Shown here: piece by piece, positions 1-64,000 of the stretch
Layout of the letters: the number at the start of each line of letters is the position of its first letter
How positions within the stretch are numbered: position 1 is the first letter of the stretch
Assembly (NCBI GenBank): GCA_964486635.1
Contig: CAZAOB010000001.1
Coordinates: forward strand, 84,745 to 148,744
Direction: 5' to 3'
Origin: an uncultured Caulobacterales bacterium
GTDB taxonomy: Bacteria; Pseudomonadota; Alphaproteobacteria; Caulobacterales; Parvularculaceae
DNA: 64,000 bases
Translations under genes and position numbers: made by a program
The notes under the pieces: generated by a model
What the model saw: only the letters and a program-made list of their open reading frames with translations
Database searches by the model: none
What the model was told of the DNA's origin: nothing

Positions 1-414
1 AATCGCGATCCCGGCAAATATCTTGTCGCTCAACTGAAACGATGTGGCGCCGGTCGGAAACACGCCATCGCCGATGACAGTATCGCCTGCACTGTCGCCC
101 GCGACCGGAACCGTGCCGAACAATGCCCCGACAGCGTTTTCATAAGACGTGTCGTTCCACGCGCCGACAATCGACAGCGAGCTTTCAACGCCCTCGACAC
201 CTACGATAGCGGCGGGATTGAAATAAGCATTGCCGGGCGTCGCGCGCGCAGCTTGCGCACCCGCTGTCGCCGCTCCGAGTGATTCAGCACTTTGCGTGTT
301 CAGCGAAAAACCGGATGCGGCGGCGCTCGCCGTTCCACCCGCCAACGCCAGAATCGACAATGGCGCAATACAGATTGCTCGATTTTTGCTCGTGCTGGAT
401 GCTGCTTTGCTCAT
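1..414 (-). CDS. FadL/OmpP1-family outer-membrane hydrophobic-compound transporter, N-terminal part (gene runs out of the window at its 3' end)
   Basis: Own translation of the minus strand from ATG at 414: MSKAASSTSKNRAICIAPLSILALAGGTASAAASGFSLNTQSAESLGAATAGAQAARATPGNAYFNPAAI... This shows a signal peptide followed by the GF.LN.QSA..LG.A.AG...A.D....F.NPA signature typical of FadL/TodX porins. Not in the ORF track because it is truncated by the window edge. Confidence 0.6.
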   Translation of the reverse strand, partial: MSKAASSTSKNRAICIAPLSILALAGGTASAAASGFSLNTQSAESLGAATAGAQAARATPGNAYFNPAAIVGVEGVESSLSIVGAWNDTSYENAVGALFGTVPVAGDSAGDTVIGDGVFPTGATSFQLSDKIFAGIAI

Positions 415-566
415 ATTCCCCACACCGTCATTTCACGACAAGGATTTTCGCGGGCGCGAAAATCGCGCGGAACCTCCTCAATTCTGATTTCAAATCAGTG
501 AATCAGGGTGGTTAACGCGTCGGCCAGTGTCACCTTAACTGCGCGCGTTCGCCAGCAACGTCTATA

Positions 567-1436
567 TTAGAGTTCAGTCACTTTCTGCAGACGGCGCACA
601 AGGCTCGATGTATCCCAGCGGCCGCCGCCCATGGCCTGCACGTCCCCATAGAACTGGTCAACCAGCGCCGTCAGCGGCAAGCTCGCACCGCTGGCCCGCG
701 CCTCGCTCAGGGCAATGCGCAGATCCTTGCGCATCCAGTCCACCGCAAAACCAAAATCGAATTTGTCATCTGCCATGGTTTTGGCGCGGTTTTCCATTTG
801 CCAGCTTTGCGCGGCGCCGCCGGAGATGGCTTCCAAAACTCGATCAATGTTGAGGTCCGCCGTTGAGGCGAAATGCACGCCTTCCGACAGCCCCTGCAAC
901 ACGCCGGCAATGCAAATCTGGTTCACCGCCTTGCAAAGCTGCCCGTGGCCCGCCGGGCCGATATGAACGATCCGCGCCGAATAGGCTTGCATGGCGCCGC
1001 GCGCGGCTTCCACATGTGCTTCGTCGCCGCCGCACATGACTGAGAGTTTGCCGTTTTCAGCGCCCGCCTGCCCGCCTGATACCGGCGCATCGACAAAGCC
1101 AACGTCCTGTGCGCCAAATTTTTCATGCAGATCTCGGGCAAGCGTTGGCGATGCTGTGGTGTGATCGACAAACACAGCGCCCTTCTTCAACGCGCCGGAA
1201 ATCTCAGCAGCGATCGCCGCCACATCGGGATCGTCTCCAAGGCAGGCAAAGACGAGGTCAGCATCGCGCACCGCCTTTTCCGGATTTGCCGCAGACGATC
1301 CTCTATGCTGTTTGGTCCAGGCGTCCGCCTTCGCAGATGTGCGGTTATACACGCGAACGTCGAATCCTTTCGCCGCGAGATGTCCCGCCATCGGAAATCC
1401 CATGACGCCCAGTCCGAGGAATGCAACCTTGCTCAT
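567..1436 (-). CDS. NAD(P)-dependent oxidoreductase, 3-hydroxyisobutyrate dehydrogenase / 6-phosphogluconate-dehydrogenase-like family
   Basis: 289-aa ORF. N-terminal Rossmann motif VAFLGLGVMGFPMAGHL followed by the HIBADH-type body (..VFVDHTTASP.., ..GGQAGAENGKLSVMCGG..). Confidence 0.85.
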   Translation of the reverse strand: MSKVAFLGLGVMGFPMAGHLAAKGFDVRVYNRTSAKADAWTKQHRGSSAANPEKAVRDADLVFACLGDDPDVAAIAAEISGALKKGAVFVDHTTASPTLARDLHEKFGAQDVGFVDAPVSGGQAGAENGKLSVMCGGDEAHVEAARGAMQAYSARIVHIGPAGHGQLCKAVNQICIAGVLQGLSEGVHFASTADLNIDRVLEAISGGAAQSWQMENRAKTMADDKFDFGFAVDWMRKDLRIALSEARASGASLPLTALVDQFYGDVQAMGGGRWDTSSLVRRLQKVTEL

Positions 1437-1915
1437 GCTTTCTCCGTACCGGGAATGTAGGTGCTTGCGTAATAGATCAGCGGGGCGCCCTGCACGCTGT
1501 CGAACCGCACAACTTCACCGACCAGAATCACGTGATCCCCCGCATCGTGTCGCGCAACGATCTTGCAATCGAAACCGGCAAGTCGCTCCTTCAGCACCGG
1601 CGCGCCGGTGTCCCAACTTTCAAACTCCGCTTCGCTGGGGCCGTCGGGAAGAAAATTTGCATATCGATTGGACAGCTCTTGCTGGTCCGCGCGCAAAAAA
1701 GAGATTCCATAACTCTGCGCCGCCATGAACGCGCTGTACGAAGAGGCTCTGTTCTCAAGGCACCACAAAACCAATGGCGGCTCCAGCGACACTGAAGTGA
1801 ACGAGTTGATGGTCAGCGCCGCCATGGAGCCGTCTTTATCGCGACAAGCCGCCACGCCTATTCCGGTGGCGAAACGGCCGAAGGCGTCTTTCAGAGGCCG
1901 GTATTTGTCAGTCAT
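1433..1915 (-). CDS. Flavin reductase-like FMN-binding protein
   Basis: 160-aa ORF with the typical flavin-reductase core (FGRFATGIGVAA...MAALTINSFTSVSLEPPLVLWCL). 4-nt overlap with the downstream oxidoreductase suggests translational coupling. Confidence 0.8.
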   Translation of the reverse strand: MTDKYRPLKDAFGRFATGIGVAACRDKDGSMAALTINSFTSVSLEPPLVLWCLENRASSYSAFMAAQSYGISFLRADQQELSNRYANFLPDGPSEAEFESWDTGAPVLKERLAGFDCKIVARHDAGDHVILVGEVVRFDSVQGAPLIYYASTYIPGTEKA

Positions 1916-2078
1916 TCGGGCTTTTCCGCGTCATGGGGTTCTTCCCACAACATATTGAAACATTTAGGACTTGTCGCGTTACCACCAAATCTGGAAAATA
2001 CAAAGCGCGAGCAGACCTTGCCGCCGGACAGGCCGGCGGCGCGAGGTTCACAATAAGGCCGGTTCACGACAATCTGAC

Positions 2079-3938
2079 ATGATGGAAACCTTCCTCGCAG
2101 CCCCTTGGCAAATGTGGGCCACCCTCGCAATTATCGCGATCACAATCGTGCTGTATACGCTCGACCGCTTCCCATTGGAATTGGTGTCCGCCGGCGCGAT
2201 CGTCGCTTTGCTCTTTCTGTTCATTTTCGCTCCGCTCGAAAGCGGCGGCGAAAACCTGCTTTCCACCGAAACGATCCTGTCCGGTTTTGCGAGCCCCGCA
2301 CTGTTCGCCATTCTCGGCCTGCTGATTATCGGCCAAGGGATGTTTCAGGCTGGCGCCCTGGAACATCCGACGGAGTATCTGTTGCGCGCGTTCGACAAGC
2401 GGCCCGTCCTGGTCACCGGCGCCGTCTTTCTATTCATTATGATCGTTAGCGCGTTCCTGAACAACACGCCGGTGGTCGTGATGTTCATTCCAATCATGGC
2501 GGCGATTGCGCAACAAAGCAAAATTCGCGTCTCAAGGTTCATGATGCCGCTCTCCTACTTGTCGATACTCGGCGGCATGACCACACTCATCGGTTCCTCG
2601 ACAAACTTGCTCGCGGCGCAGTCATATCGCGCCACAACAGGCGGAGAGATCGGATTCTTCGAGTTAACTCCAGTGGGCCTGGTGCTCGCCAGTGCGGGCA
2701 TTGTCTACATGGCGACGGCCGGCCGGTGGCTGCTTCCCAAAAGAGACAATCCCAATCAGACGAATATCAACGATCGCGAAGGCAAACACTTCATCGCCCA
2801 GATCGAAATCAATCGCGGCCATCCGCTGATCGGCAAGGGACCTGTGGCAGGCCTGTTCGTCGATCTGCCGGACATCACCGTGCGCATGGTTCAGCGCCGG
2901 GAGCGCGCCATTCTGCCGCCATTTGAGGAATTCGCCTTCCGCGCCGGCGACGTGGTTATCGTCGCTGCGACTCGCTCCGCCCTCACCTCCCTGTTGAAAG
3001 CCAACCCGGCGATGCTGGAAGGATTGATGGCGGAGACGACGATCGCGGACGAAGAAGACGGCTCCGTGCAACGTTCCACGCAATTGACCATGGTCGAGGC
3101 CATCGTCGCACCTGGCTCGCGCCTGATCGGGCGTTCCGTCGCCCAGATCAGCTTTCATGCGCAGACCAACTGCGTGATTTTGGGCATTGAGCGGCGCAGC
3201 CGCATGATCCGAACGCAAATGAATACGATCAGGCTCGAGGCCGGCGACGTGTTGCTGATCCTTGGCGATCTGAAGGACATTCGGGCACTCCGGTCGGACC
3301 GCGACATCCTGCTGCTCGAGTGGTCGATGCAAGGCCTGCCTGATCAGCGCAACGCCAACATTGCAGCGCTCATTTTCGCCAGCGTGATTGCGATCACCGC
3401 ATCTGGCCTGGCGCCGATCGCCGTCTCGGCCATCGCAGGCGCCACGGCCATGGTTGCTTTCGGCTGTCTCAACGTCCGGCAAGCGGCCCGCGCCATCGAT
3501 CGCAGAATTTATTTGCTGATCGGCGCCTCTCTCGCCATGGGCGTCGCCCTGGAGAGGACCGGCGGCGCACATTTCCTTGGTGACGCCATCGCCAATACCG
3601 CGGGCAGCTATGGCCCCATAGTGCTGGTGTCGGCGTTTTTCATCCTTTGCGCGGCCCTTACAAACGTCCTGTCCAACAACGCCACCGCTGTGCTGTTCAC
3701 GCCCATCGCCGTCGCCGCCGCGCAGAAAGTCGGCATGGATGAGCACGTTCTTGTCCTTACCGTCATTTTCGCGGCGAATTGTTCCTTCGCCACGCCCATC
3801 GCATACCAGACCAATCTGCTTGTCATGACCCCCGGTCATTACAAATTTAGAGATTATATGATCGTCGGCGGACCGCTGATTATCCTGCTCTGGATCGTCT
3901 ACACGCTCACTGCCAGTGTGTATTTCAATCTGAATTGA
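2079..3938 (+). CDS. SLC13/DASS-family anion permease with two central TrkA-C (RCK_C) domains
   Basis: Long multi-TM ORF with SLC13-type motifs (SAFLNNTPVVVMFIPI, NVLSNNATAVLFTPIA) and two soluble TrkA-C-like inserts (..EIEINRGHPLIGK.., ..VEAIVAPGSRLIGRSV..). Start moved from 1971 to the ATGATG at 2079, because the upstream 36 codons are Arg-rich and non-membrane-like. Confidence 0.8.
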   Translation: MMETFLAAPWQMWATLAIIAITIVLYTLDRFPLELVSAGAIVALLFLFIFAPLESGGENLLSTETILSGFASPALFAILGLLIIGQGMFQAGALEHPTEYLLRAFDKRPVLVTGAVFLFIMIVSAFLNNTPVVVMFIPIMAAIAQQSKIRVSRFMMPLSYLSILGGMTTLIGSSTNLLAAQSYRATTGGEIGFFELTPVGLVLASAGIVYMATAGRWLLPKRDNPNQTNINDREGKHFIAQIEINRGHPLIGKGPVAGLFVDLPDITVRMVQRRERAILPPFEEFAFRAGDVVIVAATRSALTSLLKANPAMLEGLMAETTIADEEDGSVQRSTQLTMVEAIVAPGSRLIGRSVAQISFHAQTNCVILGIERRSRMIRTQMNTIRLEAGDVLLILGDLKDIRALRSDRDILLLEWSMQGLPDQRNANIAALIFASVIAITASGLAPIAVSAIAGATAMVAFGCLNVRQAARAIDRRIYLLIGASLAMGVALERTGGAHFLGDAIANTAGSYGPIVLVSAFFILCAALTNVLSNNATAVLFTPIAVAAAQKVGMDEHVLVLTVIFAANCSFATPIAYQTNLLVMTPGHYKFRDYMIVGGPLIILLWIVYTLTASVYFNLN

Positions 3939-4009
3939 CAGCCATAAAGAACGGATTCATTGCGGTTATGCTAATCGCCCGCTAAGGTTTATCCCTTACG
4001 TTGGATCCC

Positions 4010-4786
4010 ATGAGTAACGAAGATTTCGCGCGACGGTTCGGCCTTGAGGGAGGTGAGTTTTTCATCACCGCCCCGGCGCCCTGCCCCTATTTAAAGGGTC
4101 GGCGCGAGCGAAAAATATTTTCCTACTTGTCTGGCGACGGCGCATCATCAACCAACGCTCTGCTGACGCGGCGCGGGTTTCGCCGTTCTCAAAACCTGAT
4201 CTATCTTCCTGCGTGTGAGGCGTGCAATTCCTGTGTGCCTGTTCGCATTGTGGTCGACGATTTTGATTTGTCACGGTCGCGCCGCCGCACGCTTTCGCGC
4301 AACGCCGATATCAACCGCCGCATAAAAGGCCCTCGCGCCACAGGCGAGCAGTTCTCAATGCTTCGCGGATATCTCGACGAGCGCCACGGCGATGGCGGCA
4401 TGGCCGACATGACCGTGCTCGATTACGCATCGATGGTCGAAGAAACCGCGGTTGATACGATGATCATCGAATATCGCGTCAAGGACGGCGATACCGGAGA
4501 GGATCGGCTCATCGGCGCGGCGCTCACCGATCGACTGACCGACGGCTTGTCGATGGTCTACAGCTTTTTTGAACCTGAAGAACATATACGCGGCTTGGGC
4601 CGTTTCATGATCCTCGATCACGTCTCCTTCGCGCGCGAACTCGGCCTGCCCTACGTCTATCTTGGCTACTGGGTGAACGGCTCCGACAAGATGGACTACA
4701 AGAAGAGCTTCCAGCCGCTGGAAATGCTCGGCCCCAATGGCTGGACCCGCATGGACCGCCAGAGCAGCGAAAACACCGCTTCCTGA
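4010..4786 (+). CDS. bpt: Arginyl-tRNA--protein transferase family enzyme, bacterial Bpt type (aspartate/glutamate leucyltransferase)
   Basis: N-terminal FFITAPAPCPYLKGRRERKIFSYL and LPACEACNSCVPVRI Cys motif, C-terminal YVYLGYWV signature of the ATE/Bpt family. ATG at 4010 preferred over the TTG at 4001. Confidence 0.85.
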   Translation: MSNEDFARRFGLEGGEFFITAPAPCPYLKGRRERKIFSYLSGDGASSTNALLTRRGFRRSQNLIYLPACEACNSCVPVRIVVDDFDLSRSRRRTLSRNADINRRIKGPRATGEQFSMLRGYLDERHGDGGMADMTVLDYASMVEETAVDTMIIEYRVKDGDTGEDRLIGAALTDRLTDGLSMVYSFFEPEEHIRGLGRFMILDHVSFARELGLPYVYLGYWVNGSDKMDYKKSFQPLEMLGPNGWTRMDRQSSENTAS

Positions 4787-4885
4787 AACACAAATTAGCG
4801 CCCGAAGGCTTTGCGCCCGATAGCGGCGCGATGTACCGTTGCGCCCGAGCGGGCGGGGTCTTTGTCTGTCAGCGAGGAAATCTTG

Positions 4886-5254
4886 ATGCGTATCAGAAAA
4901 TTTGTCGCCGCCCCAACTCTTGCGATGTTGCTCGGCGCTTGTGCGTCAGCTCCGTTTGGATATGCCGACAACCGATGCACCGGCCAGCAAAACCAGTGTC
5001 AGAGCGATTGCTCCGATTTGAATGACGGACCGGGCCGGTCAGCCTGTATCCAACGCTGTTATTTTGTCGAAACACGCTGCTCCGCCAGCGGCTATAACGG
5101 CTCAGGTTCGACGCTCGCTGTCGATAGCGGAGTCGCCGCTTCGCGTAGCCGTGCGGAAAAAGAAGCCGCCTATGAAGAATGGCGCGCCAAAAAGGCGCGC
5201 GAGCGCGCCGCTTCCGGTGAGAGCGACGTTGAAATCAAGGTGAACCAACAATAG
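4886..5254 (+). CDS. Cys-rich lipoprotein, function unknown
   Basis: MRIRKFVAAPTLAMLLGAC lipobox, then 7 further Cys within about 50 residues and a charged Lys/Glu/Arg-rich C-terminus. Start placed at the internal ATG 4886, which creates the signal peptide. Confidence 0.55.
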   Translation: MRIRKFVAAPTLAMLLGACASAPFGYADNRCTGQQNQCQSDCSDLNDGPGRSACIQRCYFVETRCSASGYNGSGSTLAVDSGVAASRSRAEKEAAYEEWRAKKARERAASGESDVEIKVNQQ

Positions 5255-5296
5255 CCTGCCAATAATAATAAATGCCCATAGGGGGGCGACCGCTAG

Positions 5297-6403
5297 ATGA
5301 TCAAACGAAGACAACTCTTGGCTGGCGGCACCGCCGGGCTGATGGCTGGCTGTGAGTGCGGAGTTCCCGCCGGCGGCGGCGGCATTCCCGGCTCTATCGC
5401 ATCACGCGAGCTAAAGATGGTGACGACCTGGCCGAAGGATTTTCCGGGCCTCGGCACCATGGCGGAGCGGACGGCGAAGTTTATCACTGAAATGTCCGGC
5501 GGCGCGATCACCGTCCGCGTGTTCGCCGCCGGAGAGCTTGTCAGCGCTTTTGAATGTTTCGACGCCGTCTCAAACGGCGCTGCGGACATGTATCACGGCG
5601 CTGAATACTACTGGGTCGGCAAATCGCCAGCCTTTGCTTTCTTTACCGCTGTTCCGTTCGGCATGACGGCGAATGAGATTATGGCGTGGACGGAGTTTGG
5701 CGGCGGCCAGGAGCTCTGGGACGAATTGTCGGCGCGCTTCAACATAAAGCCATTTGCCGCCGGTAATACTGGCCACCAGATGGGCGGATGGTTCAAACGC
5801 GAGATCAGATCATTGGAAGATCTGCGCGGCATGAAAATCCGCATGCCCGGCATGGGGGGTGAAGTGCTGCGCAGGATCGGCGCATCAGCCGTCGCTATCT
5901 CCGGCGGTGAAATTTATCCGGCGCTGCAATCGGGCGCCATCGACGGCACCGAATGGGTCGGCCCCTGGAACGATCTCGCCTTCGGTTTTCATCAGGAAGC
6001 GAAGTATTATTACTGGCCGGGCTTTCACGAACCGGGGGCACAGCTTGGCGTCGGGCTGAATCTCAATCTCTGGAACACGCTGACGGTGACGGAGAAGGCG
6101 ATCATCCAGGGCGCCTGTCAGCGCGCCAATAACCTCTCTATCGCGGAATACATTCACCATAACGGCGCCGCGCTTGAGCAACTGATGAACGAACATGGCG
6201 TACAGCTGCGTCAGATGCCTGACGATGTGATGGCGGCGCTCGCACGCGAATCCAAGAACGTCCTCGAAGAAGCTGCGCGCAATGACGCCTTCACTGGCCG
6301 CGTCTATGAAAGCTTCAAGGCGTCGCTTGCACGTTCGATGCAGTGGGGTGGCATCTCCGATGAAGCCTACATGGCCAAGCGCCGCGAAGTGTTTTCGCTG
6401 TAG
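5297..6403 (+). CDS. dctP: TRAP transporter substrate-binding protein (DctP family)
   Basis: Tat/lipoprotein-like leader MIKRRQLLAGGTAGLMAGC. DctP-type body (TWPKDFPGLG..., ..IRMPG.GGEVL.., GAIDGTEWVGPWND). Followed directly by the Q and M genes. Confidence 0.85.
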   Translation: MIKRRQLLAGGTAGLMAGCECGVPAGGGGIPGSIASRELKMVTTWPKDFPGLGTMAERTAKFITEMSGGAITVRVFAAGELVSAFECFDAVSNGAADMYHGAEYYWVGKSPAFAFFTAVPFGMTANEIMAWTEFGGGQELWDELSARFNIKPFAAGNTGHQMGGWFKREIRSLEDLRGMKIRMPGMGGEVLRRIGASAVAISGGEIYPALQSGAIDGTEWVGPWNDLAFGFHQEAKYYYWPGFHEPGAQLGVGLNLNLWNTLTVTEKAIIQGACQRANNLSIAEYIHHNGAALEQLMNEHGVQLRQMPDDVMAALARESKNVLEEAARNDAFTGRVYESFKASLARSMQWGGISDEAYMAKRREVFSL

Positions 6404-6405
6404 CT

Positions 6406-7176
6406 ATGCTCAATCTCACCGGCAATATTCTCAACTGGCTTGCAGCGGGCGTATTCTTTCCGCTGCTGTTTCTGCCGCTTGCCCACTTATTGTCGCCGAA
6501 GCGGCCGCTCATCGCCTGGGCAATCACTGTATTGTTGTTGATTGCGGCGGGCTTGGCCTTCGCGCGACTGACCCCAGTCCTTCGGCTGTCGCCGTCAACC
6601 GATCAGCTCTTGTGGTTCGGCGGATTATTCATAGCCACCGCTGTCGCCGTCGCAGGCATTGGCGCGAGTAATATCACGTCGGCGCTTGCCGGCGCCTTCG
6701 ATTCGATCGCTCGCCGCATCGGTCGCAGTGCCATGTGGCTGCTCATCGTGATGGCGCTGGTCCAGTTCGGCGTTGTGGTGCTGCGCTATGTGTTCGGGAT
6801 TAATTACATCTTCATGCAGGAGTCGATCACCTATATGCACGGCGCGGTGTTCCTGCTCGCCGGCGGCTATGCGCTGCTGACTGACGATCATGTGCGCGTC
6901 GATATTTTCTATCGCGAAGCCAGTCCACGCCGCAAAGCGCTGATCGACCTGTTTGGAACATATCTGCTCTTATTGCCGGTATGCCTGCTGCTGATCTGGA
7001 CTGCCTCGCCCTATGTTGCGAATTCATGGGCGGTCGGCGAAGGCTCGAATGAAGCATCCGGCATCCCGGCGCTTTATATCCTCAAATCCTTCATCCCAGC
7101 CTTTGCCGTGTTGATGTGCATGGCCGGTTTCACACTCGCCGCGCGCGCCGTTGCGACGTTGAAGGAGCCGGACTGA
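6406..7176 (+). CDS. dctQ: TRAP transporter small permease (DctQ family, long form)
   Basis: Hydrophobic 256-aa ORF 2 nt after dctP. Contains the DctQ motif ..HVRVDIFY... Its stop overlaps the dctM ATG (ATGA at 7174-7178). Confidence 0.8.
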   Translation: MLNLTGNILNWLAAGVFFPLLFLPLAHLLSPKRPLIAWAITVLLLIAAGLAFARLTPVLRLSPSTDQLLWFGGLFIATAVAVAGIGASNITSALAGAFDSIARRIGRSAMWLLIVMALVQFGVVVLRYVFGINYIFMQESITYMHGAVFLLAGGYALLTDDHVRVDIFYREASPRRKALIDLFGTYLLLLPVCLLLIWTASPYVANSWAVGEGSNEASGIPALYILKSFIPAFAVLMCMAGFTLAARAVATLKEPD

Positions 7177-8798
7177 TGGAGTTCGAGATCGCCAATGTCG
7201 CGTTCTGCACCTGCGCGCTCGCCGGCTGGCTCGATATCTTGATGGTGCTTGCGCTCTGCGCTCTCTTGATGGCTGGCTACCCTGTCGCCTACTCGCTGGC
7301 TGGTACGGCGCTGATATTCGCGGTGCTCGGCGTCGCCGCCGGCGTCTTCGATATTTCCTATCTCATTCCGTTTCCGCAGCGCGTGTTCGGCGCTGTAAGC
7401 AATACGACACTGATCGCCGTGCCCATGTTCATCCTGATGGGCGTTATTCTTGAGAAATCGAAGATCGCCGAAGAGCTGCTGGACGAGATGGCGAAACTGT
7501 TCGGCTCACTGCCCGGCGGCCTTGGCCTTTCCGTCACCATCGTCGGCATGCTCCTTGCTGCCTCAACCGGCATTGTCGGCGCTACCGTTGTCACCATGGG
7601 ATTGCTCAGCCTGCCAACCATGTTGCGGCGCGGATACGATCCTGCGTTCGCATCCGGTTCAATCGCCGCCGCCGGCACGCTCGGTCAGATTATTCCGCCA
7701 TCGATTGTCCTGATCCTGCTTGGCGACGTGATCTCAAACGCCTATCAGCGAGCGCAGCTCGAACAGGGCAATATGTCGCCGGACACGGTGTCGGTCGGTC
7801 ACTTATTCGCCGGCGCGCTGTTGCCGGGCCTAATGCTCGTCGGCATGTATATTCTCTGGCAATTATTCGTCGCGCTGACCCAACCCAAAAAGGCGCCGGC
7901 AATTCCCGCAGCCGAACTCGGCAGCCGCGTCGAAGTCTGGCGCGCGGCGATGAAAACCCTGCCGCCGCCGCTTCTTCTCATTGTCGCCGTGCTTGGTTCT
8001 ATCCTCGCCGGCGTCGCCACGCCGACAGAAGCCGCCAGCGTCGGCGCTATCGGCGCATTGTTGATCGCCGGGATGCGGCTTGCACCGAAAGGATCGCTGC
8101 TCGCAGGGCGCCACGCCGTTCTGGTTTCGGCGCTCGCAATTGCAGGGCTATTTGTCCTGACCGCCAATCTCGACCTCCGGCTCGGACGGGAAAACGTTTC
8201 GTCCATTGAGACCATCGGCATTGCCGTTGCGTTCTTGTTGTTCGCGCTGACGCCATGGGGCATCGTCGCCAGCCTGTTTCAGCTCGCCCGCGAAAAGGCG
8301 CTGGCGCCGATTGCCGACCAGACTGCGCGCGTGACGACCATGGTCTTCACCATCCTGATCGGCGCTGCTTTGTTCTCACTGGTGTTCCGCGGCCTTGGCG
8401 GCGACGACACGGTTCACCGCGCGCTGGAAGCGACGCCCGGCGGCGTAACGGGCGCCGTCATCACCGTGATGCTGGTCATGTTCCTGCTTGGCTTTTTCCT
8501 CGACTTCATCGAGATCACGCTCGTTGTTGTCCCGCTGGTGGGACCGCCGCTCCTCGCCATGGGCCTCGATCCGGTGTGGCTCGGTGTGATGATGGCGATC
8601 AATCTGCAGACATCGTTTCTGACGCCGCCCTTTGGCTTCGCCCTGTTTTATTTGCGCGGCGTTGCGCCGCCCGACGTTAGAACCATGCACATCTATCGCG
8701 GCGCGTTGCCCTATATCGCCATTCAGTTGCTGGCGCTTGCCGTCATCGCGCTCTGGCCGCAAATCGCAACCTGGCTGCCGGGTGTTCTGTACGACTAG
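7176..8798 (+). CDS. dctM: TRAP transporter large permease (DctM family)
   Basis: Polytopic membrane ORF with DctM-type motifs (LIAVPMFILMG, GQIIPPSIVLI, TPPFGFALFYLRGV). Start set to ATG 7176, overlapping the dctQ stop. Confidence 0.9.
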   Translation: MEFEIANVAFCTCALAGWLDILMVLALCALLMAGYPVAYSLAGTALIFAVLGVAAGVFDISYLIPFPQRVFGAVSNTTLIAVPMFILMGVILEKSKIAEELLDEMAKLFGSLPGGLGLSVTIVGMLLAASTGIVGATVVTMGLLSLPTMLRRGYDPAFASGSIAAAGTLGQIIPPSIVLILLGDVISNAYQRAQLEQGNMSPDTVSVGHLFAGALLPGLMLVGMYILWQLFVALTQPKKAPAIPAAELGSRVEVWRAAMKTLPPPLLLIVAVLGSILAGVATPTEAASVGAIGALLIAGMRLAPKGSLLAGRHAVLVSALAIAGLFVLTANLDLRLGRENVSSIETIGIAVAFLLFALTPWGIVASLFQLAREKALAPIADQTARVTTMVFTILIGAALFSLVFRGLGGDDTVHRALEATPGGVTGAVITVMLVMFLLGFFLDFIEITLVVVPLVGPPLLAMGLDPVWLGVMMAINLQTSFLTPPFGFALFYLRGVAPPDVRTMHIYRGALPYIAIQLLALAVIALWPQIATWLPGVLYD

Positions 8799-10009
8799 GC
8801 CAAAGATTTTAGATCGACGTTGACATCACCAAGTTTTTTGGCGTCGATCGAAGCGCCGATCGTGATCAATCGCTTGCCCATGGCGAAGGACGCGGGATCA
8901 TTGATCGCATCGACCGCAAGCGCCTTGCCGTCTTTCAGATACCAGACCGCGAACTTTTTCTCGGCTGGATCGCCTCTGACTACCAAATCATCATGACCTT
9001 CGTGCAGTCCCACGGTCTGCAGCTTCACATCATACTGGTCCGACCAGAACCAGGGCATCGCATCATAGACAACGGCGCCGCCCACCATATTCGCCGCCGC
9101 CGCCTTTGCTTGGTCGATGGCGTTCGGCACGGACTCAAGGCGCATGCGCCTGCCATAGCGCGGCGATGGAAAATTCGTGCAGTCTCCGGCGGCGAAGATA
9201 TGCGGATCGGACGTGCGCGCATATTCATCAACGACGATGCCGTTATCGATGGCGAGGCCCGCCTCCTCGGCGAGCGCAAGTTCCGGCGCCGCGCCAATGC
9301 CGACCAACGCGGCGATGCATTCAATCGTCTCTCCGGCAGCCAGGCGCACGCCATCGACCCGCTTCTCGCCTTCGAACCGCTCCAATCCAGCGCCAAGTCG
9401 CAGATCGACACCCGCGCCGCGATGAAGGTTTTCGTAAAATGCCGAAACCGGTTCACTGGCGACACGCGCCAAAACTCGCGGCGCCATTTCAAGCACCGTC
9501 ACGTGACGGCCTTCCTGACGCGCCACCGCCGCAACCTCAAGCCCGATATAGCCGGCGCCGACAATCACGATCTGTCCAGGCGCCATAAGCAACGGGCGCA
9601 AGCGTTCGGAATCGGCGAGCGTTCGAAGATAGTGAACGCCATCAAGCTCAGCACCCGGACAACCGATCCGCCGGGGCGGCGCACCCGTAGCGATCAGCAG
9701 CGCATCATAGGGAAATGTCTCGCCTGAATCGGTTGCGACCGTCTTCGCGGCGCGATCAATTGCGGTCGCGCGCATTCCGAGATGCAGAGCAACCGATTGC
9801 GTTTCGTAAAACTCCGCTCCGCGCAAATATAGCCGATGCTCGTCGAGCTCGCCCTTCAAATAGGCCTTCGAAAGCGGCGGGCGCTGATAGGGTGGCGCGG
9901 CTTCCGCGCCAATCATCGCAATAGTTCCCTTGTAGCCGCCTTGCCGCAGGGAAATCGCCGCTTGCGCGCCGGCCTGTCCGGCGCCCACAATCACAACGCG
10001 CTCAACCAT
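8795..10009 (-). CDS. FAD-dependent NAD(P)H:ferredoxin/rubredoxin reductase (putidaredoxin-reductase-like)
   Basis: VVIVGAGQAGAQAA FAD motif, second dinucleotide motif IVIVGAGYIGLEVAA, AAGDC motif and the C-terminal reductase dimerisation region (WFWSDQYD). Confidence 0.85.
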   Translation of the reverse strand: MVERVVIVGAGQAGAQAAISLRQGGYKGTIAMIGAEAAPPYQRPPLSKAYLKGELDEHRLYLRGAEFYETQSVALHLGMRATAIDRAAKTVATDSGETFPYDALLIATGAPPRRIGCPGAELDGVHYLRTLADSERLRPLLMAPGQIVIVGAGYIGLEVAAVARQEGRHVTVLEMAPRVLARVASEPVSAFYENLHRGAGVDLRLGAGLERFEGEKRVDGVRLAAGETIECIAALVGIGAAPELALAEEAGLAIDNGIVVDEYARTSDPHIFAAGDCTNFPSPRYGRRMRLESVPNAIDQAKAAAANMVGGAVVYDAMPWFWSDQYDVKLQTVGLHEGHDDLVVRGDPAEKKFAVWYLKDGKALAVDAINDPASFAMGKRLITIGASIDAKKLGDVNVDLKSLA

Positions 10010-10189
10010 TCTTAGTTCTACTTTTCAAGGCAAACTCTCGTTCCTGCGGCGTCAAATAGAAGCGACTGCCAAAAATGCTGTTCCAATCGGCTCTGAAGGA
10101 TTTAAGGGATAGCCTCACGAACCGCAATCAAGCCAGTAATGCTCGCTACCCTCGATCCACACCAGCACGACCACGGAGCAGCCCAAGCC

Positions 10190-12334
10190 ATGCCCACAAG
10201 AGCCGAATTGACTATTGACCCGCAACTTACTGCGTTCGTCGAGAATGAAGCACTCAATGGCGTCGATGTCAGTGCGGACGAATTCTGGCGCGGGCTATCC
10301 GCGATCATAGCTGATCTGGGGCCTAAAAACGCGGACCTCCTCAACAAGCGTGATGCTCTGCAGGCCAAACTCGATGATTGGCACGGTCGTCATGCCAAAA
10401 CCTTCGATACTCAAGAGCTGACGACATTCCTCAACGAGATCGGATATCTCGCACCCGAGCCCGCGCCATTTGAGATTTCCACCGCGAACGTTGATGAAGA
10501 ACTCCGAGCCATCGCGGGGCCTCAGCTCGTTGTTCCCGCCAGTAACGCGCGTTACGCGCTTAACGCCGCCAATGCCCGCTGGGGCTCGCTCTACGACGCG
10601 CTTTACGGGACCGACGCGATTTCCGAAGAAGGCGGAGCCGAACGCGGCGGTGCGTATAACGCGGTGCGCGGCGCCAAAGCCATTGCCCGTGGCCGCGCCC
10701 TGCTCGATCTCGCGGCGCCGCTGGAGAACGGGTCGCATTCAGACACGCTCGCTTACGTCGTCGAAAACGGAGCGCTGACAGTCGAAACTGCTTCCGGCGC
10801 CACAAGCTTAAAACAGCCGGAAAAATTCGCCGGTTATCGCGGCGATCCCACATCCCCTTCCGCTATTTTGCTCAAGAACAACGGCCTGCATCTGGAAATC
10901 GTCATCGATCCCGCGAGCGCCATCGGAAAGACCGACAAGTCCGGCGTCGCGGACATTGTCATCGAAGCGGCGGTCAGCACCATCGTCGATTGCGAAGACT
11001 CAGTCGCCGCCGTCGATGCGGAAGACAAGGTCAGTGTCTATCGCAACTGGCTCGGCTTGATGAAGGGCGACCTCGAAGACACATTCCAAAAGGGCGGCAA
11101 ACAGGTCACGCGCAGACTCAATTCCGACCGCGACTTTGTTTCGCCGAACGGCAAGCCCCTCTCGCTTCATGGGCGGTCCATGTTGCTCGTCCGCAATGTC
11201 GGCCACCACATGCTGACCGGGATTATCAAAGACAAGAATGGCGACGAAGTCCCAGAGACCTTTATTGACGCAGCTGTGACGTCGCTCATCGCGCTGCACG
11301 ACCTCAAAAACGTCCGCAAAAACTCACGCGCCGGCTCAGTCTATATTGTCAAGCCGAAGCTGCACGGCCCGGAAGAAGTCGCCTTCGCCTGCGAATTGTT
11401 CGGCCGCATCGAAGCGATGCTCGGCATGACGAAAAACACCCTGAAAATCGGCGTTATGGACGAAGAAAAGCGCACTTCCGCAAATCTGTCGGCCTGCATT
11501 CATGCGGCGCGCGAACGGCTGGTATTCATCAATACCGGCTTCCTCGATCGTACCGGGGATGAAATCCACACGATCATGCACGGCGGAGCAGTTTTGCGTA
11601 AAGGCGCCATCAAGGACGCCGAATGGATCAAGGCCTATGAAGCGCGCAATGTCGGCATCGGCCTCGCCTGCGGGCTGTCTGGCCGCGCGCAGATCGGCAA
11701 GGGCATGTGGGCGGCGCCCGACATGATGGCGGCGATGCTGGAACAGAAAATCGGCCATCCCAAAGCAGGCGCCACAACTGCCTGGACGCCCTCGCCAACC
11801 GCTGCGGCGCTGCACGCCATGCATTATCATGAGGTCGATGTCTTTGCGCGTCAGCAAGAGCTCAAAGGCAAGAACACCGGCGATCTCGACAAGCTGCTGA
11901 CGCCGCCCTTTGCAGCCGGAGCGAATTTCTCAGAGGACGAAATCCGCGAAGAACTCGACAATAATGTCCAAGGCATTCTTGGCTATGTGGTGCGCTGGGT
12001 TGATCAGGGAGTCGGCTGTTCGAAAGTGCCGGACATTCACGATGTCGGCCTGATGGAAGACCGCGCGACCTTGCGCATTTCGTCTCAGCATATCGCCAAC
12101 TGGCTGATGCATGGCGTCGTTACGCGCGACCAGGTGATGGAGGCGCTGAAGCGCATGGCAGCTGTCGTCGACAAACAGAATGCCGGCGATCCGGCCTATG
12201 CTCCGATGGCGCCGGGCTTCGACGGGCCGGCATTCAAGGCCGCTTGCGCGCTGGTGTTTGACGGCGCAGAACAAGCCAATGGTTACACCGAGTTCCTGCT
12301 GACGAAGTTTCGCCTCGAAGCGAAGGCGCGCTAG
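10190..12334 (+). CDS. glcB: Malate synthase G
   Basis: Full-length similarity by eye to MSG (N-term ..[18 protein letters not shown].., ..[13 protein letters not shown].., ..MDEEKRTS.., ..[14 protein letters not shown]..). Start moved to ATG 10190 to match the usual MSG N-terminus. Confidence 0.95.
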
Positions 12335-13725
12335 CGATCTGAAAATCCGAACGGCGCAATGGTGCGGCGGTAATCGTCGGGTAGGACTTGCCGCCCGATC
12401 GGCGGTTCTGCGCGAGCCGTGCATTCAATGCGATGACAAAGGCGACAGGCGACACCAATTGGCGCAGGCGTTTCAGCCGCCTGATCGCGATCCTGGGCGT
12501 AAACAAGACGGTGGGCATGTTTTGCCTCGCAGCCTAACGCCACCGCGCGCTCTATTCGCGGCATCCCGTATGCGCCGCCGCCCGCGGTCACTGTGCGCAC
12601 GATGGAGAAAAACTTCTCGCCATCCGGCAATTCAACCCATTCTGTAATAATTTCGCGCGGACGGCGAAACGCATGATGCAACGACCAGAGCGGGCACGAT
12701 CCGCCATGACGCGCAAAGGGAAAACCGGCCCCGTCGAGGCGCTTTGATACATTCCCCGCCGCATCAACACGAATAAAGAAAAACGGCACCCCTTCCTGCC
12801 CCGGTTTTTGCAGCGTCGTCAGGCGGTGAGCGACCTGTTCGAAGCTTGCGCCAAACTGGCGCGACAGGGCTTCTACATCGTATTTGCGCGCTTCGGCGGC
12901 TTTCACAAAACTGCGGTAAGGCATCATGATCGCGCCGGCTGCATAATTTGCGAGCGCGCGGCGGGTCAGCTTTTCGCTATTTTCAGAGGTGAACCCGCCA
13001 TCGGCGAGCGTTGCGTCAATTGTCTCGCGCATATCGAGATAGGCGATCTGCAACGCCAACTGGAAGCTCTGACTGGCGCGGTCGAGCGTGTCGTCGAGCA
13101 CGATTTCATTGCGGTGCCTGTCGAGCCGACGAACCGATCCGGCCATCACGTCAGCCGGCAGGCGCCGGACGCCGAGCTTGTGGCGGTCTTTGAAATACGC
13201 TGCGAAATTATTGTCGCTACCAATCTCGGCGGCAATGCGTTCGCCGTGATCATCTATGGCTGGAAAACAATTTCGCCGCGCCGACAGGAATCGCCTAGCT
13301 TCCGCCACGGGGTCCGGCGCTTCTACGGTTTCGTCACGGCGATCAGCCAGCGCGAGTTGGCCATCCTTATAGGCCGTGTACAGACGGATGATCGCCTCCG
13401 CCACCGATGGATAAGACCGCGACACGTCCTCCACATCCATGGACGACATTTCGAGATCGGCGAAAATCGGATCGCGGGTTACTGCATTAAGCCTTGCGCT
13501 GAACTCCTCACTGCGCTCGCCGGAAAGGCTTGCAATATCGAGGCGGTAGGCCTGTGCAAGCTTGAGCAGCATGTCAGCGGTCAAAGGCCGCTGATTGCGC
13601 TCCATGAGGGCGATATAGGACGCGGAAACGCCGAGATCTTCGGCCATCACGGCCTGGGTCAGCCCCATCTCCCGCCGCAGGCGGCGCAGGCGCGGGCCCA
13701 TATAAGCGGCGCGGTCTTTCGCCAT
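12331..13725 (-). CDS. ramB: XRE-family HTH regulator with ImmA/IrrE-like peptidase-fold and DUF2083-type C-terminus (RamB/ScfR family)
   Basis: N-terminal [38 protein letters not shown], central ..[14 protein letters not shown].., Cys-rich C-terminus (..CRLCHRIEC..). Positioned between glcB and aceA, as for regulators of acetate/glyoxylate-shunt genes. Confidence 0.8.
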
Positions 13726-13907
13726 ATTCCGCCTCCCAGGTCATATTTTTACAATATTACAGCACAAATCTGTAAACTTTGACAACAGCACTTTTTCGCA
13801 CCTGCAAAATCAATTTTAACCGGACTATTTTCGCGTCAATGGCGGCGCAGGCCTCAGTTGCTGGCACCGCCACTGTCAAATTTATGAGTGATTTCAGAGG
13901 GATCGAC

Positions 13908-15509
13908 ATGACCTATTCGGAAAGCCTGAACGCAGCCAATCGCACGATCGACGCCAGAAACGGCCATTGGAACGGCATCGACGCCGAATCGGTAGCCCGC
14001 ATGCGCCTTCAGAACCGCTTTCACACCGGTCTCGATATCGCCCGCTACACCGCCAAGATCATGCGGGAAGACATGGCGGCCTATGACGCCGATCCCGCGC
14101 ATTACACTCAATCGCTGGGCTGCTGGCATGGTTTCATCGGCCAGCAGAAGATGATCGCCATCAAAAAGCATTTCGGCGAAACCAAGGGTAAATATCTCTA
14201 TCTCTCCGGCTGGATGGTAGCAGCGTTGCGTTCCGAATTCGGCCCGCTGCCTGACCAGTCCATGCATGAGAAGACGTCGGTTCCCGCACTCATCGAGGAA
14301 CTCTACACCTTCCTTCGGCAAGCCGATGCACGCGAACTGGGCGGCCTCTTCCGCGAAATCGACAAGGCGCGCGAAGCCGGCGACCAGGTCCGTGAAAAGC
14401 AACTGCTGACACAGGTCGAAAACTTCCAGACACATGTTGTGCCGATTATCGCCGACATCGATGCGGGCTTCGGCAATGCGGAAGCGACTTACCTACTCGC
14501 CAAGAAAATGATCGAAGCGGGCGCTTGCGCGCTGCAGATCGAAAACCAGGTTTCCGACGAAAAGCAATGCGGCCATCAGGACGGCAAAGTCACCGTCCCT
14601 CATGAAGACTTCATCGCGAAAATCCGCGCCTGCCGCTATGCTTTCCTTGAACTCGGCATTGATGACGGGGTCATTGTTGCGCGCACCGACTCGCTCGGCG
14701 CCGGCCTGACCAAACAGATCGCATACAGCGCCGAGCCCGGCGATCTCGGCGACCAATACAATTCTTTCCTCGATTGCGAAGAGATTTCCGTCGATCAGAT
14801 TGGCAATGGCGACGTTCTGATTAATCGGGGCGGGAAGATCCTTCGCCCGAAGCGTTTGCGCTCAAACCTTTATCAGTTCCGCGCCGGTACGGGCGAAGAC
14901 CGTTGCGTTCTCGACTGCATCACCTCGCTGCAACACGGCGCCGACCTGCTCTGGATCGAAACCGAAAAGCCGCATGTGGAGCAGATCGCCGGCATGGTCG
15001 ACCGCATTCGCGAAGTCATTCCAAACGCCAAGCTCGTTTACAACAACTCGCCGAGCTTTAACTGGACACTGAACTTCCGTCAGCAGGTGTTCGACGCCTG
15101 GACGAAGGAAGGCAAGGACGTTTCTGCGTATAATCGCGACAAGCTGATGAGTGTCGATTACGATGATACCGAACTTGCGCACGAAGCCGATAACCGGATC
15201 CAGACCTTCCAGCGCGACGCGTCAAAACGCGCCGGCATCTTCCACCACCTGATCACCCTGCCGACCTATCACACGGCGGCGCTCTCGACTGACAATCTTG
15301 CGAAGAGGTATTTCGGCGATGAAGCCATGCTCGGCTATGTTAAGAATGTTCAGCGTGAGGAAATTCGCCAAGGCATCGCCTGCGTCAAGCACCAGAACAT
15401 GGCGGGTTCGGACATTGGCGACGACCACAAGGAATATTTTGCGGGCGATGCAGCCCTGAAAGCCGGCGGCAAGGACAACACAATGAACCAGTTCGCCGCT
15501 GCAAGTTAA
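13908..15509 (+). CDS. aceA: Isocitrate lyase (long, Pseudomonas-type form)
   Basis: ..MRLQNRFHTGLDIARYTAKIMREDMAAYD..YTQSLGCWHGFIGQQK.., catalytic-loop motif ..KQCGHQDGKV... Start set to ATG 13908 (MTYSES..) preceded by AGAGGGA; 13884 is an alternative. Confidence 0.95.
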   Translation: MTYSESLNAANRTIDARNGHWNGIDAESVARMRLQNRFHTGLDIARYTAKIMREDMAAYDADPAHYTQSLGCWHGFIGQQKMIAIKKHFGETKGKYLYLSGWMVAALRSEFGPLPDQSMHEKTSVPALIEELYTFLRQADARELGGLFREIDKAREAGDQVREKQLLTQVENFQTHVVPIIADIDAGFGNAEATYLLAKKMIEAGACALQIENQVSDEKQCGHQDGKVTVPHEDFIAKIRACRYAFLELGIDDGVIVARTDSLGAGLTKQIAYSAEPGDLGDQYNSFLDCEEISVDQIGNGDVLINRGGKILRPKRLRSNLYQFRAGTGEDRCVLDCITSLQHGADLLWIETEKPHVEQIAGMVDRIREVIPNAKLVYNNSPSFNWTLNFRQQVFDAWTKEGKDVSAYNRDKLMSVDYDDTELAHEADNRIQTFQRDASKRAGIFHHLITLPTYHTAALSTDNLAKRYFGDEAMLGYVKNVQREEIRQGIACVKHQNMAGSDIGDDHKEYFAGDAALKAGGKDNTMNQFAAAS

Positions 15510-15592
15510 CCAGCTGGAACGAGCGGCCCGGACGTTCAGTTTCCACACCGGGCCGCAAGTTCCGGGCGTTTTCTGGGAGTGAACGCCAAACG

Positions 15593-15625
15593 GCCGCCGG
15601 AAGGAAACTTCCGGCGGCTCTTTTT
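15593..15625 (+). terminator. Rho-independent terminator after aceA (probably bidirectional, shared with convergent glk)
   Basis: Perfect 11-bp stem GCCGCCGGAAG / CTTCCGGCGGC with GAAA loop followed by TCTTTTT. The T-tract overlaps the glk stop codon on the other strand. Confidence 0.8.
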
Positions 15626-16583
15626 ACACTTCAGTCGTGGAGATTGCGGCAGCGCCGCGCAGAGCCGCATCGTCCGCAATAATGAGCTTTACTGGAACAT
15701 CTCCGACAAATGACGACATCGGGCCCTTGTCACGAAAGCACTTGCTAAATTTGCTCGCCAGCAGAATGTGACGGATTTTCGGGAGTATTCCGCCGCCAAG
15801 CACCACGCCGCCGCGCGCACCCGTCGACAATACAGCGTCGCCGACGACACGCCCGAGCACTTGGCAGAACAGGTCGAGCGCACGAACAGCACAAAGGTCA
15901 ACACCAGATGTCGCCGCCTCAGTGATGGATATGGCGCTGTGCTGAACAGCCTTCGCACCGCCCAATGAGGTGAGAGCTTGGTAAATGCTTTCAATTCCCC
16001 GCCCCGACAGCACGTGCTCAACAGTCACCCGGCCATGATCGTGTGAAAGTAACTCTGCAATGTTCTGTTCTTCAGTGGTTACCGGCGCGAACGCTACGTG
16101 CCCTCCTTCGGTGGAGATTATTTTCTCATGGGCGCCGCAAGGCACAATCAGCGCCTGCCCCAATCCCGTACCCGGTCCCATCACAATTGTCGGCGCGTCA
16201 GCACTTCCATCGCCCGGACAGATGTTCAAAAAGTCCCGTTGTTCGAGTTGTGGTACGCCGGAGGCCAGCGCATAGAAGTCGTTTACGACGTGAAAACGAG
16301 CGAATCCAAACGCCGCCTTCATGTTGGGAATGTTGACCGACCAGGAAGAATTTGTGAACTCAACTTGTGAGTCCGTCACGGGCCCTGCTACGGCGAAACA
16401 TGCCGAATCAGGTTTCGCGGCGATGTTTTGAACATAGTCTCTGACGACATCGTGCAGATTCGGATGACGAGCCACCAAGTACTTCTTCACGTGCTCAATT
16501 TTGATGCGACCGTCGCTCAGGACTGCTAGCCCGAGGCGCGCATTTGTGCCGCCAATGTCTGCAACAAGAACAGCATCCCTCAT
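15624..16583 (-). CDS. glk: Glucokinase
   Basis: N-terminal LVADIGGTNARLGL ATP motif and Glk-type body (..NDFYALA.., ..GPGTGLG.., ..EGGHV.FAP..). Confidence 0.9.
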   Translation of the reverse strand: MRDAVLVADIGGTNARLGLAVLSDGRIKIEHVKKYLVARHPNLHDVVRDYVQNIAAKPDSACFAVAGPVTDSQVEFTNSSWSVNIPNMKAAFGFARFHVVNDFYALASGVPQLEQRDFLNICPGDGSADAPTIVMGPGTGLGQALIVPCGAHEKIISTEGGHVAFAPVTTEEQNIAELLSHDHGRVTVEHVLSGRGIESIYQALTSLGGAKAVQHSAISITEAATSGVDLCAVRALDLFCQVLGRVVGDAVLSTGARGGVVLGGGILPKIRHILLASKFSKCFRDKGPMSSFVGDVPVKLIIADDAALRGAAAISTTEV

Positions 16584-16635
16584 GACTCACAGACTAAAGC
16601 GATTTCTTGACGCTCGCCAGCTGCCTTGGGTGGGT

Positions 16636-17949
16636 CTAGCTGGCCCAATCTTCCTTGAGACGCGGAGCGGTTAAGATGAACAAGCCAGCCGCGAGCAAAT
16701 AGAAGACCGTTCCGGACAGGATGGCGTAACGCAGCGATTCGTCTCCGAACTGCGCCGACAGCCCGTCCGAGATGGCTCCAATCGCCAGGTTGCCAAGGCC
16801 GATGCCAATCAGATTGTTGATGAACAGGAACAAGGCCGATGCCGTTGCGCGCATATTCGGCTGCACCAGCTGCTGAAAAGCGGCCAGAACCGGCCCTAGC
16901 CAGACGAGACTCAATGCCTGGAGCACCAAAAACGCCGGAAAGGCGATCCACAAATTTGGCGCCAAGACGCCGACAACAAAAAATGGAATGGTGGTCAAGA
17001 ACGCCGCCGCGGGCACCAGCGCATAGGCGGATTTTTTCGCCTGCCCATACTTGTCCGCCAGGACTCCGCCTAACGAAATCCCTACAACGCCGCCAAGCAG
17101 CAAGATGGTGGCGTAAAAGTACGACGCATAAAGCAATGGGCTCGGGTTTTCTGGAATCAAAAACGCCGGCATCCAAGAAAAGAATCCCGGCAAGGCCTCG
17201 CCGTAGCTCCGTACGAAAAATGACGGGAGCCAGAATATCAGGCCGTAACCCATCATGGACGAGCTTGCCGCGCCAAATGACAATCCCCAGAAACTGGGCT
17301 TGCGCACCAAGGTCGTCACAACTTCACCGATCGGTGCGGGCGTCGTTTGCGCTGAGGCGCTGTCGAGCCCGCCGCGTTTCGGCTCGCGCATGGTCAGGCG
17401 GAACACTGGAGCAATCGCAAGGCCGGCGACGCCGACTATGATGAACGCGGCGCGCCAATCGAGATAGCTGGTCAAAACGCCGCCCAGCAAAATCCCGAGC
17501 GCTGAACCAATGGGAATGCCATAGGAATAAATTGCTAGCGCGCGGGCGCGTTTTTCGGGCGGGAAATAATCAGCGATCAGCGAATAGGCCGGCGCCACAC
17601 CGCCCGCCTCACCTACGCCGACGCCCAGACGCGCGAGAAACAGTTGTGTGAAGTTCTGCGCCAGGCCGCAAGCCGCCGTCATGGCGCTCCAGATCGCGAG
17701 CGCAATAGTCATGATCCAGACACGGCTTCGACGATCGGCAAGCATCGCGATCGGAATGCCCAGAAACGTGTAAAACAATGCGAAGGCAAGCCCGCCCATC
17801 AGACTGAGTTGCGTATCGGTGAGCGCCAGTTCCGCCTTGATAGGTACAGCAAGGATGCCGACGATCTGGCGGTCGATGAAATTAAATGTGTAAACGACGA
17901 CCAGTATAAAAAGCACATAGCCGCGATAGATCGGTGACGCCGTCCGCAT
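16636..17949 (-). CDS. MFS transporter (spinster-like subgroup)
   Basis: 12-TM-like hydrophobic ORF with the MFS loop motif ..LADRRSRVWIM... The next gene upstream ends 1 nt before its start. Confidence 0.85.
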   Translation of the reverse strand: MRTASPIYRGYVLFILVVVYTFNFIDRQIVGILAVPIKAELALTDTQLSLMGGLAFALFYTFLGIPIAMLADRRSRVWIMTIALAIWSAMTAACGLAQNFTQLFLARLGVGVGEAGGVAPAYSLIADYFPPEKRARALAIYSYGIPIGSALGILLGGVLTSYLDWRAAFIIVGVAGLAIAPVFRLTMREPKRGGLDSASAQTTPAPIGEVVTTLVRKPSFWGLSFGAASSSMMGYGLIFWLPSFFVRSYGEALPGFFSWMPAFLIPENPSPLLYASYFYATILLLGGVVGISLGGVLADKYGQAKKSAYALVPAAAFLTTIPFFVVGVLAPNLWIAFPAFLVLQALSLVWLGPVLAAFQQLVQPNMRATASALFLFINNLIGIGLGNLAIGAISDGLSAQFGDESLRYAILSGTVFYLLAAGLFILTAPRLKEDWAS

Positions 17950-18906
17950 CTATTCGGTTTCCGCAGGCGTGACCGCATCGCCATGCAGAAATGCGATCGC
18001 ATCGGCGACGGTGTCGGCAGGCGATTCTTCCTGAGCAGCATGACCGACACCCGGATAGGTGATCATCGTTGCATTTGGAATCGCGGCCTCAATATCTCTT
18101 CCCTGTTGGATCGGAATGATGACATCTCCCTCGCCCCATTGGATTAGCGTTGGCGACATAATTCGAGAGAGCGCCTCGGTGGGGTCAGGCAGCGTGAATT
18201 CTTCAAGCGACTCAATCAGGGCCTCGCCATTTCCTTCACGATGAATCATGTCCCGCATCACCGCAACTCGTTCATCCGTGATTTTAGAATCGTCGGCATA
18301 TATGTAGCCCGCGCTAGCGCGCACACCCGCTTCCGGAGCAGTCATGAGATAGACTTTCATTGCCGCCGGAATTTCGGCTGGCGTATCAGCCGCACCATTC
18401 AATGGATACGCTCCCGGCGAAATCAGGATAAGCTTCTCGACACGTTCTGGATGTTCTGAAGCAAAGCGCCAAGCAGCCAGGCCGCCAAGAGAATTTCCGG
18501 CAATGTTGGCGCGGTCTATGCCCAGTGCGTCCATAATATCGCCGATGGTTTGCGCGCGCTCTGTCGGCGAGTAGCGCTTTTTGGGATCAGGGCCGGTCAA
18601 GCCGTGTCCCATCAAGTCATAGCGAATGACGCGGTGATCGGACTTCAGGACGTCCGCCCACGCGTTCCAAGTTTCCAGGCTATGCGTGAAGCCGTGTACC
18701 AGAATGATCGGCGGCGCATCTTCTGCTCCCTCGATCCGCACCCGGACGCGCGCGCCGTCGACATTCACAAAGCGGTCGTCAGCGCTGAGATACTTTTCCT
18801 CCAGCGCTGACGCGGCTTCTCCCCCTGCAAAATTGAAATACGTGAAAGCGCCTATCGCCCCAATCACGACAATCAGTATCGCCAAGACCGCCAGAAGTTT
18901 CTTCAC
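17950..18906 (-). CDS. Membrane-anchored alpha/beta-fold hydrolase
   Basis: N-terminal TM anchor MKKLLAVLAILIVVIGAIGAF, HG oxyanion motif (ILVHGFTHS), nucleophile elbow GNSLGG, C-terminal ..GVGHAAQEE... Confidence 0.85.
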   Translation of the reverse strand: MKKLLAVLAILIVVIGAIGAFTYFNFAGGEAASALEEKYLSADDRFVNVDGARVRVRIEGAEDAPPIILVHGFTHSLETWNAWADVLKSDHRVIRYDLMGHGLTGPDPKKRYSPTERAQTIGDIMDALGIDRANIAGNSLGGLAAWRFASEHPERVEKLILISPGAYPLNGAADTPAEIPAAMKVYLMTAPEAGVRASAGYIYADDSKITDERVAVMRDMIHREGNGEALIESLEEFTLPDPTEALSRIMSPTLIQWGEGDVIIPIQQGRDIEAAIPNATMITYPGVGHAAQEESPADTVADAIAFLHGDAVTPAETE

Positions 18907-18934
18907 GTCTCAATCCCCGCGTTGAATTCTAAAT

Positions 18935-18968
18935 CAGGGAGGGCGACCCTAAAGGATAGCCCTCCCTG
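18935..18968 (-). terminator. Hairpin downstream of the TonB-dependent receptor gene (putative terminator)
   Basis: 10-bp inverted repeat CAGGGAGGGC ... GCCCTCCCTG with a 14-nt loop, 20 nt after the stop at 18989. On the minus strand it is followed by ATTTAGAATT. Confidence 0.5.
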
Positions 18969-18988
18969 AAACCACAGTTCCGTGCGGT

Positions 18989-21397
18989 TTAGAACGCAAG
19001 CTCGATCGAGCCGAAGACGCGGCGCGGATCGCCGTAGAACGACGTCAAGACGCCGGAAAGGCCAAGCGCAGAATTGCCGAATTCCGGCAAGGTGGTTACG
19101 AAGTCATACCCGGCTACGATGTACTCTTTGTTGAGCAGGTTCGTACCGTGTACCGAAACCTTCAATCCGCCATCAGACGACGTCCAGCTGACGCCGGCAT
19201 TCATCAGGAAGAACCCGGGCTGATCCAGCGCCGCGGAAGCGTATCCAAACTGATGCGTCAAACCGCGATAAGAGGCGGAGGTGTAGATGCGCGCTTCACC
19301 ATCTTCTCCCAACATCGACATCGGCTTTGTGTAAGCCAGCTGACTAAACGCTGTGACTTCTGGCGTGTTCTGGAAGCGCGCCACGTCGGAAATGTCCGTG
19401 CCGGTACGTCCGAGATACTCATCAAATTCAGCGTGGATATAGCCGAGCGAGAACTGATAGTTCAGGGCGTCGCCGGAATGGAACATGTCCTCGCCGACTA
19501 GCGCGTTGCCCTCGAGTTCAAAGCCGTAAAGCGTCGCGGCGGCGGCGTTTGTCGTCACACCAGCAAACGTTTCGGCGATGCCGTCCATGTCCGCATCAAT
19601 GCCGACCGAGCCCGGCACCTGCACATCGGTGTAGTCGCTATAGAACACCGCGAGACTTGAGCGCAAACGCCCGCCGAACAGGTTGTTCTTCCAGCCGCCT
19701 TCATAGGTCGTGATGTTTTCCGGATCGAAGCCGCAGAACGCCACCTGGTCCTCATAGTCCGTGGCGCCGGGCATGCCGTCGCCATCTAGGTCTGGGGCGG
19801 CCGCCGCGCCGCAGCGCGGGTCAAAGCTGCCGCCTTTGAAGCCTTGAGAGTATGAGAAATAGAGTGTGTGTTCGTCGCTTGGCTGCCAGGTAATGGATGC
19901 GCGCGGGCTGAAATCGGTAAAGTTGGCAGTGGCGTCGAGATCAGCATCGATAAGGGTCGGCGCCCGGTCCGGACCGCCAAAAGTCGGCGAAAAACCAGCC
20001 GTAAAGTAGCGCGAACGATCAAGCGAGATTGAACGATCATCGTCGGTGTACCGTCCACCTACAGAAATCGCGAGCGTATCTGTCAGATCGAACGTGAAGT
20101 CGCCGAAGATCGACCATGTCTTGGTGCCAACATCGGTTGAGGTGTACGCGTTGACGCCGTCCAGCATCAACAGATCCGCAGTGAGGTCCAGCACGACGTC
20201 AAACTGGGTAAGCGCGTCAGCGTCCAGATAGTAGAAACCGACCAATCCGTTCAGACGATCGCTTTCGTATATGATCTGAAACTCTTCGCTGAACTGAGAG
20301 TTGTCGTAGAGCCCCGGCACGTCGAGATCGACTTCGGGCAAACTGTCGAAGTCGATAGGTCCATCGGAGCGATCCTCCCGATATGCGAGAATGTTTTTCA
20401 GCGTAAAGTTTTCGCTCGCCTGCCATTCGACGACGCCAGTAACACCTTTGGCCGTGATTTTCTGGGTCGGCGTATTCAAGCCCGCACGTGTATCGAACAC
20501 ATTGTCGAGGACAGGATAAACATTGGCGCCGATTGTGACTGGCAACAACCGGTGGCCCTGCTTTGGATCAGAATTGTCTTCCGACCAGTCGCCTGAGATC
20601 CGGAATGACAATGTGTCCATCGGATTCCACTCAACGGCGAGACGTGCGGCAAGCAAGTCCTTGTTGTAGTTTTCCAGACCAGGAATGTTCAGGTTTTCGC
20701 CATAACCGCCACGGCTAAAATAGGCCAGCGCCCCGCCCACCATCAGGTCACCGACGGCAGAGTCGATGGCAACCGGCACACTGAATGAACCGACGCCTTC
20801 CAGTTGATCATAGGTACCCGCAGTAAAGCGTACATTCGCGCGCGGATCTTCGCTCAGGCGGCGCGTCACGTACTTTACTGCGCCGCCGATCGTGTTGCGG
20901 CCGTACAACGTCCCCTGCGGACCGCGCAACACTTCGATGCGCTCGACTTCATAAATATCGAGCAGCGCCGCCTGCGGGCGATTCAGGTAGACGTCATCGA
21001 TGTAAATACCCACGCCTGCTTCGAAACCCGCCACCGGATCCTGTTGTCCGACACCACGAATAAAGGCGGTCAGCGTTGAGTTCGTCGCGCGCGACGTCTC
21101 CAGCGTAACGTTTGGTGTTACTGCTTCCAGGTCTGTGAGGTCAGACGCGCCAAGATCAGAGAGTTGATCGGCGTTATATGCACTGACTGCAACCGGAACA
21201 TCTTGCAACGATTCATCCCGACGGCGCGCAGACACGATGATGACATCGTCGTCGGCCTCTGACGCCCCGATTTGCGCCATGGCGCTGCCTGTTGCGACAG
21301 ACAAGGTCAGTGTTGAGCAAAAGGCCAACAAAGTCGCCTTGCCAGAACACGAGATAATTTTGGACAGATTTCCGCCAGCCATGGTCAAGCCTCCCAA
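18989..21397 (-). CDS. TonB-dependent outer-membrane receptor
   Basis: Signal peptide, plug-domain motifs (..IIVSARRRDESLQDVPVAVS.., ..IEVLRGPQGTLYGRNTIGG..) and C-terminal beta-barrel ending ..GSIELAF. Confidence 0.9.
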   Translation of the reverse strand: MGGLTMAGGNLSKIISCSGKATLLAFCSTLTLSVATGSAMAQIGASEADDDVIIVSARRRDESLQDVPVAVSAYNADQLSDLGASDLTDLEAVTPNVTLETSRATNSTLTAFIRGVGQQDPVAGFEAGVGIYIDDVYLNRPQAALLDIYEVERIEVLRGPQGTLYGRNTIGGAVKYVTRRLSEDPRANVRFTAGTYDQLEGVGSFSVPVAIDSAVGDLMVGGALAYFSRGGYGENLNIPGLENYNKDLLAARLAVEWNPMDTLSFRISGDWSEDNSDPKQGHRLLPVTIGANVYPVLDNVFDTRAGLNTPTQKITAKGVTGVVEWQASENFTLKNILAYREDRSDGPIDFDSLPEVDLDVPGLYDNSQFSEEFQIIYESDRLNGLVGFYYLDADALTQFDVVLDLTADLLMLDGVNAYTSTDVGTKTWSIFGDFTFDLTDTLAISVGGRYTDDDRSISLDRSRYFTAGFSPTFGGPDRAPTLIDADLDATANFTDFSPRASITWQPSDEHTLYFSYSQGFKGGSFDPRCGAAAAPDLDGDGMPGATDYEDQVAFCGFDPENITTYEGGWKNNLFGGRLRSSLAVFYSDYTDVQVPGSVGIDADMDGIAETFAGVTTNAAAATLYGFELEGNALVGEDMFHSGDALNYQFSLGYIHAEFDEYLGRTGTDISDVARFQNTPEVTAFSQLAYTKPMSMLGEDGEARIYTSASYRGLTHQFGYASAALDQPGFFLMNAGVSWTSSDGGLKVSVHGTNLLNKEYIVAGYDFVTTLPEFGNSALGLSGVLTSFYGDPRRVFGSIELAF

Positions 21398-21497
21398 AGA
21401 GTTTATCGTTATTGCTGCTCAGGCTAAGGGCGCCCCACACGAGGCGTAATGACCGCATGGCTCAGCCACACAGGACAATTTCGCTCAATACTGAATA

Positions 21498-22586
21498 TCA
21501 GTCTCGGCCGGATTCCGCTCTGGAACGCAAAAAACCCTTTGGAGTCAATCCATTCCAGTCTTTGAACGCCCTGTTGAACGCTCGCACCTCCGAAAAGCCG
21601 AGCGCTTCTGACACCTCCGAGAGTGGCTGATCGGCCACAATCATTCGCTTGGCGGTCTCATTCAGCACTTCCCGCCGAAGGTCTCGAAAGCTCGCATTCT
21701 CGTCGCTTAAACGCCGGCGCAGCGTTGCGACGCTAATGCCCATCTGGGCCGCGACATCGCCTTGCTCGACAACGCCGCGGGATAACGCATCACGTACAGC
21801 GCTGAGCGTCGATTGCATGTGTTGACTCTGCGCGTAGCGCCCAGCGACGACGTCCATGATCTTCTGGTAAACCGCGTTGGCGGTGAGCGCTTCGGCAGAC
21901 GGCAGTTTGATGGGCTGCGATGCAATATCGCGATCAAACGAAACTTTGTAGAGATCGGCTCCAAACTTGATGGGTGCATCCCAATAGCCCAAATGCCCGC
22001 ACTCGCCACCTGGCGAAGGTCTACGAATTTGAAGGCCCAATATCGCATTTCGGGATGCGGGTAGCACAATCATCAGCATACAATGCAAAAATATTAAAAT
22101 GCACTCGATCTGAAAATAGATAAACTCGGCGCTTTGCTGTCCTGCGTAGGGAAATGCGCGATCATCGATAACATAATCGACCATGGCCTGCCGCTTGATC
22201 ACAGAATTGAATTGGCCTCCGTGCAGCAAGTTATAGGTTCGCGCGATCACCCGCATCACTTCGTACAAGTTTTCGCAATCGACGACATGCTGCAATACGA
22301 AATCGGTACTGCCGGACAGAAGCTGGCGTGAAGACAGGTGCAATGTTTCATCACCAAACAGGATCGAAAGGCGATTTTGCATCCTGTAGTAGTCGGCGAG
22401 GGAAATCGAATGGTGGGGGCCAGGGGACCTCAAGGAAGCCGGCAAGCCGAGTGAGGCGAGCAACTCGTCAACGTTGATGCCCGCAGCCTCGGCCTGCTCA
22501 AGCAGCGGAGTGACCCGTCCTCCAGGAACAGATATCGGAGACCCGGCGGCATCCGCGCCATGCAGCGGGGCGCCTGGCCTTCTCAC
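21498..22586 (-). CDS. AraC-family transcriptional regulator
   Basis: C-terminal double HTH (..VAAQMGISVATLRRRLSDENASFRDL.., ..VSEALGFSEVRAFNRAFKDWNGLTPKGF..). N-terminal ligand-binding-type domain. Confidence 0.85.
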   Translation of the reverse strand: MRRPGAPLHGADAAGSPISVPGGRVTPLLEQAEAAGINVDELLASLGLPASLRSPGPHHSISLADYYRMQNRLSILFGDETLHLSSRQLLSGSTDFVLQHVVDCENLYEVMRVIARTYNLLHGGQFNSVIKRQAMVDYVIDDRAFPYAGQQSAEFIYFQIECILIFLHCMLMIVLPASRNAILGLQIRRPSPGGECGHLGYWDAPIKFGADLYKVSFDRDIASQPIKLPSAEALTANAVYQKIMDVVAGRYAQSQHMQSTLSAVRDALSRGVVEQGDVAAQMGISVATLRRRLSDENASFRDLRREVLNETAKRMIVADQPLSEVSEALGFSEVRAFNRAFKDWNGLTPKGFLRSRAESGRD

Positions 22587-22720
22587 GACCGCCTCCCTGC
22601 ACCGCCATTGCGGCCGCCGACTTTTTTCATCATTCCTATCACCGAAGCAGGATACCGGACTCCGTGGCTCGCGAGCAATGGGGAGGCATACAATAGGAGC
22701 TTTGCAGAAACCTTCTGACC

Positions 22721-25700
22721 TTAAGGCGCCGCAGGCCGAAGCACCTCGTCGAAATTCGACTGCTTCACGCCTTTCACGGTGTAGATAAAGAACCGTCGAA
22801 TGTCCGCACCGATGCTGTAGAGGGCCGGCACAAAGAACAATGTTACAAACAACGCAAACAGCACGCCGAAAGATAACCCCACCCCAACCGGCACCAGAAA
22901 CTTCGCCTGAATGGATCGCTCCATCATCAATGGCATCAATCCGACAAAAGTGGTGATCGACGTTAACAGAATCGGCCGGAAACGCTTGGTCCCCGCCTCT
23001 ACCAACGCCTCTGCGCCGTCCATGCCCTTTTCACGCAGCTTGTTGATGTAGTCGATCAACACAAGATTGTCGTTCACCGCGACCCCCGCAGCCGCCATAA
23101 TCCCCAGATAGGAAAACAGCGACAACGGCAACTCCATAAGCAAGTGCCCGACAATTGCGCCCGTGAAGCAAAATGGAATAGCCGCGAACAGAATGAGCAT
23201 CGGCTCAAAGTAAGACTTGAAAGCCACGGCCACGAGAAAGTATGCGACCCCGATAGCAATCAGCGCAAGTGTTCCGATTTCGGCCATGAACTCAGCCTCA
23301 CCTTGAGCTCGGCCAATGTTCCCGCGCGTAACCGATGGGTGGCGCGCATCAAAATCTGCGAAGAACTCATCAGACAGCGCCGATCGGATTTCTTCTATCC
23401 GGTCGGTCGCGACCTCAGCGCTGACGACAACCGCCCGCTGACGCTCTCTCCGGAGAATGCGCGTAATACCGTCCGCAAACTTTATGTCCGCCACAGTATA
23501 CAAGGGGAGCTCGCGCCCGTCGCTTGTCCGGATGCGCATATTGCGCAAGTGATCGAGCGACTCCCGGTCCGAACGGGGATAGCGGACGAATACGCGGACA
23601 TCCTCGCCGTCTCGCGGCAAACGCTGCACTTCTTCGCCATAAAATCCCTGGCGAATTTGGCGGGCGACGTCAGCCGTTGTAACGCCCAGGGCTTCAGCTC
23701 CGGGCCTTAACTCAAACTGAATTTCATCTGTGGAAGACTGCGTATCATTGACGACATTGTAGACACCGTCGAAGCTGCGCAGCTTGTCCATCAAGTCATC
23801 AGCGGCAGCGTTCAGATTCTCCAGGCTCTTGGAGTTCAGAACGTACTCGATCGGTGGACCATTGTTATTGCTATTGTAATTTACCGAGATCTTCTCGGCG
23901 TCCGGAACATCACCAATCAACACGCGCAAACGTTCCGCTGTTTCCTTGGCCGTCAGCGTTCTCGTTTCAGGCGGCACCAGTTTGACGAGCGCAAGAACCT
24001 GATTGTCACGCGAACGGGTATACCAGTTTTCAATGAGTTCACCCTCGCCGTCAGTTTCAGTATTCACATCGTCGACCAGCTGCTTTTCCGCGACTTGAAT
24101 CTGTTTTAGCACCTCAAGCGTCCGCGCATATGGCGTGCCTTGAGGCAAGTCCACGGTTATTTCGACTTGGTCGGATTCAACCTCAGGGAAAAACGATGTG
24201 CGAACAATCCCGCTCGAAATAAGGCCGATACAGAGGATCATGGCGCCAACGAAGCACGAGGCAGTCAAGTAGCGACGCCTAATTGCAGCGGTGATCGCCG
24301 GTCGATACTTGTTTCGTGCGAACCAGACGACGCTTTCCGCAATCTTTGACTGTAGTCTGATAATTCGACTGTCCGTGCTGACCGGCTTCAGATGCGACAG
24401 ATGGGCGGGCAGGATGAGCAGGGATTCTACAAGCGAGAATGTCAGCGCAAGTATCACAACAAGAGATATAGCCCTCGTGAACTCAGCGGTTCCCCCACCA
24501 ACAAACATCCAGGGTGCAAAGAAAATCATTGTCGTGAGTACGGCGAATATCACCGGCATGATGACCATTTTAGCGCCGCTGGTCGCCGCCGACACGCCCG
24601 TTTCGCCATCCTCCATCTTGGAGTGGATCGCTTCTCCAACAATGATGGCGTCATCCACTATGACGCCGATCACCAACAGGAATGCGAAGCTGGAGATCAT
24701 GTTGAAGGAAACGCCAAACATTGGCAGCAAAGCGATTCCGCCGGCAAAGGCGACTGCGATGCCAATGGACACCCACATGGCGATGACAGGCCTCAGGAAG
24801 AGCATCAGAACGATCAGCACAAGCACCAGACCAGAGACGAAATTCGATGCAATGGTGCCAATCCGTCCGGCATACGTGTCGGACGCATCCTCCCACAATG
24901 TCAGCGTCACCCCCTGAGGCGTGTTGGCGCGTTCCTTTTCAAGATACCCGTTCACCTCGTGGGACAGCTTGATGATATCCATTTGAGGGCCGCTCATGAC
25001 CTGCACCAGAACCGTGCGTTGCCCGTTTACTGTCGCGAGCAGGTTGACCTCCTCAAACCCGTCTTTAACTGTCGCGACATCGCTAAGGCGGACCACCGCG
25101 CCGCTGCCCAGCTGACGAACAATGATGTTTGAAAAGTCCGCGCTTGAATCAGCGAGCTTGCGGGCGCGTAGCTGTACGTCGCCGATGTCGGTGCGAACGT
25201 TGCCAGCCGAGAGATTGACTGAGCCGCCGCGAACAGCATCGACAACCTCCGACAGAGTCATGCCGTATCGGCGAAGTGCGTTCTCTGAAACTTCGATCGA
25301 TACTTCTTCGTTTCTTACGCCAAACAGCTCTACAGACGGCACATGCGGGAGCATCGCAATTTCACGGCGAATTTTCTCGGCATAGCGTTTAAGCACACGC
25401 TCATCGACGTCACCGGAAACGGCAATTCGAACAATTTCGTCCTGGCTTCTGAACAGACGCAATTGCGCCGGTTCCGCGGAGTCTGGAAACGTATTGATCG
25501 AGTCAATTTCACGTTTCAGATCTTGAAGAAACTTTGTCTCGTCGAGGTCGTCATCCCCGATGACAAATAGATTTCCCTGCCCTTCATTGGCCTCCGACCA
25601 AAGCTGTTTGATGCCCTTTACGCGACTGACAGCCTCCTCAAGGCGAACCACAAGCTGTTCTTCAACATCCTGCGGCGAGGCGCCGGGCCAAGCCACGCTG

Positions 25701-25843
25701 ATCTGTGCGCCGGGAAATTCAACATAGGGATCGAGCTCACGCTCAATTCGGAAGAATCCGATGACGCCGGCAATCAGAATGCCAAACATCAAAAGATTGG
25801 CCGCAACCTTGTTGTTCGCCCACCAATCGACAATTCCGTTCAT
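22721..25843 (-). CDS. RND-family efflux permease (AcrB/HAE-type)
   Basis: 1040-aa, 12-TM plus two large periplasmic loops. Conserved RND motifs (..GVIVDDAIIVGE.., ..GVAVNDNLVLIDY..). Confidence 0.95.
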   Translation of the reverse strand: MNGIVDWWANNKVAANLLMFGILIAGVIGFFRIERELDPYVEFPGAQISVAWPGASPQDVEEQLVVRLEEAVSRVKGIKQLWSEANEGQGNLFVIGDDDLDETKFLQDLKREIDSINTFPDSAEPAQLRLFRSQDEIVRIAVSGDVDERVLKRYAEKIRREIAMLPHVPSVELFGVRNEEVSIEVSENALRRYGMTLSEVVDAVRGGSVNLSAGNVRTDIGDVQLRARKLADSSADFSNIIVRQLGSGAVVRLSDVATVKDGFEEVNLLATVNGQRTVLVQVMSGPQMDIIKLSHEVNGYLEKERANTPQGVTLTLWEDASDTYAGRIGTIASNFVSGLVLVLIVLMLFLRPVIAMWVSIGIAVAFAGGIALLPMFGVSFNMISSFAFLLVIGVIVDDAIIVGEAIHSKMEDGETGVSAATSGAKMVIMPVIFAVLTTMIFFAPWMFVGGGTAEFTRAISLVVILALTFSLVESLLILPAHLSHLKPVSTDSRIIRLQSKIAESVVWFARNKYRPAITAAIRRRYLTASCFVGAMILCIGLISSGIVRTSFFPEVESDQVEITVDLPQGTPYARTLEVLKQIQVAEKQLVDDVNTETDGEGELIENWYTRSRDNQVLALVKLVPPETRTLTAKETAERLRVLIGDVPDAEKISVNYNSNNNGPPIEYVLNSKSLENLNAAADDLMDKLRSFDGVYNVVNDTQSSTDEIQFELRPGAEALGVTTADVARQIRQGFYGEEVQRLPRDGEDVRVFVRYPRSDRESLDHLRNMRIRTSDGRELPLYTVADIKFADGITRILRRERQRAVVVSAEVATDRIEEIRSALSDEFFADFDARHPSVTRGNIGRAQGEAEFMAEIGTLALIAIGVAYFLVAVAFKSYFEPMLILFAAIPFCFTGAIVGHLLMELPLSLFSYLGIMAAAGVAVNDNLVLIDYINKLREKGMDGAEALVEAGTKRFRPILLTSITTFVGLMPLMMERSIQAKFLVPVGVGLSFGVLFALFVTLFFVPALYSIGADIRRFFIYTVKGVKQSNFDEVLRPAAP

Positions 25844-25854
25844 GGCTGCGCTCC

Positions 25855-27102
25855 CTAGTTCGACACATCTGCGTCATTGCTGGCGAGGGTCTCAGCGGGC
25901 GGCCCGGAAATGGCGAGTTCAATTCCATCTGCAGCGCCGCGGACGGGAGAAATAATCACCCGCTCTCCGGGAAGCACGCCGCCTGTCAGAACAACGCGGG
26001 ACCGAGACGATGTCGCCACGTTGACGCGACGAATTTCAAGCGTGTCGTTTTCCCTGGCGATGTACATTTCGTCGACGCCGCGCAACGCTGCGCGCGGCAC
26101 GACTACAGCATTGTCTATATCGCGGCCTTCCGCTTCGACGGTTACGAACAACCCGTCGGCCAACGGTGCGCCGCGATCAGCGCCCGCACCGTATGCATCG
26201 GAGACTTCGACATAAGCAAACAGCACTCGTGTCTCGCGATCATAGCCGCTGTCCGTGCGCGCCAGTCTGCCACGCCAGACGCGTGGCTCACCCGCGACGA
26301 GTGCTGAGAGCACTGCTTGAGGCCCCGGGTTGCTCTCGGATTCGCGGAAGCCAACCTGCAGGCCCAACTGCCCAAGCTCAGAATCGGTCAAAGGAAGCGC
26401 GACTTCCATGATGTCGGTCGAAAAAATCTCACCGAGCTGCATGCCGGGTGTTACGTACTCGCCCATGTCCACGACTTTGCTGCGAATACGCCCCTTGAAT
26501 GGCGCTCTTATGCTGGTGCGCGCCAACTGCAACTCCGCCTCACGCAGCACAGCCTCTGCTGACGCAAGCTGTGCGGCGGCTTCAGCCATTTGAGGCTCAC
26601 GCAAAGCGAGCGGCGATCCGGCACCGCGTCCAAGCTCTTCCCAGTCTTTGCGGGCAATCTTTGTTTCCGCTTCTTCGCTGGCAAATCTGCTGCGCGCTTG
26701 CGCGACATTGGACTTCGCCTGAATGACACGAAATTCGTATTCAGAGGCTTCAATTCGAACCAGGACATCACCCGCTTCGAATTCACCGCCCTCTATGAAA
26801 TCCGGAGAAACGTAGCTGATTTTCCCCGACACCTGGGACGAAAGATTTATTTCCTTCCGCGGCCGTACTTCACCCTGCGCGGTCACAGTCAATCGCGCGT
26901 GTTCGGCGACCGCTTCCGTCACGACGACCGGCGTCGCCTTCACCGACTCTTCTTTTTCTTCCGGCTTCGGCTTGAACGCGCTCATCGCGATATTGCCGCC
27001 GACTGCCGCCACCAGCACGACAGCCGGGAGCGCAAACACCAAAAGTCGCCGCACTGCGAGACCGACATCCGCTGGCTTTTTTATTTGTAAACGGCTCATC
27101 AT
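25855..27102 (-). CDS. RND efflux periplasmic adaptor (membrane-fusion protein)
   Basis: N-terminal TM anchor, lipoyl/hairpin region (..GDVLVRIE..YE..V.QA..) and beta-barrel C-terminus. Lies 11 nt upstream of the RND permease. Confidence 0.9.
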   Translation of the reverse strand: MMSRLQIKKPADVGLAVRRLLVFALPAVVLVAAVGGNIAMSAFKPKPEEKEESVKATPVVVTEAVAEHARLTVTAQGEVRPRKEINLSSQVSGKISYVSPDFIEGGEFEAGDVLVRIEASEYEFRVIQAKSNVAQARSRFASEEAETKIARKDWEELGRGAGSPLALREPQMAEAAAQLASAEAVLREAELQLARTSIRAPFKGRIRSKVVDMGEYVTPGMQLGEIFSTDIMEVALPLTDSELGQLGLQVGFRESESNPGPQAVLSALVAGEPRVWRGRLARTDSGYDRETRVLFAYVEVSDAYGAGADRGAPLADGLFVTVEAEGRDIDNAVVVPRAALRGVDEMYIARENDTLEIRRVNVATSSRSRVVLTGGVLPGERVIISPVRGAADGIELAISGPPAETLASNDADVSN

Positions 27103-27413
27103 CGTTTCACCTTGCTACGCCTTATGCGCCGCAAGCGACCAGGGATCCGGATTCAATCGATGAGAGTTCGATTTGCTAGCGTTTGCCCCGTCTTCTTGCT
27201 GGCGGCTGTTTTTGATCCTGCGTGGGCGCTTTCTCTGTTCGCCTTCAACAGCTCCAATGTCGGACTGATGAAGGGCCAAGGCTAGTAGCCGAATCGCTGC
27301 TTCTGCGCGTCCCGCCGCCCTTCCCGCACGGTTCGTCTAATTTTGCAGGCAGTTAATTCTTTGTGAGCGCTACCCACGACGGCGCGCGCTCGTGTGGGGT
27401 GTCCCTCATGGTC

Positions 27414-27443
27414 AAAAAAAAAGCGGCCCCAAAATGGGGCCGC
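27414..27443 (-). terminator. Rho-independent terminator after the second TonB-dependent receptor gene
   Basis: On the minus strand: GCGGCCCC-ATTTT-GGGGCCGC followed by a run of 9 T (plus strand A-run 27414-27422), 36 nt after the stop at 27479. Confidence 0.85.
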
Positions 27444-27478
27444 TTTCAGAGCTCGATTTAGCCTGTTTCAGGCTGACG

Positions 27479-30091
27479 TTAGAACTTCTTGCGGATGGTC
27501 ACGCCATAGGTGCGCGGCTCGTTTGTGTAGCCCGAAGCCGAACCCGTTTGCGCAACGGTCGGGAAGCCTTGCAGGAAGTACTCGTCATCAGTGAGGTTAC
27601 GCGCCCACGCAATAACCTGGAAGCCATTTGAATACTCGAGGCCTACCGACGCATTGAGCACATTCACTTCGCGAGTGATGCTGGACGGAATGTTCTCAAT
27701 CAACGGCACCTCTGATTCCCACAGATACTCTGCGCGAATGAACGCACGGTTGTCGTTTCCGAACTCATGCTCGTAAGTCGCCGAAGTCGAAATCGAGAAC
27801 TCGTGGACCCCCGGAACGCGGGTGCCGGACAGATCGCGGAACGCCTCTCCCATGCCGCAATTGACGACGTCGAACGGCGTACAGCCTGCACCCGTGAAGG
27901 ACACGTATTCCGGATCGAGATAGGTCAATCCGAATGTCAGCGTAAGCGGATCGACCGGGCTATAGAGCGATTCAACTTCAAAGCCGCGGCTCTTCTGCTC
28001 ACCGGCGTTGGCGAGGTCAAACCCGACACCGTTGAAGACGTTCGACTGGAAGCCCTCAATCGTCTGGTCAAACAGTGCGATGTTGATGTAACCACCGTCG
28101 AAGCTGGCTTTCAGACCAATTTCGAACAGCTCGACGTCTTCCGGAAGCGCGACACGGCCGAGGCCTGACGCATCTGTCGGCGGACGCGAGTCCGAAGACA
28201 GGTTGAACGCGCCAGCTTTCCAGCCCACCGAGTAAGTGAAGTACGCGTTCACATTGTCGGTCACGTCATAGGCGAGACGCGCTGTGTAGTTGATGTTGTC
28301 ATCCTCAAGGCGGCCCGTATCAAACGGGTTGCCTGCGTCCGGGAAATTGACTTGAGGCGCGAAGAACTGGATCGCACCGAGCGCCGCCAGCGGGTTCGGA
28401 GCCGCAGCCGCCGTACCCAAAGCAGTCTGTTGCGCAACGCCAAATCCCATCGGATCGAAGAACGCCCAAGTCAGCGCTGGAGTGATAAACGCGGCAGGGT
28501 TTGCCGGATCGAACAGGACCGGTCCGCCATACGCGCCAGGGATCATCCCACCGAGAACTGTGGCGGCAACGAAGGACTGGCCGGCCGCATCAACGTCAAA
28601 AAGCGACACAAAGTCGGTCAGCGTGCTCGTACCGACAACATCCTTTTTGTCCTTGATGTACGAGACGCCGCCCGTAATCGTCAGACGGTCCGTGAGTTCG
28701 AAGTCAGCTTGCGCGAAGAAAGAGTAGGACTGGTTGTCCATCTGGTAGTCGCCGAAGACACCTGTACCCGGCGTAAACGAGGCGCCGAACGGGACAGGCT
28801 GAATTGGGCCAAGTGTCGGAAACACTGCCGTCATCGGATCTGTGGTCAAAGCGAAAGCAACTTGCGATGCGCCTTCAAACTCAAGAATGCTGGAACCGCC
28901 TGCCTGCAACAGCAAGTCGATGTTCGCACGTTCCTGCGCTCCAAACGTGACGTCGCGCTGGAAGTCGATGCTTTCATCGAAGAAAAACGCGCCAACCAGC
29001 CAGTCGAAACGATTGTCGCCGGTTGAGGCCAGACGAATTTCCTGCGTGAACGTGTTGTATTCGCGGAATTGCGGGTTGCGTGCGAGATCAGCGCCGGAGA
29101 AGTCGACGTCAGTCTGCGTGTCGTCGGTCTGCTCACGATATGCAGTGATCGACGTAAGCTGTGCGCCGCCGAGATCCCAGTCCGCCTGCAGCGATCCGCC
29201 CCAGGATTCGAGACGGTTCGTCGTCGTCGTATCAAGCGCTACGTCGCGAGAGAACGGGTCGGTTCCGTCAGTGATTTCTTCGCCCAGACCGAATGGCGGC
29301 GGTGCGCCAATGAGCTGCGTGGCGGGGCCGTTGATGATGGTCACAGCGCCACAGCAAACTTCATCAATCTTGTTGTAGTCGCCGATCGCACGGAACGACA
29401 GCACGTCGCTAGGCTCCCAAAGCAATTGGCCGCGAACCGCGAAGCGATTGCGATTGTTTTGCTGAGTTCCGTCAACGATGTTGTTGTAGTAGCCGTCGCG
29501 CTTGTTGGCGCTGCCGGACAGACGGAACGCCACTGTATCAGAAAGCGGTCCAGTGATCGTGCCGCGGAAGAGCATTTGATCGTAGTTGCCGTAAGAAGCT
29601 TCGACACTACCGCCGAGCTCAAATTCAGGCAGCTTGGTAGAGATCGAGATTGCGCCGGCTGAAGTGTTCTTGCCGAACAGAGTGGACTGAGGACCGCGCA
29701 GAACTTCGACCCGGTCCAGAACCGGAAGGTCGAGAATGGCCGCCGCGGAACGCGAGCGATAAACGCCGTCGATAAAGACGCCAACCGACGGTTCGATGCC
29801 CGGGTTGTTGGCGCCGTTGCCGAAGCCGCGAATAGTGAATGTCGTCTGCGAAGAGTTCTGCAACTGGTTGATGCGCAGCGACGGAACACTCGTCTGGAGG
29901 TCAATAAGGTCTTTGATATTCGACCGCTCAATTACCTCGGCGCCGACGACGCTGACCGCGCTCTGCACTTCCTGCAGCGTCTGCGGACGCTTGGTGGCCG
30001 TCACGATGATCGTGTCGTCCTGTGCGAATGCTGGCGCCGTCACCGCCGCGATCGCCGCAGACGTACCTAGCAAAAACCCTTTTTTCGACAT
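27479..30091 (-). CDS. TonB-dependent outer-membrane receptor
   Basis: Signal peptide MSKKGFLLGTSAAIAAVTAPAFA, plug motifs (..IIVTATKRPQTLQEVQSAVSV.., ..VEVLRGPQSTLFGKNTSAG..), C-terminal ..YGVTIRKKF. Confidence 0.9.
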   Translation of the reverse strand: MSKKGFLLGTSAAIAAVTAPAFAQDDTIIVTATKRPQTLQEVQSAVSVVGAEVIERSNIKDLIDLQTSVPSLRINQLQNSSQTTFTIRGFGNGANNPGIEPSVGVFIDGVYRSRSAAAILDLPVLDRVEVLRGPQSTLFGKNTSAGAISISTKLPEFELGGSVEASYGNYDQMLFRGTITGPLSDTVAFRLSGSANKRDGYYNNIVDGTQQNNRNRFAVRGQLLWEPSDVLSFRAIGDYNKIDEVCCGAVTIINGPATQLIGAPPPFGLGEEITDGTDPFSRDVALDTTTTNRLESWGGSLQADWDLGGAQLTSITAYREQTDDTQTDVDFSGADLARNPQFREYNTFTQEIRLASTGDNRFDWLVGAFFFDESIDFQRDVTFGAQERANIDLLLQAGGSSILEFEGASQVAFALTTDPMTAVFPTLGPIQPVPFGASFTPGTGVFGDYQMDNQSYSFFAQADFELTDRLTITGGVSYIKDKKDVVGTSTLTDFVSLFDVDAAGQSFVAATVLGGMIPGAYGGPVLFDPANPAAFITPALTWAFFDPMGFGVAQQTALGTAAAAPNPLAALGAIQFFAPQVNFPDAGNPFDTGRLEDDNINYTARLAYDVTDNVNAYFTYSVGWKAGAFNLSSDSRPPTDASGLGRVALPEDVELFEIGLKASFDGGYINIALFDQTIEGFQSNVFNGVGFDLANAGEQKSRGFEVESLYSPVDPLTLTFGLTYLDPEYVSFTGAGCTPFDVVNCGMGEAFRDLSGTRVPGVHEFSISTSATYEHEFGNDNRAFIRAEYLWESEVPLIENIPSSITREVNVLNASVGLEYSNGFQVIAWARNLTDDEYFLQGFPTVAQTGSASGYTNEPRTYGVTIRKKF

Positions 30092-30507
30092 TTAATGCCT
30101 CCCTCAACTTAACCCTGGTTATGGACTCGTGCGCCGCTCGCACTTTTTTGAATTCTTCTCGCAATTTACACGCGTTATCGGGACCAACTCTAGCGGATAT
30201 CCACACGATTCGGCTTTTCGCAGCCTTTCGTGTCAAGTTTACCACAGAGTTTACCGGTCACTTGCCCGACTAACGCTATCAATTCCCGCCGCTCAGGGTG
30301 AGTCCCTTAGGCAGCTCGCGGGTGGGAATATCATGCAAGTTTATACCATTCGTTAACAGCAAAGGCTGTGCCTCCTCTTCGGCCTTGCTGCTAAGCCATT
30401 GAAATCTGGTCGATTGGAGTCTCGACCAATAACGTCATGGTTAATGATCAGCTGCCTTGATACGCCGGACGTCGAGCTCCGCCGTCAGACGCGGCAGCAT
30501 TTCGCTA

Positions 30508-31929
<1,422 letters not shown>

Positions 31930-31959
31930 TCAACTCCTTTCGAGATTAGCGGGCGCAAA

Positions 31960-33450
31960 TCAGTTTTTTGCCGCACCGCGCGCCAAACCATAATAGACCG
32001 TCGCAGCGACAATGAAACCGACAAACCACGCGTAAACATATATCCCGTCGAAAATCGGCGGGACCGCACTTACAAAACCCGCGGCGTGAAGAAATCCCGG
32101 CAGGTTTGGCAGCGCGCCAATAACAAAAGCCGCGAGCCCCGCCCAATTCCATCCGTTCTGCGCAGCATACGCCCCGTTTGATTTAAACAGCTCATCGACA
32201 TTCAGCTCTGCGCGCTTCAACAGAAAATAATCGGCAATGAGGATGCCGGCGATCGGGCCCAGCAATGCAGAATAGCCGACCAGCCACGTAAAAATGTAGG
32301 CGCTGGCATCTTCGACCAGCTTCCACGGGAAGATCGCGATTCCGATCGCTGCGGTGATGTAACCGCCCATGCGGAATGAAATTTTCGACGGTGCCAGGTT
32401 TGAAAACCCATATGCGGGAGCCACCACATTCGCGGCAAGATTAGTAGTCAATGTGGCGATCACCAGCGCCGCCAGCGCGAGAATGACGCCGATCCCGCCC
32501 ATGCGGCCCGCAAGGTCGACCGGATTCCAGATTGCTTCGCCATAAATCGTCACCGTCGAGGAGGTCACGGCAACGGAGATGAATGCAAACAACGCCATGG
32601 GCAGCGGCAGACCAACCGCTTGCCCAATAACCTGCGCGCGCTGACTTTTGGCGTAACGGGTGAAGTCGGGAATGTTCAGCGCCATGGTTGCCCAGAACCC
32701 GACCATGCCGGTGAGCGAGATAAAAAATACGCCCCAGAACTGGCCTTCCTTGGCGCCGCCTTCGATGAATTGCGACGGCGCAGAAAGCATTTCGCCAAAG
32801 CCGCCAGCAGTCACATAGGCCCAGACCAGCAACGCCAATCCCATAGCGAGCAGGAACGGCGCCGCCAGCACTTCGAGCCAGCGGATAGACTCCGTTCCGT
32901 TTCGAATGAAATAAAGGTGCATCGCCCAGAAGACGAGAAAACAAATCGTTTGCGCAGGATCGATGCCGAGCAGCGGCAAGGCCTCGCCGCGAAACATGCC
33001 GTCCGTCAGCGTATTCAAGATGACATAGATCGCCGAGCCGCCGACCCATGTGTTGATGCCGAACCAGCCGCAGGCGACAAGCCCGCGCGCAATCGCCGGA
33101 ATTTTGGCGCCTTGTGGGCCAAACGCCGAGCGCAAAAGCACCGGGAACGGCACGCCGTATTTGGCGCCCATATGGCCGATTGCAATCATCGGCATCAAGA
33201 CGATGACATTACCGAGCAACACGGTCAGCACCGCCTGACTCCAGTTCATGCCCGCTGCGATCAGCCCGCCTGCGAGCATGTAGGTCGGCACGCAAGCGAC
33301 CATCGCCACCCACAGCGCGGCGAAGGCTTTCGCGTCCCACTTCCGCGCGCTTTGCGCCACCGGCGCCAGATCTTCATTCCAGAGCCCTGAGTCGAACCCT
33401 GCGGGACTCTTCGGCGCTGCGGATGCGGAAGGTGCGGCGGCTTCTGACAT
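31960..33450 (-). CDS. NCS1-family nucleobase (uracil/cytosine/hydantoin-type) permease
   Basis: 12-TM ORF with an NCS1-type N-terminus (..LWNEDLAPV...RKW..). Start moved from 33558 to ATG 33450 so that it no longer overlaps the upstream gene's 3' end. Confidence 0.85.
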   Translation of the reverse strand: MSEAAAPSASAAPKSPAGFDSGLWNEDLAPVAQSARKWDAKAFAALWVAMVACVPTYMLAGGLIAAGMNWSQAVLTVLLGNVIVLMPMIAIGHMGAKYGVPFPVLLRSAFGPQGAKIPAIARGLVACGWFGINTWVGGSAIYVILNTLTDGMFRGEALPLLGIDPAQTICFLVFWAMHLYFIRNGTESIRWLEVLAAPFLLAMGLALLVWAYVTAGGFGEMLSAPSQFIEGGAKEGQFWGVFFISLTGMVGFWATMALNIPDFTRYAKSQRAQVIGQAVGLPLPMALFAFISVAVTSSTVTIYGEAIWNPVDLAGRMGGIGVILALAALVIATLTTNLAANVVAPAYGFSNLAPSKISFRMGGYITAAIGIAIFPWKLVEDASAYIFTWLVGYSALLGPIAGILIADYFLLKRAELNVDELFKSNGAYAAQNGWNWAGLAAFVIGALPNLPGFLHAAGFVSAVPPIFDGIYVYAWFVGFIVAATVYYGLARGAAKN

Positions 33451-33497
33451 AATGCCCCTTAATAATGTCGATGCGTTGATGCGGCGAACCGCCGGCC

Positions 33498-34367
33498 TTA
33501 CTCCAGCGCGGTCAATGGTCCGTAGGCGTCTGGACGGCGATCGCGAAAGAACTGCCACAAATCGCGCACTTCCCTCACCATATCCATGTTCATGTCGTGG
33601 ACAATGAGTTCGTCTTTGTCGCGGCTGGCTTCTTTTTCGATCTGCCCGCGCGGATTAACGAAATAGCTCTGACCGTAGAATTCGCCGATGCTCCACGGTT
33701 CTTCAACGCCGACGCGATTGATGGCGCCGATCCAGCAGCCATTGGCGACGGCGGATGCGGGTTGCTCGAGCTTCCAGAGATATTCCGAAAGGCCCGCCAC
33801 CGTTGCGGACGGGTTGACGATGTATTCCGCGCCATTGAGCGCCAATGCGCGCCACCCTTCCGGGAAGTGCCGGTCGTAACAGATATAAACGCCGAGTTTG
33901 CAGTAAGCGGTGTTGAACACCGGCCAGTCCGAGGCGCCTGGCTTGAAGAAAAACTTTTCCCAGAAGCCCGCCACCTGCGGAATGTGCGTCTTACGGTACT
34001 TGCCGAGATATGAACCGTCGGCATCAATCACTGCCGCCGTGTTGTAATAGACGCCAGCGACATTGGTCCGCTCGTAGATCGGCACGACGATGACCATCTT
34101 GTATTTTTTTGCGTATTCCTGCATCAGCTTGCAGGTCGGGCCATCGGGAATATCCTCCGCCGCCGCGTACCATTTTTTATCCTGACTTGGACAAAAATAC
34201 GGTTGGGTAAAGACTTCCTGAAAGCATAGAACCTGTACGCCCTGTCTTCCGGCTTCGTCGATCAACGGAAGATGCGCGTCAATCATCGCCTTGCGAATAT
34301 TTTCCGGCGTATCATCGGTCGAGCCTTTCAGGCCCATCTGGATCAGCCCGCCGCGCAAATTCGTCAT
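33498..34367 (-). CDS. Beta-ureidopropionase / N-carbamoyl-amino-acid amidohydrolase (nitrilase superfamily)
   Basis: Nitrilase-superfamily catalytic-triad context (..VLCFQEVF.. Glu, ..YRKTHIP.. Lys, ..GVYICYDRHFPE.. Cys). Located inside the pyrimidine-degradation cluster. Confidence 0.85.
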   Translation of the reverse strand: MTNLRGGLIQMGLKGSTDDTPENIRKAMIDAHLPLIDEAGRQGVQVLCFQEVFTQPYFCPSQDKKWYAAAEDIPDGPTCKLMQEYAKKYKMVIVVPIYERTNVAGVYYNTAAVIDADGSYLGKYRKTHIPQVAGFWEKFFFKPGASDWPVFNTAYCKLGVYICYDRHFPEGWRALALNGAEYIVNPSATVAGLSEYLWKLEQPASAVANGCWIGAINRVGVEEPWSIGEFYGQSYFVNPRGQIEKEASRDKDELIVHDMNMDMVREVRDLWQFFRDRRPDAYGPLTALE

Positions 34368-34414
34368 CTTCGCCAGTCTCCTTTGTGGCGGCGCTGTTCA
34401 GCACCGCTTCTTGG

Positions 34415-35911
34415 TCAAGAATTCATCGTCGGAAAATTCAGATCCGCCCCGGCGCGGATGCCGGTCGGCCAGCGCGTCGTGACGGTCTTGAGCCGCGTAT
34501 AAAAATGCAGCGCTTCCGGCCCATAGATACCGTGGGCGCCGAAGCTCGATCTCTTCCAGCCGCCAAAGCTGTGATAACCCACCGGCACCGGGATCGGCAC
34601 ATTAACGCCAACCATGCCGACCTTGATGCGCGCAGTGAAATCGCGGGCTGCATCGCCGTCTCGGGTGAAGATCGCCGTACCGTTCGCGTAAGGATTCGCG
34701 GTGATCAGTTCGACGGCGTCGTCATAATTTTTGGCGCGCACAACAGACAAGACCGGGCCAAAAATCTCCTCGTCATATACGCTCATCCCCGGACGCACAT
34801 GATCCAGTAATGTGCCGCCAAGCCAGTAGCCTTCCTCATAGCCTTGCAAAGAAAGCCCGCGCCCGTCGACGACGAGCTTGGCGCCTTCTTTTTCGCCCCG
34901 ATCAATCAGTCGGGAAACTCGGTCGCGATGAGCGCGGTTAATAAGCGGGCCCATCTCGGCGTCGCTGTCCGTCGCGGGGCCGATTTTCAATGCGCGCACA
35001 CGCGGCGCTAATCTTTCAACCAACCGGTCTGCAGTTCCCTCGCCCACAGGCACCGCAACGGAAATCGCCATGCAGCGTTCGCCCGCTGATCCAAAGCCTG
35101 CACCGAGCAGCGCGTCGCTTGCCTGATCGAGATCCGCGTCGGGCATGATGATCATGTGGTTCTTGGCGCCGCCTAACGCCTGAACCCGTTTGCCGGAAGC
35201 GCAGCCGCGCTTGTAAACATATTCGGCGATTGGCGTGGACCCGACAAAACTCACCGCCGCAATCCCCGGATGATCGAGCACCGCATCGACCGCTTCCTTG
35301 GCGCCGTGCACAACATTCAGCACGCCCGTAGGCAGCCCCGCCTCGTTCAGCATGTCATGAATGAGGTTGGCGCTTGACGGATCTTTCTCCGACGGCTTCA
35401 GAACGAACGCATTGCCGCAGGCGAGCGCCATGGGAATCATCCAGAGCGGCACCATGGACGGAAAGTTGAACGGCGTGATGCCGGCGACAACGCCTAGCGG
35501 TTCACGCACCGCATGGGTGTCAACATCCCGCGCAACACCGCGCGAGAACTCGCCTTTCAGGAGTTGCGGAATGGAACTGGCGTATTCGACGACTTCGAGC
35601 GCTCGCGTCACCTCGCCCAGCGCGTCATCATGGGTCTTGCCGTGCTCGGCGCTGATGGTTTCGGCGACCTCATCCCGGCGTTTGCGCATGACATCGCGCA
35701 GCGCGAACATGACTTCTGCGCGTTTGGCAGGCGGCGCGGCGCCCCATGCAATTTGCGCAGCAGCGGCGGCGTCAACGGCGCGCGCAATCTCGTCGGCGCC
35801 GCCCAACAGAACTTCGCCCGTCTGTTCTCCGGTCGCCGGATTAAACACAGGCGCGACTTCATCGCCCCTTGTTATTGTTTCTCCGGCGATGATGTGGCCT
35901 ATGCGTTTCAT
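34415..35911 (-). CDS. mmsA: CoA-acylating (methyl)malonate-semialdehyde dehydrogenase
   Basis: ALDH fold with the MMSDH-type N-terminus (..HIIAGE...VFNPATGE..) and catalytic ..GERCMA... 4-nt overlap with preA. Confidence 0.9.
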   Translation of the reverse strand: MKRIGHIIAGETITRGDEVAPVFNPATGEQTGEVLLGGADEIARAVDAAAAAQIAWGAAPPAKRAEVMFALRDVMRKRRDEVAETISAEHGKTHDDALGEVTRALEVVEYASSIPQLLKGEFSRGVARDVDTHAVREPLGVVAGITPFNFPSMVPLWMIPMALACGNAFVLKPSEKDPSSANLIHDMLNEAGLPTGVLNVVHGAKEAVDAVLDHPGIAAVSFVGSTPIAEYVYKRGCASGKRVQALGGAKNHMIIMPDADLDQASDALLGAGFGSAGERCMAISVAVPVGEGTADRLVERLAPRVRALKIGPATDSDAEMGPLINRAHRDRVSRLIDRGEKEGAKLVVDGRGLSLQGYEEGYWLGGTLLDHVRPGMSVYDEEIFGPVLSVVRAKNYDDAVELITANPYANGTAIFTRDGDAARDFTARIKVGMVGVNVPIPVPVGYHSFGGWKRSSFGAHGIYGPEALHFYTRLKTVTTRWPTGIRAGADLNFPTMNS

Positions 35912-37197
35912 TCGGCCGCCTTGGCGTTCAGCGTTTTGGAAAGTTCAGGCCATGTAAGATACGGCCGATCCGTTTCGACAGCCTCCATGGTGATGCAGTC
36001 CTTCACCGGACACACATGCATGCAGAGATTACAGCCGACGCATTCGTCATCGATCACGGAAAAAGCGCGCCCGCCATCCGGCTTCGCGGTGATCTTGATC
36101 GCCTGATGCGACGTGTCCTCGCAGGCGATGAAACACCGGCCGCACTCAATACAGGCGTCCTGATCGATCCGCGCCAGCAGATCGTGATTCATGTTGAGCG
36201 CATTCCAGTCGACGGTTTGCGCCGACGCCTTGCCCTTGAAGTCGGCGATGTTGCGATAGTTTTTCTCGCGCATGAACGAGAGCAGGCCTTCATTCATGTC
36301 TTCGACAATGCGGAACCCGTACAGCATCGCCGCCGTGCAGACCTGAACGCCGCTGGCGCCCAGCGCGATAAACTCTGCCGCGTCGCGCCAGGTGGTGATG
36401 CCGCCAATCGCGGAAATTTCGAGTCCTCGTGTTTCCTGCTGGCGCGCGATCTCCGCCGTCATATGGAGCGCGATAGGTTTCACCGCCTCACCGCAATAAC
36501 CGCCATGGGTGCCGCGCCCGTCAACGGTCGGCGTCGGCGTCATCCGGTCGAGATCGACGCCGATGATCGAATTGACCGTGTTGATCAGCGACACGGCGTG
36601 CGCGCCGCCGGCCTTCGCCGCCGTCGCCGGGATCATGATGTCAGTGACGTTTGGCGTCAGCTTGGTGAATACCGGCAGGTTCACCGCTTCGCGCACCCAG
36701 CGCGTCGTCTGTTCGACAAATTCGGCAACCTGCCCGACTGCAGAGCCCATGCCGCGCTCGCACATGCCATGCGGACAGCCGAGGTTAAGTTCAATTCCCT
36801 GCACGCCGGCATTGGCGACCTTGATCGCCAACCCTTTCCACGCTTCTTCATCCATCGGCGCCATGATCGAGCCGATGATGACCCGGTCCGGCCATTCGCG
36901 GCGCATCTCCTCAATCTCGCGCAGATTGACGTCGAGCGGCCGGTCGGAAATCAGCTCTATATTGTTAATGCCGATGATGGTGCGGTCATGTGATCTGTGT
37001 ACGCCATAGCGGCTGGTGACGTTCACAACCGGTGGATCTTCGCCCAGCGTTTTCCAGACAGCGCCGCCCCATCCCGCTTTGAAAGCGCGCTCGACATTGT
37101 ATTTTTTGTCCGATGGCGGCGCGGAAGCGAGCCAGAACGGGTTGATGCTTTCAACACCCGCAATCACGCAGCCAAGGACAGCTTTGGAACTCGTCAT
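35908..37197 (-). CDS. preA: NAD-dependent dihydropyrimidine dehydrogenase, PreA subunit (DHOD-like TIM barrel plus 2x[4Fe-4S] C-terminus)
   Basis: ..NLGCPHGM.., FMN-barrel motifs, C-terminal ferredoxin motifs CIECGRCFIACED and CVGCNLCMHVCP. Confidence 0.9.
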   Translation of the reverse strand: MTSSKAVLGCVIAGVESINPFWLASAPPSDKKYNVERAFKAGWGGAVWKTLGEDPPVVNVTSRYGVHRSHDRTIIGINNIELISDRPLDVNLREIEEMRREWPDRVIIGSIMAPMDEEAWKGLAIKVANAGVQGIELNLGCPHGMCERGMGSAVGQVAEFVEQTTRWVREAVNLPVFTKLTPNVTDIMIPATAAKAGGAHAVSLINTVNSIIGVDLDRMTPTPTVDGRGTHGGYCGEAVKPIALHMTAEIARQQETRGLEISAIGGITTWRDAAEFIALGASGVQVCTAAMLYGFRIVEDMNEGLLSFMREKNYRNIADFKGKASAQTVDWNALNMNHDLLARIDQDACIECGRCFIACEDTSHQAIKITAKPDGGRAFSVIDDECVGCNLCMHVCPVKDCITMEAVETDRPYLTWPELSKTLNAKAAE

Positions 37198-38549
37198 TGC
37201 GTCGCTCCATTTTTTGCAGCACGCAGGAAAGCATCGACGGAGATCGCAGCCTGCTTGCCATCTTCCACCGCTTGCACCGTCAGATCTTCACCGCGTGCGA
37301 TGCAGTCGCCGCCCGCATAGACGCCAGGAACAGACGTCCGGTAGTGTTCGTCGACCTGGATTTTTCCATTTTCAACTTTAGGGTCGCCGCATCTTGTCGG
37401 GTCGAGCTTCTGGCCAATAGCTTTCAGAACAAGGTCAGCTTTGAGCTCGAAACGATGATCGGTCGTCTGAAGTTTCCCGCTGACAATTTTTGTTCCGGCA
37501 AAGACGGCCGTTTCAACCTTGCCGGCGCCAGAGAATGAATGCGGCGCAGCCCAGTATCGCATAATGACGCCGTTCGACGACGCAAGATCCTGCTCCCAGC
37601 CGGTGGCGCTCATGGCTTCGGGCCCGCGGCGGTAGACTAGCGTTACGCTGCGCGCGCCGAGACATTTAGCTTGCACCGCAGCATCGATGGCCGTATTGCC
37701 GCCGCCGATAACAATGACATCTTTTCCGACTGCAACTTTGGACTTGTCATTTGCCTGCCGGATTTCCTCGATGAACTCGAGCGCGTCACGAACGCCGTTC
37801 AGATTCTCACCTTCCGCTCCGAGTTGGTGGCTTTGCGTCAAACCGGCGCCGATAAAAACCGCATCAAACTCAGACCGTAATTTCGCCAGAGACAGATCTG
37901 AGCCCAGAGTCTTGCCGTGCTCTATGCGAATGCCGCCGACACCCAGGAGAAATCCAACTTCGCGCTGCGCAAAGTCATCGGCCATTTTGTAGGCGGCGAG
38001 ACCATATTCGTTAAGCCCGCCGGGCTTCGGCTTGGAATCGAAAACAACAACATCATGTCCCAGCATCGCGGCGCGGTGAGCAAAGGATAATCCAGCCGGT
38101 CCTGCGCCAACCACCGCAAGTCGCTTGCCAGACGATGGCGCGCGCTCAAACGGATGCACGCCGCCCTTCTCCAGCAAGTGATCAACGGCGTAGCGTTGCA
38201 GCTCACCAATCTTTACGGGCGCGCCTTCTGTGTGATGCACGACGCATACTTCCTCGCACAATACTTCCGTTGGACAGGCGCGCGCGCAGGTTCCACCCAT
38301 GATGTTCTGTGAGAGGATGGTTTTCGCCGATCCTTCAATATTGCCGGAACGGATCTGATGGATGAACTTTGGAATGTCGATATGGGTCGGACAGGCGTTC
38401 ATGCAGGGCGCGTCGTAGCAAAACACGCATCTTCCAGCGTCAACAACCGCCTGAGCCGGATCAAGACGGGGGTGCAGGTCCGCAAAATTCTCCGCCACTT
38501 CTGCCGGCGTCAGTCCTGCGTCGTCCGTGTTGATCTTGAAATGCCTCAC
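37194..38549 (-). CDS. preT: NAD-dependent dihydropyrimidine dehydrogenase, PreT subunit (GltD-like)
   Basis: N-terminal Fe-S motifs (CVFCYDAPCMNACP, CARACPT), then VAVVGAGPAGLSFA and VIVIGGGNTAIDAA dinucleotide motifs. 4-nt overlap with preA. Confidence 0.9.
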   Translation of the reverse strand: MRHFKINTDDAGLTPAEVAENFADLHPRLDPAQAVVDAGRCVFCYDAPCMNACPTHIDIPKFIHQIRSGNIEGSAKTILSQNIMGGTCARACPTEVLCEEVCVVHHTEGAPVKIGELQRYAVDHLLEKGGVHPFERAPSSGKRLAVVGAGPAGLSFAHRAAMLGHDVVVFDSKPKPGGLNEYGLAAYKMADDFAQREVGFLLGVGGIRIEHGKTLGSDLSLAKLRSEFDAVFIGAGLTQSHQLGAEGENLNGVRDALEFIEEIRQANDKSKVAVGKDVIVIGGGNTAIDAAVQAKCLGARSVTLVYRRGPEAMSATGWEQDLASSNGVIMRYWAAPHSFSGAGKVETAVFAGTKIVSGKLQTTDHRFELKADLVLKAIGQKLDPTRCGDPKVENGKIQVDEHYRTSVPGVYAGGDCIARGEDLTVQAVEDGKQAAISVDAFLRAAKNGATQ

Positions 38550-38560
38550 TCGCGTGCTTC

Positions 38561-39868
38561 CTATGCGCCTGTTCCTGCAGCTTGAATCGCATCGGCCAAA
38601 ATATCAAACCCTTCGTCGATTTCGGCTTCCGTCACCGTCAGCGGCGGCGCGAGACGAATGACGTTGCCATAAAACCCGCCCCGACCGATCAGAAGGCCGC
38701 CCGCCTTGGTTCGCTCCATAATGTCGGCCACGGCGTCGACATTGGGCACCTTCCCGTCAGCGCCGACAAGTTCGATCCCGATCATCAGCCCCTTGCCACG
38801 CACTTCGCCAATTACCGGCGCCTTCTTTGCGAAGGCTTCCAGCTTCTCACGCAAGCGCGCACCCTGTTTGGCGGCGTTCTCCTGCAGATTATTTTCCTGA
38901 AGATAATGCAGGTTCGCCAGCGAGCCGCGTGTCACTAGCGGATTGCCGCCAAAGGTCGAAATGGAATTCGCTTTGAAGCAATCCATGATCTCCTTGCGCG
39001 CGATAACCCCGCCAATGGCGAGGCCGTTGCCGAGCCCCTTCGCGAACGTCAAAATATCCGGTGTAAACCCATGCGCTTGGTATCCCCAAAAATGTTCGCC
39101 GGTGCGGCCCCATCCGGTTTGCACTTCATCTGAAATAGATAGGATGCCCCTGCGCTTCAGCACATCGTTGAAGCGGCCATACATGCCGTCGGGCGGCGTG
39201 CCGAAACCGCCGACGCCCTGGATCGGTTCCGCGATCAGGCACGCAACGTCGCCGGCTGTCGCGACTTCCAAAACATTTTCAAGGTCACTGACGCAGGCGC
39301 GCATATAGTCTTCGTCAGACATACGCGCGAACGGACTGCGATAGGGGTAGCCGCCGTGAATATAGGACACGTTGAAGGGCGAGAGCGATGATGGCGACCA
39401 TGACGATGTTCCGGTCGTCGCCATCGCGGAGAAAGAGCGCCCATGATATGAGTGGCGCATGGCGAGAATCTGGTTTGAACGCCGATAGGCTGTCGCCAGC
39501 ATCAGCGCGGTGTCGTTCGCCTCACTGCCCGAGTTGGTGAAGAAGACCTTTGCATCCGGAATGCCCGACAGCGCGGCGATTTCTTCAGCCAGCTCAACCT
39601 GTGAGTCGATCAGATAAAGCGTCGAGGAATGCAGCATCTTTTCGGCTTGATCCCGGATCGCCTCAACAACACTCGGAACCGCGTAACCGGTCATCGTCGT
39701 TAGAATGCCGCCGAAGAAATCGAGATAGCAGCGATCGTCCTGATCCCAGACCCGCCGCCCCTCGCCCCGGACAAGTTGGATCGGTTCTTTATAGTATAGG
39801 GCGAGCCAGGACGGCATGACCGAGCGGTGCCGGTCGAGAAGAGAAATGTTTTGGCCGATTGTTGTCAT
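38561..39868 (-). CDS. Class-III PLP aminotransferase (probable beta-alanine:pyruvate / omega-amino-acid transaminase)
   Basis: ..DFFGGILT.., ..NSGSEANDTA.., ..ISDEVQTGWGRTG.., ..TFAKGLGNG.. (PLP-Lys). First gene of the pyrimidine-catabolic operon. Confidence 0.85.
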   Translation of the reverse strand: MTTIGQNISLLDRHRSVMPSWLALYYKEPIQLVRGEGRRVWDQDDRCYLDFFGGILTTMTGYAVPSVVEAIRDQAEKMLHSSTLYLIDSQVELAEEIAALSGIPDAKVFFTNSGSEANDTALMLATAYRRSNQILAMRHSYHGRSFSAMATTGTSSWSPSSLSPFNVSYIHGGYPYRSPFARMSDEDYMRACVSDLENVLEVATAGDVACLIAEPIQGVGGFGTPPDGMYGRFNDVLKRRGILSISDEVQTGWGRTGEHFWGYQAHGFTPDILTFAKGLGNGLAIGGVIARKEIMDCFKANSISTFGGNPLVTRGSLANLHYLQENNLQENAAKQGARLREKLEAFAKKAPVIGEVRGKGLMIGIELVGADGKVPNVDAVADIMERTKAGGLLIGRGGFYGNVIRLAPPLTVTEAEIDEGFDILADAIQAAGTGA

Positions 39869-39996
39869 GTATTTGCCGGACCGTTAGAGGGCGCCCCTCT
39901 TAGCAAGTTTTCACCCCCTCCGCCAGTGACTTAGATGAGCAAGCACAAGCAGTTTCTCTGGTGCATGTGCGAACAAAATGCCGCCGGCGGCGCCCC

Positions 39997-40026
39997 AAAA
40001 AAGGGCGGACCATCGCTGGTCCGCCC
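39997..40026 (-). terminator. Rho-independent terminator separating the TBDR/DUF1501/DUF1800 operon from the pyrimidine operon
   Basis: Minus strand: GGGCGGACCA-GCGA-TGGTCCGCCC followed by TTTTTT. Lies about 208 nt downstream of the TBDR stop (40234). Confidence 0.7.
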
Positions 40027-40233
40027 TGGTTCACGATTCTCATCGCAAAAAAGGTCGTTGCTACTCTGTCATTCGCAACTCGGCCGCAATACTCACCGCA
40101 AATTCGTGAGTACTCCGGCGAAGGAACCCACAATTGTCACTGACTATACCACTTTTTATGCACGGCGCGCGCCAGCAACACTCATGTCGCCAGTAGCCGC
40201 ACGCTATTTGCAACGTCGTACGCATCGGAACAA

Positions 40234-42384
40234 TCAAAACTTGTATCTCAACCCACCGTAGACGGCCGCCCGGGCGCCCGGAGAGAAGACGCGCGCATTG
40301 TCAAGCGACTGCGAAATGACGGGCGTTGCTCCCGCCACATAAGCACGGTCTGTCACGTTTTCACCCGATGCAAACAGCTCCACACGATCATTAAGAGTCA
40401 TCCCCGCAGAAAACCCCAGCACTGCGCCGGTCGGAACTGAAACCGCGTTGACGTGGTCGGCGTAGTACTCCCCACCCGCATACGTCACGTTGGCAGCGAC
40501 AAACCATCTATCTTGGAGCGCGTAGCGCAACTCCCCCCGATAGAGATGAACGGGCGCGCCGGCCAATCGATTGCCGTCGATTGGCCCCAGCGGATCTGCA
40601 TCAACAAACCGGAAATTGTTGTAAGAATAAACGTTTCGCCAAGTCAGAGCGCCACCGCGCGCAGCGAGCGCTTTAGGAAAGAGGTGGAGATCGATAGCCG
40701 CTTCGAGTCCCTTGTGACTGGTCTTGTCCACATTCTCGAATACGTCACTATTCACAAAGCTGGCGGGATCCCCGGTGTTGATAATCTCGCTCTCGACGTC
40801 CGTATCAAAATACACGATGTCCCAACCAGCCCAGTCGCCGATGACACCGCGCAACCCGCCTTCAAGTGTGAATGAATCCTGTTCATTGAGTCCGTTGAAC
40901 TGCGTCGGATCTTCAGCAATCAGTTCATAGAAAGTCGGCGGTTCGTAAGCGCGGGAGGCGCTTGCAAAGACCTCGAGCCCATCGTCGATCTTGTACGCTG
41001 CGCCTGCGCGCGCCGCTATTCCCGTAAAGCGGCGATTCTCCACATCGTTGTTTTGAAGGTCGGTGAGCTCGCGTTCAACCCGGATGAATTTTGCACCCAG
41101 ATCAACTACCAAACCGCGAAGCGGCCGATATGCGCCTTCGACAAATCCGCTGAGGTTTTTGGATTTGTGTCGAGACTCAACTAGCTGATCGCCCTTCAGG
41201 CCGAAACTGTTTTCAAATCGGTCAGATGTTTGGCTGCCAGTAGAAAATAACCCGCCGGCTCGGTACATCGCCTCGGAGCCGAACATAGTAAGCCTACGTT
41301 CAACTTGAAGGCGCGCGCCCCACTCACTTCCATCTTCCTCTATGAATCCGGAAAAATCCGTTTGAGGGCTCGCGATGCGCCGCCGCGTATAATGGCCGAC
41401 AATCTCAATCTCATGTGCAAACACTTTGAAGGTGGACCGGCTGGCAAGCCGGCCCTCTGTGATGTCTCGCGCAAAGTCATCCTGCCGGGCGCCGTCCACC
41501 AAACTGAAAACCGGCCCGCCAGGAAAAAGCGGCCCGAGTGATATGGGCGGCGCTGGCTCATCCGGACCGCCCAACAGTGCGGCTAGATCGAGCCCGCCGG
41601 CAAGCTCCGTTTTGCTGTTCGTCACATCAAGAAACAGTCTGGTGCTGACTGCGTCAGACAGCTGGAAGCCTGCATTTGCGTGAAACTGCTCGCTGCTGCG
41701 CTTGTTATTGTCTCGAAGCCCATTCTCGTAAACACCCGACAGCGCTGCATAGTAATCCATGACTGCGCCGTCGGGTCCGTGAGCGACTTCGACAAGGGCT
41801 TGTCCTCCGGGCTTTCCGTTGATCGCCGCGCCGGCGTCCACCCGCGCCGTGATACCTTGTCTCGCAGATCGGCCCGTTTTGGAAACAAAGTTCAAGGCCC
41901 CGCCCAGATTGTCTCCACCCTCGCGCAAATTGGCGACGCCGCGATAGATTTCGATCGCTTGCACCGACTGAAGGTCTATTTCCGAGGTGTTTGTGGTTCC
42001 ATGGACGTCTGTCAGCGATGCTCCGTCCCTGTTGACGTTGACGGTCGACCGATGCTGGTTGTTGGACAGTGCGAACCCGCGAATGATAATGCGCGGCTCT
42101 TGCAGGTCCAAAGCGTTGATGACCACGCCTGGCGCAAAGAATAGTCCGTCGCTAACGTCGTCAGCATAATTGTCGTCAAAGTCTTCGCGGGGCCTTTTGT
42201 CTTCAGCTCCCGCGCGAGTCAGGGCGATTAGATCGCTCAGGGGGCGATCACGCAGCGTCGTGGCGGAAGAGCCTTTATTGAGGCTGTCTTCTATGCCCTC
42301 GCCGCTGACCACTGACGCCTTGACCGCTGAAGTCAGCGCGAGCAGTGAGCAGCTCACAGCCAAAAGATGCTTTGCACTTTGCAT
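40234..42384 (-). CDS. TonB-dependent outer-membrane receptor
   Basis: Signal peptide MQSAKHLLAVSCSLLALTSAVKA, plug (..IIIRGF.., ..IEIYRGVANLREGGDNLGGALNFVSKTG..), C-terminal ..YGGLRYKF. Confidence 0.85.
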   Translation of the reverse strand: MQSAKHLLAVSCSLLALTSAVKASVVSGEGIEDSLNKGSSATTLRDRPLSDLIALTRAGAEDKRPREDFDDNYADDVSDGLFFAPGVVINALDLQEPRIIIRGFALSNNQHRSTVNVNRDGASLTDVHGTTNTSEIDLQSVQAIEIYRGVANLREGGDNLGGALNFVSKTGRSARQGITARVDAGAAINGKPGGQALVEVAHGPDGAVMDYYAALSGVYENGLRDNNKRSSEQFHANAGFQLSDAVSTRLFLDVTNSKTELAGGLDLAALLGGPDEPAPPISLGPLFPGGPVFSLVDGARQDDFARDITEGRLASRSTFKVFAHEIEIVGHYTRRRIASPQTDFSGFIEEDGSEWGARLQVERRLTMFGSEAMYRAGGLFSTGSQTSDRFENSFGLKGDQLVESRHKSKNLSGFVEGAYRPLRGLVVDLGAKFIRVERELTDLQNNDVENRRFTGIAARAGAAYKIDDGLEVFASASRAYEPPTFYELIAEDPTQFNGLNEQDSFTLEGGLRGVIGDWAGWDIVYFDTDVESEIINTGDPASFVNSDVFENVDKTSHKGLEAAIDLHLFPKALAARGGALTWRNVYSYNNFRFVDADPLGPIDGNRLAGAPVHLYRGELRYALQDRWFVAANVTYAGGEYYADHVNAVSVPTGAVLGFSAGMTLNDRVELFASGENVTDRAYVAGATPVISQSLDNARVFSPGARAAVYGGLRYKF

Positions 42385-42420
42385 TCACTTGTCCTGCTGG
42401 ATTTTACGCTGCGACCCTGA

Positions 42421-43824
42421 TCAAAACAGCCCGATGTCAGGCTGACTGAAGTTCGACAGACCGGGCAGCGCGTCGTTCAACTCGGAACTGTTCAATCCAA
42501 ACCAACCGCCCAAAGTGGCGGCTAGCTGGTCTACGGATGTTGTGGGAATGAGCCTGCCGTTGCCTGTGTCATAGGCATGTCCAATCGACGGCTCCGGGAA
42601 ATCGCCTACAATTCGCGCGCCGTTTACGCCGCCGCCTATGACCAGATGATGGCTCCCCCACCCGTGATCCGTTCCATCGCGGTTGATTGTCAGCGTTCGC
42701 CCGAAATCAGATGCGGTGAACGACACGACATCTCGATCGACGCCCATTTCCGCAGTAGCTTCGTAGAATGCACGCATGGAACTCGCGATATCCGTATGCA
42801 ACCGCGGTATGCTTTGGTGCTGGTCTGAGTGCGTGTCATATCCGCCGCCGCCAACGAAGAAAATCTGTCTTCCGACGCCCAGTGTCGATCGAAGTGCAAT
42901 GATTCTCGCGACAATCTGCAGCTGCGCTCCGAGGCTGCTTTGGGGAAACGCGGTTGCAAACGGTGCGGCCGACCCAAACGACTCACGCAATGTTTTGTTG
43001 GCGTCAATCGAACGGTTCATGACGCCAATAAAATCCCGTTGCAGGAGATTCCCCACAGTTTGACCTTCGGCGCGCAAATGAGACTCATAAATCGCGGGGA
43101 GCGAGCTAGAGCCAAATAGAGAGTTTTCTCCAACGCCGTTTATCTCCTGGGGACCATTCGAGCCGACCTGATACTGACCAACGATTTCACCCTGTAGAAA
43201 CACGGTCGTTCCAGAGGTGGACACTGTTGTGAATGTTGCATCCGTATTGCCAAAGGATGCGGCGATCATATCCGAGATGCGTCCGCCCCAACCATACTGC
43301 GCACCCTCAGGTCGAGACGACATCCAGACAGACTGCTGATCATTGTGAGAAAACAGTCGCGGCGGACGCGGCGCAGAGCGGTTCTCGTATTGAGTCCGGT
43401 TCAGGGGCACAACCAAAGGGCCCACATTTGAAACAATGGCGCCGTCGCCGCGATTGATGAGTTCATGCAACGGGCCAAGCTCGGGCGGCAACGCAAATTG
43501 GCGGCCGCCAAAAGCGCCCGCGTTTGCGAGCGTGAGCGGCATCAGTCGATCGCGCTCTCGAGTAGACCCGCCTTCATTGTTGTCATAGCGATCGAAAAGC
43601 TCTCGGCGAATATTTGCGTACTGATTATAGCTAGCAGTATCATAGGGGATGACCGTGTCATGACCATCCATACCGCCGAACAGAAACACGCATACGATTG
43701 CGCGATAGCCGGAAGTATCCGCTGCGAATGCATTGAATCGCATCAGGTCGTTTGCAAATCCGGCTGCGCCGCCGAGAGCGCAGGCAGCGCCACCTCTCAG
43801 GAAGTCTCTCCTGGATACACTCAT
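42421..43824 (-). CDS. DUF1501-family protein (Tat-exported, sulfatase/alkaline-phosphatase-fold)
   Basis: Twin-arginine leader MSVSRRDFLRGGAACALG and the DUF1501 N-terminal signature ..YRAIVCVFLFGGMDGHDTVIPY... C-terminal ..GTDHGWGSHHLVIGG... Confidence 0.85.
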   Translation of the reverse strand: MSVSRRDFLRGGAACALGGAAGFANDLMRFNAFAADTSGYRAIVCVFLFGGMDGHDTVIPYDTASYNQYANIRRELFDRYDNNEGGSTRERDRLMPLTLANAGAFGGRQFALPPELGPLHELINRGDGAIVSNVGPLVVPLNRTQYENRSAPRPPRLFSHNDQQSVWMSSRPEGAQYGWGGRISDMIAASFGNTDATFTTVSTSGTTVFLQGEIVGQYQVGSNGPQEINGVGENSLFGSSSLPAIYESHLRAEGQTVGNLLQRDFIGVMNRSIDANKTLRESFGSAAPFATAFPQSSLGAQLQIVARIIALRSTLGVGRQIFFVGGGGYDTHSDQHQSIPRLHTDIASSMRAFYEATAEMGVDRDVVSFTASDFGRTLTINRDGTDHGWGSHHLVIGGGVNGARIVGDFPEPSIGHAYDTGNGRLIPTTSVDQLAATLGGWFGLNSSELNDALPGLSNFSQPDIGLF

Positions 43825-43834
43825 GCTACAAATC

Positions 43835-45550
43835 CTATCTGGAGATGATGTAATCTGGGGATGTCATGACAAAGAGCACCGCCGTGCGGACGCGAAGCTC
43901 GTCTCGGCTGAAGGTTCCATTGCCGCCAGCGATTGCGTTAATTGCACTTACAATTCTGGATCGCGTCGAACCCGACAATGAGCGTGCCGTCAACAAAAGA
44001 TCGAGGTGATCGACGAGCGCCGCCGCATCGCCGGCGAGCGCCAATTCAGCCGTGTAGTCGGGAGCGAAGTTTGTGCGACCTCCGCGATTGACGATGAAGT
44101 CGTCCATAAAGTTCGCATAGCCGGTGACGCTGGCTGCCGTGGTGATCTGAAACTCTGGTGCGACCATTCCCGCTGCGGCGCTTTGCGTACCGGGCGCTAC
44201 GAAGCCAGGGCGATAGAAATTGAACACCGACGGAGATCTATAGGCCTGCTGATTTAGCCGAGCGGGTGAGCGGGTGTCGCGCACTTCCTCAACCGAGGCG
44301 ACGCGTGTGCGCGCGACTCCAAACGCCCGCGCCCAATGCGTGAAACGAATAACAGGTTCGCGGATCTTACCATAAGTGGAGTCAGCTGCAGCAGCCGGAC
44401 TGCGGGCCTCGACATCCATGAGGATCGCCGCAACCACCGCTCGCATGTCTCCGCGCCCGCCGCCTCCTGCAACTTCTCCGCCGGCGAACACATAGCGGCC
44501 ACTGCGAAAGGCATCCGCAACTCTGCCTACATATGCCGGAGATGGATTGCTGGTGACGAGGCGTTGTATCAACTGGCGCGAAATGAACGGCGCCGTATTC
44601 GGGTGCTGAAACAAAGTGTCCAGCGCAATTGAAATGCTTTGATCGCCGGATGTGTTGGCAGGTATGGTTCTGCCGAGGAATGACTTGGGTTCTTCCGAGT
44701 GCTCTTCATCATACATAGCGAGTGGCAGGTATTCAGAACGAACCGTGTCGGGCGATCCAAGAAACTGAGAGCGTTCGGCCCAGCTAAGGCCAGTAAAAAC
44801 TTTGGCAAGTTCCGTGACGTCGCCATTGTCATAGGTTTCAATTGGCTGGCCTCCGCCATCGAGACGAAGCTCGCCGTTAGGCGTTAACTCCAGTGTTCCG
44901 ATGGTGAAGAGCTGCATTATTTCACGCGCATAGTTCTCGTCTGGAACCACCTCGCGCGCAGCATCGGCCTTCTGATTTTGCAAGTAAGTCAGCCAAATCG
45001 CCATTGCGGGACTGTAGGTGACATTCCCCAAAGTCTGGCGGAAGTTCCCGAACGCGCCAGCCGACATCATATCCATGTAATTGGCCATGGCGACGGGCCG
45101 CTCCTCCAGCGCGCCGTCGCTGTAAGACGCGACCAGGATCTGTGAGAGCGCATAACCGACACGCTGTCGGAGTTGGTCATCGCCAGTTATCGCACGTGTC
45201 CAGAATGTCTCGCTAAGTTCGTTGCGACCCGCCTCGGCACCAGAGGCCTCCACCAGCAGAACGCTTTGCAACAGGGACTCCTGGGGCTTGGCGAACTGCC
45301 GATTGAACCAGGGTGCGTATCCGATCGAGCGCAACTCTTCGATGTCGGCGGTCGTTGCGCCAAAAGTCGCCTGGTTCAGAAATCGAGAAGCTTCGACCGC
45401 CGTAATCGCAGCCGTTGGCGAGGGCGCCGCCGCTTCTGGCGGCGGATCGCTGGGTGACTCGCTTCCACTGGAACAGGAGGCCGCGCCGACAAGCAGCGCT
45501 GCGCCTACCATTGCACGTTGAACGCATTTGACCGCGTGATTGATCGCCAT
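43835..45550 (-). CDS. DUF1800-family lipoprotein
   Basis: Lipobox LLVGAASC. Has the ..FLNQATFGAT..DIEELR..G...W...Q.. signature of DUF1800. Lies 10 nt upstream of its usual DUF1501 partner. Confidence 0.8.
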   Translation of the reverse strand: MAINHAVKCVQRAMVGAALLVGAASCSSGSESPSDPPPEAAAPSPTAAITAVEASRFLNQATFGATTADIEELRSIGYAPWFNRQFAKPQESLLQSVLLVEASGAEAGRNELSETFWTRAITGDDQLRQRVGYALSQILVASYSDGALEERPVAMANYMDMMSAGAFGNFRQTLGNVTYSPAMAIWLTYLQNQKADAAREVVPDENYAREIMQLFTIGTLELTPNGELRLDGGGQPIETYDNGDVTELAKVFTGLSWAERSQFLGSPDTVRSEYLPLAMYDEEHSEEPKSFLGRTIPANTSGDQSISIALDTLFQHPNTAPFISRQLIQRLVTSNPSPAYVGRVADAFRSGRYVFAGGEVAGGGGRGDMRAVVAAILMDVEARSPAAAADSTYGKIREPVIRFTHWARAFGVARTRVASVEEVRDTRSPARLNQQAYRSPSVFNFYRPGFVAPGTQSAAAGMVAPEFQITTAASVTGYANFMDDFIVNRGGRTNFAPDYTAELALAGDAAALVDHLDLLLTARSLSGSTRSRIVSAINAIAGGNGTFSRDELRVRTAVLFVMTSPDYIISR

Positions 45551-45644
45551 TCACCCAACTCCCGAATTCCGCGAAGTAGTGCGCGCGCGTCCGGTAACGG
45601 TAGGTGAAACCTAGCTGTGCAATTTGTCTAAACTGATCGGCATC

Positions 45645-45674
45645 GAAAAAAGCGCAGCATTTATGCGCCGCTTT
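45645..45674 (-). terminator. Putative rho-independent terminator after the RTX protease gene
   Basis: Minus strand: AAGCGGCGCA-TAAA-TGCTGCGCTT (imperfect stem) followed by TTTT, about 55 nt after the stop at 45728. Confidence 0.55.
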
Positions 45675-45727
45675 GCGAACATGGATTATTCTTCAGAATT
45701 CCAGACTGAAGAAAGCTCACACTTTTA

Positions 45728-48700
45728 CTAAAACAAAAAGTCATCCTGATGGAGGTCGGCGACGAGGACGCCATTGAGGGTGATGGAGCCCGCGCCAAGG
45801 ATGATGGTGGTGTCGGTTCCGTCGTCGGATGCGTTGGCGAGAATGTCGGCGAACTCATCGAACGCCGCGCCGAAGCCCGAGATGAAGATGACATCGTCGC
45901 TGGCTTCGCCCGCATTGAAGCCGTTGATGAGGTCGTCGCCGTCTCCCATGGCGTATTCAAAACGGTCATCGCCACCGCCGCCATTGATTTCATCATCGCC
46001 GGTTCCGCCGATCAGCGTGTCATTCCCGACATCGCCCAAGAGCACATCATTGTCTGCGCCGCCGTTGAGCAGATCATCGCCGCCGCCGCCATTCAGCGTG
46101 TCGTTTCCGGCGTCGCCATAAAGCTCGTCATTGTCCACATTGCCGAAGAGCTGATCGGCGCCGTCACCGCCACTCAACGTGTCGAGGCCGGCCCCGCCAA
46201 ACAGCGTGTCGTTTCCGCCTTCGCCGTTGAGCAAGTCGTTGCCATTAGACCCGGCGAGAAGATCGTCGCCGGTCCCGCCATTCAGCGTGTCGGTTCCATT
46301 GCCGCCATAGAGTTCGTCATTTTCGGTTCCGCCGAACAGCAGATCATCGCCATCGCCGCCGAGCACGGTGTCATTGCCGGCGTCGCCATGGACCGTGTCA
46401 TCGCCGCGTGTGCCGGCGACGAGATCATTTCCGTCATCGCCGTGGACGAGATCGTCGTCATTGCCGCCCACAGCGGTGTCGCTTCCCGCGCCGCCATAGA
46501 CTTCGTCAAAGCCGCGCGTGCCGGAGATGTTGTCATTGCCGTCGCCGCCCAGCACAGTGTCGTTCCCGTCGCCGCCCAGCACAGTGTCGTCGCTGATCCC
46601 GCCATCGACAAAATCATTGCCGGCATTGCCGGTCAGCAGATCCGAGCCCGGGCCGCCATCCAGAGTGTCGGCGCCGGAACCGCCGTAAAGCTCATCAGTG
46701 CCGTTGCCGCCTTCGAGATAGTCATCGCCCTCGCCGCCAGCGAGCGTGTCGGAACCAAACCCCGCCGAGAGATGATCGCCTTCCGCGCCGCCGAAAAGCT
46801 GGTCATTACCATCACCGCCATAAAGAAGATCCTGGCCAGCGCCGCCGGCAAGCGTATCGAAACCGGCGTTGCCGCGAATCTCGTTGTTGGCGGAGTTGCC
46901 GGCGAGAAAGTCATTTCCCGATCCGGCGTCCATGTTTTCGATGACCGTATCCGGCGCAATGAACAACGTCCGGTGGTTGACGCCGATCAACGATCCGTCC
47001 GTCAGTGAGTAATAGGAAATGTCCGTACCCACATCGATCCACGACCCGGGCGTCAGATTGATGGAAAGGTCGGATGTTCCCGGCAGGTTCAACGTATCGT
47101 TTCCGCCATAGTCCCAAATCGTGGCGAAGATACGGTCAGTATTTTGCAGCGCATAAATCGTGTCGCCGCCGAGCGTCGTCGTGTTGACGCCATAAGCGGC
47201 CTGCAGCGCCTGAATGTCGAGCCACATCAATGTCTGAGGGAACAAATCAGGCAGCGCATCGACGCCGAGCGCGCGAAACCCGGACCGGCTCATGATCGAA
47301 TATTCGCCGCCTAGGAGTTTGAAATCGACGACGGACGCGAGGGCGGAGAAATCGGGATGCAACAGGCCGAGATTATGCGTGAACTCGTGAAGCGTGCGGT
47401 TATAGAGAAAATTATCGGTCGAAAGGCCCGCAGCGCCGAAATTGCGGAAGATTTCCGCATTCTCTTCGCCCTTGTCGACATTGACCCAGGTTTCGCCGGC
47501 CATCGTCCAGCCGGGAAAGCCCGACCAGCCAGTGACCAGCGCGCCGGACGCGCTGCCGAGTTCAATATCGGTATCGCCTATGCGGAACGTACCGGCCTCA
47601 ACGCCCGCATCGTCGACTTGGACAAACTGGATATTCGTCAACAGTTCGATATGGGCGATATTCGTCAGAAAGGCGTCGAGGACCACTCCGCTCGCGGGCA
47701 CGTATCCGATATTCCATTCCGACGCGACTGCGTTTTGAACGCCGGGCGACGTCGCCGCAACTGCACCAGGAATGCTGTAGGTGAGCGTCGTGACGCCGTC
47801 GCCGTCACGGTCGAGAAAGATGGGTTCCGGCGCGGTTGGGTCGGTGTATGTGAAGAAAATATCGATTTCAGCGTTGCCAGTAAGCGTGAAGATTTCGCTG
47901 GCACGGATTGAATAGGCGCCGCGATCATGGGCGGACACCGATACGCTGTAGTCGCCGACGGTTTCGCCGGCGCCCGCGCCGATGGTGATGTAATAGATTC
48001 CCGTCGAATCCGGTGTGAATGTAATCTGGTGCGCGTCGAATGGTCCGCCCGCGGTGAACGTTCCTTCGGCGGCGGCTGTTTCGATCAACATCGGATCGAC
48101 CGGATCACCGGAAGCGTCCACGAAGGTTACGATTTCAATATCGTCGATTTCACCGAAAAATCCGATGTCATTACCGTAAACCGTAATGTCGACGGCAACG
48201 CCTGCTTCGAGCGAGAGCGCGATTGTATCGGTGTCGCCATTGCTGCCGATATGACCGTCCTGCGTCTCCCAGATCGCGATCGGGTTGCTGGGATCGAGGT
48301 CGTTGGAAAAATCGTCCGCTGGCGCTGTAAACTCTTCGACACTTAGCGCCCAGCTTCCGCCGAGATCGCCGGAAAAGTTCGGACTGACAACGACAAAATA
48401 GGTCCCGTTTGCGGCAGGGGTGAACAGCAGCATGGCGGCGAGGCCGGCGGCGCTGTCATCGTCGGAAAATCCGAGGGAGGCGCCCGAAGCATTCAGAATG
48501 TCGCCAATGCGCGTATCGAAATCTGACGTCGTGCCGCTGTTTTCCGGCGTCAGCGTAATCCGGTAGGTTTGTCCGGCCAGGAGATCGACGCCAATCGCAT
48601 CGCGGTCGAAAAATTCACTCCCGGGAGAGGTAAAGCCAATATAAGTGCCGCCCACAGCTACGCGCTCGGGCGAAGTGTGATCGCCTGGGATCGTCGTCAT
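45728..48700 (-). CDS. Secreted RTX-repeat metzincin (serralysin-like zinc protease) with two N-terminal PPC-like beta-sandwich domains; probable type-I secretion substrate
   Basis: HEFTHNLGLLH (HExxHxxGxxH) encoded at 47357-47389 with a downstream SIMS Met-turn. A long block of GGxGxDxUx nonapeptides follows. Acidic/hydrophobic C-terminus ending ..DLHQDDFLF, with no N-terminal signal peptide. Confidence 0.9.
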   Translation of the reverse strand: MTTIPGDHTSPERVAVGGTYIGFTSPGSEFFDRDAIGVDLLAGQTYRITLTPENSGTTSDFDTRIGDILNASGASLGFSDDDSAAGLAAMLLFTPAANGTYFVVVSPNFSGDLGGSWALSVEEFTAPADDFSNDLDPSNPIAIWETQDGHIGSNGDTDTIALSLEAGVAVDITVYGNDIGFFGEIDDIEIVTFVDASGDPVDPMLIETAAAEGTFTAGGPFDAHQITFTPDSTGIYYITIGAGAGETVGDYSVSVSAHDRGAYSIRASEIFTLTGNAEIDIFFTYTDPTAPEPIFLDRDGDGVTTLTYSIPGAVAATSPGVQNAVASEWNIGYVPASGVVLDAFLTNIAHIELLTNIQFVQVDDAGVEAGTFRIGDTDIELGSASGALVTGWSGFPGWTMAGETWVNVDKGEENAEIFRNFGAAGLSTDNFLYNRTLHEFTHNLGLLHPDFSALASVVDFKLLGGEYSIMSRSGFRALGVDALPDLFPQTLMWLDIQALQAAYGVNTTTLGGDTIYALQNTDRIFATIWDYGGNDTLNLPGTSDLSINLTPGSWIDVGTDISYYSLTDGSLIGVNHRTLFIAPDTVIENMDAGSGNDFLAGNSANNEIRGNAGFDTLAGGAGQDLLYGGDGNDQLFGGAEGDHLSAGFGSDTLAGGEGDDYLEGGNGTDELYGGSGADTLDGGPGSDLLTGNAGNDFVDGGISDDTVLGGDGNDTVLGGDGNDNISGTRGFDEVYGGAGSDTAVGGNDDDLVHGDDGNDLVAGTRGDDTVHGDAGNDTVLGGDGDDLLFGGTENDELYGGNGTDTLNGGTGDDLLAGSNGNDLLNGEGGNDTLFGGAGLDTLSGGDGADQLFGNVDNDELYGDAGNDTLNGGGGDDLLNGGADNDVLLGDVGNDTLIGGTGDDEINGGGGDDRFEYAMGDGDDLINGFNAGEASDDVIFISGFGAAFDEFADILANASDDGTDTTIILGAGSITLNGVLVADLHQDDFLF
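45965..46930 (-). repeat. Coding tandem repeats: RTX (hemolysin-type Ca-binding) nonapeptide array, roughly three dozen units
   Basis: Protein segment ..GNAGFDTLAGGAGQDLLYGGDGNDQLFGG...GGGGDDRFEY. The repeat periodicity also produces a long spurious ORF on the opposite strand. Confidence 0.9.
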
Positions 48701-49276
48701 TGTCTAGAGCCCCTCAGTCGTGCCGCGGAGCGGCGGTTTCAAAAACGGGCCCCCGCCTATCTTCAAAACGCTGCAACCCTGATGGAAATCCCGCATCTGT
48801 TCAAGGTGTTCTTTGCCAAACTGACACTACATCATGCAAATCGGACTGAACGCGGTAGCTTCTGTGCGGCGCAACATAGCTACTTTCCGTTCAATTCAGC
48901 CGGAGCAAATGCGGACGCGATTAAATCGCCTCACTTCTGCCCGAGAAAAGCGGACTCCTGCGGAAAACCAGCGGGGCATAGGCGTGAAACTCGCTGATAG
49001 CACAGTGGCGCAAGTTGGAGATTGAACTCTGGGATCTATACTCATTCGCAATCCTCCAAGCATCGAACTCAGCCTGGTTAGTTTGTGGCCGGAACTCTCA
49101 GCACCAATAGTTCTTCGATTCCCGACTCGAGCCGAGCCGACACTCATGGTTGCAAATTGCTGAACTTCACCTCTCATCCAGAAAAATCAATCGTTTAACC
49201 CACTTACGCCGGTTAGCATCTTTGGATATGGTGACCGAAATTTGTGCGAGCCTCTCGCATACCGGGGAAACTGAAG

Positions 49277-50950
49277 ATGACAAACATTTTTATCAGCTAT
49301 TCACGCAATGATCGTCAGATCGTGCAGCAGATGGCAACAGCCCTGCAACAAGACGGCTTCAACGTTTGGTGGGACAGGGAAATTCCGCCGGGCAGCACAT
49401 TTGCAGACGTAATTGATAAGCGACTGAATGAGGCACACTGCGTTCTGGTGATCTGGTCTTCGTCTTCAGTGAAGTCGAACTGGGTGCAAGAAGAGGCAGA
49501 TGACGGACTGCAAAGTGGCCGCTTGATTCCGGTCATGATCGAAGAGATTGATCTGCCGCGTGGCTTCAAGCGCCTGCAAACTGCTAACCTGATCAACTGG
49601 CGAGGTGATCGCGCCGCACCAGAGTGGGTCAGCGTTGTCTCCGAAGTGCGCCGCCTTGTCGCGCAGGGCCAGGCTGCATCCGCACCGAAAGCGGCGGCTC
49701 CAAGGATTGCAACGCCAAAGCCCGCTGCACCAAAACAGTCAGCGCCGAAACCTGTTGCGCAGAAAGCATTGCCTTCACATGCGCCGAAGCAACCCAACGC
49801 GGCATCCAGCAGGCGCACAACGCCTCAGCCCGCCGCGAGGCAAGCGCCTGTCCCAACGCCGAAGAAGTCTGGCGGAGCCGGAGCGATTTTGGGACTGGTT
49901 GCTGTCTTCGTCGTCGCACTTGGCGCTGGCGGCTATTTTTTTCTAAAGTCTAAATCCGGCGAAGTGGTCCAAGCAGAAGCCGAAAGCCATCCCATTGCAT
50001 CAAGCGAGTTGCAAACCGCTGAAGCGACAGTTCCCGCGCCGGATGTTGGCGCAGCTCTGAATGAGGGTGTGGCGGAGCCGGCGGATGGAAACCTCACAGT
50101 ACTTGCCGCAGCTGACACTGAGTCGATGGCCGACCCGGTAGACGAGGTCCCAGTCGAAACCACTCCCGAGGTGACGGATGTGGAGCCACACAAGCCTCAG
50201 CCAGGTGAGATAATTCAAGATTGCGGATCTTGTCCGGAACTCGTGGTGATTGCTGCAGGCGCTTCGGTCATGGGCGCCCCCGATGGAGAGCGCAGCAGCG
50301 AAGCGGTCGAGACACCACAGATCCAAGTGCGCTTGGACTATTCATTTGCAATCGGGCGCTTTGAAGTAACACATGAACAGTGGGCGGCTTGCCTCGCCGA
50401 TGGCGGCTGCGGAGCATACGAACCAAGTGATAATGGCTGGGGTCGAGGCAACCGACCTGTGATCAATGTGTCTTACGACAATGCACTAGAGTACGTGGCG
50501 TGGCTGTCTGCAAAAACTGGCGCAAAATATCGTTTGCCCAGCGAGTCGGAGTGGGAGTTCGCCGCTCGTTCCGGAACTACCACGCCATTTTCGACTGGCG
50601 ACACTATTTCCACGCGCCAAGCAAACTTTAACGGCCAATATCCCTATGCTGGCGGAGCGCAGGAGCGATCTGCAGGAAAAACACTTGCGGTTGGAAGTTT
50701 TTCGCCAAATGCGTTCGGCATTTTTGACACGCAAGGCAACGTGTGGGAGTGGGTTAGCGATTGCTGGAAGCCTTCGCACCGCGATGCCGACCCATCAGGC
50801 ACGCCAGTTGGCGGCGTATGCTCACAGAGGGTATTGAAAGGCGGTGCCTGGAACGGCGGCGCGTGGCGTGCCCGCTCAGCACACAGAAAGCCCGCCAAGT
50901 CTTCGACCGGCGACTATGATGCTGGTTTTCGCGTGGTCCGTGAATTGTAA
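49277..50950 (+). CDS. Single-pass membrane protein: N-terminal TIR domain, Pro/Ala/Lys-rich linker, TM helix, C-terminal FGE-sulfatase-like (FGS/SUMF1-type) domain
   Basis: TIR_2-type start MTNIFISYSRNDRQ.., ..VLVIWSSSSVKSNWVQEE.. (S.W...E motif). TM GAGAILGLVAVFVVALGAGGYFFL (about 49871-49945). FGE fold motifs ..RFEVTHEQW.., ..RLPSESEWEFAAR.., ..GNVWEWVSDCW.., ..VLKGGAW.., ..GFRVVR... Start set to ATG 49277 behind GGGGAAA. Confidence 0.85.
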   Translation: MTNIFISYSRNDRQIVQQMATALQQDGFNVWWDREIPPGSTFADVIDKRLNEAHCVLVIWSSSSVKSNWVQEEADDGLQSGRLIPVMIEEIDLPRGFKRLQTANLINWRGDRAAPEWVSVVSEVRRLVAQGQAASAPKAAAPRIATPKPAAPKQSAPKPVAQKALPSHAPKQPNAASSRRTTPQPAARQAPVPTPKKSGGAGAILGLVAVFVVALGAGGYFFLKSKSGEVVQAEAESHPIASSELQTAEATVPAPDVGAALNEGVAEPADGNLTVLAAADTESMADPVDEVPVETTPEVTDVEPHKPQPGEIIQDCGSCPELVVIAAGASVMGAPDGERSSEAVETPQIQVRLDYSFAIGRFEVTHEQWAACLADGGCGAYEPSDNGWGRGNRPVINVSYDNALEYVAWLSAKTGAKYRLPSESEWEFAARSGTTTPFSTGDTISTRQANFNGQYPYAGGAQERSAGKTLAVGSFSPNAFGIFDTQGNVWEWVSDCWKPSHRDADPSGTPVGGVCSQRVLKGGAWNGGAWRARSAHRKPAKSSTGDYDAGFRVVREL

Positions 50951-51005
50951 CGACGATTTATTTGGCCGTTTTCCGTATGCATTGACGCTGGTTCCTGCTC
51001 GACGT

Positions 51006-53492
51006 TCAGCTCGTACCAGCAGAGTGTGTGGGTGAAATGATCACAGGCGGGCTCATCACCGGGCGACGACGGAAGACGCTCGGTGATGCAAATTCCCCAG
51101 GCACGCGCCCTTGACGACGCCAACTAACGATATCGCCAGTGCCGCCAGTGCCGAGACTTTCATTGCCGTCCCAAACTGCAATCAGCACGTCCGCTCGTTC
51201 GGCAATGTAGGCGCCAGCCAGCGCGTATTGCCTTTCTCTTGCGGCGGGATACGTCCCGTCTCCATAAGTGAGACTTACATCCGTCAGATCGCCAAACTTT
51301 AAGGGGAGTTCAATATAGCGTTCGCTCAGTGCTACGAGCCTGCGCAGCTTTTCTGCAGGACCCTCTCCTCTACTCGTTGCTGATCGCGACCGCTCATAAT
51401 CCTGACTGTAGGCGTCATATGGCATCGGCAACGGCACCCAGTAGGGGATATTCAACTCCAAAGCGATCTCGGCGGCAATGGTGTCAGTGCCTTCGGCGAG
51501 CGCTGTCAATATGACTGGCGCGCGATCGGGATTAGCGGCAATTTGTCTACCAATCTCCTCCCTCAGCGATTTGCGAATGTGTTCCTGATCTAGATCGCGA
51601 TTGCTACCGGGGCGATGGCCAACGACGCCGATAACGAATTCACGTTTTATCTCTAAACCAACGCAGGCCACAGTTTCCTGAAGGCGCGATGCAAGACCCT
51701 TATCGAATGTTTTCTCGTTGTCTGACAGCGCGGACCAAGGACGCAGCAAATCATGGCGGCGGGCTGCATCAACCCGCTTTTTTCCATACGCCCAACCACT
51801 GAGAAATCGCTCATTCAGCCAGCGGTGATGTTCCATCTTGGCGAGCAATTCATGCTCATCATCTGTAAGATTGAGCCGAGCGTCCGCAGATTTTTTTTCC
51901 GTGATCCGAAAGCGCATCGCTGTCGCTTTGGCCCAAATGTGATCGGCCGCCTGCCGACTCGATTCCCGGAACTCTTGCGGTAGTCTTTCCCACTCACGCT
52001 CCGCCCTCAGCGTTACCGAGGCTTCAGCTGCGGCTGTCCCACGCGAGCCGCTTCGATCGCCGACGTAGCTAAAATGCAGATGCTTGGCAATTTCCTCACG
52101 CATTGAGTCGATCAACGTAGGAACAAAAAAATCATCCTGATCGCCGGTGAGAATGTCTTCGACCGCGCCAAATGCAAAAATCCCGTCCGGAATTTCATTT
52201 TCGACCTCCAGACTGTGCCCGGAGTGCTGGTCATGAACGCGGCGATCAACATTTGAACGCAATAGCTCACCGATGCCGCGCGTGTTCGCCAAGTGGACAA
52301 GGATCGGAGCATTGACTCTCCTCACCCCCCCTTCACCCGCATCGGGGCGAGTCAACAGCAGCCGCCGAAGTGACAAGGCGACATTGACCGAAACTTCAGG
52401 CTGTTCATAGCAAACCACGTGCAGTGTAGATTGTTCCGGCAGCCGAGAATAATCGTTCGAAGAAATCCCATTCGGGTGAATTGTGAGCAGACGAACATCG
52501 AGGTTCGCCATCTTGCCGATCTCTGGGATCAAGGCTCGAATTTCATGCCGGCAATCATCCGGCTGCGCCGTAAACAAAGTGATGTTGACGCGGTTTTCAC
52601 TTGCACTCGTGCTCTGACGCAAGGTTTCGACGATCACTTGCGTAGACAAGGCGTTGTGTCCGTAAATGCACAAATGCAGAGCTGATTGGCCCTGCGCATC
52701 CGCATAGATCTCGGGTGGATGCGCCCGAATGACCCGCCGCGCTGCAATTTCCTCGATACTGAAGAACCGCGGACGCGCCGATTCAGACATTCCGGCAAAC
52801 TTGAAGTATTCCCCAAGGCGAACACCAAAGCCCGCCTCTTTCAGGCGCACCCAAAGGTCGCGATCCGATTTTCTTGAGGCTGAACCGATGCGTGCTTTGC
52901 CACGAATTTCAGCATTTGCCGAAAGGACAAATTGAAGACTGTCCGTTGCTTCTTGCAGAAATGATATCGCTATCCGTGAACGATGAATTCGCGCACGCGC
53001 GAGCACTGAGCGCGAGCCCGGATCACCCTTGATTAAGATTGCGCCGCCGCGCCGACACTTCGCGGCCAACGCATTCGGCGGGTTCGGATCAATGATCACG
53101 ACGCCTGTTCGCTTTTTCACCTGGTTGAAAGACGCGAGAAGGAACAGCGTTTCATCGTTTAGCCCCGCCAGAACCGCATGGCCCGAAATGCGGGACAGTC
53201 GCAGCGTTTGCCAAACATGGAGGAACAGCTGCGCCGTGAACAACTCGACAATGCCAACTATCGTGAATACAGGCGCCACGTAGGCCTGCATTTTTACAAA
53301 GGTGTTCACGTCCTGCTGAAAGGCCCAGTCGCCACTAAGCACAAACAGCTGAAGGATCTTATAGGCATCATAATAAACAGACCCAGGGCCGCCACCATAG
53401 ACCTGCAGCGACACGACACCCGCGTAAACAAAGATCGCGAAGAGGATTGCTAGACCGACAAGCCTCTTGGTTTGACCGTTTAGGTCCGACAT
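51006..53492 (-). CDS. 2-TM protein with two degenerate TrkA-N/RCK-like domains, a RyR-type repeat module and a C-terminal SLOG (Smf/DprA-LOG)-like domain
   Basis: TM1 LVGLAILFAIFVYAGVVSL and TM2 YVAPVFTIVGIVELFTAQLFL. TrkA-N-like pattern GHAVLAGLNDET..VVIIDPN..ILIKGDPGS..L..A.I, then a second copy (LHLCIYGHNALS..). RyR-like ..LLAKMEHHRWLNERFLSGWAYG...RHDLLRPWSALSDNEK... DprA/LOG-like VIGVVGHR...ILTALAEGTDTIAAEIALE...VLIAVWDG..LGTGGTGDIV. The ORF itself is solid; the domain names are motif-level calls. Confidence 0.75.
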   Translation of the reverse strand: MSDLNGQTKRLVGLAILFAIFVYAGVVSLQVYGGGPGSVYYDAYKILQLFVLSGDWAFQQDVNTFVKMQAYVAPVFTIVGIVELFTAQLFLHVWQTLRLSRISGHAVLAGLNDETLFLLASFNQVKKRTGVVIIDPNPPNALAAKCRRGGAILIKGDPGSRSVLARARIHRSRIAISFLQEATDSLQFVLSANAEIRGKARIGSASRKSDRDLWVRLKEAGFGVRLGEYFKFAGMSESARPRFFSIEEIAARRVIRAHPPEIYADAQGQSALHLCIYGHNALSTQVIVETLRQSTSASENRVNITLFTAQPDDCRHEIRALIPEIGKMANLDVRLLTIHPNGISSNDYSRLPEQSTLHVVCYEQPEVSVNVALSLRRLLLTRPDAGEGGVRRVNAPILVHLANTRGIGELLRSNVDRRVHDQHSGHSLEVENEIPDGIFAFGAVEDILTGDQDDFFVPTLIDSMREEIAKHLHFSYVGDRSGSRGTAAAEASVTLRAEREWERLPQEFRESSRQAADHIWAKATAMRFRITEKKSADARLNLTDDEHELLAKMEHHRWLNERFLSGWAYGKKRVDAARRHDLLRPWSALSDNEKTFDKGLASRLQETVACVGLEIKREFVIGVVGHRPGSNRDLDQEHIRKSLREEIGRQIAANPDRAPVILTALAEGTDTIAAEIALELNIPYWVPLPMPYDAYSQDYERSRSATSRGEGPAEKLRRLVALSERYIELPLKFGDLTDVSLTYGDGTYPAARERQYALAGAYIAERADVLIAVWDGNESLGTGGTGDIVSWRRQGRVPGEFASPSVFRRRPVMSPPVIISPTHSAGTS

Positions 53493-53689
53493 AAATGTCC
53501 TTTGTGTTGCAACTTCGTCAATCTAGAGCCCTTATACTGTGACACTTACTCCGCGAGACTTGGACTGCTGGCACACGTCAGCCAATCTTCAATCGCTACA
53601 ATGTAGGGTACTGAGTAGAACCCGCAGTTACATCAAACCCGCTTCACGTTCTTCGGTCTCGAGTCTTCTTTTGAACATTGTTCGCGGCG

Positions 53690-54296
53690 ACGGTAAAATG
53701 GCTGTATCTAAGGCGGCGGTCAATTATTGTGGGTGACAATCGCAGAATTAAACTCGTCATAGGGCGTACCAATGTGACAGGCCGCAATTGCTTAAAATGT
53801 GACCGTACGCGACCGATCGGAGCTAAATCCGCTCCCCCTATCGTATTGCGGAGACCAGCATTGGTTAGGTTGGCGAGAAGATTCCACCCACGAACGGCTC
53901 CGTTGATTGATTGACCATACGAATGCAGCAACTTGTTCCCTGGCAATTATTCAACAGCGTCTCGCCGCGATCTGCTTGGCTGTACCTTCAAAGATACAAT
54001 CGGGACCGACCCGGGAAACCTCCACTTATGGAGTTGATAGCTGGTTCGCACTAGGACGACGAAGCGCCGAGCAGACTCCAACGCCAAAGCCGAACGGCAC
54101 TAGCGATCGGCTCGATGTGGCTGACGTTTGGATGACGGTGCGACGCGAGGTTCTCAACGCCGAGTGGTTCGCCACTATCGATCAGGCGAAAACGGTCATC
54201 GGAAGATGGCTCAGGCAGTACAAAACCGTGCGCCCGCATCAGGCCCTTGGCATGAGGCCTCCGGCGCCGGAAACTCTATCAGAAGTTGGCACATAG
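53690..54296 (+). pseudogene. Decayed, 5'-truncated IS3-family (rve/DDE integrase) transposase remnant
   Basis: The last about 65 codons read ..VRREVLNAEWFATIDQAKTVIGRWLRQYKTVRPHQALGMRPPAPETL, the canonical C-terminus of IS3-type OrfB. Upstream frames keep only faint traces (..KWLYL.., ..IQSGP(T)RE.. for SDNGPEF, ..PKPNGTSDR.. for P..NG..ER) interrupted by stops and frameshifts. The 5' limit is approximate. Confidence 0.6.
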
Positions 54297-54337
54297 ATTT
54301 GGGGCTGGACAGGCGAGCAGAACAAAAATGCCGGCTA

Positions 54338-54499
54338 TCACTTCGGCAAATTCTGCTCAAGGTCGTCATCGAGCAAAATGCGCTCGGCCGCGCCATCCAT
54401 ATCGTCATATTGACCGGACTTCACCGACCAGATGAAAACCGCGAGGCCAGCAGCACCCATGATCAATGCAATCGGGATGAGATAGATAAGCGCTGTCAT
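54338..54499 (-). CDS. ccoS: cbb3 oxidase maturation protein CcoS/FixS (53 aa; below the ORF-track cutoff)
   Basis: Own translation: MTALIYLIPIALIMGAAGLAVFIWSVKSGQYDDMDGAAERILLDDDLEQNLPK. This is the typical CcoS TM helix plus the SGQ(Y/F)DD motif. Its ATG overlaps the ccoI stop (ATGA). Confidence 0.8.
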   Translation of the reverse strand: MTALIYLIPIALIMGAAGLAVFIWSVKSGQYDDMDGAAERILLDDDLEQNLPK

Positions 54500-56736
54500 G
54501 CGGTTTCCTTTGCGTTGCGGATTCGCAATGCATTCAGCGTTACGACGACGGATGAACCCGACATGGCAAGCGCGGCGATAAGGGGCGTGACGAACCCAAA
54601 CACGGCAAGCGGTATGGCGCAGACATTATAGAGCGCTGCAAAAGCAAAATTCTCAAGCACGCGTCTGCGCGCCTGTACTGAAATGTCATACGCAGTCACA
54701 ACGGAACGTAGGCTGTCGCCCTGAAGCACGAAATCGGCCGCAGCCTGGCTTGCATCAGCAGCCGTTCCTGGCGAGAGCGAAGCATGGGCGGCCGAAAGGG
54801 CCGGCGCGTCGTTCAGTCCATCGCCGACCATCGCCACCTTTGCGCCTTTTGCGCTGAGTTCAGACAGGCGTGAGATTTTGTCGGCCGGCGTCATCTCCGC
54901 CCGCCATAGGTTTAGGCCAACAGATCTGGCGATCCGTTCCGCGGGCGCGCGGCGGTCACCGGTCAACATTTCTGACTCAATATGTCTGTCGCGAAGATCG
55001 GCGATCGATTGCGCCGCATCGTTCCGAAGCCGGTCCTCAAAAGTGAACCGAACCGGCTCAGCGTCGCCAAGCCTGAGCCACGCTTCCGACAACGCGCTCT
55101 GACCGGCACTCCCGGCGCCGACCCAGTCCGCGCGCCCGAACCGCGCATTGCTTTCGCCGATCACGCCTTCCACACCAAAGCCGGGGATGTCGCGCGCTTC
55201 GTCGGCGAGCGCGCCGGGACCGGCAGCTTCGACGATAGCGCGCGCGAGTGGATGACGGCTCACGCGCGCAAGACTTGCAGCCTGCATCAAAACCGCTTCC
55301 GAGATCTCTTCTCGATTGGCGAGGCTCATCCGGCCATGAGTCAGCGTGCCGGTTTTGTCGAACACGAACGTATCGACTTCCGCGAGGCGCTCCAAAGCGT
55401 CGCCGGATTTGACCAGCACGCCGGATTTGAACAAGCGCCCGGTGGCCACAACCTGCACCGCTGGCGCGGCGAGCCCGAGCGCACAGGGGCAAGTTATAAT
55501 CAGCACCGCGACAGCATTCATGATAGCGACGCGCAATCCCGCATCGCCGATCACCAACCATCCGAGGAATGTCGCGAGCGCCAGCGAGTGCACGACCGGC
55601 ACATAAAGCGCCGCAGCACGATCTGCGAGGCGCACATATTTACTTTTGCCCTGTTCACCGGCTTCAATAAGCCGCGTCAAATCGGCAAGCAGGGAGTCTT
55701 CGACCCGCGCAGTTGCGCGCATCACCAGTTTCGAGGAGAGGTTGAGCACGCCCGCATATAGCTTATCGCCTGACTTCATCGAGGCTGGCGCGCTTTCGCC
55801 GGTCACAAGCGATACATCGACCTCAGACGCGCCGGTTTCGATTACCCCGTTCACCGGCGCCCGGTCGCCAGGCGACAATAGAATTCGTTCTCCAACCGCG
55901 ATATCGCGCGCGGAAACCGCCTCGAGCCTTCCGTCATTGCGAAATCGCGTGGCGGCGGTCGCTTGCATGGCGATCAAGCCTCGCGCTGCCTCTCTTGCTC
56001 GCGCGCGCAGGCGGTGATCGAGCCACCGGCCGATGAGCAAGAAGAACAAAAGCATCACCGCAGCGTCGAAATAGGCGTCTTCACCGTGATTGAGCGTTTC
56101 AAAAATACTCACCGCGAGCGACAACAGCACGGCGAGCGAGATCGGCACGTCCATATTGGCGCGCCCCTTTTTCAGTGCGGCCAATGCCGAATTGAAAAAC
56201 GGCCTGCCCGCGAAGGCAGCAGCCGGGATTGCGATCATCCCGGAAATCCAGTGCATCATCATGCGCGTCGCCGGGCCCATCTCACCGCCAGCCCCGGCCC
56301 AGACAGCAACGGACAAAAGCATGATGTTCGCCGCCGCAAAGCCCGCGACGGCGAGGCAGCGCAACAGAAAACGTCCTTCATCATCGCTTTGCGCTATGGC
56401 GGCTTTCGGGTCGAATGGCGTCGCACGATAGCCGAGATCGGAGATTTTTTGCGTGATGTCCCGTGGGCGCAAACCAACATCGCGCCAGGTGACGGCGAGC
56501 TTTCCGGTCGAAAGATTGAGCCGCGCGGCATCGATCCCGGGCAGTGTCTTCAGCCCGCCCTCGATCTTTGCAATACAGCCGCCGCATTTGGCGCCGTAGA
56601 CAGACAACTCCAACTGGCGCGTCCCGTCACGTAACAGCCTGACAAAAGGCGCGGGATCGATCACGCTGGCGTCAAGCGCAGGCTCCATGCCGCTCGGGCA
56701 TCCTGGCGCCGCATCGATGACGCTTGTCGCGCTCAT
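54496..56736 (-). CDS. ccoI: Copper-translocating P1B-type ATPase CcoI/FixI
   Basis: N-terminal HMA domain (GAKCGGCIAKIE), CPC in TM6 (ITCPCALGLAAP), DKTGTLT phosphorylation site, MVGDGLNDAP hinge. Confidence 0.95.
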   Translation of the reverse strand: MSATSVIDAAPGCPSGMEPALDASVIDPAPFVRLLRDGTRQLELSVYGAKCGGCIAKIEGGLKTLPGIDAARLNLSTGKLAVTWRDVGLRPRDITQKISDLGYRATPFDPKAAIAQSDDEGRFLLRCLAVAGFAAANIMLLSVAVWAGAGGEMGPATRMMMHWISGMIAIPAAAFAGRPFFNSALAALKKGRANMDVPISLAVLLSLAVSIFETLNHGEDAYFDAAVMLLFFLLIGRWLDHRLRARAREAARGLIAMQATAATRFRNDGRLEAVSARDIAVGERILLSPGDRAPVNGVIETGASEVDVSLVTGESAPASMKSGDKLYAGVLNLSSKLVMRATARVEDSLLADLTRLIEAGEQGKSKYVRLADRAAALYVPVVHSLALATFLGWLVIGDAGLRVAIMNAVAVLIITCPCALGLAAPAVQVVATGRLFKSGVLVKSGDALERLAEVDTFVFDKTGTLTHGRMSLANREEISEAVLMQAASLARVSRHPLARAIVEAAGPGALADEARDIPGFGVEGVIGESNARFGRADWVGAGSAGQSALSEAWLRLGDAEPVRFTFEDRLRNDAAQSIADLRDRHIESEMLTGDRRAPAERIARSVGLNLWRAEMTPADKISRLSELSAKGAKVAMVGDGLNDAPALSAAHASLSPGTAADASQAAADFVLQGDSLRSVVTAYDISVQARRRVLENFAFAALYNVCAIPLAVFGFVTPLIAALAMSGSSVVVTLNALRIRNAKETA

Positions 56737-57224
56737 GGCGCTGTAATCCTTGCATCGACATCCAACGCTTCGCCGCTCGATCCTTCAATGCGCAAGGCCA
56801 AATCCCAGACGCCCGGCGCGAAAGCGCCAACCTCTGCCGCATAAACGCCATCCCCCTGCGCGATAAAGCTCAGCGGCTGATCAGCAGCTGCCGTCGCCGG
56901 TCTTTTCAGGACGCCAGCGACCGAAAGCCCTGAAAGCGCTGTTTCGTCCTTTGATAGTCGAAGCGCGATTATTCCCGTCTCTGCATCGCGCTCCACCTCA
57001 ACGATTTCCACATTCCAGCCGAGTTGCGACTGCGCCGCGCGTTGAGCAATCGTGTCATTATAATGAAGACCTTGTAGGTAGGACTTCTCTTCGGACACGC
57101 CAGGGAATGTCCGCACTGCCGCGCGGATAAAAATCACATTGGCGAATATCATGACGCCGAAAAATGCGATCACCATGAGGAGCACGTGACGACCCGTAAG
57201 CATTCCCTTTTCATTCATCATCAC
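56733..57224 (-). CDS. ccoH: CcoH/FixH cbb3 assembly protein
   Basis: ..GRHVLLMVIAFFGVMIFANVIFI.. TM followed by a FixH-type periplasmic domain. 4-nt overlaps with both neighbours. Confidence 0.85.
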   Translation of the reverse strand: MMMNEKGMLTGRHVLLMVIAFFGVMIFANVIFIRAAVRTFPGVSEEKSYLQGLHYNDTIAQRAAQSQLGWNVEIVEVERDAETGIIALRLSKDETALSGLSVAGVLKRPATAAADQPLSFIAQGDGVYAAEVGAFAPGVWDLALRIEGSSGEALDVDARITAP

Positions 57225-58708
57225 CTCCCTGTCAGAAATGCCGTTGGGCTAACGGCTTCTTCACCGGTGGCGGGATCAATCACCGTGATCGACAATTGCG
57301 CCGCGTCAGCCGAAAACGCCGATTGTGGCGCTGTTACAAAAATTCGCGCTGTTCGTACCGCGTCGCCGGGAGCCGCGATCATGACATCGTCGTTCTCAAC
57401 CTTCTCGCCCACCGCGCTGACGACATATCCATCCGGGACGTTGATGCGTATGATCAAATCTCGGGTGTAGTTGGCGCGATTAACGACCTTGACGTTATAC
57501 GCATTGCGCACCGACCCGTCGGACAAAAGCACAAAGGGCGGCGTCCGATCGCGGAGGACATTGACCAACATGGAATCGCGCGTCGACAGGCCGTAAGCCA
57601 TTAAGGCGCACACAAAGGCCAACACGCCAGCGTACAAAATGGTGCGTGGCCGCACCAATCGGATGCGGGTCTTTTCACCTCGCTGACGGCGCGCAATATT
57701 GGCGTCAGTATCATAGTCGATTAGCCCTTTCGGACGGCCGACTTTCGTCATGATGTCGTTGCAGGCGTCAATGCACAGCGCGCAGTTGATGCATTCGAGT
57801 TGCGCCCCGTCGCGAATATCAATCCCCATTGGGCAAGAAACGACGCAGGCGCGACAGGAAACGCAATCGCCCCGCCCTACCCATGTATCGCCTTTCTTGT
57901 GCGGACCGCGCGGTTCGCCGCGATCTACTTTGTAGGTGACCTGCAGCGTTTCCTCATCCGTGAGCGCCGCCTGTATACGCGGCCATGGACACATATAGGT
58001 GCAGACTTGCTCGCGCATGGAGCCAGCGAAAACGTATGTGGTCAGCGTCAGAAGTGCGAAAAAGAAATAGGCTGTGAAAGGCGCCTCGCCGCGTAGAAAA
58101 TCGCGAGCGATGCTGGGCGCGTCATGGAAATAGAGAATCCAGGCGCCGCCCGTCGCCATGCCGATCACGATCCAGACAATATGTTTTACGACACGCTTCC
58201 GGATCTTGTCGAAAGTCCAAGGCGCTTTCGCCAGCTTCATCCGCGCATTTCGATCGCCCTCAATGAAGCGCTCCACCCAGACATAGAGGTCTGTCCAAAC
58301 AGTTTGCGGACAGGAATAGCCGCACCAGACGCGGCCAAATAAAGCCGTCGCCAAAAACAGCGCGAGCGCTGCGATCACCAAAAGGCCGGTGAGAAAATAA
58401 AGTTGATCCGGCCATATTTCGATGAAGAAGAAATAAAATCTGCGGCCAGAGAAATCGACCAGCACCGCCTGATCCGGCTCTGCAGGACCGCGCGGCCAGC
58501 GTATCCACGGCGTGATGTAATAGACGCCAAGGGTCAGGGCCATGATAATCCACTTCAGGCTTCGGAAGGTTCCCTTGACCCGCTTCGGATAGATCGGATC
58601 ACGCGCCTTATAGAGCGTGCGCGTCGCGGCAGCGTTGACCGCTTCGACTTCATGACGCACCACGCCGCCGCTGAAATCAGGCGACGGCGCCGGTTCGGAT
58701 ACAGACAT
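57221..58708 (-). CDS. ccoG: CcoG/FixG (RdxB) polyferredoxin-type cbb3 accessory protein
   Basis: Membrane N-terminus with ..CGYSCPQTVWTD.., ..CTYMCPWPR.., and two 4Fe-4S motifs CVSCRACVVSCP / CINCALCIDACN. Start set to ATG 58708 (MSVSEP..). Confidence 0.9.
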   Translation of the reverse strand: MSVSEPAPSPDFSGGVVRHEVEAVNAAATRTLYKARDPIYPKRVKGTFRSLKWIIMALTLGVYYITPWIRWPRGPAEPDQAVLVDFSGRRFYFFFIEIWPDQLYFLTGLLVIAALALFLATALFGRVWCGYSCPQTVWTDLYVWVERFIEGDRNARMKLAKAPWTFDKIRKRVVKHIVWIVIGMATGGAWILYFHDAPSIARDFLRGEAPFTAYFFFALLTLTTYVFAGSMREQVCTYMCPWPRIQAALTDEETLQVTYKVDRGEPRGPHKKGDTWVGRGDCVSCRACVVSCPMGIDIRDGAQLECINCALCIDACNDIMTKVGRPKGLIDYDTDANIARRQRGEKTRIRLVRPRTILYAGVLAFVCALMAYGLSTRDSMLVNVLRDRTPPFVLLSDGSVRNAYNVKVVNRANYTRDLIIRINVPDGYVVSAVGEKVENDDVMIAAPGDAVRTARIFVTAPQSAFSADAAQLSITVIDPATGEEAVSPTAFLTGR

Positions 58709-58727
58709 AGTTTTCGCCTTCAGACGG

Positions 58728-59603
58728 CTACTCGCCGCCGCCAAGTGAATGGACATAGACCGCGAGTGCGAGAATTTCTTCTTCGTTTAAGCGCCCTTCC
58801 CAGGCGGGCATGACGCCGTTCCGTCCGTTCCACAGTGTTTCACGGATTGTCGCCGGATCACCGCCATAAAGCCATATGGGGTCGGTCAGGTTCGGCGCCC
58901 CCTGCGACTGATCGCCCATGCCCGCCGCACCGTGGCATTGCGCGCACTGCGCTTGGAATACTGGCGCCGCACGATCCGCCGCGGACGCGTCATGATCTTG
59001 TCCCGACAGGCCGCGAACATATTGCACCAGATCATCGACCGTTTCACGCGGCAGGATGCCGCCCGATCCGTAAGCCTGCATCACGGAAAGATGCGCGTCA
59101 GGATGACCTGACCGGATGCCATAGCGAACGGTTTGGCGGATTTCGTCAAGCGAACCGCCCCACAGCCAAGAGTCATCGTTCAGATTCGGATAGCCCTTAA
59201 AGCCTTGCCCGCCCGCGCCGTGACAGGTGGCGCAATTATCGCCGAACAATGACTCCCCGGCGGCCATTGCGAAAGCGTGCAGGCTGGGATCGTTCTCAAT
59301 GGCCTCCATATCCGGCGCTGTCAGCAGGCGACGGGTTGCGTCGGCGCGCGCCTGATCCAGTTGCGCAATAGCCTCAGTGACATTCTCGCGCTCGGAATGA
59401 TTGCGCGTGCCTTGGAGATAACCAGTTATTCCCGGCCATGACGGCATCACCACCCAATAGCCAATCGACCAGATAATGCTGATATACCAGACAATCAGCC
59501 ACCAGCGCGGCAGAGGATTGTTCAGCTCCTTTATGCCGTCCCAGGCATGTCCTGTCGTTTCGATGCCTGAATGCTCATCGATTTCCTTATCTGACATCGC
59601 CAT
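58728..59603 (-). CDS. ccoP: cbb3 cytochrome c oxidase subunit III (dihaem c) CcoP
   Basis: ..TGHAWDGIKELNNPLPRWW.., two CxxCH motifs (CATCHG, CAQCHG). Start set to ATG 59603 (MAMSDKE..). Confidence 0.9.
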   Translation of the reverse strand: MAMSDKEIDEHSGIETTGHAWDGIKELNNPLPRWWLIVWYISIIWSIGYWVVMPSWPGITGYLQGTRNHSERENVTEAIAQLDQARADATRRLLTAPDMEAIENDPSLHAFAMAAGESLFGDNCATCHGAGGQGFKGYPNLNDDSWLWGGSLDEIRQTVRYGIRSGHPDAHLSVMQAYGSGGILPRETVDDLVQYVRGLSGQDHDASAADRAAPVFQAQCAQCHGAAGMGDQSQGAPNLTDPIWLYGGDPATIRETLWNGRNGVMPAWEGRLNEEEILALAVYVHSLGGGE

Positions 59604-59751
59604 GTTCCTCGTCCTGGAGCGGAATTCGCCGTGCGTGCTCGAAGCGCTGGCGGTTTCCCGGCGCAAGCGCGTAAATCAGCACGAGCACGAACGCGATCAC
59701 AAAGAGAATGAGCCCGCCCGTTTGCGCAAAAGAAGAAAGCGTTTCGTACAT
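59587..59751 (-). CDS. ccoQ: cbb3 oxidase small subunit CcoQ (54 aa; below the ORF-track cutoff)
   Basis: Own translation: MYETLSSFAQTGGLILFVIAFVLVLIYALAPGNRQRFEHARRIPLQDEEHGDVR. Single TM, located between ccoO and ccoP, with its 3' end overlapping the ccoP start as usual. Confidence 0.7.
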   Translation of the reverse strand: MYETLSSFAQTGGLILFVIAFVLVLIYALAPGNRQRFEHARRIPLQDEEHGDVR

Positions 59752-59760
59752 CGCGCGCTC

Positions 59761-60489
59761 CTACCGGTAATTTTCTTCAGCTTCGTAGGTCTCGAAGTCG
59801 ACCATCGTGCCAAGAATTTGCATGTAAGCGATCAACGCATCCATTTCGGTGATCGTGCGCGGATCGCCGTCGAAATCACGAATTTGCGCTTTCGGATAGC
59901 GGGCGAGAAACCCGTCATAATCGTCAGCGAATGGATCAAGTTGGGTGGCGATATCGGATTTCGCCTTCTCGATCATCTCGTCCGTATAGGGAACGCCCAC
60001 CGCGCGGTTTGCTTTCAAATCCGCCTCGATGTGTTCAAAGTCGAGCGCTTTTTCCGCCAGAAATTTATATGGCGGCATCACTGATTCTGGCACGAGCGAG
60101 CGCGGATCGATCATGTGCTGGCGGTGCCATTCATCGGAATACTTGCCGCCAACGCGGGCAAGGTCCGGACCGGTCCGCTTCGACCCCCACTGGAACGGGT
60201 GGTCGTACATGCTCTCGGCGGCCAGTGAATAGTGGCCATAGCGTTCAACTTCATCGCGGAGGGGGCGAATCTGTTGGCTATGGCACAGGTAGCAACCTTC
60301 ACGGATGTAAATGTTGCGACCTTTGAGTTCGAGCGGTGAGTAAGGTCGTACGCCTTGCACCTTTTCGATCGTCGATTCGAGATAAAAGAGCGGTGCAATC
60401 TCGACAATGCCGCCGATGGCGACGACCACCAGAATGCCGATGGTGAGGATCCAGCCATGCTTTTCAAGGAATGCGTGTTTGTTGAGCAT
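59761..60489 (-). CDS. ccoO: cbb3 cytochrome c oxidase subunit II (monohaem c) CcoO
   Basis: ..[20 protein letters not shown].. haem motif and the conserved CcoO body (..[16 protein letters not shown]..). Confidence 0.95.
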
Positions 60490-60501
60490 TATTGGCTTCC
60501 T

Positions 60502-62148
60502 CTATTCCGCTGGCTGCAGTTGCGGCGCCATGTCCGGGCGCTTTTCACCGGCGCGCAGATCGCCCCGCGCTGTCCGCCATAAATTGTACGCCATGATCAA
60601 TCCGCCGATCAGGAACATGGTCCCGCCTACAGCGCGGATGATGTAATAGGGGTGCATCGCCTCCACGGTTTCAACAAACGAGTATTCGAGGAAGCCGAAC
60701 GTATTGTAGGCGCGCCACATCAGGCCTTGCATGATGCCGGACACCCACATCGAAGTGATGTAAAGAACGATGCCGAGCGTCGAAATCCAGAAATGCCACT
60801 CGACGAGCGCACGGCTGTAAAGATCCTTGCGCTTCCACAGCCAGGGCACGAGGCAATACAGCGCGCCGAAGGAGATATAACCAACCCATCCGAGCGCGCC
60901 GGAATGAACATGGCCAATCGTCCAGTCTGTATAGTGCGACAGCGAGTTCACTGCGCGCACCGACATCACCGGCCCCTCGAACGTCGACATGCCGTAAAAG
61001 GCCACTGAAACGACCATCATACGCAGCACCGGATCGGTGCGCAGCTTGTCCCATGCGCCCGACAGCGTCATCAATCCGTTGATCATTCCGCCCCAGGACG
61101 GCATCCAAAGCATGATCGAGAAGGTCATGCCGAGGGTCTGCGCCCATTCCGGCAGCGCCGTGTAATGCAGGTGGTGCGGGCCCGCCCAGATATAGATGAA
61201 GATCAGCGACCAGAAGTGGACGATCGACAGGCGGTAGGAATAAACCGGCCGTTCCGCCCGCTTCGGAATGAAGTAATACATAATGGCGAGGAAGCCGGTG
61301 GTGAGGAAAAAGCCAACAGCGTTATGGCCGTACCACCATTGCGTCAGCGCATCCTGAACGCCCGCGAACAAAGAATAACTCTTCGATCCCGCCAGCGACA
61401 CCGGCACAGCGAGATTGTTGACGATGTGCAGCATCGCAATGGTGACGATGAAGGAAAGATAGAACCAGTTCGCCACATAGATATGCGGCTCCTTGCGCTT
61501 CCAGATCGTGCCGAGGAACGTCAGCAAGTACACGACCCAAACGAGCGTCAGCCACAAATCCGCATACCATTCCGGTTCCGCGTATTCTTTCGATTGCGTG
61601 ACGCCCATCAAGTAGCCGGTGGCGGCGACAACGATGAAAAGATTGTAGCCCCAGAAAACGAACCACGGCGCTAACCCGCCCCAAAGGCGTGCGCGGCAGG
61701 TTCGCTGCACCACGTAAAACGACGTCGCGATCAATACGTTGCCGCCAAAGGCGAAAATGACTGCAGAGGTATGCAGCGGCCGCAGGCGGCCGAAATTGGT
61801 CCAACCCAATTCGTCAAAATACAACAGATTGGGAAAGGCGAGCTGGAAGGCGATGATGCATCCGACCAGGAAACCAGCGATGCCCCAGAAGGTCGCCGCG
61901 AAGACGCCCGCTTTCACAGCTGCTGTTTGATATCCGGTCTCCTCGGCCGGCGCGCTGGTGGCGCGGACAACAAGCCCGAACAGCCCGGCGATGAACGCCG
62001 TTATGAAGACATAGGCGTGGGCCGACATGAGCGGATCAATCGCTCTCGCCGCCACGAACAGCCAGTAAAGTGCGCCAACGCCCAACAGGAGCGCTATCAA
62101 CATCCCGTCCGTGCCGAGACCGCGCTGGGCTGTGCTGGTTGAAGTCAT
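60502..62148 (-). CDS. ccoN: cbb3 cytochrome c oxidase subunit I CcoN
   Basis: 12+ TM haem-copper oxidase with CcoN motifs (..[12 protein letters not shown].., ..GPHHLHY.., ..HVHSGALGW..). Start set to ATG 62148 (MTSTST..) rather than the Arg-rich upstream extension. Confidence 0.95.
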
Positions 62149-62242
62149 GCTTTCCGTCCTCGCCATTCGCACGGCTTGTTTGCGCGCGAACGCCGCACGC
62201 ACCGCCGATCGGCAGGTCTTGGCCCAAAAACGCTGGGTAAAT

Positions 62243-62256
62243 TTGATCAAGATCAA
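62243..62256. promoter_or_regulatory. FNR/FixK (anaerobox) binding site
   Basis: Perfect palindrome TTGAT-CAAG-ATCAA, about 95 nt upstream of the ccoN ATG and 53 nt upstream of the divergent small ORF. fnrL is encoded next door. Confidence 0.75.
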
Positions 62257-62308
62257 GGAGCGGACCAAAAAAACGTGCGACGACGCGAATGTCGCAGGTT
62301 GTTACAAT

Positions 62309-62554
62309 ATGAAATTGCTTACCTTTCTTGGGCGGCCGGCCGCATTTACCATCGCTATCGCAATTGCGACCGCGCCGGCAGCGGCTATTGGACGCGACCG
62401 CGACAAATTCTATCCCATTTGCGCCACGGGCCGGACCATTTACGCCCCATTCCCTGCGAACAACGATGAAAGCCCGAATCACGGTGGCGTCTGCCATGCA
62501 GCGCGTATTGATCAAAACGGGCGGTATTCCAGCGAGAAGCCAAAGGCGCGCTAG
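62309..62554 (+). CDS. Hypothetical small exported protein (81 aa)
   Basis: ATG 62309. Signal-peptide-like MKLLTFLGRPAAFTIAIAIATAPAAA, two Cys, no recognisable family. Divergent from ccoN and sharing the FNR box. 4-nt convergent overlap with the fnrL stop. Confidence 0.35.
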   Translation: MKLLTFLGRPAAFTIAIAIATAPAAAIGRDRDKFYPICATGRTIYAPFPANNDESPNHGGVCHAARIDQNGRYSSEKPKAR

Positions 62555-63258
62555 TGGGCGGCGCGATCCGGATTGGCGACTACGACATCGTGGCGCGTGA
62601 GATCGAGGAACCGGCCGTTGCGTTTCAGCGTGGTGAGCGTCCGGCTCAACGTTTCCAAGCGCAGGCCTAGATAATCAGCGATATCCTGGCGTGGCATGGG
62701 CAGCGGCACCCGACGCTTGCCTGCGCCTTCGTCGCAACCAATCGCCTTGTCGACCAACGCAACGAAACTCAATACGCGTTCTTCGGCTGTTTTCTTGCCC
62801 AACAACACAATATGGTCCTGGGCCTTATGGTATTCTGTTTGCCCGCGCGCAATCAGGCGGTCTTTGACGCCGGGCGATTCTATAGATGCTTCATCGAGAA
62901 ATCGATGCGGAAAGCAGCATACAGTGCTGTCTTCCAGCGCTTCGGCGGAATAGGCATTGGACTGCGTCGGTCGCACGCCGGCAAAATCTCCGGGAAACAA
63001 AAATCCGGTCACTTGGCGGCGCCCGTCCTCAAGCATTTTGGAAAGCCGGAAACTGCCATTGACGACCACAAACAAGGATTCGTTGGGTTCGCCCTCCGCC
63101 ATGACCGGCTTCCCGCGGACTACTACCCGGCGCGCCATTGTCTTTTCGACTTGCACAAAATCGCGCGGCCCGAGATCGGCGCAGACGGAACGCTCCCGCA
63201 CCTCACACAGATCGCAAGATTTCGCTCGCACCGCAGTCGAACAGAATTTTTCCGGCAT
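62551..63258 (-). CDS. fnrL: FNR/CRP-family oxygen-responsive regulator FnrL
   Basis: N-terminal Cys cluster (..FCSTAVRAKSCDLCEVRERSVCADL..), cNMP-like beta-roll, internal Cys (..DSTVCCF..), C-terminal HTH ..MPRQDIADYLGLRLETLSRTL... Confidence 0.9.
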   Translation of the reverse strand: MPEKFCSTAVRAKSCDLCEVRERSVCADLGPRDFVQVEKTMARRVVVRGKPVMAEGEPNESLFVVVNGSFRLSKMLEDGRRQVTGFLFPGDFAGVRPTQSNAYSAEALEDSTVCCFPHRFLDEASIESPGVKDRLIARGQTEYHKAQDHIVLLGKKTAEERVLSFVALVDKAIGCDEGAGKRRVPLPMPRQDIADYLGLRLETLSRTLTTLKRNGRFLDLTRHDVVVANPDRAAH

Positions 63259-63325
63259 ACCTATCGCCTCGCCCTAACTCTAAAAGATAGCGGGCGTCCT
63301 GCGCCTTTACCAGACGCCAACTGTC

Positions 63326-64000
63326 TCAGACAGCGCGCGCCAACTGGTCCGTACTGGCGGGATTGGTGGAGAATTCGTAGGGATCAAGCGCCATAGCGAC
63401 GCAGCGCGACAAAAGGCGCGCCTCCTGTTCAATGCACACAAAGTCTCCGTTCCATGTGATTAAACCGTCTTGCTCCAGCACCTCCAGCCGCGCGCACACC
63501 GCCTTGGCGTCCGAAAGCGCAATCCGGCTCAAGAGCGCGGCGACATTGGCTTCCCCCCGGCACAAAAGCGTTTGAATCGTCTCAGCGATAACGACCTCCG
63601 CGCCGGTCATCTCCAGCCCCCTTGCCACAGGGAGGTCGCCGGCCGCCAAGCACTCGTAATACCCGTTCAGGCTTTTCTCATTTTGCGCGATCAGCCCACT
63701 GAGGCTGCTAATAGCCGACGCGCCAAACCCGACGGTCGAAAACGCCAGATCGTCGGTAAAACCCTGAAAATTGCGGCGCAAACGCCCCTCCCGCTCTGCG
63801 ACGGCCAACGCATTGTCCGGCTTTGCGTAATGATCGAATCCGATGCGCCGGTATCCCGCCCCGATCAACAATTCATCCGCGAGCGCCACCAGATCGGCCC
63901 GCATCATGGCGTCGGGCAAGCTGTTCTCATCGACCATGCGCTGGCGCGGCAGTGCAGACGGCAGATGCGCATACCCAAAAACTGCGATGCGATCCGGCGA
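63326..64000 (-). CDS. hemN: Oxygen-independent coproporphyrinogen-III oxidase (HemN/HemZ), C-terminal part; 5' end outside the window
   Basis: The reading frame stays open to the window edge. C-terminal HemN region (..YRRIGFDHYAKPDN.L..A...G.L.RNFQG..). Classic hemN-fnrL-ccoNOQP neighbourhood. Confidence 0.85.
   Translation of the reverse strand, partial: SPDRIAVFGYAHLPSALPRQRMVDENSLPDAMMRADLVALADELLIGAGYRRIGFDHYAKPDNALAVAEREGRLRRNFQGFTDDLAFSTVGFGASAISSLSGLIAQNEKSLNGYYECLAAGDLPVARGLEMTGAEVVIAETIQTLLCRGEANVAALLSRIALSDAKAVCARLEVLEQDGLITWNGDFVCIEQEARLLSRCVAMALDPYEFSTNPASTDQLARAV

Follow-up and report, generated by a model that had tools for sequence, protein, structure and literature searches.

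A linked gene pair encoding a membrane TIR protein and a channel-like RyR/SLOG protein resembles an undescribed variant of Thoeris-type signaling

The window analyzed here, a 64,000-nt stretch of DNA from a marine alphaproteobacterium, contains two large ORFs, one per strand, that converge tail-to-tail (Table 1). Both ORFs and the 55-bp gap between them, as given in the original prediction, were verified. The length of the 557-aa protein is counted from an ATG that agrees with the start in homologs. No convincing terminator was found within the spacer. Pair loci were surrounded by housekeeping genes rather than defense islands; hence, the context gives no hint of an anti-phage role. All five domains that had been called in the two proteins (TIR, FGE-sulfatase, TrkA_N, RyR and SLOG) held up using Pfam, AF2 and Foldseek.

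Table 1. Coordinates of the gene pair and its predicted domains within the window.
Feature	Position	Strand	Residues	Basis and details
Putative signal generator/sensor gene	49277..50950	+	557 aa	ORF; TIR – Pro/Ala-rich linker – 1 TM – acidic linker – FGE-sulfatase (PvdO-like)
TIR domain, predicted cytoplasmic	49277..49666	+	~1-130	phmmer vs PDB; Pfam TIR_2
Single transmembrane helix	49886..49954	+	~204-226	Hydropathy scan
FGE-sulfatase/FGS domain, predicted periplasmic sensor	50231..50941	+	319-555	Pfam PF03781
Spacer between convergent stop codons	50951..51005	.		55 bp; from sequence
Putative effector gene	51006..53492	−	828 aa	ORF; 2TM pore-like module – tandem RCK – helical linker – RyR – SLOG
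C-terminal SLOG domain	51027..51644	−	~617-822	AF2 + Foldseek; motifs GVVGHR, LAEGTD, WDG…GTGGTGD
RyR (R12-type) domain	51645..51854	−	547-616	Pfam RyR; H555, W558, H580, D597
Second RCK-like Rossmann domain	52158..52691	−	~268-445	AF2 β-α pattern; Foldseek
RCK1 / TrkA_N Rossmann lobe	52848..53186	−	~103-215	Pfam TrkA_N; hhalign
TM1 – short conserved helix/loop (…YKILQLFVLSGDW…) – TM2; candidate pore module	53208..53471	−	~8-95	Hydropathy; AF2

Pfam analysis of the 557-aa protein identified a TIR_2 domain (residues 4-108, E 3e-26) followed by an FGE-sulfatase domain (E 5e-47); the best NCBIfam match was PvdO (E 9e-50), which fell below the PvdO cut-off. When the TIR domain was compared to the PDB by phmmer, it matched the 7uxr TIR (1e-8), AbTir (7uwg/8g83; 2-4e-6) and PdTIR (3h16), and these bacterial NADases are its nearest solved relatives as judged by sequence. 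The catalytic-glutamate context that had been noted in 'SNWVQEE' proved to be real, with E73 (codon 49493-49495) aligning with the Glu of AbTir 'WTNYELD'. A [WF]xxxE motif, including the catalytic Glu, was kept by 12/12 partner TIRs, and the domain looks catalytically competent. Hydropathy analysis of the TIR receptors showed no signal peptide, with TIR followed by one or three TM helices and then a sensor domain; the membrane segment occupied the same position throughout, with 1 TM in FGE and TPR types and 3 TM in WD40 types. PvdO is periplasmic. Because the TIR domain is predicted to be cytoplasmic and a single TM helix follows it, the FGE domain was placed in the periplasm, and the same topology (cytoplasmic TIR, periplasmic sensor) is predicted for all partners.

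The N-terminus of the 828-aa protein contained two hydrophobic helices by hydropathy, and AF2 placed helices at residues 4-32, 39-48, 55-59 and 64-101. Residues D42, Y44, F50 and G54 of this module were invariant in the family, and the loop between TM1 and TM2, 'LFVLSGDW', was conserved as LFxhxG[DES]W and recurred in distant homologs. A K+ selectivity signature (TVGYG-type filter) was absent from the membrane module, and no sequence-level similarity of the module to channel pores was found, including by hhalign. The full-length AF2 model had a pLDDT of 78.9 and a pTM of 0.77, with only moderate confidence in the membrane module. Foldseek comparison of the model to the PDB gave GsuK as the best match (3e-9), followed by the TrkA ring, MthK, Slo1/Slo2 and CASTOR; a phage K+-channel protein was matched as well. 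The GsuK, MthK and Slo matches render plausible the membrane or ion-flux effector that had been suggested. Pfam detected TrkA_N at residues 122-211 (E 1.6e-5; 25.6 bits with a cut-off of 23.8), hhalign aligned RCK1 with the MthK RCK at a probability of 94.6%, and the second RCK-like domain fit the two-RCK gating rings of GsuK, TrkA and CASTOR by Foldseek. The Rossmann glycine motif was degenerate in the close family ('AGLNDET', 'YGHNALS'), and distant homologs gave strong TrkA_N matches (e.g., P0145, E 6.5e-16). PADLOC and NCBIfam Thoeris models did not recognize the effector and matched the TIR only below thresholds.

The RyR domain (Pfam E 9e-13) aligned to repeats of RyR1-3 and to a B. thetaiotaomicron RyR-like protein, and an H-x2-W-x21-H-x16-D pattern was found in 11/11 family members. 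By spacing, and by the stated conservation of these residues across PF02026 (PMC13232231), H555/W558/H580/D597 correspond to the RyDEP ligand residues H75/W78/H100/D117. According to a 2026 preprint, the H, W, H and D residues contact 3'cADPR/ADPR in phage RyR-domain proteins (RyDEP; PMC13232231). Because all four are kept here, the RyR domain may be a receiver of the TIR signal, alone or together with SLOG. Both belong to domain classes for which binding of NAD-derived signals is established.

Sequence profiles of Pfam, NCBIfam, PADLOC and the PDB gave no match to the C-terminal ~210 residues. An AF2 model of this region (pLDDT 86.5) was most similar by Foldseek to YpsA (2nx2, E 7e-6), ShosA, LOG-family TM1055, a Moco-carrier protein, DprA and the TRPM2 MHR1/2, all of which are SLOG-superfamily members. 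The SLOG assignment, which had been made from motifs alone, is thus supported at the level of the modeled fold. Viral YAcAr-type SLOG proteins also matched the domain, and its relatives matched Pfam YAcAr/YpsA weakly; ThsA-type SLOG was absent among the top 50 fold matches. The SLOG clade has 6,900 members and is frequently fused to SLATT 2TM effectors. It was TIR-linked in 4/4 plasmid matches examined, representing three distinct contexts (SLOG-DUF4231+TIR+WD40, TIR-caspase-SLOG and SLOG-TIR-caspase-TIR), such that its association with TIR occurs in architectures without RCK. Within the effector family, SLOG motifs and RyR ligand residues were nearly invariant.

A TIR protein was encoded adjacent to, or one gene away from, a full-length 828-aa homolog at 12/14 loci. 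The partner's sensor domain, orientation and gene order varied. TIR-FGE partners were convergent (window, L001, L002, L007), TIR-WD40 partners were co-directional (L005, L012, L027) or convergent (L008, L031), and TIR-TPR partners lay upstream, separated by a small ORF (L028, L030), or were convergent with one gene between (L006). In an all-against-all comparison of flanks, the pair represented the only genes common between loci, even for the window and L001 (81% identity); the exceptions were L003 and L004, which are syntenic downstream, and some isolated, weak matches. Because the flanking genes are unrelated, the conserved unit is the pair alone. Identities of channel and TIR partner tracked one another (81/67, 55/51, 64/62, 69/68, 61/62 and 71/68%), partners were drawn from three TIR subgroups, and matches to a TIR HMM across the 14 loci were confined to partner genes. 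No TIR gene was found near two close homologs of the 828-aa protein (L003, L004) or near two of the three informative distant homologs (L044, L046); the third, a channel-SLOG homolog (L045), adjoined three TIR_2 genes. Orthologous TIR-FGE genes lay beside the channel in L001, L002 and L007, and TIR-FGE paralogs (46-48% identity) stood alone in housekeeping synteny. The association is asymmetric, as these paralogs occur without the channel. Taken as a whole, the linkage data support the view that the two genes form a functional pair.

We consider it probable, with moderate confidence, that the pair is a two-gene, horizontally mobile module of Thoeris-type TIR signaling with an unusual input and output, in which the TIR protein makes a messenger and the RyR/SLOG-tailed, channel-like effector responds. 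On the input side there would be an inner-membrane receptor with a predicted periplasmic domain of variable type (FGE-sulfatase/PvdO-like here; WD40 or TPR in relatives). When a ligand or damage causes this receptor to cluster, the AbTir-like cytoplasmic TIR would be switched on and would convert NAD+ to an ADPR-derived messenger, for which a 2'/3'-cADPR-type isomer is the most plausible candidate. The messenger may be bound by RyR (R12) and/or the YpsA/YAcAr-like SLOG in the effector's cytoplasmic tail, and binding could be relayed through the tandem-RCK gating ring to the two TM helices and their conserved re-entrant-like loop (GsuK/MthK-like). The membrane module would then be opened or otherwise switched, with ion flux or depolarization causing the cell to stop growing, to die or to respond physiologically. 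Of the proposed relay from TIR generator to SLOG receiver, the first half is strengthened by the apparent competence of the TIR, but the receiver need not be SLOG, given that RyR keeps its ligand residues.

It is unlikely that the pair is functional with the TIR acting as an NAD+-depleting effector, the channel-like protein sensing a fall in NAD(H) or a rise in ADPR/ADP through its RCK domains (GsuK-like, NAD+/ADP) or serving as a parallel second effector. Many bacterial TIRs are NAD+ depleters, the GsuK structure that best matches the effector is ADP-bound, and the TrkA_N matches of distant homologs are strong. However, the degenerate glycine motif of the close family argues against such sensing, the near-invariant RyR ligand residues and SLOG motifs argue for those domains as the functional ligand sites, and the link between the SLOG clade and TIR does not depend on RCK.

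Slightly less probable still is that RyR and/or SLOG act enzymatically on the TIR product, processing or destroying it (as a RyDEP-like glycosidase or LOG-like nucleotide hydrolase) for turnover or self-limitation, with the membrane part regulated otherwise. Small, stand-alone SLOG relatives that follow TIR-caspase operons, where the caspase is already the effector, would suit such a role. The LOG motif is 'PGGxGTxxE', however, and its acidic residue is missing from the SLOG 'GGTGD(I/V)V'; moreover, fusion to a membrane module or to SLATT effectors is usual for sensor domains. Phage DyoEdafos has a RyDEP with glycosidase activity that uses an H/D dyad (PMC13232231), present here as H555 and D597, but the other eight RyDEP homologs assayed showed no cleavage despite high sequence conservation, and 6/8 bound the signal stably as sponges (PMC13232231).

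We regard as improbable a direct-contact mechanism like that of animal TLR/MyD88, in which the TIR, as a protein-protein adaptor, would bind the cytoplasmic tail of the channel and no small-molecule messenger would be involved. Membrane anchoring of both proteins makes contact geometrically possible and the two genes co-evolve, but all 12 partners keep the catalytic Glu, the closest solved relatives are enzymes, the effector keeps two nucleotide-binding-type domains, and partners from three TIR subgroups are easier to reconcile with a diffusible signal than with a fixed interface. Coincidental gene order with unrelated functions, a caveat raised earlier because the genes are convergent and to which the homologs of either gene that occur alone might lend weight, is effectively refuted by adjacency at 12/14 loci, which span three partner architectures and several orders and orientations, with flanks otherwise unshared and TIR HMM matches limited to the partner genes.

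The original argument for novelty is dated, as the concept of a TIR signaling to a membrane or SLOG effector is already known: Yirmiya et al. (bioRxiv 10.64898/2025.12.03.692087, December 2025) list 29 putative Thoeris types, including TIR+ion channel (type X), TIR+SLATT, SLOG-4TM and SLOG-patatin. Their text does not name TrkA, RyR, sulfatase or WD40, and TrkA and RyR are also absent from the supplements searched. The TIR-FGE + 2TM-RCK-RyR-SLOG architecture was not found in the literature searched, and the sequence and model evidence suggests that the pair is an undescribed variant of bacterial TIR (Thoeris-type) signaling.

Similar to this pair, Thoeris type I (ThsB TIR + ThsA SIR2-SLOG) and type III (several TIRs + SLOG effector) link a TIR gene to a SLOG-superfamily effector, and their logic, in which TIR makes an ADPR-derived signal that the effector senses, is predicted for the window pair. 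The three TIR genes of L045 recall type III. Unlike these systems, the window effector lacks SIR2 and has a YpsA/YAcAr-like SLOG, its TIR partner, for which a periplasmic sensor is predicted, is a large membrane receptor whereas ThsB is small and soluble, and there is no defense-island context. In types X and VII (TIR + SLATT), TIR signaling is likewise coupled to an ion-channel or other membrane effector. The TIRs of type X belong to a different, ThsB-like clade, and BLASTP detected no similarity between them and the window TIR (E 0.6).

The effector shares the order and spacing TM1 – short helix/loop – TM2 – RCK – RCK with RCK-gated 2TM K+ channels (GsuK, MthK; Slo/BK; CASTOR/POLLUX), but has 'LFVLSGDW' in place of a TVGYG-type filter, a pore dissimilar in sequence and an extra RyR+SLOG tail. 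TRPM2, an ADPR-gated cation channel, also carries a cytoplasmic SLOG-fold nucleotide-binding domain (MHR1/2); its pore and gating are unrelated (6TM TRP vs. 2TM-RCK) and the fold match is weak (E 6e-3), consistent with analogy rather than family membership. Phage RyDEP belongs to the same Pfam family (RyR Repeat12, PF02026) with H, W, H and D at identical spacing (PMC13232231), whereas the RyR domain here is cellular, forms part of a membrane-effector fusion whose gene neighbors a TIR gene, and would be a host-side receiver instead of an anti-defense sponge or glycosidase. Finally, SLOG–SLATT proteins (SMODS and SLOG-associating 2TM effectors; SLATT_1/3, DUF4231) differ in having an N-terminal SLOG, a SLATT rather than 2TM-RCK membrane part and no RyR, but share the SLOG clade (E to ~1e-32) and its fusion to a membrane effector, and one example adjoins TIR and WD40 genes.

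ORF analysis of the window sequence recovered both ORFs exactly as the original prediction had given them, tail-to-tail with their stop codons 55 bp apart. One encodes a protein with a TIR domain, a single transmembrane (TM) helix and an FGE-sulfatase (FGE) domain; the other encodes an 828-aa protein consisting of a two-helix membrane module (2TM), tandem RCK domains, an RyR domain and a SLOG domain, referred to here as the channel gene product. A promoter and terminator scan of the pair locus gave nothing informative. An IS3-family transposase fragment lies just past the start of the channel gene, in a region where the G+C content dips, and the two features together would fit a pair acquired horizontally. 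In the various loci, the pair is flanked by housekeeping or miscellaneous genes (RTX protein, DUF1800, fixI/G/H, hemC, Mur ligase, polyphosphate kinase), and neither the RTX-repeat gene nor the DUF1800 gene of the window is kept beside it elsewhere. No defense-island or mobile-element setting typical of Thoeris was found around the pair, the adjacent IS3-type fragment in the window being the sole mobile trace.

Features of the window and of compared loci (L numbers, loci from other genomes or contigs), with their positions
Sequence	Feature	Position (strand)	Length	Remarks
Window	DUF1800 protein gene	43835-45550 (−)		Beyond the RTX-repeat gene
Window	RTX-repeat protein gene	45728-48700 (−)	990 aa	HemolysinCabind, E 4e-63; HExxH-like metalloprotease motif 'HEFTHNLGLLH'
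Window	TIR protein gene	49277-50950 (+)	557 aa	From the ATG matching the orthologues' start; open upstream GTG at 49244 is an alternative start
Window	Channel gene	51006-53492 (−)	828 aa	
Window	G+C dip	52000-54000		0.53, vs. ~0.58-0.60 nearby
Window	IS3-family transposase fragment	53907-54293 (+)		rve_3, E 3e-13
L006	Channel-SLOG gene, two ORFs	7726-8178 and 8197-10215		
L010	2TM-RCK-RyR gene	11698-13137		Actinomycete
L014	2TM-RCK-RyR gene	11656-13164		Actinomycete
L027	Channel gene (P0007)	3263-5713		
L027	TIR-WD40 gene	5775-7985		
L028	ORF between TIR-TPR and channel genes	5870-6322	~150 aa	
L030	ORF between TIR-TPR and channel genes	4760-5197	~150 aa	
L033, L034, L036	TIR-TM-FGE paralogue gene	7001-~8600 in each		
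L040	Stand-alone SLOG relative	~5001-5483	~150-160 aa	
L042	Stand-alone SLOG relative	5034-5483	~150-160 aa	
L043	Stand-alone SLOG relative	4995-5483	~150-160 aa	
L045	Locus of P0293	1-6985		

Among 5.8 billion clusters, searched by word index, only 11 full-length homologues of the 828-aa protein turned up. GTDB genomes and JGI metagenomes were scanned and the encoding contigs looked up, which gave 14 distinct loci with a channel gene, most of them metagenome-assembled. A TIR-domain gene was adjacent to the channel gene, or one gene off, in 12 of these, and a TIR HMM applied to all ORFs of the 14 loci matched the partner genes only. The TIR-TM-FGE partner was convergent and adjacent in the window, L001, L002, and L007. 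A TIR-3TM-WD40-3TM partner lay directly downstream and co-directional in L005, L012, and L027, and was convergent in L031 and in L008, which belongs to the cultured strain Parvularcula mediterranea ZS-1/3. A TIR-TM-TPR partner was found upstream and co-directional in L028 and L030, with a conserved ~150-aa ORF between the two genes, and convergent in L006, with a PEP-CTERM gene between. No TIR gene was seen near the channel gene of L004, nor in the visible part of L003, whose contig starts 113 bp upstream of the channel gene. When flanking ORFs were compared all against all, the pair were the only genes common to the loci, and not even the window and L001 (81% identity) had any other in common; the exception was a downstream synteny shared by L003 and L004, both without a TIR gene. 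Divergences of the channel gene and of the TIR gene run in parallel between loci. As the loci are related by descent, 12 of 14 does not amount to 12 independent events. The link has been kept through at least three sensor-domain exchanges, several inversions or re-orderings, and moves to unrelated sites, and its outlasting of such changes excludes coincidence. The caveat first attached to the pair, that convergent genes might be neighbors by accident, can be set aside: with a TIR gene beside the channel gene in so many loci and nothing else conserved apart from the L003/L004 synteny, a coincidental adjacency has next to no probability. Together, the two genes behave like one mobile unit.

Viewed from the TIR side, the neighborship does not always hold, since TIR-TM-FGE paralogues that share 46-48% identity with the window protein sit without a channel gene; the association is asymmetric. 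Three such paralogues (L033, L034, L036) lie in conserved housekeeping synteny, flanked by a Suv3-like helicase/TerB cluster on one side and by rpmB on the other, an arrangement suggesting that the receptor-TIR can also act by itself or with a partner encoded elsewhere. Next to the L036 paralogue, there is an inserted RelE/antitoxin pair. Among distant homologues of the channel-SLOG protein, P0293 (L045) is encoded divergently to a cluster of three TIR_2 genes (227, 696, and 652+ aa) together with genes for a TPR protein and an unassigned 191-aa protein, a multi-TIR layout that recalls type III Thoeris. The distant homologues of L044 and L046 had no TIR gene nearby; L039 was too short to enter this tally. 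Relatives from actinomycetes and soil stop right behind the RyR domain, without SLOG, and no TIR neighbor was found for them. Two of the actinomycete 2TM-RCK-RyR genes (L010, L014) are followed at once by a gene for a Hen1-type RNA-repair methyltransferase.

Pfam upheld four of the five domains originally called (TIR, FGE-sulfatase, TrkA_N, RyR). In the TIR protein, TIR_2 spans residues 4-108 (E 3e-26) and FGE-sulfatase residues 319-555 (E 5e-47). The nearest solved relatives of the TIR domain were NAD-cleaving bacterial TIRs (7uxr, AbTir 7uwg/8g83, and PdTIR 3h16; E 1e-8 to 4e-6), and E73 aligned with the catalytic Glu of AbTir ('…WTNYELD'). This [W/F]-x-x-x-E Glu is retained in 12 of 12 partner TIRs. 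Curated ThsB and ThcB4 models (PADLOC, NCBIfam) matched the TIR protein weakly, below their cut-offs. The protein is without a signal peptide; between its TIR domain and its FGE domain lie, in this order, a Pro/Ala-rich linker, a single hydrophobic helix (residues 204-222) and an acidic linker. The top NCBIfam match of the FGE domain was PvdO, a periplasmic protein, far under the equivalog cut-off. The missing signal peptide, single TM helix and PvdO-like FGE domain point to a topology with the TIR inside and the FGE domain in the periplasm. Since the number of TM helices between the TIR and the sensor domain is odd (1 or 3) in all 12 partners, a periplasmic sensor is predicted to be their common theme.

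In the 828-aa protein, the Pfam match to TrkA_N (residues 122-211, E 1.6e-5) barely exceeded the gathering score. A full-length AF2 model (pLDDT 78.9, pTM 0.77; confidence moderate in the TM region) placed in order a helix (residues 4-32), a short helix (39-48) with a loop, a helix (64-101), two Rossmann-type domains, a helical region, RyR and SLOG. Foldseek against the PDB gave GsuK as the best match (E 3e-9; one chain, 514 columns of 546 residues), with the TrkA gating ring, full-length MthK, Slo1/Slo2.2 and the CASTOR ring as further matches, and in BFVD the model matched a phage 'potassium channel domain' protein. When the family profile was aligned by hhalign to an MthK sequence, the RCK1 lobe aligned with 94.6% probability and the 2TM module did not; a PDB profile search likewise matched the 2TM module to no channel pore. 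The protein thus resembles the RCK-gated 2TM K+ channels MthK and GsuK in having RCK/TrkA_N domains behind a 2TM module, and that module is ordered and spaced like a 2TM pore domain. Within the module, conservation is highest in a loop, …Y-x-x-h-Q-L-F-x-h-x-G-[DES]-W, also present in homologues with as little as ~25% identity. Unlike MthK and GsuK, which carry a TVGYG-type K+ selectivity filter, the 828-aa protein has 'LFVLSGDW' in the pore loop. Given the missing filter and the lack of a sequence match to any pore, we regard the protein as a putative channel by architecture and not as a demonstrated member of a channel family.

The RyR domain (PF02026; residues 547-616, E 9e-13, 48.7 bits vs. 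a cut-off of 27.4) was also matched by RyR repeats in the PDB, up to E 1e-17. Binding of 2′cADPR and 3′cADPR by RyR domains was first shown in 2026, in phage anti-defense proteins of PF02026 termed RyDEP (PMC13232231, May-2026 preprint). One RyDEP acts as a glycosidase through its H75/D117 dyad; among eight further homologues, six bound the signal stably and none cleaved it, and two of these were characterized as nanomolar sponges. W78 of RyDEP stacks on the adenine and H100 contacts the phosphates, and the ligand residues are stated to be conserved throughout PF02026, animal RyR Repeat12 included (PMC13232231). Matched by their identical spacing (+3, +25, +42), H555, W558, H580, and D597 of the 828-aa protein correspond to RyDEP H75, W78, H100, and D117. 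These four residues are invariant in 11 of 11 close homologues, and their columns are conserved in RyR1-3 repeats and in a Bacteroides thetaiotaomicron RyR-like protein; the exact pattern occurred in only 6 of 25 distant homologues. A tblastn search of phage genomes with the RyR domain found only two phage RyR proteins, that of DyoEdafos, the phage with the RyDEP glycosidase, not among them. The RyDEP-type residues make the RyR domain a second candidate receiver of the TIR product beside SLOG and, judged by these residues, arguably the better founded one; they also make signal hydrolysis conceivable.

The SLOG call of the original prediction was motif-based, and the C-terminal domain had no match in Pfam (even at E<=10), NCBIfam or PADLOC, and chance-level matches only in a PDB profile search. 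An AF2 model of residues 612-828, with ten homologues as input, reached pLDDT 86.5 and pTM 0.86. Its leading Foldseek matches in the PDB were YpsA (2nx2, E 7e-6, TM 0.63), ShosA, LOG-family TM1055, Moco-carrier protein, DprA and TRPM2 MHR1/2, and viral 'YspA/cpYpsA-related SLOG' (YAcAr-type) proteins matched as well; ThsA was absent from the top 50 fold matches. As these matches form a coherent SLOG-superfamily set, the call was correct. SLOG need not be the receiver, however, because the RyR domain keeps RyDEP-type ligand residues. Among 60 SLOG relatives compared with Pfam, 10 matched PF10686 YAcAr (best E 1.5e-4) and one YpsA. An exhaustive search with a SLOG-domain HMM collected 6,900 proteins at E<=1e-3 (3,116 at E<=1e-10). 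They include ~40 cluster representatives of 750-930 aa with a C-terminal SLOG (P0145, for instance, is TrkA_N+RyR+SLOG), RyR-SLOG proteins without RCK, and a large group in which an N-terminal SLOG is fused to 2TM effector domains (SLATT_1, SLATT_3 or DUF4231; 27 of 60 sampled); fusions to STAND-like ATPase or histidine-kinase modules were rarer.

Plasmid tblastn returned SLOG-domain relatives only (8 records), and a TIR gene lay beside the SLOG relative in all four regions opened, in three distinct contexts. On a Caballeronia plasmid, genes for a TIR and a WD40 protein come after SLOG-DUF4231; Agrobacterium pTi and Bacillus subtilis pBS72 carry TIR, caspase-family and small SLOG genes; and a Methylorubrum plasmid has SLOG, TIR, caspase and TIR genes, with SLOG ahead of the run. 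These contexts, having a TIR and no channel, indicate that the association of the SLOG clade with TIR does not depend on the channel. The TIR and caspase-family pairs resemble type IV Thoeris operons, with SLOG directly behind them on pTi and pBS72. A phrase search of the type IV Thoeris preprint text found no third gene named, and the small SLOG genes could be an unrecognized third component, e.g., a signal buffer or hydrolase. L040, L042, and L043 are the loci of these stand-alone SLOG relatives.

Some copies of the pair were irregular. In L027, the channel gene product P0007 has degenerate SLOG motifs (GSLS for GHR, LGPGLE for LAxGxD, and CDAEASFSEPGSIQD for WDG…GGTGD) and intact RyR H/W/H/D residues, and the TIR-WD40 gene, which looks frameshifted, is missing the usual three C-terminal TM helices; this locus may be a decaying copy. 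The channel-SLOG gene of L006, from a Parvularculaceae MAG, is split by a frameshift or stop and is either a pseudogene or an assembly error. The ORFs between the TIR-TPR and channel genes of L028 and L030 are 48% identical, have no Pfam match, and are possibly a third component in the TIR-TPR sub-clade.

The presence of the domains and residues and the linkage of the genes are established; from them, we infer the following route. A cue in the periplasm would act on the FGE, WD40 or TPR domain of the receptor and lead to TIR assembly in the cytoplasm. The assembled TIR would convert NAD+ to an ADPR-derived messenger that binds RyR and/or SLOG of the 828-aa protein, and the tandem-RCK ring would relay the change, switching the 2TM module and causing ion flux. 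We favor this pathway with moderate confidence. A narrower 'outside-in' version, in which the TIR of the periplasm-facing receptor makes a cADPR isomer and a cation channel is gated by direct action of this isomer on a cellular RyR domain (R12), with SLOG as co-sensor, is tentative. Depletion of NAD+, sensed by the RCK domains of the 828-aa protein, is unlikely and ranks lower because close family members have a degenerate glycine motif there. A role of RyR and/or SLOG as signal-processing enzymes, for which the RyDEP glycosidase offers a model and its eight non-cleaving homologues a counterexample, is slightly less probable still, and a TIR that, with its retained Glu, is an adaptor deserves very little credence.

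If the favored pathway holds, transmembrane receptors with swappable periplasmic sensors (FGE, WD40, TPR) would be a new input to TIR signaling, and an RCK-type channel would be a new output of TIR/NAD signals. On the tentative 'outside-in' version, TIR signaling would be set off from outside the cytoplasm and not by intracellular phage components, and the 828-aa protein would represent the first RyR-domain receptor of TIR signals on the host side. A cellular effector using its RyR domain beside its own TIR would reveal what phage RyR proteins imitate. The old question of cADPR-type ligands on RyR R12 domains would become testable in a simple system, for which P. mediterranea ZS-1/3 is at hand as a cultured carrier of the pair.

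Thoeris consists of a TIR protein and an effector that senses the TIR product, and SLOG receivers are known in types I and III. A recent preprint proposed 29 putative Thoeris types (Yirmiya et al., bioRxiv 10.64898/2025.12.03.692087), among them type VII (TIR+SLATT) and type X (TIR+ion-channel, signal unknown), with 'SLOG and 4TM' and 'SLOG patatin' effectors unverified. TrkA, RyR, sulfatase, and WD40 are unmentioned in its text, and TrkA and RyR are also missing from the supplements examined. Membership of the pair in type X was unsupported, type X TIRs being an unrelated clade. PADLOC and NCBIfam models of Thoeris types I-IV did not match the 828-aa effector, and the pair is assigned to no described Thoeris type. 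The literature searched, Burroughs et al. (2015), with its definition of SLOG/SLATT, lying outside it, contained no description of a 2TM-RCK-RyR-SLOG effector, nor of its pairing with TIR receptors that carry a periplasmic FGE, WD40 or TPR domain. One bacterial module here unites three elements tied to animal ADPR/cADPR-controlled Ca2+ channels, i.e., a TIR as putative cADPR-isomer synthase, RyR Repeat12 and a TRPM2-type SLOG, and would, if the 'outside-in' version is true, be a prokaryotic precedent for gating of ryanodine receptors by cADPR and of TRPM2 by ADPR. Compared with known Thoeris sensors, the periplasm-facing sensor predicted here would be unusual.

Follow-up and report, generated by a model that had tools for sequence, protein, structure and literature searches.

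A predicted membrane-anchored TIR protein with an FGE-like ectodomain and its RCK-RyR-SLOG channel-like neighbour suggest a Thoeris-like signalling module in Parvularculaceae

To our knowledge, the known bacterial TIR signalling systems (Thoeris) sense infection inside the cell. A gene of an uncultured Caulobacterales bacterium from the Parvularculaceae (GCA_964486635.1, contig CAZAOB010000001.1, positions 84,745 to 148,744; this whole stretch of 64,000 nucleotides that was analysed is called the window here) raises the question of whether a bacterial TIR domain could respond to something outside the membrane and, if so, what it would signal to. The first-pass annotation had described the gene product as a single-pass membrane protein with a cytoplasmic TIR domain and a Toll-like-receptor-style topology, and all the sequence elements that it listed were found in their places. 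We lean slightly towards a two-gene Thoeris-like transmembrane signalling module, in which this sensor-TIR protein would act together with an RCK-RyR-SLOG channel encoded next to it. The convergent neighbour gene (51006-53492) was absent from the first-pass annotation.

Predicted architecture of the TIR protein

The ORF ends at 50950 on the + strand and has two candidate starts, a GTG at 49244 and an ATG at 49277. Since the N-termini of orthologues read MT[DN]IFISYSR, we take the ATG as the start of a protein of 557 aa, for which about 30 full-length orthologues were found (42-66% identity). Pfam places TIR_2 at residues 4-108 (E 3.3e-26, 92.6 bits against a cut-off of 28) and FGE-sulfatase (PF03781) at residues 319-555 (E 4.9e-47), both matches being far beyond chance, and the Pfam models TIR and ThsB_TIR also score above their cut-offs.

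49277..50950, + strand: gene of the TIR-TM-FGE-like protein, putative sensor and signal generator (ORF; Pfam TIR_2 and FGE-sulfatase)
49277..49666, + strand: TIR domain, residues 1-130, predicted cytoplasmic (TIR_2; nearest solved structures)
49481..49495, + strand: active-site motif W69-V-Q-E-E73 (aligned to AbTIR W204...E208 and to PdTIR)
49667..49873, + strand: Pro/Ala/Lys-rich low-complexity linker, residues 131-199, net positive (composition and charge)
49874..49945, + strand: single predicted transmembrane helix, residues 200-223 (sole Kyte-Doolittle peak; family charge bias)
49946..50200, + strand: acidic Ala/Glu/Val/Pro-rich linker, residues 224-308, predicted periplasmic (composition)
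50201..50947, + strand: PvdO-like FGE-fold domain, residues 309-557, predicted periplasmic sensor (match to PvdO 5hha)

The protein opens directly in the first TIR strand, in line with the earlier reading of a TIR_2 domain at the very N-terminus with no signal peptide. The Pro/Ala/Lys linker, previously put at about 60 residues, has 69 aa (A18, P15, K8, Q6 and S6 among them), and the strongly hydrophobic helix reported after it is the only such segment of the protein, its residue 223 ending at nt 49945 as given before. The Kyte-Doolittle maximum over 19 aa is 2.29 at residues ~200-223, with no other 19-aa segment above 1.6, and every full-length orthologue has one such hydrophobic segment between the TIR and FGE-like domains.

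Summed over 28 family members, the 25-aa flank of the helix on the TIR side contains 122 K+R against 35 D+E, and the FGE-side flank 45 K+R against 107 D+E; following the positive-inside rule, this bias puts the TIR in the cytoplasm. In the C-terminal module, six Cys are near-invariant, four of them aligning with Cys of the periplasmic PvdO. Of the 120 top-ranking relatives of the FGE-like domain, 43 begin with a signal-peptide-like segment and 9 are kinase-1TM-FGE proteins. The charge bias, the six conserved Cys and the signal peptides on FGE-only relatives thus point to an extracytoplasmic FGE-like domain, as had been proposed when the TIR was placed inside and the C-terminal part in the periplasm. 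These observations support a type II single-pass membrane protein as the predicted topology.

Active site of the TIR domain

The catalytic Glu had been left as either E72 or E73 (codons 49490-49495). In the alignment to characterised bacterial TIRs, which had been suggested as a check, it is E73 (codon 49493-49495), and not E72, that falls on the catalytic Glu of AbTIR (NYELD) and PdTIR (QKELD), a position corresponding to AbTIR E208 and SARM1 E642; the BB-loop Gly was found at G39 (AbTIR G174 position). E73 is kept in 28/28 relatives, G39 in 25/28, and W69 (codon 49481-49483), in the position of the cyclase-associated Trp W204 of AbTir, in 22/28. The roles of W204 (needed for cyclisation), E208 and G174 come from 10.1101/2022.05.07.491051. 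The nearest solved structures are bacterial TIRs that produce cADPR isomers (7uxr, 1.2e-8; AbTIR, 1.8e-6; PdTIR, 3.9e-6). By its residues, the TIR domain is supported as enzyme-competent, with NADase activity predicted, so that the earlier suggestion of a plausible NADase-type enzyme holds as a prediction.

An FGE-like fold at the C-terminus

The best match of the C-terminal domain, across its full length, is the PvdO structure 5hha (E 5e-38), and FGE structures match it at 1e-16 to 1e-18. The fold is shared with FGE/SUMF1, Tsi3 and other FGE-fold ('FGS') domains, with PvdO as the closest, and kinase-TM-FGE relatives also carry a C-terminal FGE domain after a TM or a signal peptide. Caspase-FGE proteins were grouped with these kinases as comparable FGE-fold proteins.

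The fold agrees with FGE/SUMF1, but the catalytic Cys pair of FGE (human C336/C341) is missing in 28/28 relatives, the alignment having GGAWNGGAWRARS where FGE has GGSYxCHxSYCxRYR. Since this pair is absent, the PvdO-like FGE-fold domain is probably a non-catalytic binding module. An EgtB/OvoA-type nonheme iron sulfoxide synthase was also rejected, with no DinB family in the Pfam scan and NCBIfam scores for EgtB, SenA and OvoA far under their cut-offs. The PvdO equivalog (NCBIfam NF051459) gave 169.4 bits against a cut-off of 500, and PvdO is the closest relative only. For TIR-TM-FGE proteins, 'SUMF1/EgtB/PvdO family nonheme iron enzyme', as databases name them, is a misleading label.

[quoted passage not shown] PvdO is needed for an oxidation step in pyoverdine maturation, according to the NF051459 name, and the NCBI annotation of relatives agrees with such a function. 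However, the low equivalog score, the missing Cys pair and the lack of a DinB-type iron-binding domain speak against it, the catalytic Glu of the TIR is invariant, which would be unexpected for a pure scaffold, and sister systems have WD40 or TPR in this place, which are binding domains and not enzymes.

FGE-type domains are often targeted by diversity-generating retroelements (DGR). A DGR was rejected here, since no template repeat turned up when nt 50201-50950 were compared with the entire window by sensitive blastn. FGS domains were proposed to act in conflict systems as sensors or neutralisers (PMC7159879), and the FGE-fold protein Tsi3 binds a T6SS effector (10.1101/2021.05.21.445229). 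A TIR as their N-terminal partner was not found described in a full-text literature search, in which few subscription journals were covered.

The partner gene

The neighbouring gene runs towards the TIR gene and encodes a channel-like protein, whose features are placed below.

50951..51005: convergent junction between the two genes, 55 bp (coordinates)
51006..53492, - strand: channel-like partner gene, 828 aa, with pore, tandem RCK, RyR and SLOG (ORF; Pfam RyR and TrkA_N)
53190..53492, - strand: predicted pore module, residues 1-101, with TM1, a short helix, a loop and TM2 (secondary structure of the model; Foldseek)
53325-53345, - strand: filter-equivalent segment F50-V-L-S-G54-D55-W56 (profile alignment)
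52143..53189, - strand: tandem RCK-type gating domains, residues ~102-450 (Foldseek, profile, Pfam TrkA_N)
51645..51872, - strand: RyR (Repeat12-type) domain, residues ~541-616, with H555, W558, R573, H580 and D597 (Pfam RyR)
51009..51644, - strand: predicted SLOG-fold domain, residues 617-828 (domain model and Foldseek)

Foldseek searches with the structure model of the partner (pLDDT 78.9) gave GsuK (3e-9), the TrkA ring (3e-7), full-length MthK (4.5e-7) and Slo1, the matches to GsuK, MthK, Slo and TrkA ranging from E 3e-9 to 1e-5 with a probability of 1.00, and profile searches gave Kch RCK (1.3e-6), MthK (2e-5) and also GsuK RCK. In the model, a predicted 2TM pore that includes a pore helix precedes the RCK domain(s), an arrangement of the MthK/GsuK type that is also found in Slo/BK. 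Unlike these channels, the partner has F-V-L-S-G-D for TVGYGD, a degenerate Rossmann GxGxxG motif and the added RyR and SLOG domains. The profile puts G54-D55 onto MthK G63-D64, G54 being invariant in the partner family while D55 varies (D/S/E). As the TVGYG filter is absent, the partner is not called a K+ channel here, and its conduction and selectivity are uncertain. PADLOC and NCBIfam defence models gave 0 matches to the partner and only generic TIR-domain matches to the TIR gene product.

The RyR domain is well recognised (Pfam PF02026, 48.7 bits against a cut-off of 27.4; RyR repeats from the PDB, 1.9e-16; BLASTP to the phage RyR Tad gp68, E 2e-5). The 3'cADPR-binding residues H129/W132/K147/H154/D171 of gp68 align to H555/W558/R573/H580/D597, which are invariant across the partner family and keep the spacing of the ligand H, W, H and D (+3, +22, +17). 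The 2'/3'cADPR ligand residues of the phage protein RyDEP correspond to the same five positions, and so the partner shares with both phage proteins the Repeat12 type of PF02026 and the H/W/(K/R)/H/D ligand residues one-to-one. RyDEP (PMC13232231) and RyR Tad gp68 (10.64898/2026.06.04.730250) sequester or cleave 2'/3'cADPR, blocking immunity, and both preprints (2026) remark on the puzzling likeness to animal ryanodine receptors. Whereas these are small soluble phage proteins, here the RyR is embedded in a predicted host membrane channel beside a TIR gene, and would therefore be a host-side receptor or regulator. A tblastn search of phage genomes with RyR returned only 3 weak matches.

The catalytic dyad of RyDEP, H75/D117, corresponds to H555/D597, and the partner RyR may consequently degrade the signal rather than sense it. 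Non-catalytic sponge-type homologues and animal RyRs have the dyad as well, so its conservation is no proof of catalysis. The RyR R12 domain binds ATP/ADP too.

For residues 617-828, sequence searches gave no meaningful match in Pfam (E up to 10) or, with the family profile, in the PDB. The SLOG identity rests on structure prediction and Foldseek: in the domain model (pLDDT 86.8), the top matches are all SLOG members, namely YpsA (6.8e-6), ShosA, the Moco-carrier (MCP), LOG TM1055, DprA and the N-terminal domain of TRPM2. Elsewhere, this type of SLOG occurs in fusions with SLATT_3 and with CHAT, and SLOG is the 3'cADPR receptor of ThsA in type I Thoeris. The partner carries, by sequence and model, two domains that bind TIR-made nucleotides in other proteins, and binding is predicted here as well. 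The receptor for the TIR product may be RyR, SLOG or both.

Distribution of the gene pair

The SLOG-bearing channel family adjoins a TIR gene in 11/13 distinct loci with unrelated flanks. Four of the 11 paired loci have TIR-TM-FGE (convergent), 5 have TIR-WD40 (3 on the same strand with gaps of 54-67 bp, 2 convergent) and 2 have TIR-TPR; at the two other channel loci (L011 and L012) no TIR gene was seen. Same-strand pairs occur in 4/11 loci (L013, L024, L025, L026), while the pair in the window is convergent and not an operon. The intergenic gap in orthologous loci is 4-60 bp, or there is a 17-bp overlap. TIRs of all three architectures retain the catalytic Glu, and in each the residue that corresponds to W204 is aromatic. 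The channel-like neighbour is a likely output for the TIR.

TIR genes were nearby in 0 of ~6 lineages of SLOG-less RCK-RyR relatives (at least 2.5 kb examined on each side; 8 lineages in all), and a metagenome scan for more partner loci, counted after de-duplication and a flank check, gave almost exclusively SLOG-less relatives. The RyR domain is also present in these TIR-unlinked proteins. It could be that the TIR signals via SLOG only and that RyR is a RyDEP-like off-switch linearising 2'/3'cADPR, or a metabolic ATP/ADP sensor unrelated to the TIR. The linkage of TIR genes to SLOG-bearing channels and not to their SLOG-less relatives is consistent with this, as are the invariant RyDEP dyad and the binding of ATP/ADP by RyR R12, but the dyad occurs equally in non-catalytic sponge-type homologues and animal RyRs, and we consider this explanation unlikely.

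Seen from the TIR side, the pairing has exceptions. No partner gene lies near the TIR-TM-FGE gene in four more distant orthologues (45-48% identity): L020 and L021 are solitary and occupy a conserved chromosomal position, and in L022 and L023 the next genes are TpsB/TpsA. The TIR protein can thus work without an adjacent channel, and it could be self-contained, depleting NAD+ like SARM1 or the TIR effectors of CBASS/pAgo, with the channel independent or a secondary NAD+/ADPR sensor. The catalytic Glu is invariant in those distant orthologues, and bacterial TIRs that deplete NAD+ on their own are well documented (10.64898/2025.12.03.692087). Nevertheless, 11/13 channel loci pair with TIRs of three architectures in varied genomic settings, which makes an uncoupled function hard to defend, the cyclase-associated Trp or another aromatic is kept, and the partner bears two domains that bind TIR products elsewhere. 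We regard a self-contained TIR as quite improbable.

In the window, both module genes have a lower GC3 than their neighbours (0.56-0.57 against 0.62-0.70). A transposase remnant lies close to the pair (53907..54296, + strand; Pfam rve_3, E 3e-13), containing only the C-terminal end of the integrase core, with a match to profile positions 23-67 only. Promoter and terminator counts in a scan of 48600-53800 were not above those in shuffles.

The same pathway could be physiological and not immune, sensing a cue from the periplasm or the envelope (a metabolite, a piece of cell wall or a competitor's secreted protein) and adjusting ion/K+ balance or membrane potential with no abortive infection. No known defence genes were recognised in the flanks of the loci examined, the partner fits no PADLOC/NCBIfam defence family, GsuK, MthK and Kch are housekeeping ligand-gated RCK channels, and the position of L020 and L021 is conserved. 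On the other hand, swappable sensors on a constant pair of TIR and effector typify conflict systems, FGE-type domains recur as sensors in such systems (PMC7159879) and also as T6SS immunity proteins, this SLOG type is found together with SLATT and CHAT effectors, and the distribution is patchy, with low GC3 and the adjacent IS remnant. A purely physiological role seems to us rather unlikely.

Proposed signalling route

The best reading is a new, Thoeris-like variant in which an extracytoplasmic cue would lead, through the TIR and an NAD-derived nucleotide, to channel gating. We infer its steps, from ligand, clustering and nucleotide to channel and outcome, from what was computed here: the identities of the domains, the residues of the active site and the ligand site, the topology prediction and the conserved gene pairing with swappable sensors. 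An extracytoplasmic ligand would bind or cluster the FGE-like ectodomains, joining the TIR domains into a composite active site. The TIR would then cleave NAD+ to an ADP-ribose-derived nucleotide, most likely a cyclic ADPR isomer, with linear ADPR as another possibility. This nucleotide would bind the cytoplasmic RyR(R12), the SLOG or both in the product of 51006-53492, a putative RCK-gated member of the K-channel superfamily whose filter is non-canonical. A shift in channel gating would cause ion flux, and the outcome would be growth arrest or death, as in an abortive-infection-type defence, or an adaptive ion response.

The general form of this route, in which bacteria would signal outside-in from an ectodomain (FGE-like, WD40 or TPR) through a TIR ADPR cyclase to a cADPR-type messenger gating a cation channel via RyR and/or SLOG, is proposed only tentatively. 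If true, TIR signalling in bacteria can also begin outside the membrane, as it does with the TLRs of animals, and the partner would be the first case of a host-side RyR domain as a receptor for TIR signals: a host ion channel that bears RyR and is linked genetically to a TIR would fill the place of the missing receptor on the host side. One effector with at least three sensor ectodomains has a clean modularity, which makes the family attractive for receptor engineering.

Relation to Thoeris and to animal systems

Type I Thoeris consists of the ThsB TIR and the SIR2-SLOG protein ThsA, and type X of a TIR and the 'ion channel' effector ThsK (Yirmiya et al. bioRxiv 2025, 10.64898/2025.12.03.692087); the type X configuration of TIR and ion channel defends against phage (same preprint). 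As in Thoeris, a TIR protein is encoded here beside an effector gene with a nucleotide-receptor domain, and the pairing is kept across unrelated flanks. The differences are that the TIR is predicted here to be anchored in the membrane and joined to a sensor outside the cytoplasm (FGE-like, WD40 or TPR), that the effector is a putative RCK-gated channel with RyR and SLOG, matched by no Thoeris model of PADLOC or NCBIfam, and that the genes of the window are convergent. The type X TIRs in Table S1 of the preprint are of another TIR type, the comparison with ThsK itself being by its description, and among the rows listed in its survey tables the terms RyR, TrkA and PF03781 are absent. Neither a TIR-TM-FGE protein nor a TIR-linked RyR/SLOG channel was found described in a full-text search covering few subscription journals.

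The TLR-style logic claimed at first stands as an analogy only. An ectodomain, a single TM and a cytoplasmic TIR are predicted, but the order is reversed: TLRs are type I, with a signal peptide, an N-terminal LRR ectodomain and a C-terminal TIR, while this protein has an N-terminal TIR with no signal peptide and is predicted to be type II. Toll-like and IL-1 receptors have LRR or Ig ectodomains and here a PvdO-like FGE / C-type-lectin-like fold takes this place, and TLR TIRs are scaffolds, in contrast to the full NADase/cyclase residue signature found in this one. The resemblance is an analogy and not orthology.

Channel gating by cADPR-type nucleotides is debated for animal RyR and partly resolved for TRPM2. 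The partner shares with the animal cADPR/RyR Ca2+-release axis and the ADPR-gated TRPM2 a putative cation channel with RyR-R12 and/or SLOG modules, possibly responsive to ADPR-type nucleotides, although the pores are unrelated (2TM/RCK against 6TM) and the link consists of domain content and gene neighbourhood only. If the proposed route is true, it would combine a TLR-like membrane topology with a prokaryotic counterpart of the cADPR-to-ryanodine-receptor axis, long debated in animals, and would offer a simple and tractable system in which to ask if, and in what way, channels are gated by cADPR-type nucleotides via RyR R12 or SLOG. One family member is found in the cultured strain Parvularcula mediterranea ZS-1/3, which makes experiments possible.

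A TIR protein with one predicted membrane helix

In the window, two genes end 55 bp apart, the second of which had been missed by the first-pass annotation:

49244 (GTG) or 49277 (ATG) to 50950, + strand, TIR-TM-FGE ORF
51006-53492, - strand, partner ORF of 828 aa with Pfam RyR and weak TrkA_N matches

Since the orthologs begin with MT[DN]IFISYSR, the ATG at 49277 is the start and the TIR-TM-FGE protein has 557 aa. All the elements named in the first-pass annotation are real and lie where it placed them. The TIR_2 domain comes first (residues 4-108, Pfam E 3.3e-26) with no signal peptide in the protein, followed by the Pro/Ala/Lys-rich linker (residues 131-199; A18, P15, K8) and by the sole strongly hydrophobic stretch (residues ~200-223, KD 2.29), which ends exactly at nt 49945. 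The FGE-sulfatase domain occupies residues 319-555 (Pfam E 4.9e-47).

The solved structures nearest to this TIR are 7uxr (1.2e-8), AbTIR (1.8e-6), and PdTIR (3.9e-6), all bacterial TIR domains producing cADPR isomers. Alignment to characterized TIRs had been proposed for the BB-loop and for the catalytic Glu, then left between E72 and E73. Aligned with these structures, E73 rather than E72 takes the place of the catalytic Glu (AbTIR NYELD, PdTIR QKELD), and E73 is invariant across the 28 family sequences aligned. W69, four residues before it, is the counterpart of AbTIR W204 and is kept in 22 of 28 relatives, and the BB-loop Gly (AbTIR G174 position) in 25 of 28. AbTIR W204 touches the substrate, and mutating it cuts 2'cADPR output from 93% to 24% (10.1101/2022.05.07.491051). 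Judged by sequence, the signature of a NADase/cyclase TIR is complete in the window protein.

Every full-length ortholog has exactly one hydrophobic segment between both domains. For 28 proteins taken together, the 25-residue stretch preceding the helix totals 122 K+R versus 35 D+E, and the one following it 45 K+R versus 107 D+E. From this bias and the positive-inside rule, the TIR is predicted to be cytoplasmic and the C-terminal module outside, as initially proposed. That module has six near-invariant Cys, four of them aligning with Cys of the periplasmic PvdO. Of the best 120 relatives of the FGE-like domain, 43 have a signal-peptide-like start and 9 have the layout Ser/Thr-kinase-1TM-FGE, so this subtype of the domain is habitually extracytoplasmic. 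From the comparison made with Toll-like receptors (TLRs), the outside-in topology with a single TM stands as a prediction, but the protein is not a TLR.

The predicted outside domain is FGE-like

The closest relative of the outside domain, rightly called FGE-like at first pass, is PvdO (5hha, E 5e-38, full length), with true FGEs more distant. In the window protein, the site of the two catalytic Cys of FGE (GGSYxCHxSYCxRYR) is occupied by GGAWNGGAWRARS, and the Cys pair is missing in 28 of 28 relatives, so FGE identity was rejected. PvdO identity was rejected by a score of 169 bits against an equivalog cut-off of 500, and EgtB/OvoA identity by the absence of a DinB-type domain. The name 'SUMF1/EgtB/PvdO family nonheme iron enzyme' carried by the relatives in the database is therefore not supported, and none of the labels TLR, FGE, or PvdO applies.

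Domains called 'FGS' have been viewed as C-terminal sensor or neutralizing modules in conflict systems (PMC7159879; PMC10907252), and the periplasmic FGE-like protein Tsi3 acts purely through binding a T6SS effector (10.1101/2021.05.21.445229). We infer that the domain is a putative ligand-binding module. No DGR template repeat for it was found in the window. In other homologs (P0062, P0113, P0102, P0040-P0050), PvdO-like FGE domains are joined to many other N-terminal modules: a reverse transcriptase (PF00078), an adenylate/guanylate cyclase (PF00211), nSTAND/AAA_16 with TIR, a caspase (PF00656), a Ser/Thr kinase, or PG_binding_1, and many of the caspase-FGE proteins have a signal-peptide-like start.

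The partner is a channel-like protein

An AlphaFold model of the partner, built from 11 homologs (pLDDT 78.9, pTM 0.77), resembles several RCK channels at probability 1.00, namely GsuK (E 3e-9), MthK over its full length, Slo1, Slo2, and the gating ring of TrkA. The profile of residues 1-215 matches RCK domains of Kch (1.3e-6), MthK, and GsuK. In the family profile, G54-D55 aligns with G63-D64 of the MthK TVGYGD filter, and G54 is invariant; the corresponding filter, F-V-L-S-G-D, places the pore within the K-channel superfamily as a non-canonical member.

Residues ~541-616 form a RyR Repeat12 domain (48.7 bits; PDB RyR repeats 1.9e-16). Phage proteins with this domain are the subject of two 2026 preprints. 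RyDEP binds and cleaves 2'/3'cADPR, with H75, W78, H100, and D117 as ligand residues, and other homologs are nanomolar sponges (PMC13232231). RyR Tad gp68 binds 3'cADPR with a Kd of 43 nM, and also 2'cADPR and cADPR, through H129, W132, K147, H154, and D171 (10.64898/2026.06.04.730250). In a BLASTP alignment (E 2e-5), these gp68 residues land on H555, W558, R573, H580, and D597 of the partner, all invariant throughout its family.

Residues 617-828 gave zero sequence-level matches. When they were modeled alone (pLDDT 86.8), the top structural matches all belonged to the SLOG superfamily: YpsA (6.8e-6), ShosA, the Moco-carrier protein, LOG TM1055, DprA, and TRPM2, in the last case the N-terminal domain, which binds ADPR. 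SLOG is the 3'cADPR receptor of ThsA, the type I Thoeris effector, according to a Thoeris survey (10.64898/2025.12.03.692087). The partner had no match among PADLOC and NCBIfam defense models. At one locus, a separate ORF (L033:4082-4777, - strand) matches the partner SLOG profile (E 1e-18) beside a SLOG-less RCK-RyR channel relative, so the SLOG module also exists as a stand-alone neighbor gene.

SLOG-bearing channel genes are mostly paired with TIR genes

Two TIR-TM-FGE orthologs, 66% and 52% identical, also have the partner gene tail-to-tail at their loci, and the remaining flanks are all different. The SLOG-bearing partner family is rare, with 12 clusters in a word-indexed search and 8 alphaproteobacterial loci in GTDB at one genome per species. 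Of 13 distinct SLOG-bearing channel loci, 11 have an adjoining TIR gene (two with one gene between), and the flanking genes vary by locus.

TIR genes at the SLOG-bearing channel loci
TIR-TM-FGE beside channel: window, L009, L010, L015; convergent
TIR-WD40 beside channel: L013, L024, L025; same strand, 54-67 bp gaps
TIR-WD40 beside channel: L016 (Parvularcula mediterranea ZS-1/3), L027; convergent
TIR-TPR near channel: L014, L026; one gene between, L026 on the same strand
No TIR gene seen near channel: L011, L012

The catalytic Glu is retained in all three TIR architectures, as is aromaticity at the position of W204. TM segments lie between TIR and sensor in every variant (one in TPR, three plus three in WD40), and a crude hydropathy count predicts that the WD40 and TPR sensors are also outside. 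The SLOG-less channel relatives are mostly actinomycete, from 8 distinct lineages, and none of the ~6 lineages with at least 2.5 kb viewed on both sides has a nearby TIR. The contrast of 11/13 versus 0/6 gives a hand-computed hypergeometric p of ~0.001 that ignores shared ancestry; despite this caveat, the occurrence of three sensor architectures and of two gene orientations backs it.

In L014, the intervening gene encodes a PEP-CTERM protein, and the channel gene (L014:7726-10215) is in two ORFs (7726-8178 and 8197-10215), by frameshift/pseudogenization or assembly error. In L026, the intervening same-strand ORF (L026:4461-4913, +, 150 aa), with no Pfam match, could be an accessory component of the TIR-TPR variant.

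On the TIR side, channel pairing is not universal. Four TIR-TM-FGE orthologs (45-48% identity) have no channel gene nearby, and two of them are solitary, at a syntenic site. In the other two (L022:6001-11841 and L023:6001-11650), whose upstream flanks differ, the genes after TIR-TM-FGE encode TpsB (POTRA_2/ShlB) and a TpsA of small size (TPS domain); this two-partner-secretion pair may be a second recurrent context of the family. A POTRA_2 gene (L005:14947-16146) also lies just beyond a channel gene.

With E limited to 1e-30, an exhaustive profile search returned 1,140 representative clusters. In some of them (P0227, P0235, P0159, P0189, P0171), modules of the partner are found in other combinations: a SLOG-SLATT_3 fusion (836 aa), a CHAT-SLOG-TrkA_N-RyR protein (1153 aa; CHAT is a protease), RyR-SLOG proteins of ~300 aa that stand alone, and a protein in which TrkA_N precedes four RyR repeats (1298 aa). 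Both SLATT and CHAT serve as effectors in conflict systems that use nucleotide signaling.

Proposed mechanism

We lean moderately towards a model in which a ligand-clustered TIR makes a NAD-derived nucleotide that gates the channel. A periplasmic ligand would cluster the FGE-like ectodomains; the TIR domains would then assemble and cleave NAD+, the product being of the ADPR type and probably one of the cyclic isomers. Binding of this nucleotide to RyR and/or SLOG on the cytoplasmic ring of the channel would alter gating and change ion flux. The computed results are the identities of the domains, their catalytic and ligand residues, the predicted topology, and the conserved pairing with swappable sensors; from these we infer each step. 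The RyR domain may sense or degrade the signal, and the purpose of the module may be immune or physiological.

The same scheme, a TIR protein with a nucleotide-activated neighbor effector, is known from Thoeris. The survey describes type X Thoeris (TIR plus ion channel) as validated, its signal not yet known, and retained only TIRs in multigene operons; RyR, TrkA, and FGE terms are absent from the survey table entries listed (10.64898/2025.12.03.692087). The window module is not a demonstrated Thoeris member. No description of a TIR-TM-FGE protein or a TIR-linked RyR/SLOG channel was found in the literature searched, most subscription journals lying outside it. The module would offer the RyR domain a host-side role in TIR signaling, and a predicted bacterial, TLR-like, outside-in topology.

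Genomic context and origin

No recognized defense genes were found in the flanks of the loci. The window neighbors are:

43835-45550, - strand, DUF1800 protein gene, an ordinary neighbor
45728-48700, - strand, protein of 990 aa that matches the RTX calcium-binding repeat 10 times and has a PPC (pre-peptidase C-terminal) domain at its N-terminus, plus a HEFTHNLGLLH motif
53907-54296, + strand, truncated transposase that keeps only ~45 C-terminal residues from the rve_3 integrase core (E 3e-13)
54496-56736, - strand, copper-type P-type ATPase (HMA, E1-E2_ATPase), an ordinary neighbor

The GC3 of the TIR-TM-FGE and partner genes is 0.56-0.57 versus 0.62-0.70 in the neighbors, and the rve_3 remnant sits between the partner gene and the fixS/ccoS-fixI cluster. 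Both features are consistent with a joint horizontal arrival of the two genes. The RTX-repeat gene, whose HEFTHNLGLLH is a zinc-metalloprotease-like motif, and the TIR gene are divergent, with 576 bp between them. Relatives of the module are found in Parvularculaceae, Hyphococcus, and Marinicaulis, which makes a marine alphaproteobacterium of this group the probable source of the window. In an identical Logan contig (L001), the ATPase gene is at the head of a fixS-fixI-fixH-fixG-ccoP-ccoQ cluster.

Follow-up and report, generated by a model that had tools for sequence, protein, structure and literature searches.

Animal channels that are linked to ADPR or cADPR use Repeat12 in the case of the ryanodine receptors (RyRs) and a SLOG-type domain in the case of TRPM2, a cation channel that is gated by ADP-ribose via its N-terminal MHR1/2. 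In the K+ channels GsuK and MthK (PDB 4gx0/4gx1 and 1lnq/3rbz), which are gated by RCK rings in the cytoplasm, TM1, a pore helix, a loop, TM2 and RCK follow each other in this order, and GsuK has two RCK domains per subunit. The Thoeris systems follow a two-gene plan, in which a TIR protein (ThsB) that carries the catalytic Glu is paired with a SLOG-bearing effector (SIR2-SLOG in the case of type I ThsA, SLATT helices in others).

We observed that a gene in the window (the 64,000-nucleotide stretch of DNA from an uncultured Caulobacterales bacterium) encodes a protein that shares features with each of these. The putative channel gene (below, the channel gene) lies at 51006..53492 on the minus strand, and encodes an 828-aa membrane protein made of a 2TM pore-like unit, RCK1, RCK2, RyR repeats and a SLOG domain. 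As can be seen from the ORF listing and the translation, these coordinates are spanned exactly by an ATG-to-stop ORF of 828 aa, with an AAGGA motif 8 nt upstream of the ATG. An earlier note on this DNA had the frame exactly right; it lacked the strand, which is now fixed as minus. The TIR partner is encoded at 49277..50950 on the plus strand, and is convergent with the channel gene across a 55-nt gap.

The order of TM1, pore helix, loop, TM2 and RCK, as well as the two RCK domains per subunit of GsuK, are also found in the channel protein, and this likeness is one of sequence profile and of fold. The differences are in the filter, which is TxGYGD in GsuK and MthK and the two residues shorter VLSGDW in the channel protein, in the approximately 375 additional C-terminal residues (RyR repeats and SLOG), and in the partner TIR gene, which is a feature of the channel protein.

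When compared with Thoeris, the two-gene plan was alike, and a domain for binding the TIR product is also predicted here, from the SLOG fold and the cADPR-binding residues of RyR. The predicted Thoeris 'SLOG and 4TM' effectors have a SLOG domain of the same subfamily, and the effector is a membrane protein in both. However, the output here is predicted to be an RCK channel, there is an extra RyR repeat, and the TIR protein is anchored in the membrane and bears a large domain that can be swapped. Its gene and the effector gene often converge instead of forming an operon, the defence-island context is lacking, and the pair is known from sequence alone. No match to a ThsA-type SIR2 domain was found in the channel protein with Pfam, NCBIfam or PADLOC. 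The channel and TIR pair is a variant of Thoeris-like TIR signalling.

We also evaluated type X Thoeris (ThsK, Bacillus sp. BH32), in which a TIR signal, unknown in published work, is coupled to an ion-channel effector, the same concept as here. The ThsK locus was obtained through the protein database, and the type X TIR used as a query on plasmids gave type II (Macro) loci only. The channel protein is not ThsK (L029:3298-3987), since hhalign gave a probability of 0.15%. ThsK has 229 aa and no Pfam domain, as against 828 aa and five parts, and the type X TIR falls in the ThsB_TIR/DUF1863 cluster, unlike the TIR_2 partner here.

Since a degenerate pore, a gating ring, sensor modules and an accompanying TIR gene are found together, the channel protein probably acts as an ion channel that opens on an NAD-derived signal made by TIR. 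Our preferred reading, to which we give a probability of about 0.5, is an inner-membrane and likely tetrameric ligand-gated cation channel, paired with the TIR protein and depolarising on an NAD-derived signal. The layout would be that of a pore, followed by the two RCK domains as a gating ring, and then by RyR and SLOG as nucleotide-binding modules. A ligand-gated membrane effector had been read from the layout in the earlier note, and four observations agree with it: the matches to GsuK/MthK, the two RCK domains in tandem, the conservation of a TIR partner, and the RyR residues for ligand binding. PADLOC contained no model for the channel protein. In the literature searched, neither a bacterial TrkA_N-RyR channel nor such a pairing with TIR was described; an unlabelled entry among the 29 predicted types of Yirmiya et al. 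may match.

Pore unit and RCK domains

The pore-like unit (residues 1-104; 53181..53492, minus strand) was delimited by conserved hydropathy, AF2 secondary structure and HMMER alignment. The earlier note had proposed two transmembrane helices, and hydropathy gave two hydrophobic segments, centred at about residues 21 and 82, that were kept in 11/11 close homologs. TM1 spans approximately residues 11-32, and TM2 spans residues 64-100 and contains A73-P74. Between them, the AF2 model has a glycine and a short, pore-helix-like helix (residues 39-48); D42, Y44 and F50 are marked in this region, and Gly54-Asp55-Trp56 occupy the position of the selectivity filter. When a 20-sequence profile of residues 1-268 was searched against the PDB using HMMER, GsuK (E 7e-15) and MthK (E 1e-9) were matched, with alignments that covered TM1, pore helix, filter and TM2. 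The alignment paired 'daYrvlqLFal--eGdw' with 'GIYWTITVMTTLGFGDI' of GsuK, and placed G54-D55 on the filter GD.

The filter reads F-V-L-S-G-D-W, with a two-residue deletion relative to TTLGFGD of GsuK, and it varies within the family (LNGS, LNGD, IEGE, LEGD). The K+ selectivity filter T-x-G-[YF]-G-D was absent from the channel protein in the HMMER alignment. As VLSGDW is two residues shorter than TxGYGD, this is not a canonical K+ channel. Y44, F50 and P74 were invariant, and G54 nearly so, among 20 diverse members. In the preferred reading, the protein is a descendant of K+ channels of the GsuK/MthK 2TM/RCK type that has lost the K+ selectivity filter. The match to the pore depended on the wider 20-sequence profile, which took in RCK1. 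An 11-sequence profile of the TM unit alone gave zero matches in the PDB, and a TM-only profile matched the canonical pore weakly (E 0.024), with a global score that beat 30/30 shuffles. The weakness of this TM-only match and a shortened filter without TVGYG count against the preferred reading.

RCK1 (residues 105-268; 52689..53180, minus strand) is TrkA_N-like, as concluded from Pfam, PDB profile and hhalign searches. It was matched by Pfam TrkA_N at E 1.6e-5 in the whole protein and at E 1.6e-6 when the region was excised, and its PDB profile matches were GsuK, MthK, TrkA and KefC. The motif in RCK1 is the MthK-like H-x-V-x-x-G-L-x-x-E-[ST] and not GxGxxG. RCK2 (residues 269-452; 52137..52688, minus strand), the second Rossmann-like domain of the gating ring, had no Pfam match of its own and was recognised using hhalign and Foldseek. 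Its profile matched that of RCK1 with an hhalign probability of 93.8% (E 1.8e-7), as compared to 0.2% for a SLOG-profile control. The AF2 model of the whole 828-aa protein (pLDDT 78.9, pTM 0.77) had GsuK as its best fold match (E 3e-9), followed by TrkA, Slo1 and CASTOR, which are tandem-RCK proteins. The Foldseek alignments to TrkA, GsuK and CASTOR ran over 380-470 columns. The two RCK domains of each subunit are predicted to form a cytoplasmic gating ring.

A metagenomic operon (L056) consists of four consecutive genes, for a TIR-WD40 protein, a 132-aa RyR protein, a channel, and a SLOG+4TM protein. The L056 channel has an Ion_trans_2 domain with a canonical TTIGYGD filter, then TrkA_N and RyR, and the two RCK1 domains matched each other with an hhalign probability of 99.5%. 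The same modules are thus split into separate genes, an observation that supports the preferred reading.

A degenerate, shortened filter and a weak stand-alone likeness to a pore would also fit a protein that is not a channel. The helices would then be an anchor, and the cytoplasmic part an enzyme or a sink that tunes or ends TIR signalling, with RyR cleaving cADPR isomers as in the phage protein RyDEP, or SLOG processing a nucleotide; LOG-type SLOG domains are hydrolases. We consider this quite improbable. Y44, F50, G54 and A73-P74 are kept down to about 20% identity over residues 1-268, beyond the needs of an anchor, and we know of no role for two RCK domains other than the gating of transport. 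Moreover, the L056 channel, whose downstream architecture is the same, has a genuine Ion_trans_2 pore.

RyR repeats and SLOG domain

The tandem RyR repeat (Repeat12-like, residues 455-612; 51657..52130, minus strand) was recognised by Pfam PF02026 in two stretches (E 9e-13), with 48.7 bits against a gathering cut-off of 27.4, and it matched the PDB RyR Repeat12 chimera 6uhi at E 2e-16. In an ungapped alignment to 6uhi, H555, W558, H580 and D597 of repeat 2 fell on the equivalent residues. Their spacing (+3, +25, +42) is identical to that of H75/W78/H100/D117 in RyDEP and of H129/W132/H154/D171 in RyR Tad, and the four residues were invariant throughout the clade of the window. According to two 2026 preprints, RyDEP and RyR Tad, both RyR-domain proteins of phages, use these residues to bind or cleave the 2'/3'cADPR that TIR makes. 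Repeat 1 (H473, Y476, W501, R509, D517, H518) is divergent, and the second His and the Asp of the canonical pocket are missing; repeat 1 differs in this from the phage proteins, and the pocket is predicted in repeat 2.

PF02026 and the H/W/H/D spacing are thus common to the channel protein and the phage RyR proteins, but the latter are free sponges or glycosidases, while the RyR repeat here comes from the host genome, in fusion with a channel. In animal RyRs as well, the tandem repeat is part of a cation-channel polypeptide, and the Repeat12 domain of RyR1 has been described as an ADP/ATP sensor. We conclude that the RyR repeat is likely to be a nucleotide sensor. H555 and D597 are the counterparts of the RyDEP catalytic dyad H75/D117, which speaks for the enzyme or sink described above; on the other side, most of the phage RyR proteins that have the same residues bind without cleavage (2026 preprint).

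The SLOG domain (residues 613-828; 51009..51656, minus strand) is a YpsA/DprA-like Rossmannoid, as concluded from AF2 and Foldseek, with a Pro-rich tail from about residue 800. The C-terminal 210 residues gave zero matches in Pfam, NCBIfam and PADLOC even at E 10, and a sequence-profile search of the PDB was also empty. The AF2 model of residues 612-828 had a pLDDT of 87, and the top Foldseek matches were SLOG-superfamily folds only (TM-scores 0.4-0.59): YpsA 2nx2 (E 6e-6), ShosA, TM1055, the MoCo carrier protein, DprA and the N-terminus of TRPM2 (E 4e-3). A SLOG-type signature was also present: strand 1 is followed by a Gly-rich loop and strand 2 by G-x-D, and GGT precedes the last helix. The motifs in the alignment were GVVGHR, LTxLAxGxD, VPLPxP and AVWDG..GGTGD, and GVVGHR, LAxGxD and GGTGD were kept in 26/28 diverse members. 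This SLOG subfamily appears to be one without a curated sequence model.

All the domain calls that the earlier note had made from the raw translation held in profile or fold tests, and the regions gave the expected families, not unrelated folds. The two TrkA_N-like domains were recovered as described above, and PF02026, above its gathering score, and the PDB RyR matches agreed with the RyR-type repeat. The SLOG-like Rossmannoid, undetected by every sequence library, was recovered by fold comparison alone. The SLOG fusion as a nucleotide-sensor module was supported, but the earlier note took SLOG alone as the sensor, and the RyR repeat is likely to be one too.

In TRPM2, a domain of SLOG fold is likewise fused to a cation-channel polypeptide; however, the pore of TRPM2 is of the 6TM TRP type and not 2TM/RCK, its SLOG domain is N-terminal and not C-terminal, and the likeness is at the level of the fold. 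The nearest relatives in sequence were the N-terminal domains of SLOG+4TM proteins, which have weak matches to SLATT_3/DUF4231. In Yirmiya et al. 2025, SLOG+4TM proteins are among the predicted Thoeris effectors, and this relationship supports the preferred reading; the SLOG+4TM systems tested there gave no defence in E. coli, which counts against it.

The TIR partner and its linkage to the putative channel gene

The TIR partner has 557 aa (alternative start GTG at 49244) and consists of a TIR domain, a linker, a TM helix and an FGE-sulfatase domain; Pfam recognises the first as TIR_2 (E 3e-26) and the last as FGE-sulfatase (E 5e-47). In the TIR domain (49286..49651, plus strand), Glu73 of the motif WVxxEADDG is at the catalytic-Glu position, and it was invariant in 8/8 aligned TIR partners. 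Hydropathy predicts a single TM helix (49883..49942, plus strand). As Lys residues precede this helix, the TIR domain is predicted to be inside, and the formylglycine-generating-enzyme-like FGE-sulfatase domain (50231..50941, plus strand) outside, where it would face the periplasm. Among 8 partners, those with FGE or TPR had a single TM helix by hydropathy, while those with WD40 had three plus two to three.

In the preferred reading, the swappable sensor of this membrane-anchored protein (FGE-sulfatase here) would pick up an envelope or periplasmic cue, possibly a phage-related one. The cytoplasmic TIR domain would then convert NAD+ into an ADP-ribose-derived signal, which would act on the RyR and/or the SLOG pocket. 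The gating ring would open the pore, and the cation flux would depolarise the membrane and lead to growth arrest or abortive infection.

TIR_2 includes NAD+-depleting effectors, and the PADLOC matches of the partner include the SAVED-TIR and Argonaute-associated TIR families. The signalling might thus run the other way, with the channel protein sensing or regulating and the TIR protein depleting NAD+ as the effector, or linear ADPR from the TIR NADase might gate the channel as in TRPM2, whose N-terminal domain is among the fold matches. We regard this as very improbable: the variable sensor-type domains are on the TIR partner and not on the channel, and wherever SLOG and RyR domains have been characterised, they receive small molecules.

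A TIR_2 gene was found at most 3 kb away from the channel gene in 11/13 distinct loci of the clade of the window. The flanks of these TIR-linked loci were otherwise unrelated, the two genes were convergent or in tandem, and FGE-sulfatase, WD40 or TPR was found downstream of the TM helix, so that the FGE-sulfatase position is taken by other domains in other loci. The identity between channels was mirrored by that between TIR domains. The GC of the island is below that of its flanks, and a transposase fragment adjoins it. The linkage, the parallel identities, the invariant Glu73 and the low-GC island beside this fragment support the preferred reading.

In the two remaining loci (L020 and L021), TIR was not found within 6 kb. 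A distant clade has the same five domains at 27-31% identity, and there a TIR neighbour was present in only 3 of approximately 18 loci. Most of these loci were in a conserved housekeeping synteny of an FAD oxidase, DbpA helicase and thioredoxin. This metagenome census rules out a universal linkage of the architecture to TIR. In approximately 10 inspected neighbourhoods, a small sample, no recognisable defence genes were found, and the flanks were housekeeping genes in every inspected locus. The TIR-poor distant clade, L020 and L021, and the lack of defence genes nearby count against the preferred reading.

These observations would also suit a pair with a physiological, non-immune role. The membrane TIR protein would be a receptor for environmental or envelope cues, and the channel would tune cation or K+ flux, or the membrane potential, without lethality, through an NAD-derived messenger or ordinary adenine nucleotides. 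The stable inheritance of the distant clade without TIR points this way, as does the ADP/ATP sensing described for Repeat12, and environmental sensing suits the predicted periplasmic sensor domains. RCK channels are also normally homeostatic. We nevertheless think it unlikely, though it deserves serious weight. The unit moves between unrelated flanks with swaps of its sensor, which is typical of immune receptors, it lies in a lower-GC island beside a transposase fragment, and every bacterial TIR-plus-SLOG pairing characterised to date is anti-phage.

No TIR neighbour was found for the actinomycete relatives that lack SLOG. This joint absence supports the preferred reading. Their RyR pocket is intact, which rules out the pocket as a marker of TIR linkage. 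Since intact RyR pockets also exist without TIR, neither pocket is uniquely tied to it, and this counts against the preferred reading.

Relatives and wider meaning

We tentatively suggest, at less than even odds, that this is a bacterial ion channel whose gate responds to an ADP-ribose-derived messenger made by TIR. It would hold RyR Repeat12 and a TRPM2-type SLOG domain in one polypeptide, and the drive would come from a transmembrane TIR receptor whose sensor lies outside the cytoplasm, in a Toll-like topology. In that case, cADPR-type gating via RyR repeats would have a precedent in prokaryotes, which could also serve as a tractable model. The ligand residues of the phage RyR proteins are here within a host channel polypeptide beside a TIR gene, and the question can therefore be tested in a small bacterial protein. 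It would also extend the Thoeris repertoire by an effector that is an RCK channel and a TIR sensor that spans the membrane, and exemplify the conversion of a K+-channel scaffold into a nucleotide-gated depolarising device.

The full-length homologs of the channel protein (n=11) had identities of 38-100%. All five parts were common to at least 34 cluster representatives (50% identity), and therefore the chain is not a chance fusion. One member of the family is carried, together with a TIR partner, by a cultured strain, Parvularcula mediterranea ZS-1/3.

Domain architecture of the candidate channel protein

The candidate channel protein is encoded by a single ATG-to-stop ORF on the minus strand (51006..53492, 828 aa, from ORF listing and translation), with an AAGGA motif 8 nt 5' of its start. 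The identical protein was found on several metagenomic and NCBI contigs. An earlier note had proposed a chain of two TM helices, two RCK-like domains, a RyR module and a SLOG domain for this protein, and all five domain calls were confirmed.

By hydropathy, all 11 close homologs share a pair of hydrophobic segments whose centres lie near residues 21 and 82. AF2 modelling of the full-length protein (pLDDT 78.9, pTM 0.77) gave, from the N-terminus, a helix at 4-32, a short one at 39-48, then Gly54 in a loop and a further helix at 64-101. A profile of residues 1-268 from 20 diverse members matched GsuK (E 7e-15) and MthK (E ~1e-9), and these alignments, which also bear out the 2TM call, begin within TM1 and extend across the pore helix and filter. 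Here 'daYrvlqLFal--eGdw' of the channel family was aligned with GsuK 'GIYWTITVMTTLGFGDI'; this puts G54-D55 on the final Gly and the Asp of TxGxGD, in a loop shorter by 2 residues than that of GsuK. Across the 20 diverse members Y44, F50 and P74 never varied, and G54 and A73 were almost invariant. A TM-only profile matched a canonical pore weakly (E 0.024); its global score exceeded that of 30/30 shuffles. An 11-sequence TM-only profile found no match in the PDB. The protein is homologous to GsuK and MthK, but its pore fails their defining filter. In our reading, the membrane unit is a candidate pore of P-loop type that has diverged strongly and no longer carries the K+ signature.

RCK1 is a Pfam TrkA_N domain. 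The RCK2 region had no Pfam match; its profile aligned to that of RCK1 with a probability of 93.8% (E 1.8e-7), against 0.2% for a SLOG-profile control, and the best PDB fold matches of the whole model were tandem-RCK proteins (GsuK, E 3e-9, then TrkA, Slo1/Slo2 and CASTOR). The RyR region matched PF02026 in two stretches (E 9e-13) and PDB Repeat12 sequences at E as low as 2e-16. The SLOG region was undetected by every sequence library searched. The AF2 model of residues 612-828 (pLDDT 87) best matched the folds of YpsA, ShosA, TM1055, the MoCo carrier protein, DprA and the TRPM2 N-terminus, and the motifs GVVGHR, LAxGxD and GGTGD were kept in the alignment.

The RyR pocket and SLOG relatives

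In RyDEP, 2'/3'cADPR is cleaved via H75 and D117, with W78 and H100 lining the pocket, and other phage homologs bind at nanomolar affinity without cleavage (PMC13232231). The RyR Tad preprint describes binding of 3'cADPR, 2'cADPR and cADPR via H129/W132, H154 and K170/D171. Both preprints report homology to Repeat12 of the animal RyR, an adenine-nucleotide binder. We observed that H555, W558, H580 and D597 of the channel protein have the spacing of the phage RyR ligand residues (+3, +25, +42), and that they fall on equivalent residues of a PDB Repeat12-type sequence in an ungapped alignment. With such residues next to a diverged P-loop, the protein could be non-conducting and process the signal; set beside the binding-only phage homologs and the conserved residues of the membrane unit, we consider this improbable. 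A host channel with a RyR domain is described in neither preprint nor, as far as its text and tables show, in the Thoeris survey.

A word-indexed search gave 11 full-length homologs. An exhaustive SLOG-domain profile search gave 6909 proteins at E <=1e-3, and the complete five-part architecture was present in 34 of the best 150 representatives. The next-closest SLOG domains were found N-terminally in proteins of 550-630 aa, which have four TM helices at the C-terminus and match SLATT_3/DUF4231 weakly. These belong to the 'SLOG and 4TM' class, listed as a predicted Thoeris effector by Yirmiya et al. (bioRxiv 10.64898/2025.12.03.692087). Three consecutive TIR-domain matches adjoin a gene with a SLOG domain of the window protein's subfamily at two further loci (L071 2011-6441 and L072 2013-5387), in a layout resembling multi-TIR type III Thoeris.

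The TIR partner and the genomic setting

The TIR partner (49277..50950, plus strand), a TIR_2 and FGE-sulfatase protein, is convergent with the channel gene across a 55-nt gap. In the window clade (13 distinct loci, channel identity 36-100%), a TIR_2 gene lay within 3 kb of the channel gene in 11/13 loci, convergent or in tandem, while flanking genes varied; L020 and L021 of this clade had no TIR within 6 kb. The domain after the TIR was FGE-sulfatase at 4 loci, WD40 at 5 and TPR at 2, and the TIR Glu (E73) was invariant. TIR-domain identity follows channel identity (75/73%, 41-45%, 27%), which argues for joint inheritance of the TIR domain and channel, with the C-terminal domain being swapped. 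The TIR-TPR loci carry an extra ORF without a Pfam match between the two genes (L008 5870-6322, 150 aa; L023 8451-9494, 347 aa).

In all eight partners examined, Lys/Arg residues precede a hydrophobic helix that separates the TIR from the variable domain, so the TIR is predicted to be cytoplasmic and the sensor domain extracytoplasmic. WD40-type partners had three helices at this position and two or three more at the C-terminus; in the window partner the linker is rich in Pro/Ala/Lys and a single TM helix is predicted. Such sequence features suggest a TIR receptor that spans the membrane and carries its sensor on the extracytoplasmic side, as in the topology of Toll-like receptors. A reversed direction of signalling within the pair is considered very unlikely.

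The GC of the TIR and channel island is 0.52-0.55 against 0.58-0.63 in the flanks, and an rve_3 integrase-core fragment (129-aa ORF, 53907-54296, plus strand) lies in the ~850-nt gap (53493-54340) separating the channel gene from fixS/fixI; together these point to insertion by a mobile element. One flank holds an RTX protein of 990 aa in which 10 haemolysin-type calcium-binding repeats were matched (45728-48700, minus strand), the other the fixI-fixH-fixG-ccoP cluster for cbb3 oxidase maturation (54496-59666, minus strand); neither is defence-related, and known defence genes were found in none of the neighbourhoods inspected. By analogy, the channel/TIR pair may have an immune role.

Split and distant versions of the architecture

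At the metagenomic locus L056 (1413-9142), four consecutive same-strand genes form an operon. Their products are a TIR-WD40 protein; a free RyR-domain protein of 132 aa (PF02026, E 1e-35) whose H/W/H/D pocket is intact; a channel of 602 aa that joins Ion_trans_2 (canonical K+ filter TTIGYGD) and TrkA_N to a RyR at its C-terminus (pocket H/W/N/N); and a SLOG+4TM protein of 639 aa whose SLOG belongs to the subfamily of the window protein. The parts joined in the window protein are thus functionally linked elsewhere. The RCK1 of this channel aligned to the window family with a probability of 99.5%, and we take the ancestral pore to have been a real K+ channel pore. The free RyR protein, which the host itself encodes in this TIR operon, might serve to buffer the signal or to degrade it.

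The most likely function of the protein, to which we give a probability of about one half, is that of a cation channel or depolarising effector under an NAD-derived product of its partner TIR, and the earlier note's view of a ligand-gated membrane effector is supported. It is predicted to work as Thoeris effectors do, although it lacks the SIR2 of ThsA. Its closest functional analogies are TRPM2, a cation channel gated by ADPR through a SLOG-type domain, and the ryanodine receptor, which carries Repeat12 on a cation channel. Identity with ThsK, the type X Thoeris 'ion channel', was rejected (229 aa, no detectable similarity). Judged from sequence, Thoeris-like TIR signalling may here place a RyR repeat with cADPR-binding-type residues and a SLOG domain on one channel scaffold, under putative TIR control.

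The distant clade (27-31% identity, ~770 aa) has the same five domains, mostly without a TIR neighbour; only L034, L040 and L049 had a TIR within 1.4 kb. Its members at L044, L039, L045 and related loci keep the order FAD-linked oxidase, channel, DbpA-type DEAD-box helicase, thioredoxin (e.g. L044 3410-9223). This conserved synteny without a TIR suggests that the branch is vertically inherited, possibly with a housekeeping role. A non-immune signalling role for the window protein itself appears rather unlikely.

In the distant clade the SLOG motifs are intact and the RyR pocket is incomplete (555 = K/Q, 580 = N, 597 = E/N). The window-protein homolog P0007 (L011 3263-5713) lies beside a TIR-WD40 gene and retains the RyR pocket, but its SLOG motifs are decayed (GVVGHR to GVVGSL, AVWDG to ECDAE, GGTGD to PGSIQD). 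SLOG-less actinomycete TM-TrkA_N-RyR proteins retain H/W/H/D and have no TIR. Because of these mismatches, neither pocket alone accounts for the TIR linkage. One such actinomycete gene (L027 5995-11710) sits immediately upstream of the gene pair for Hen1-Pnkp RNA repair.
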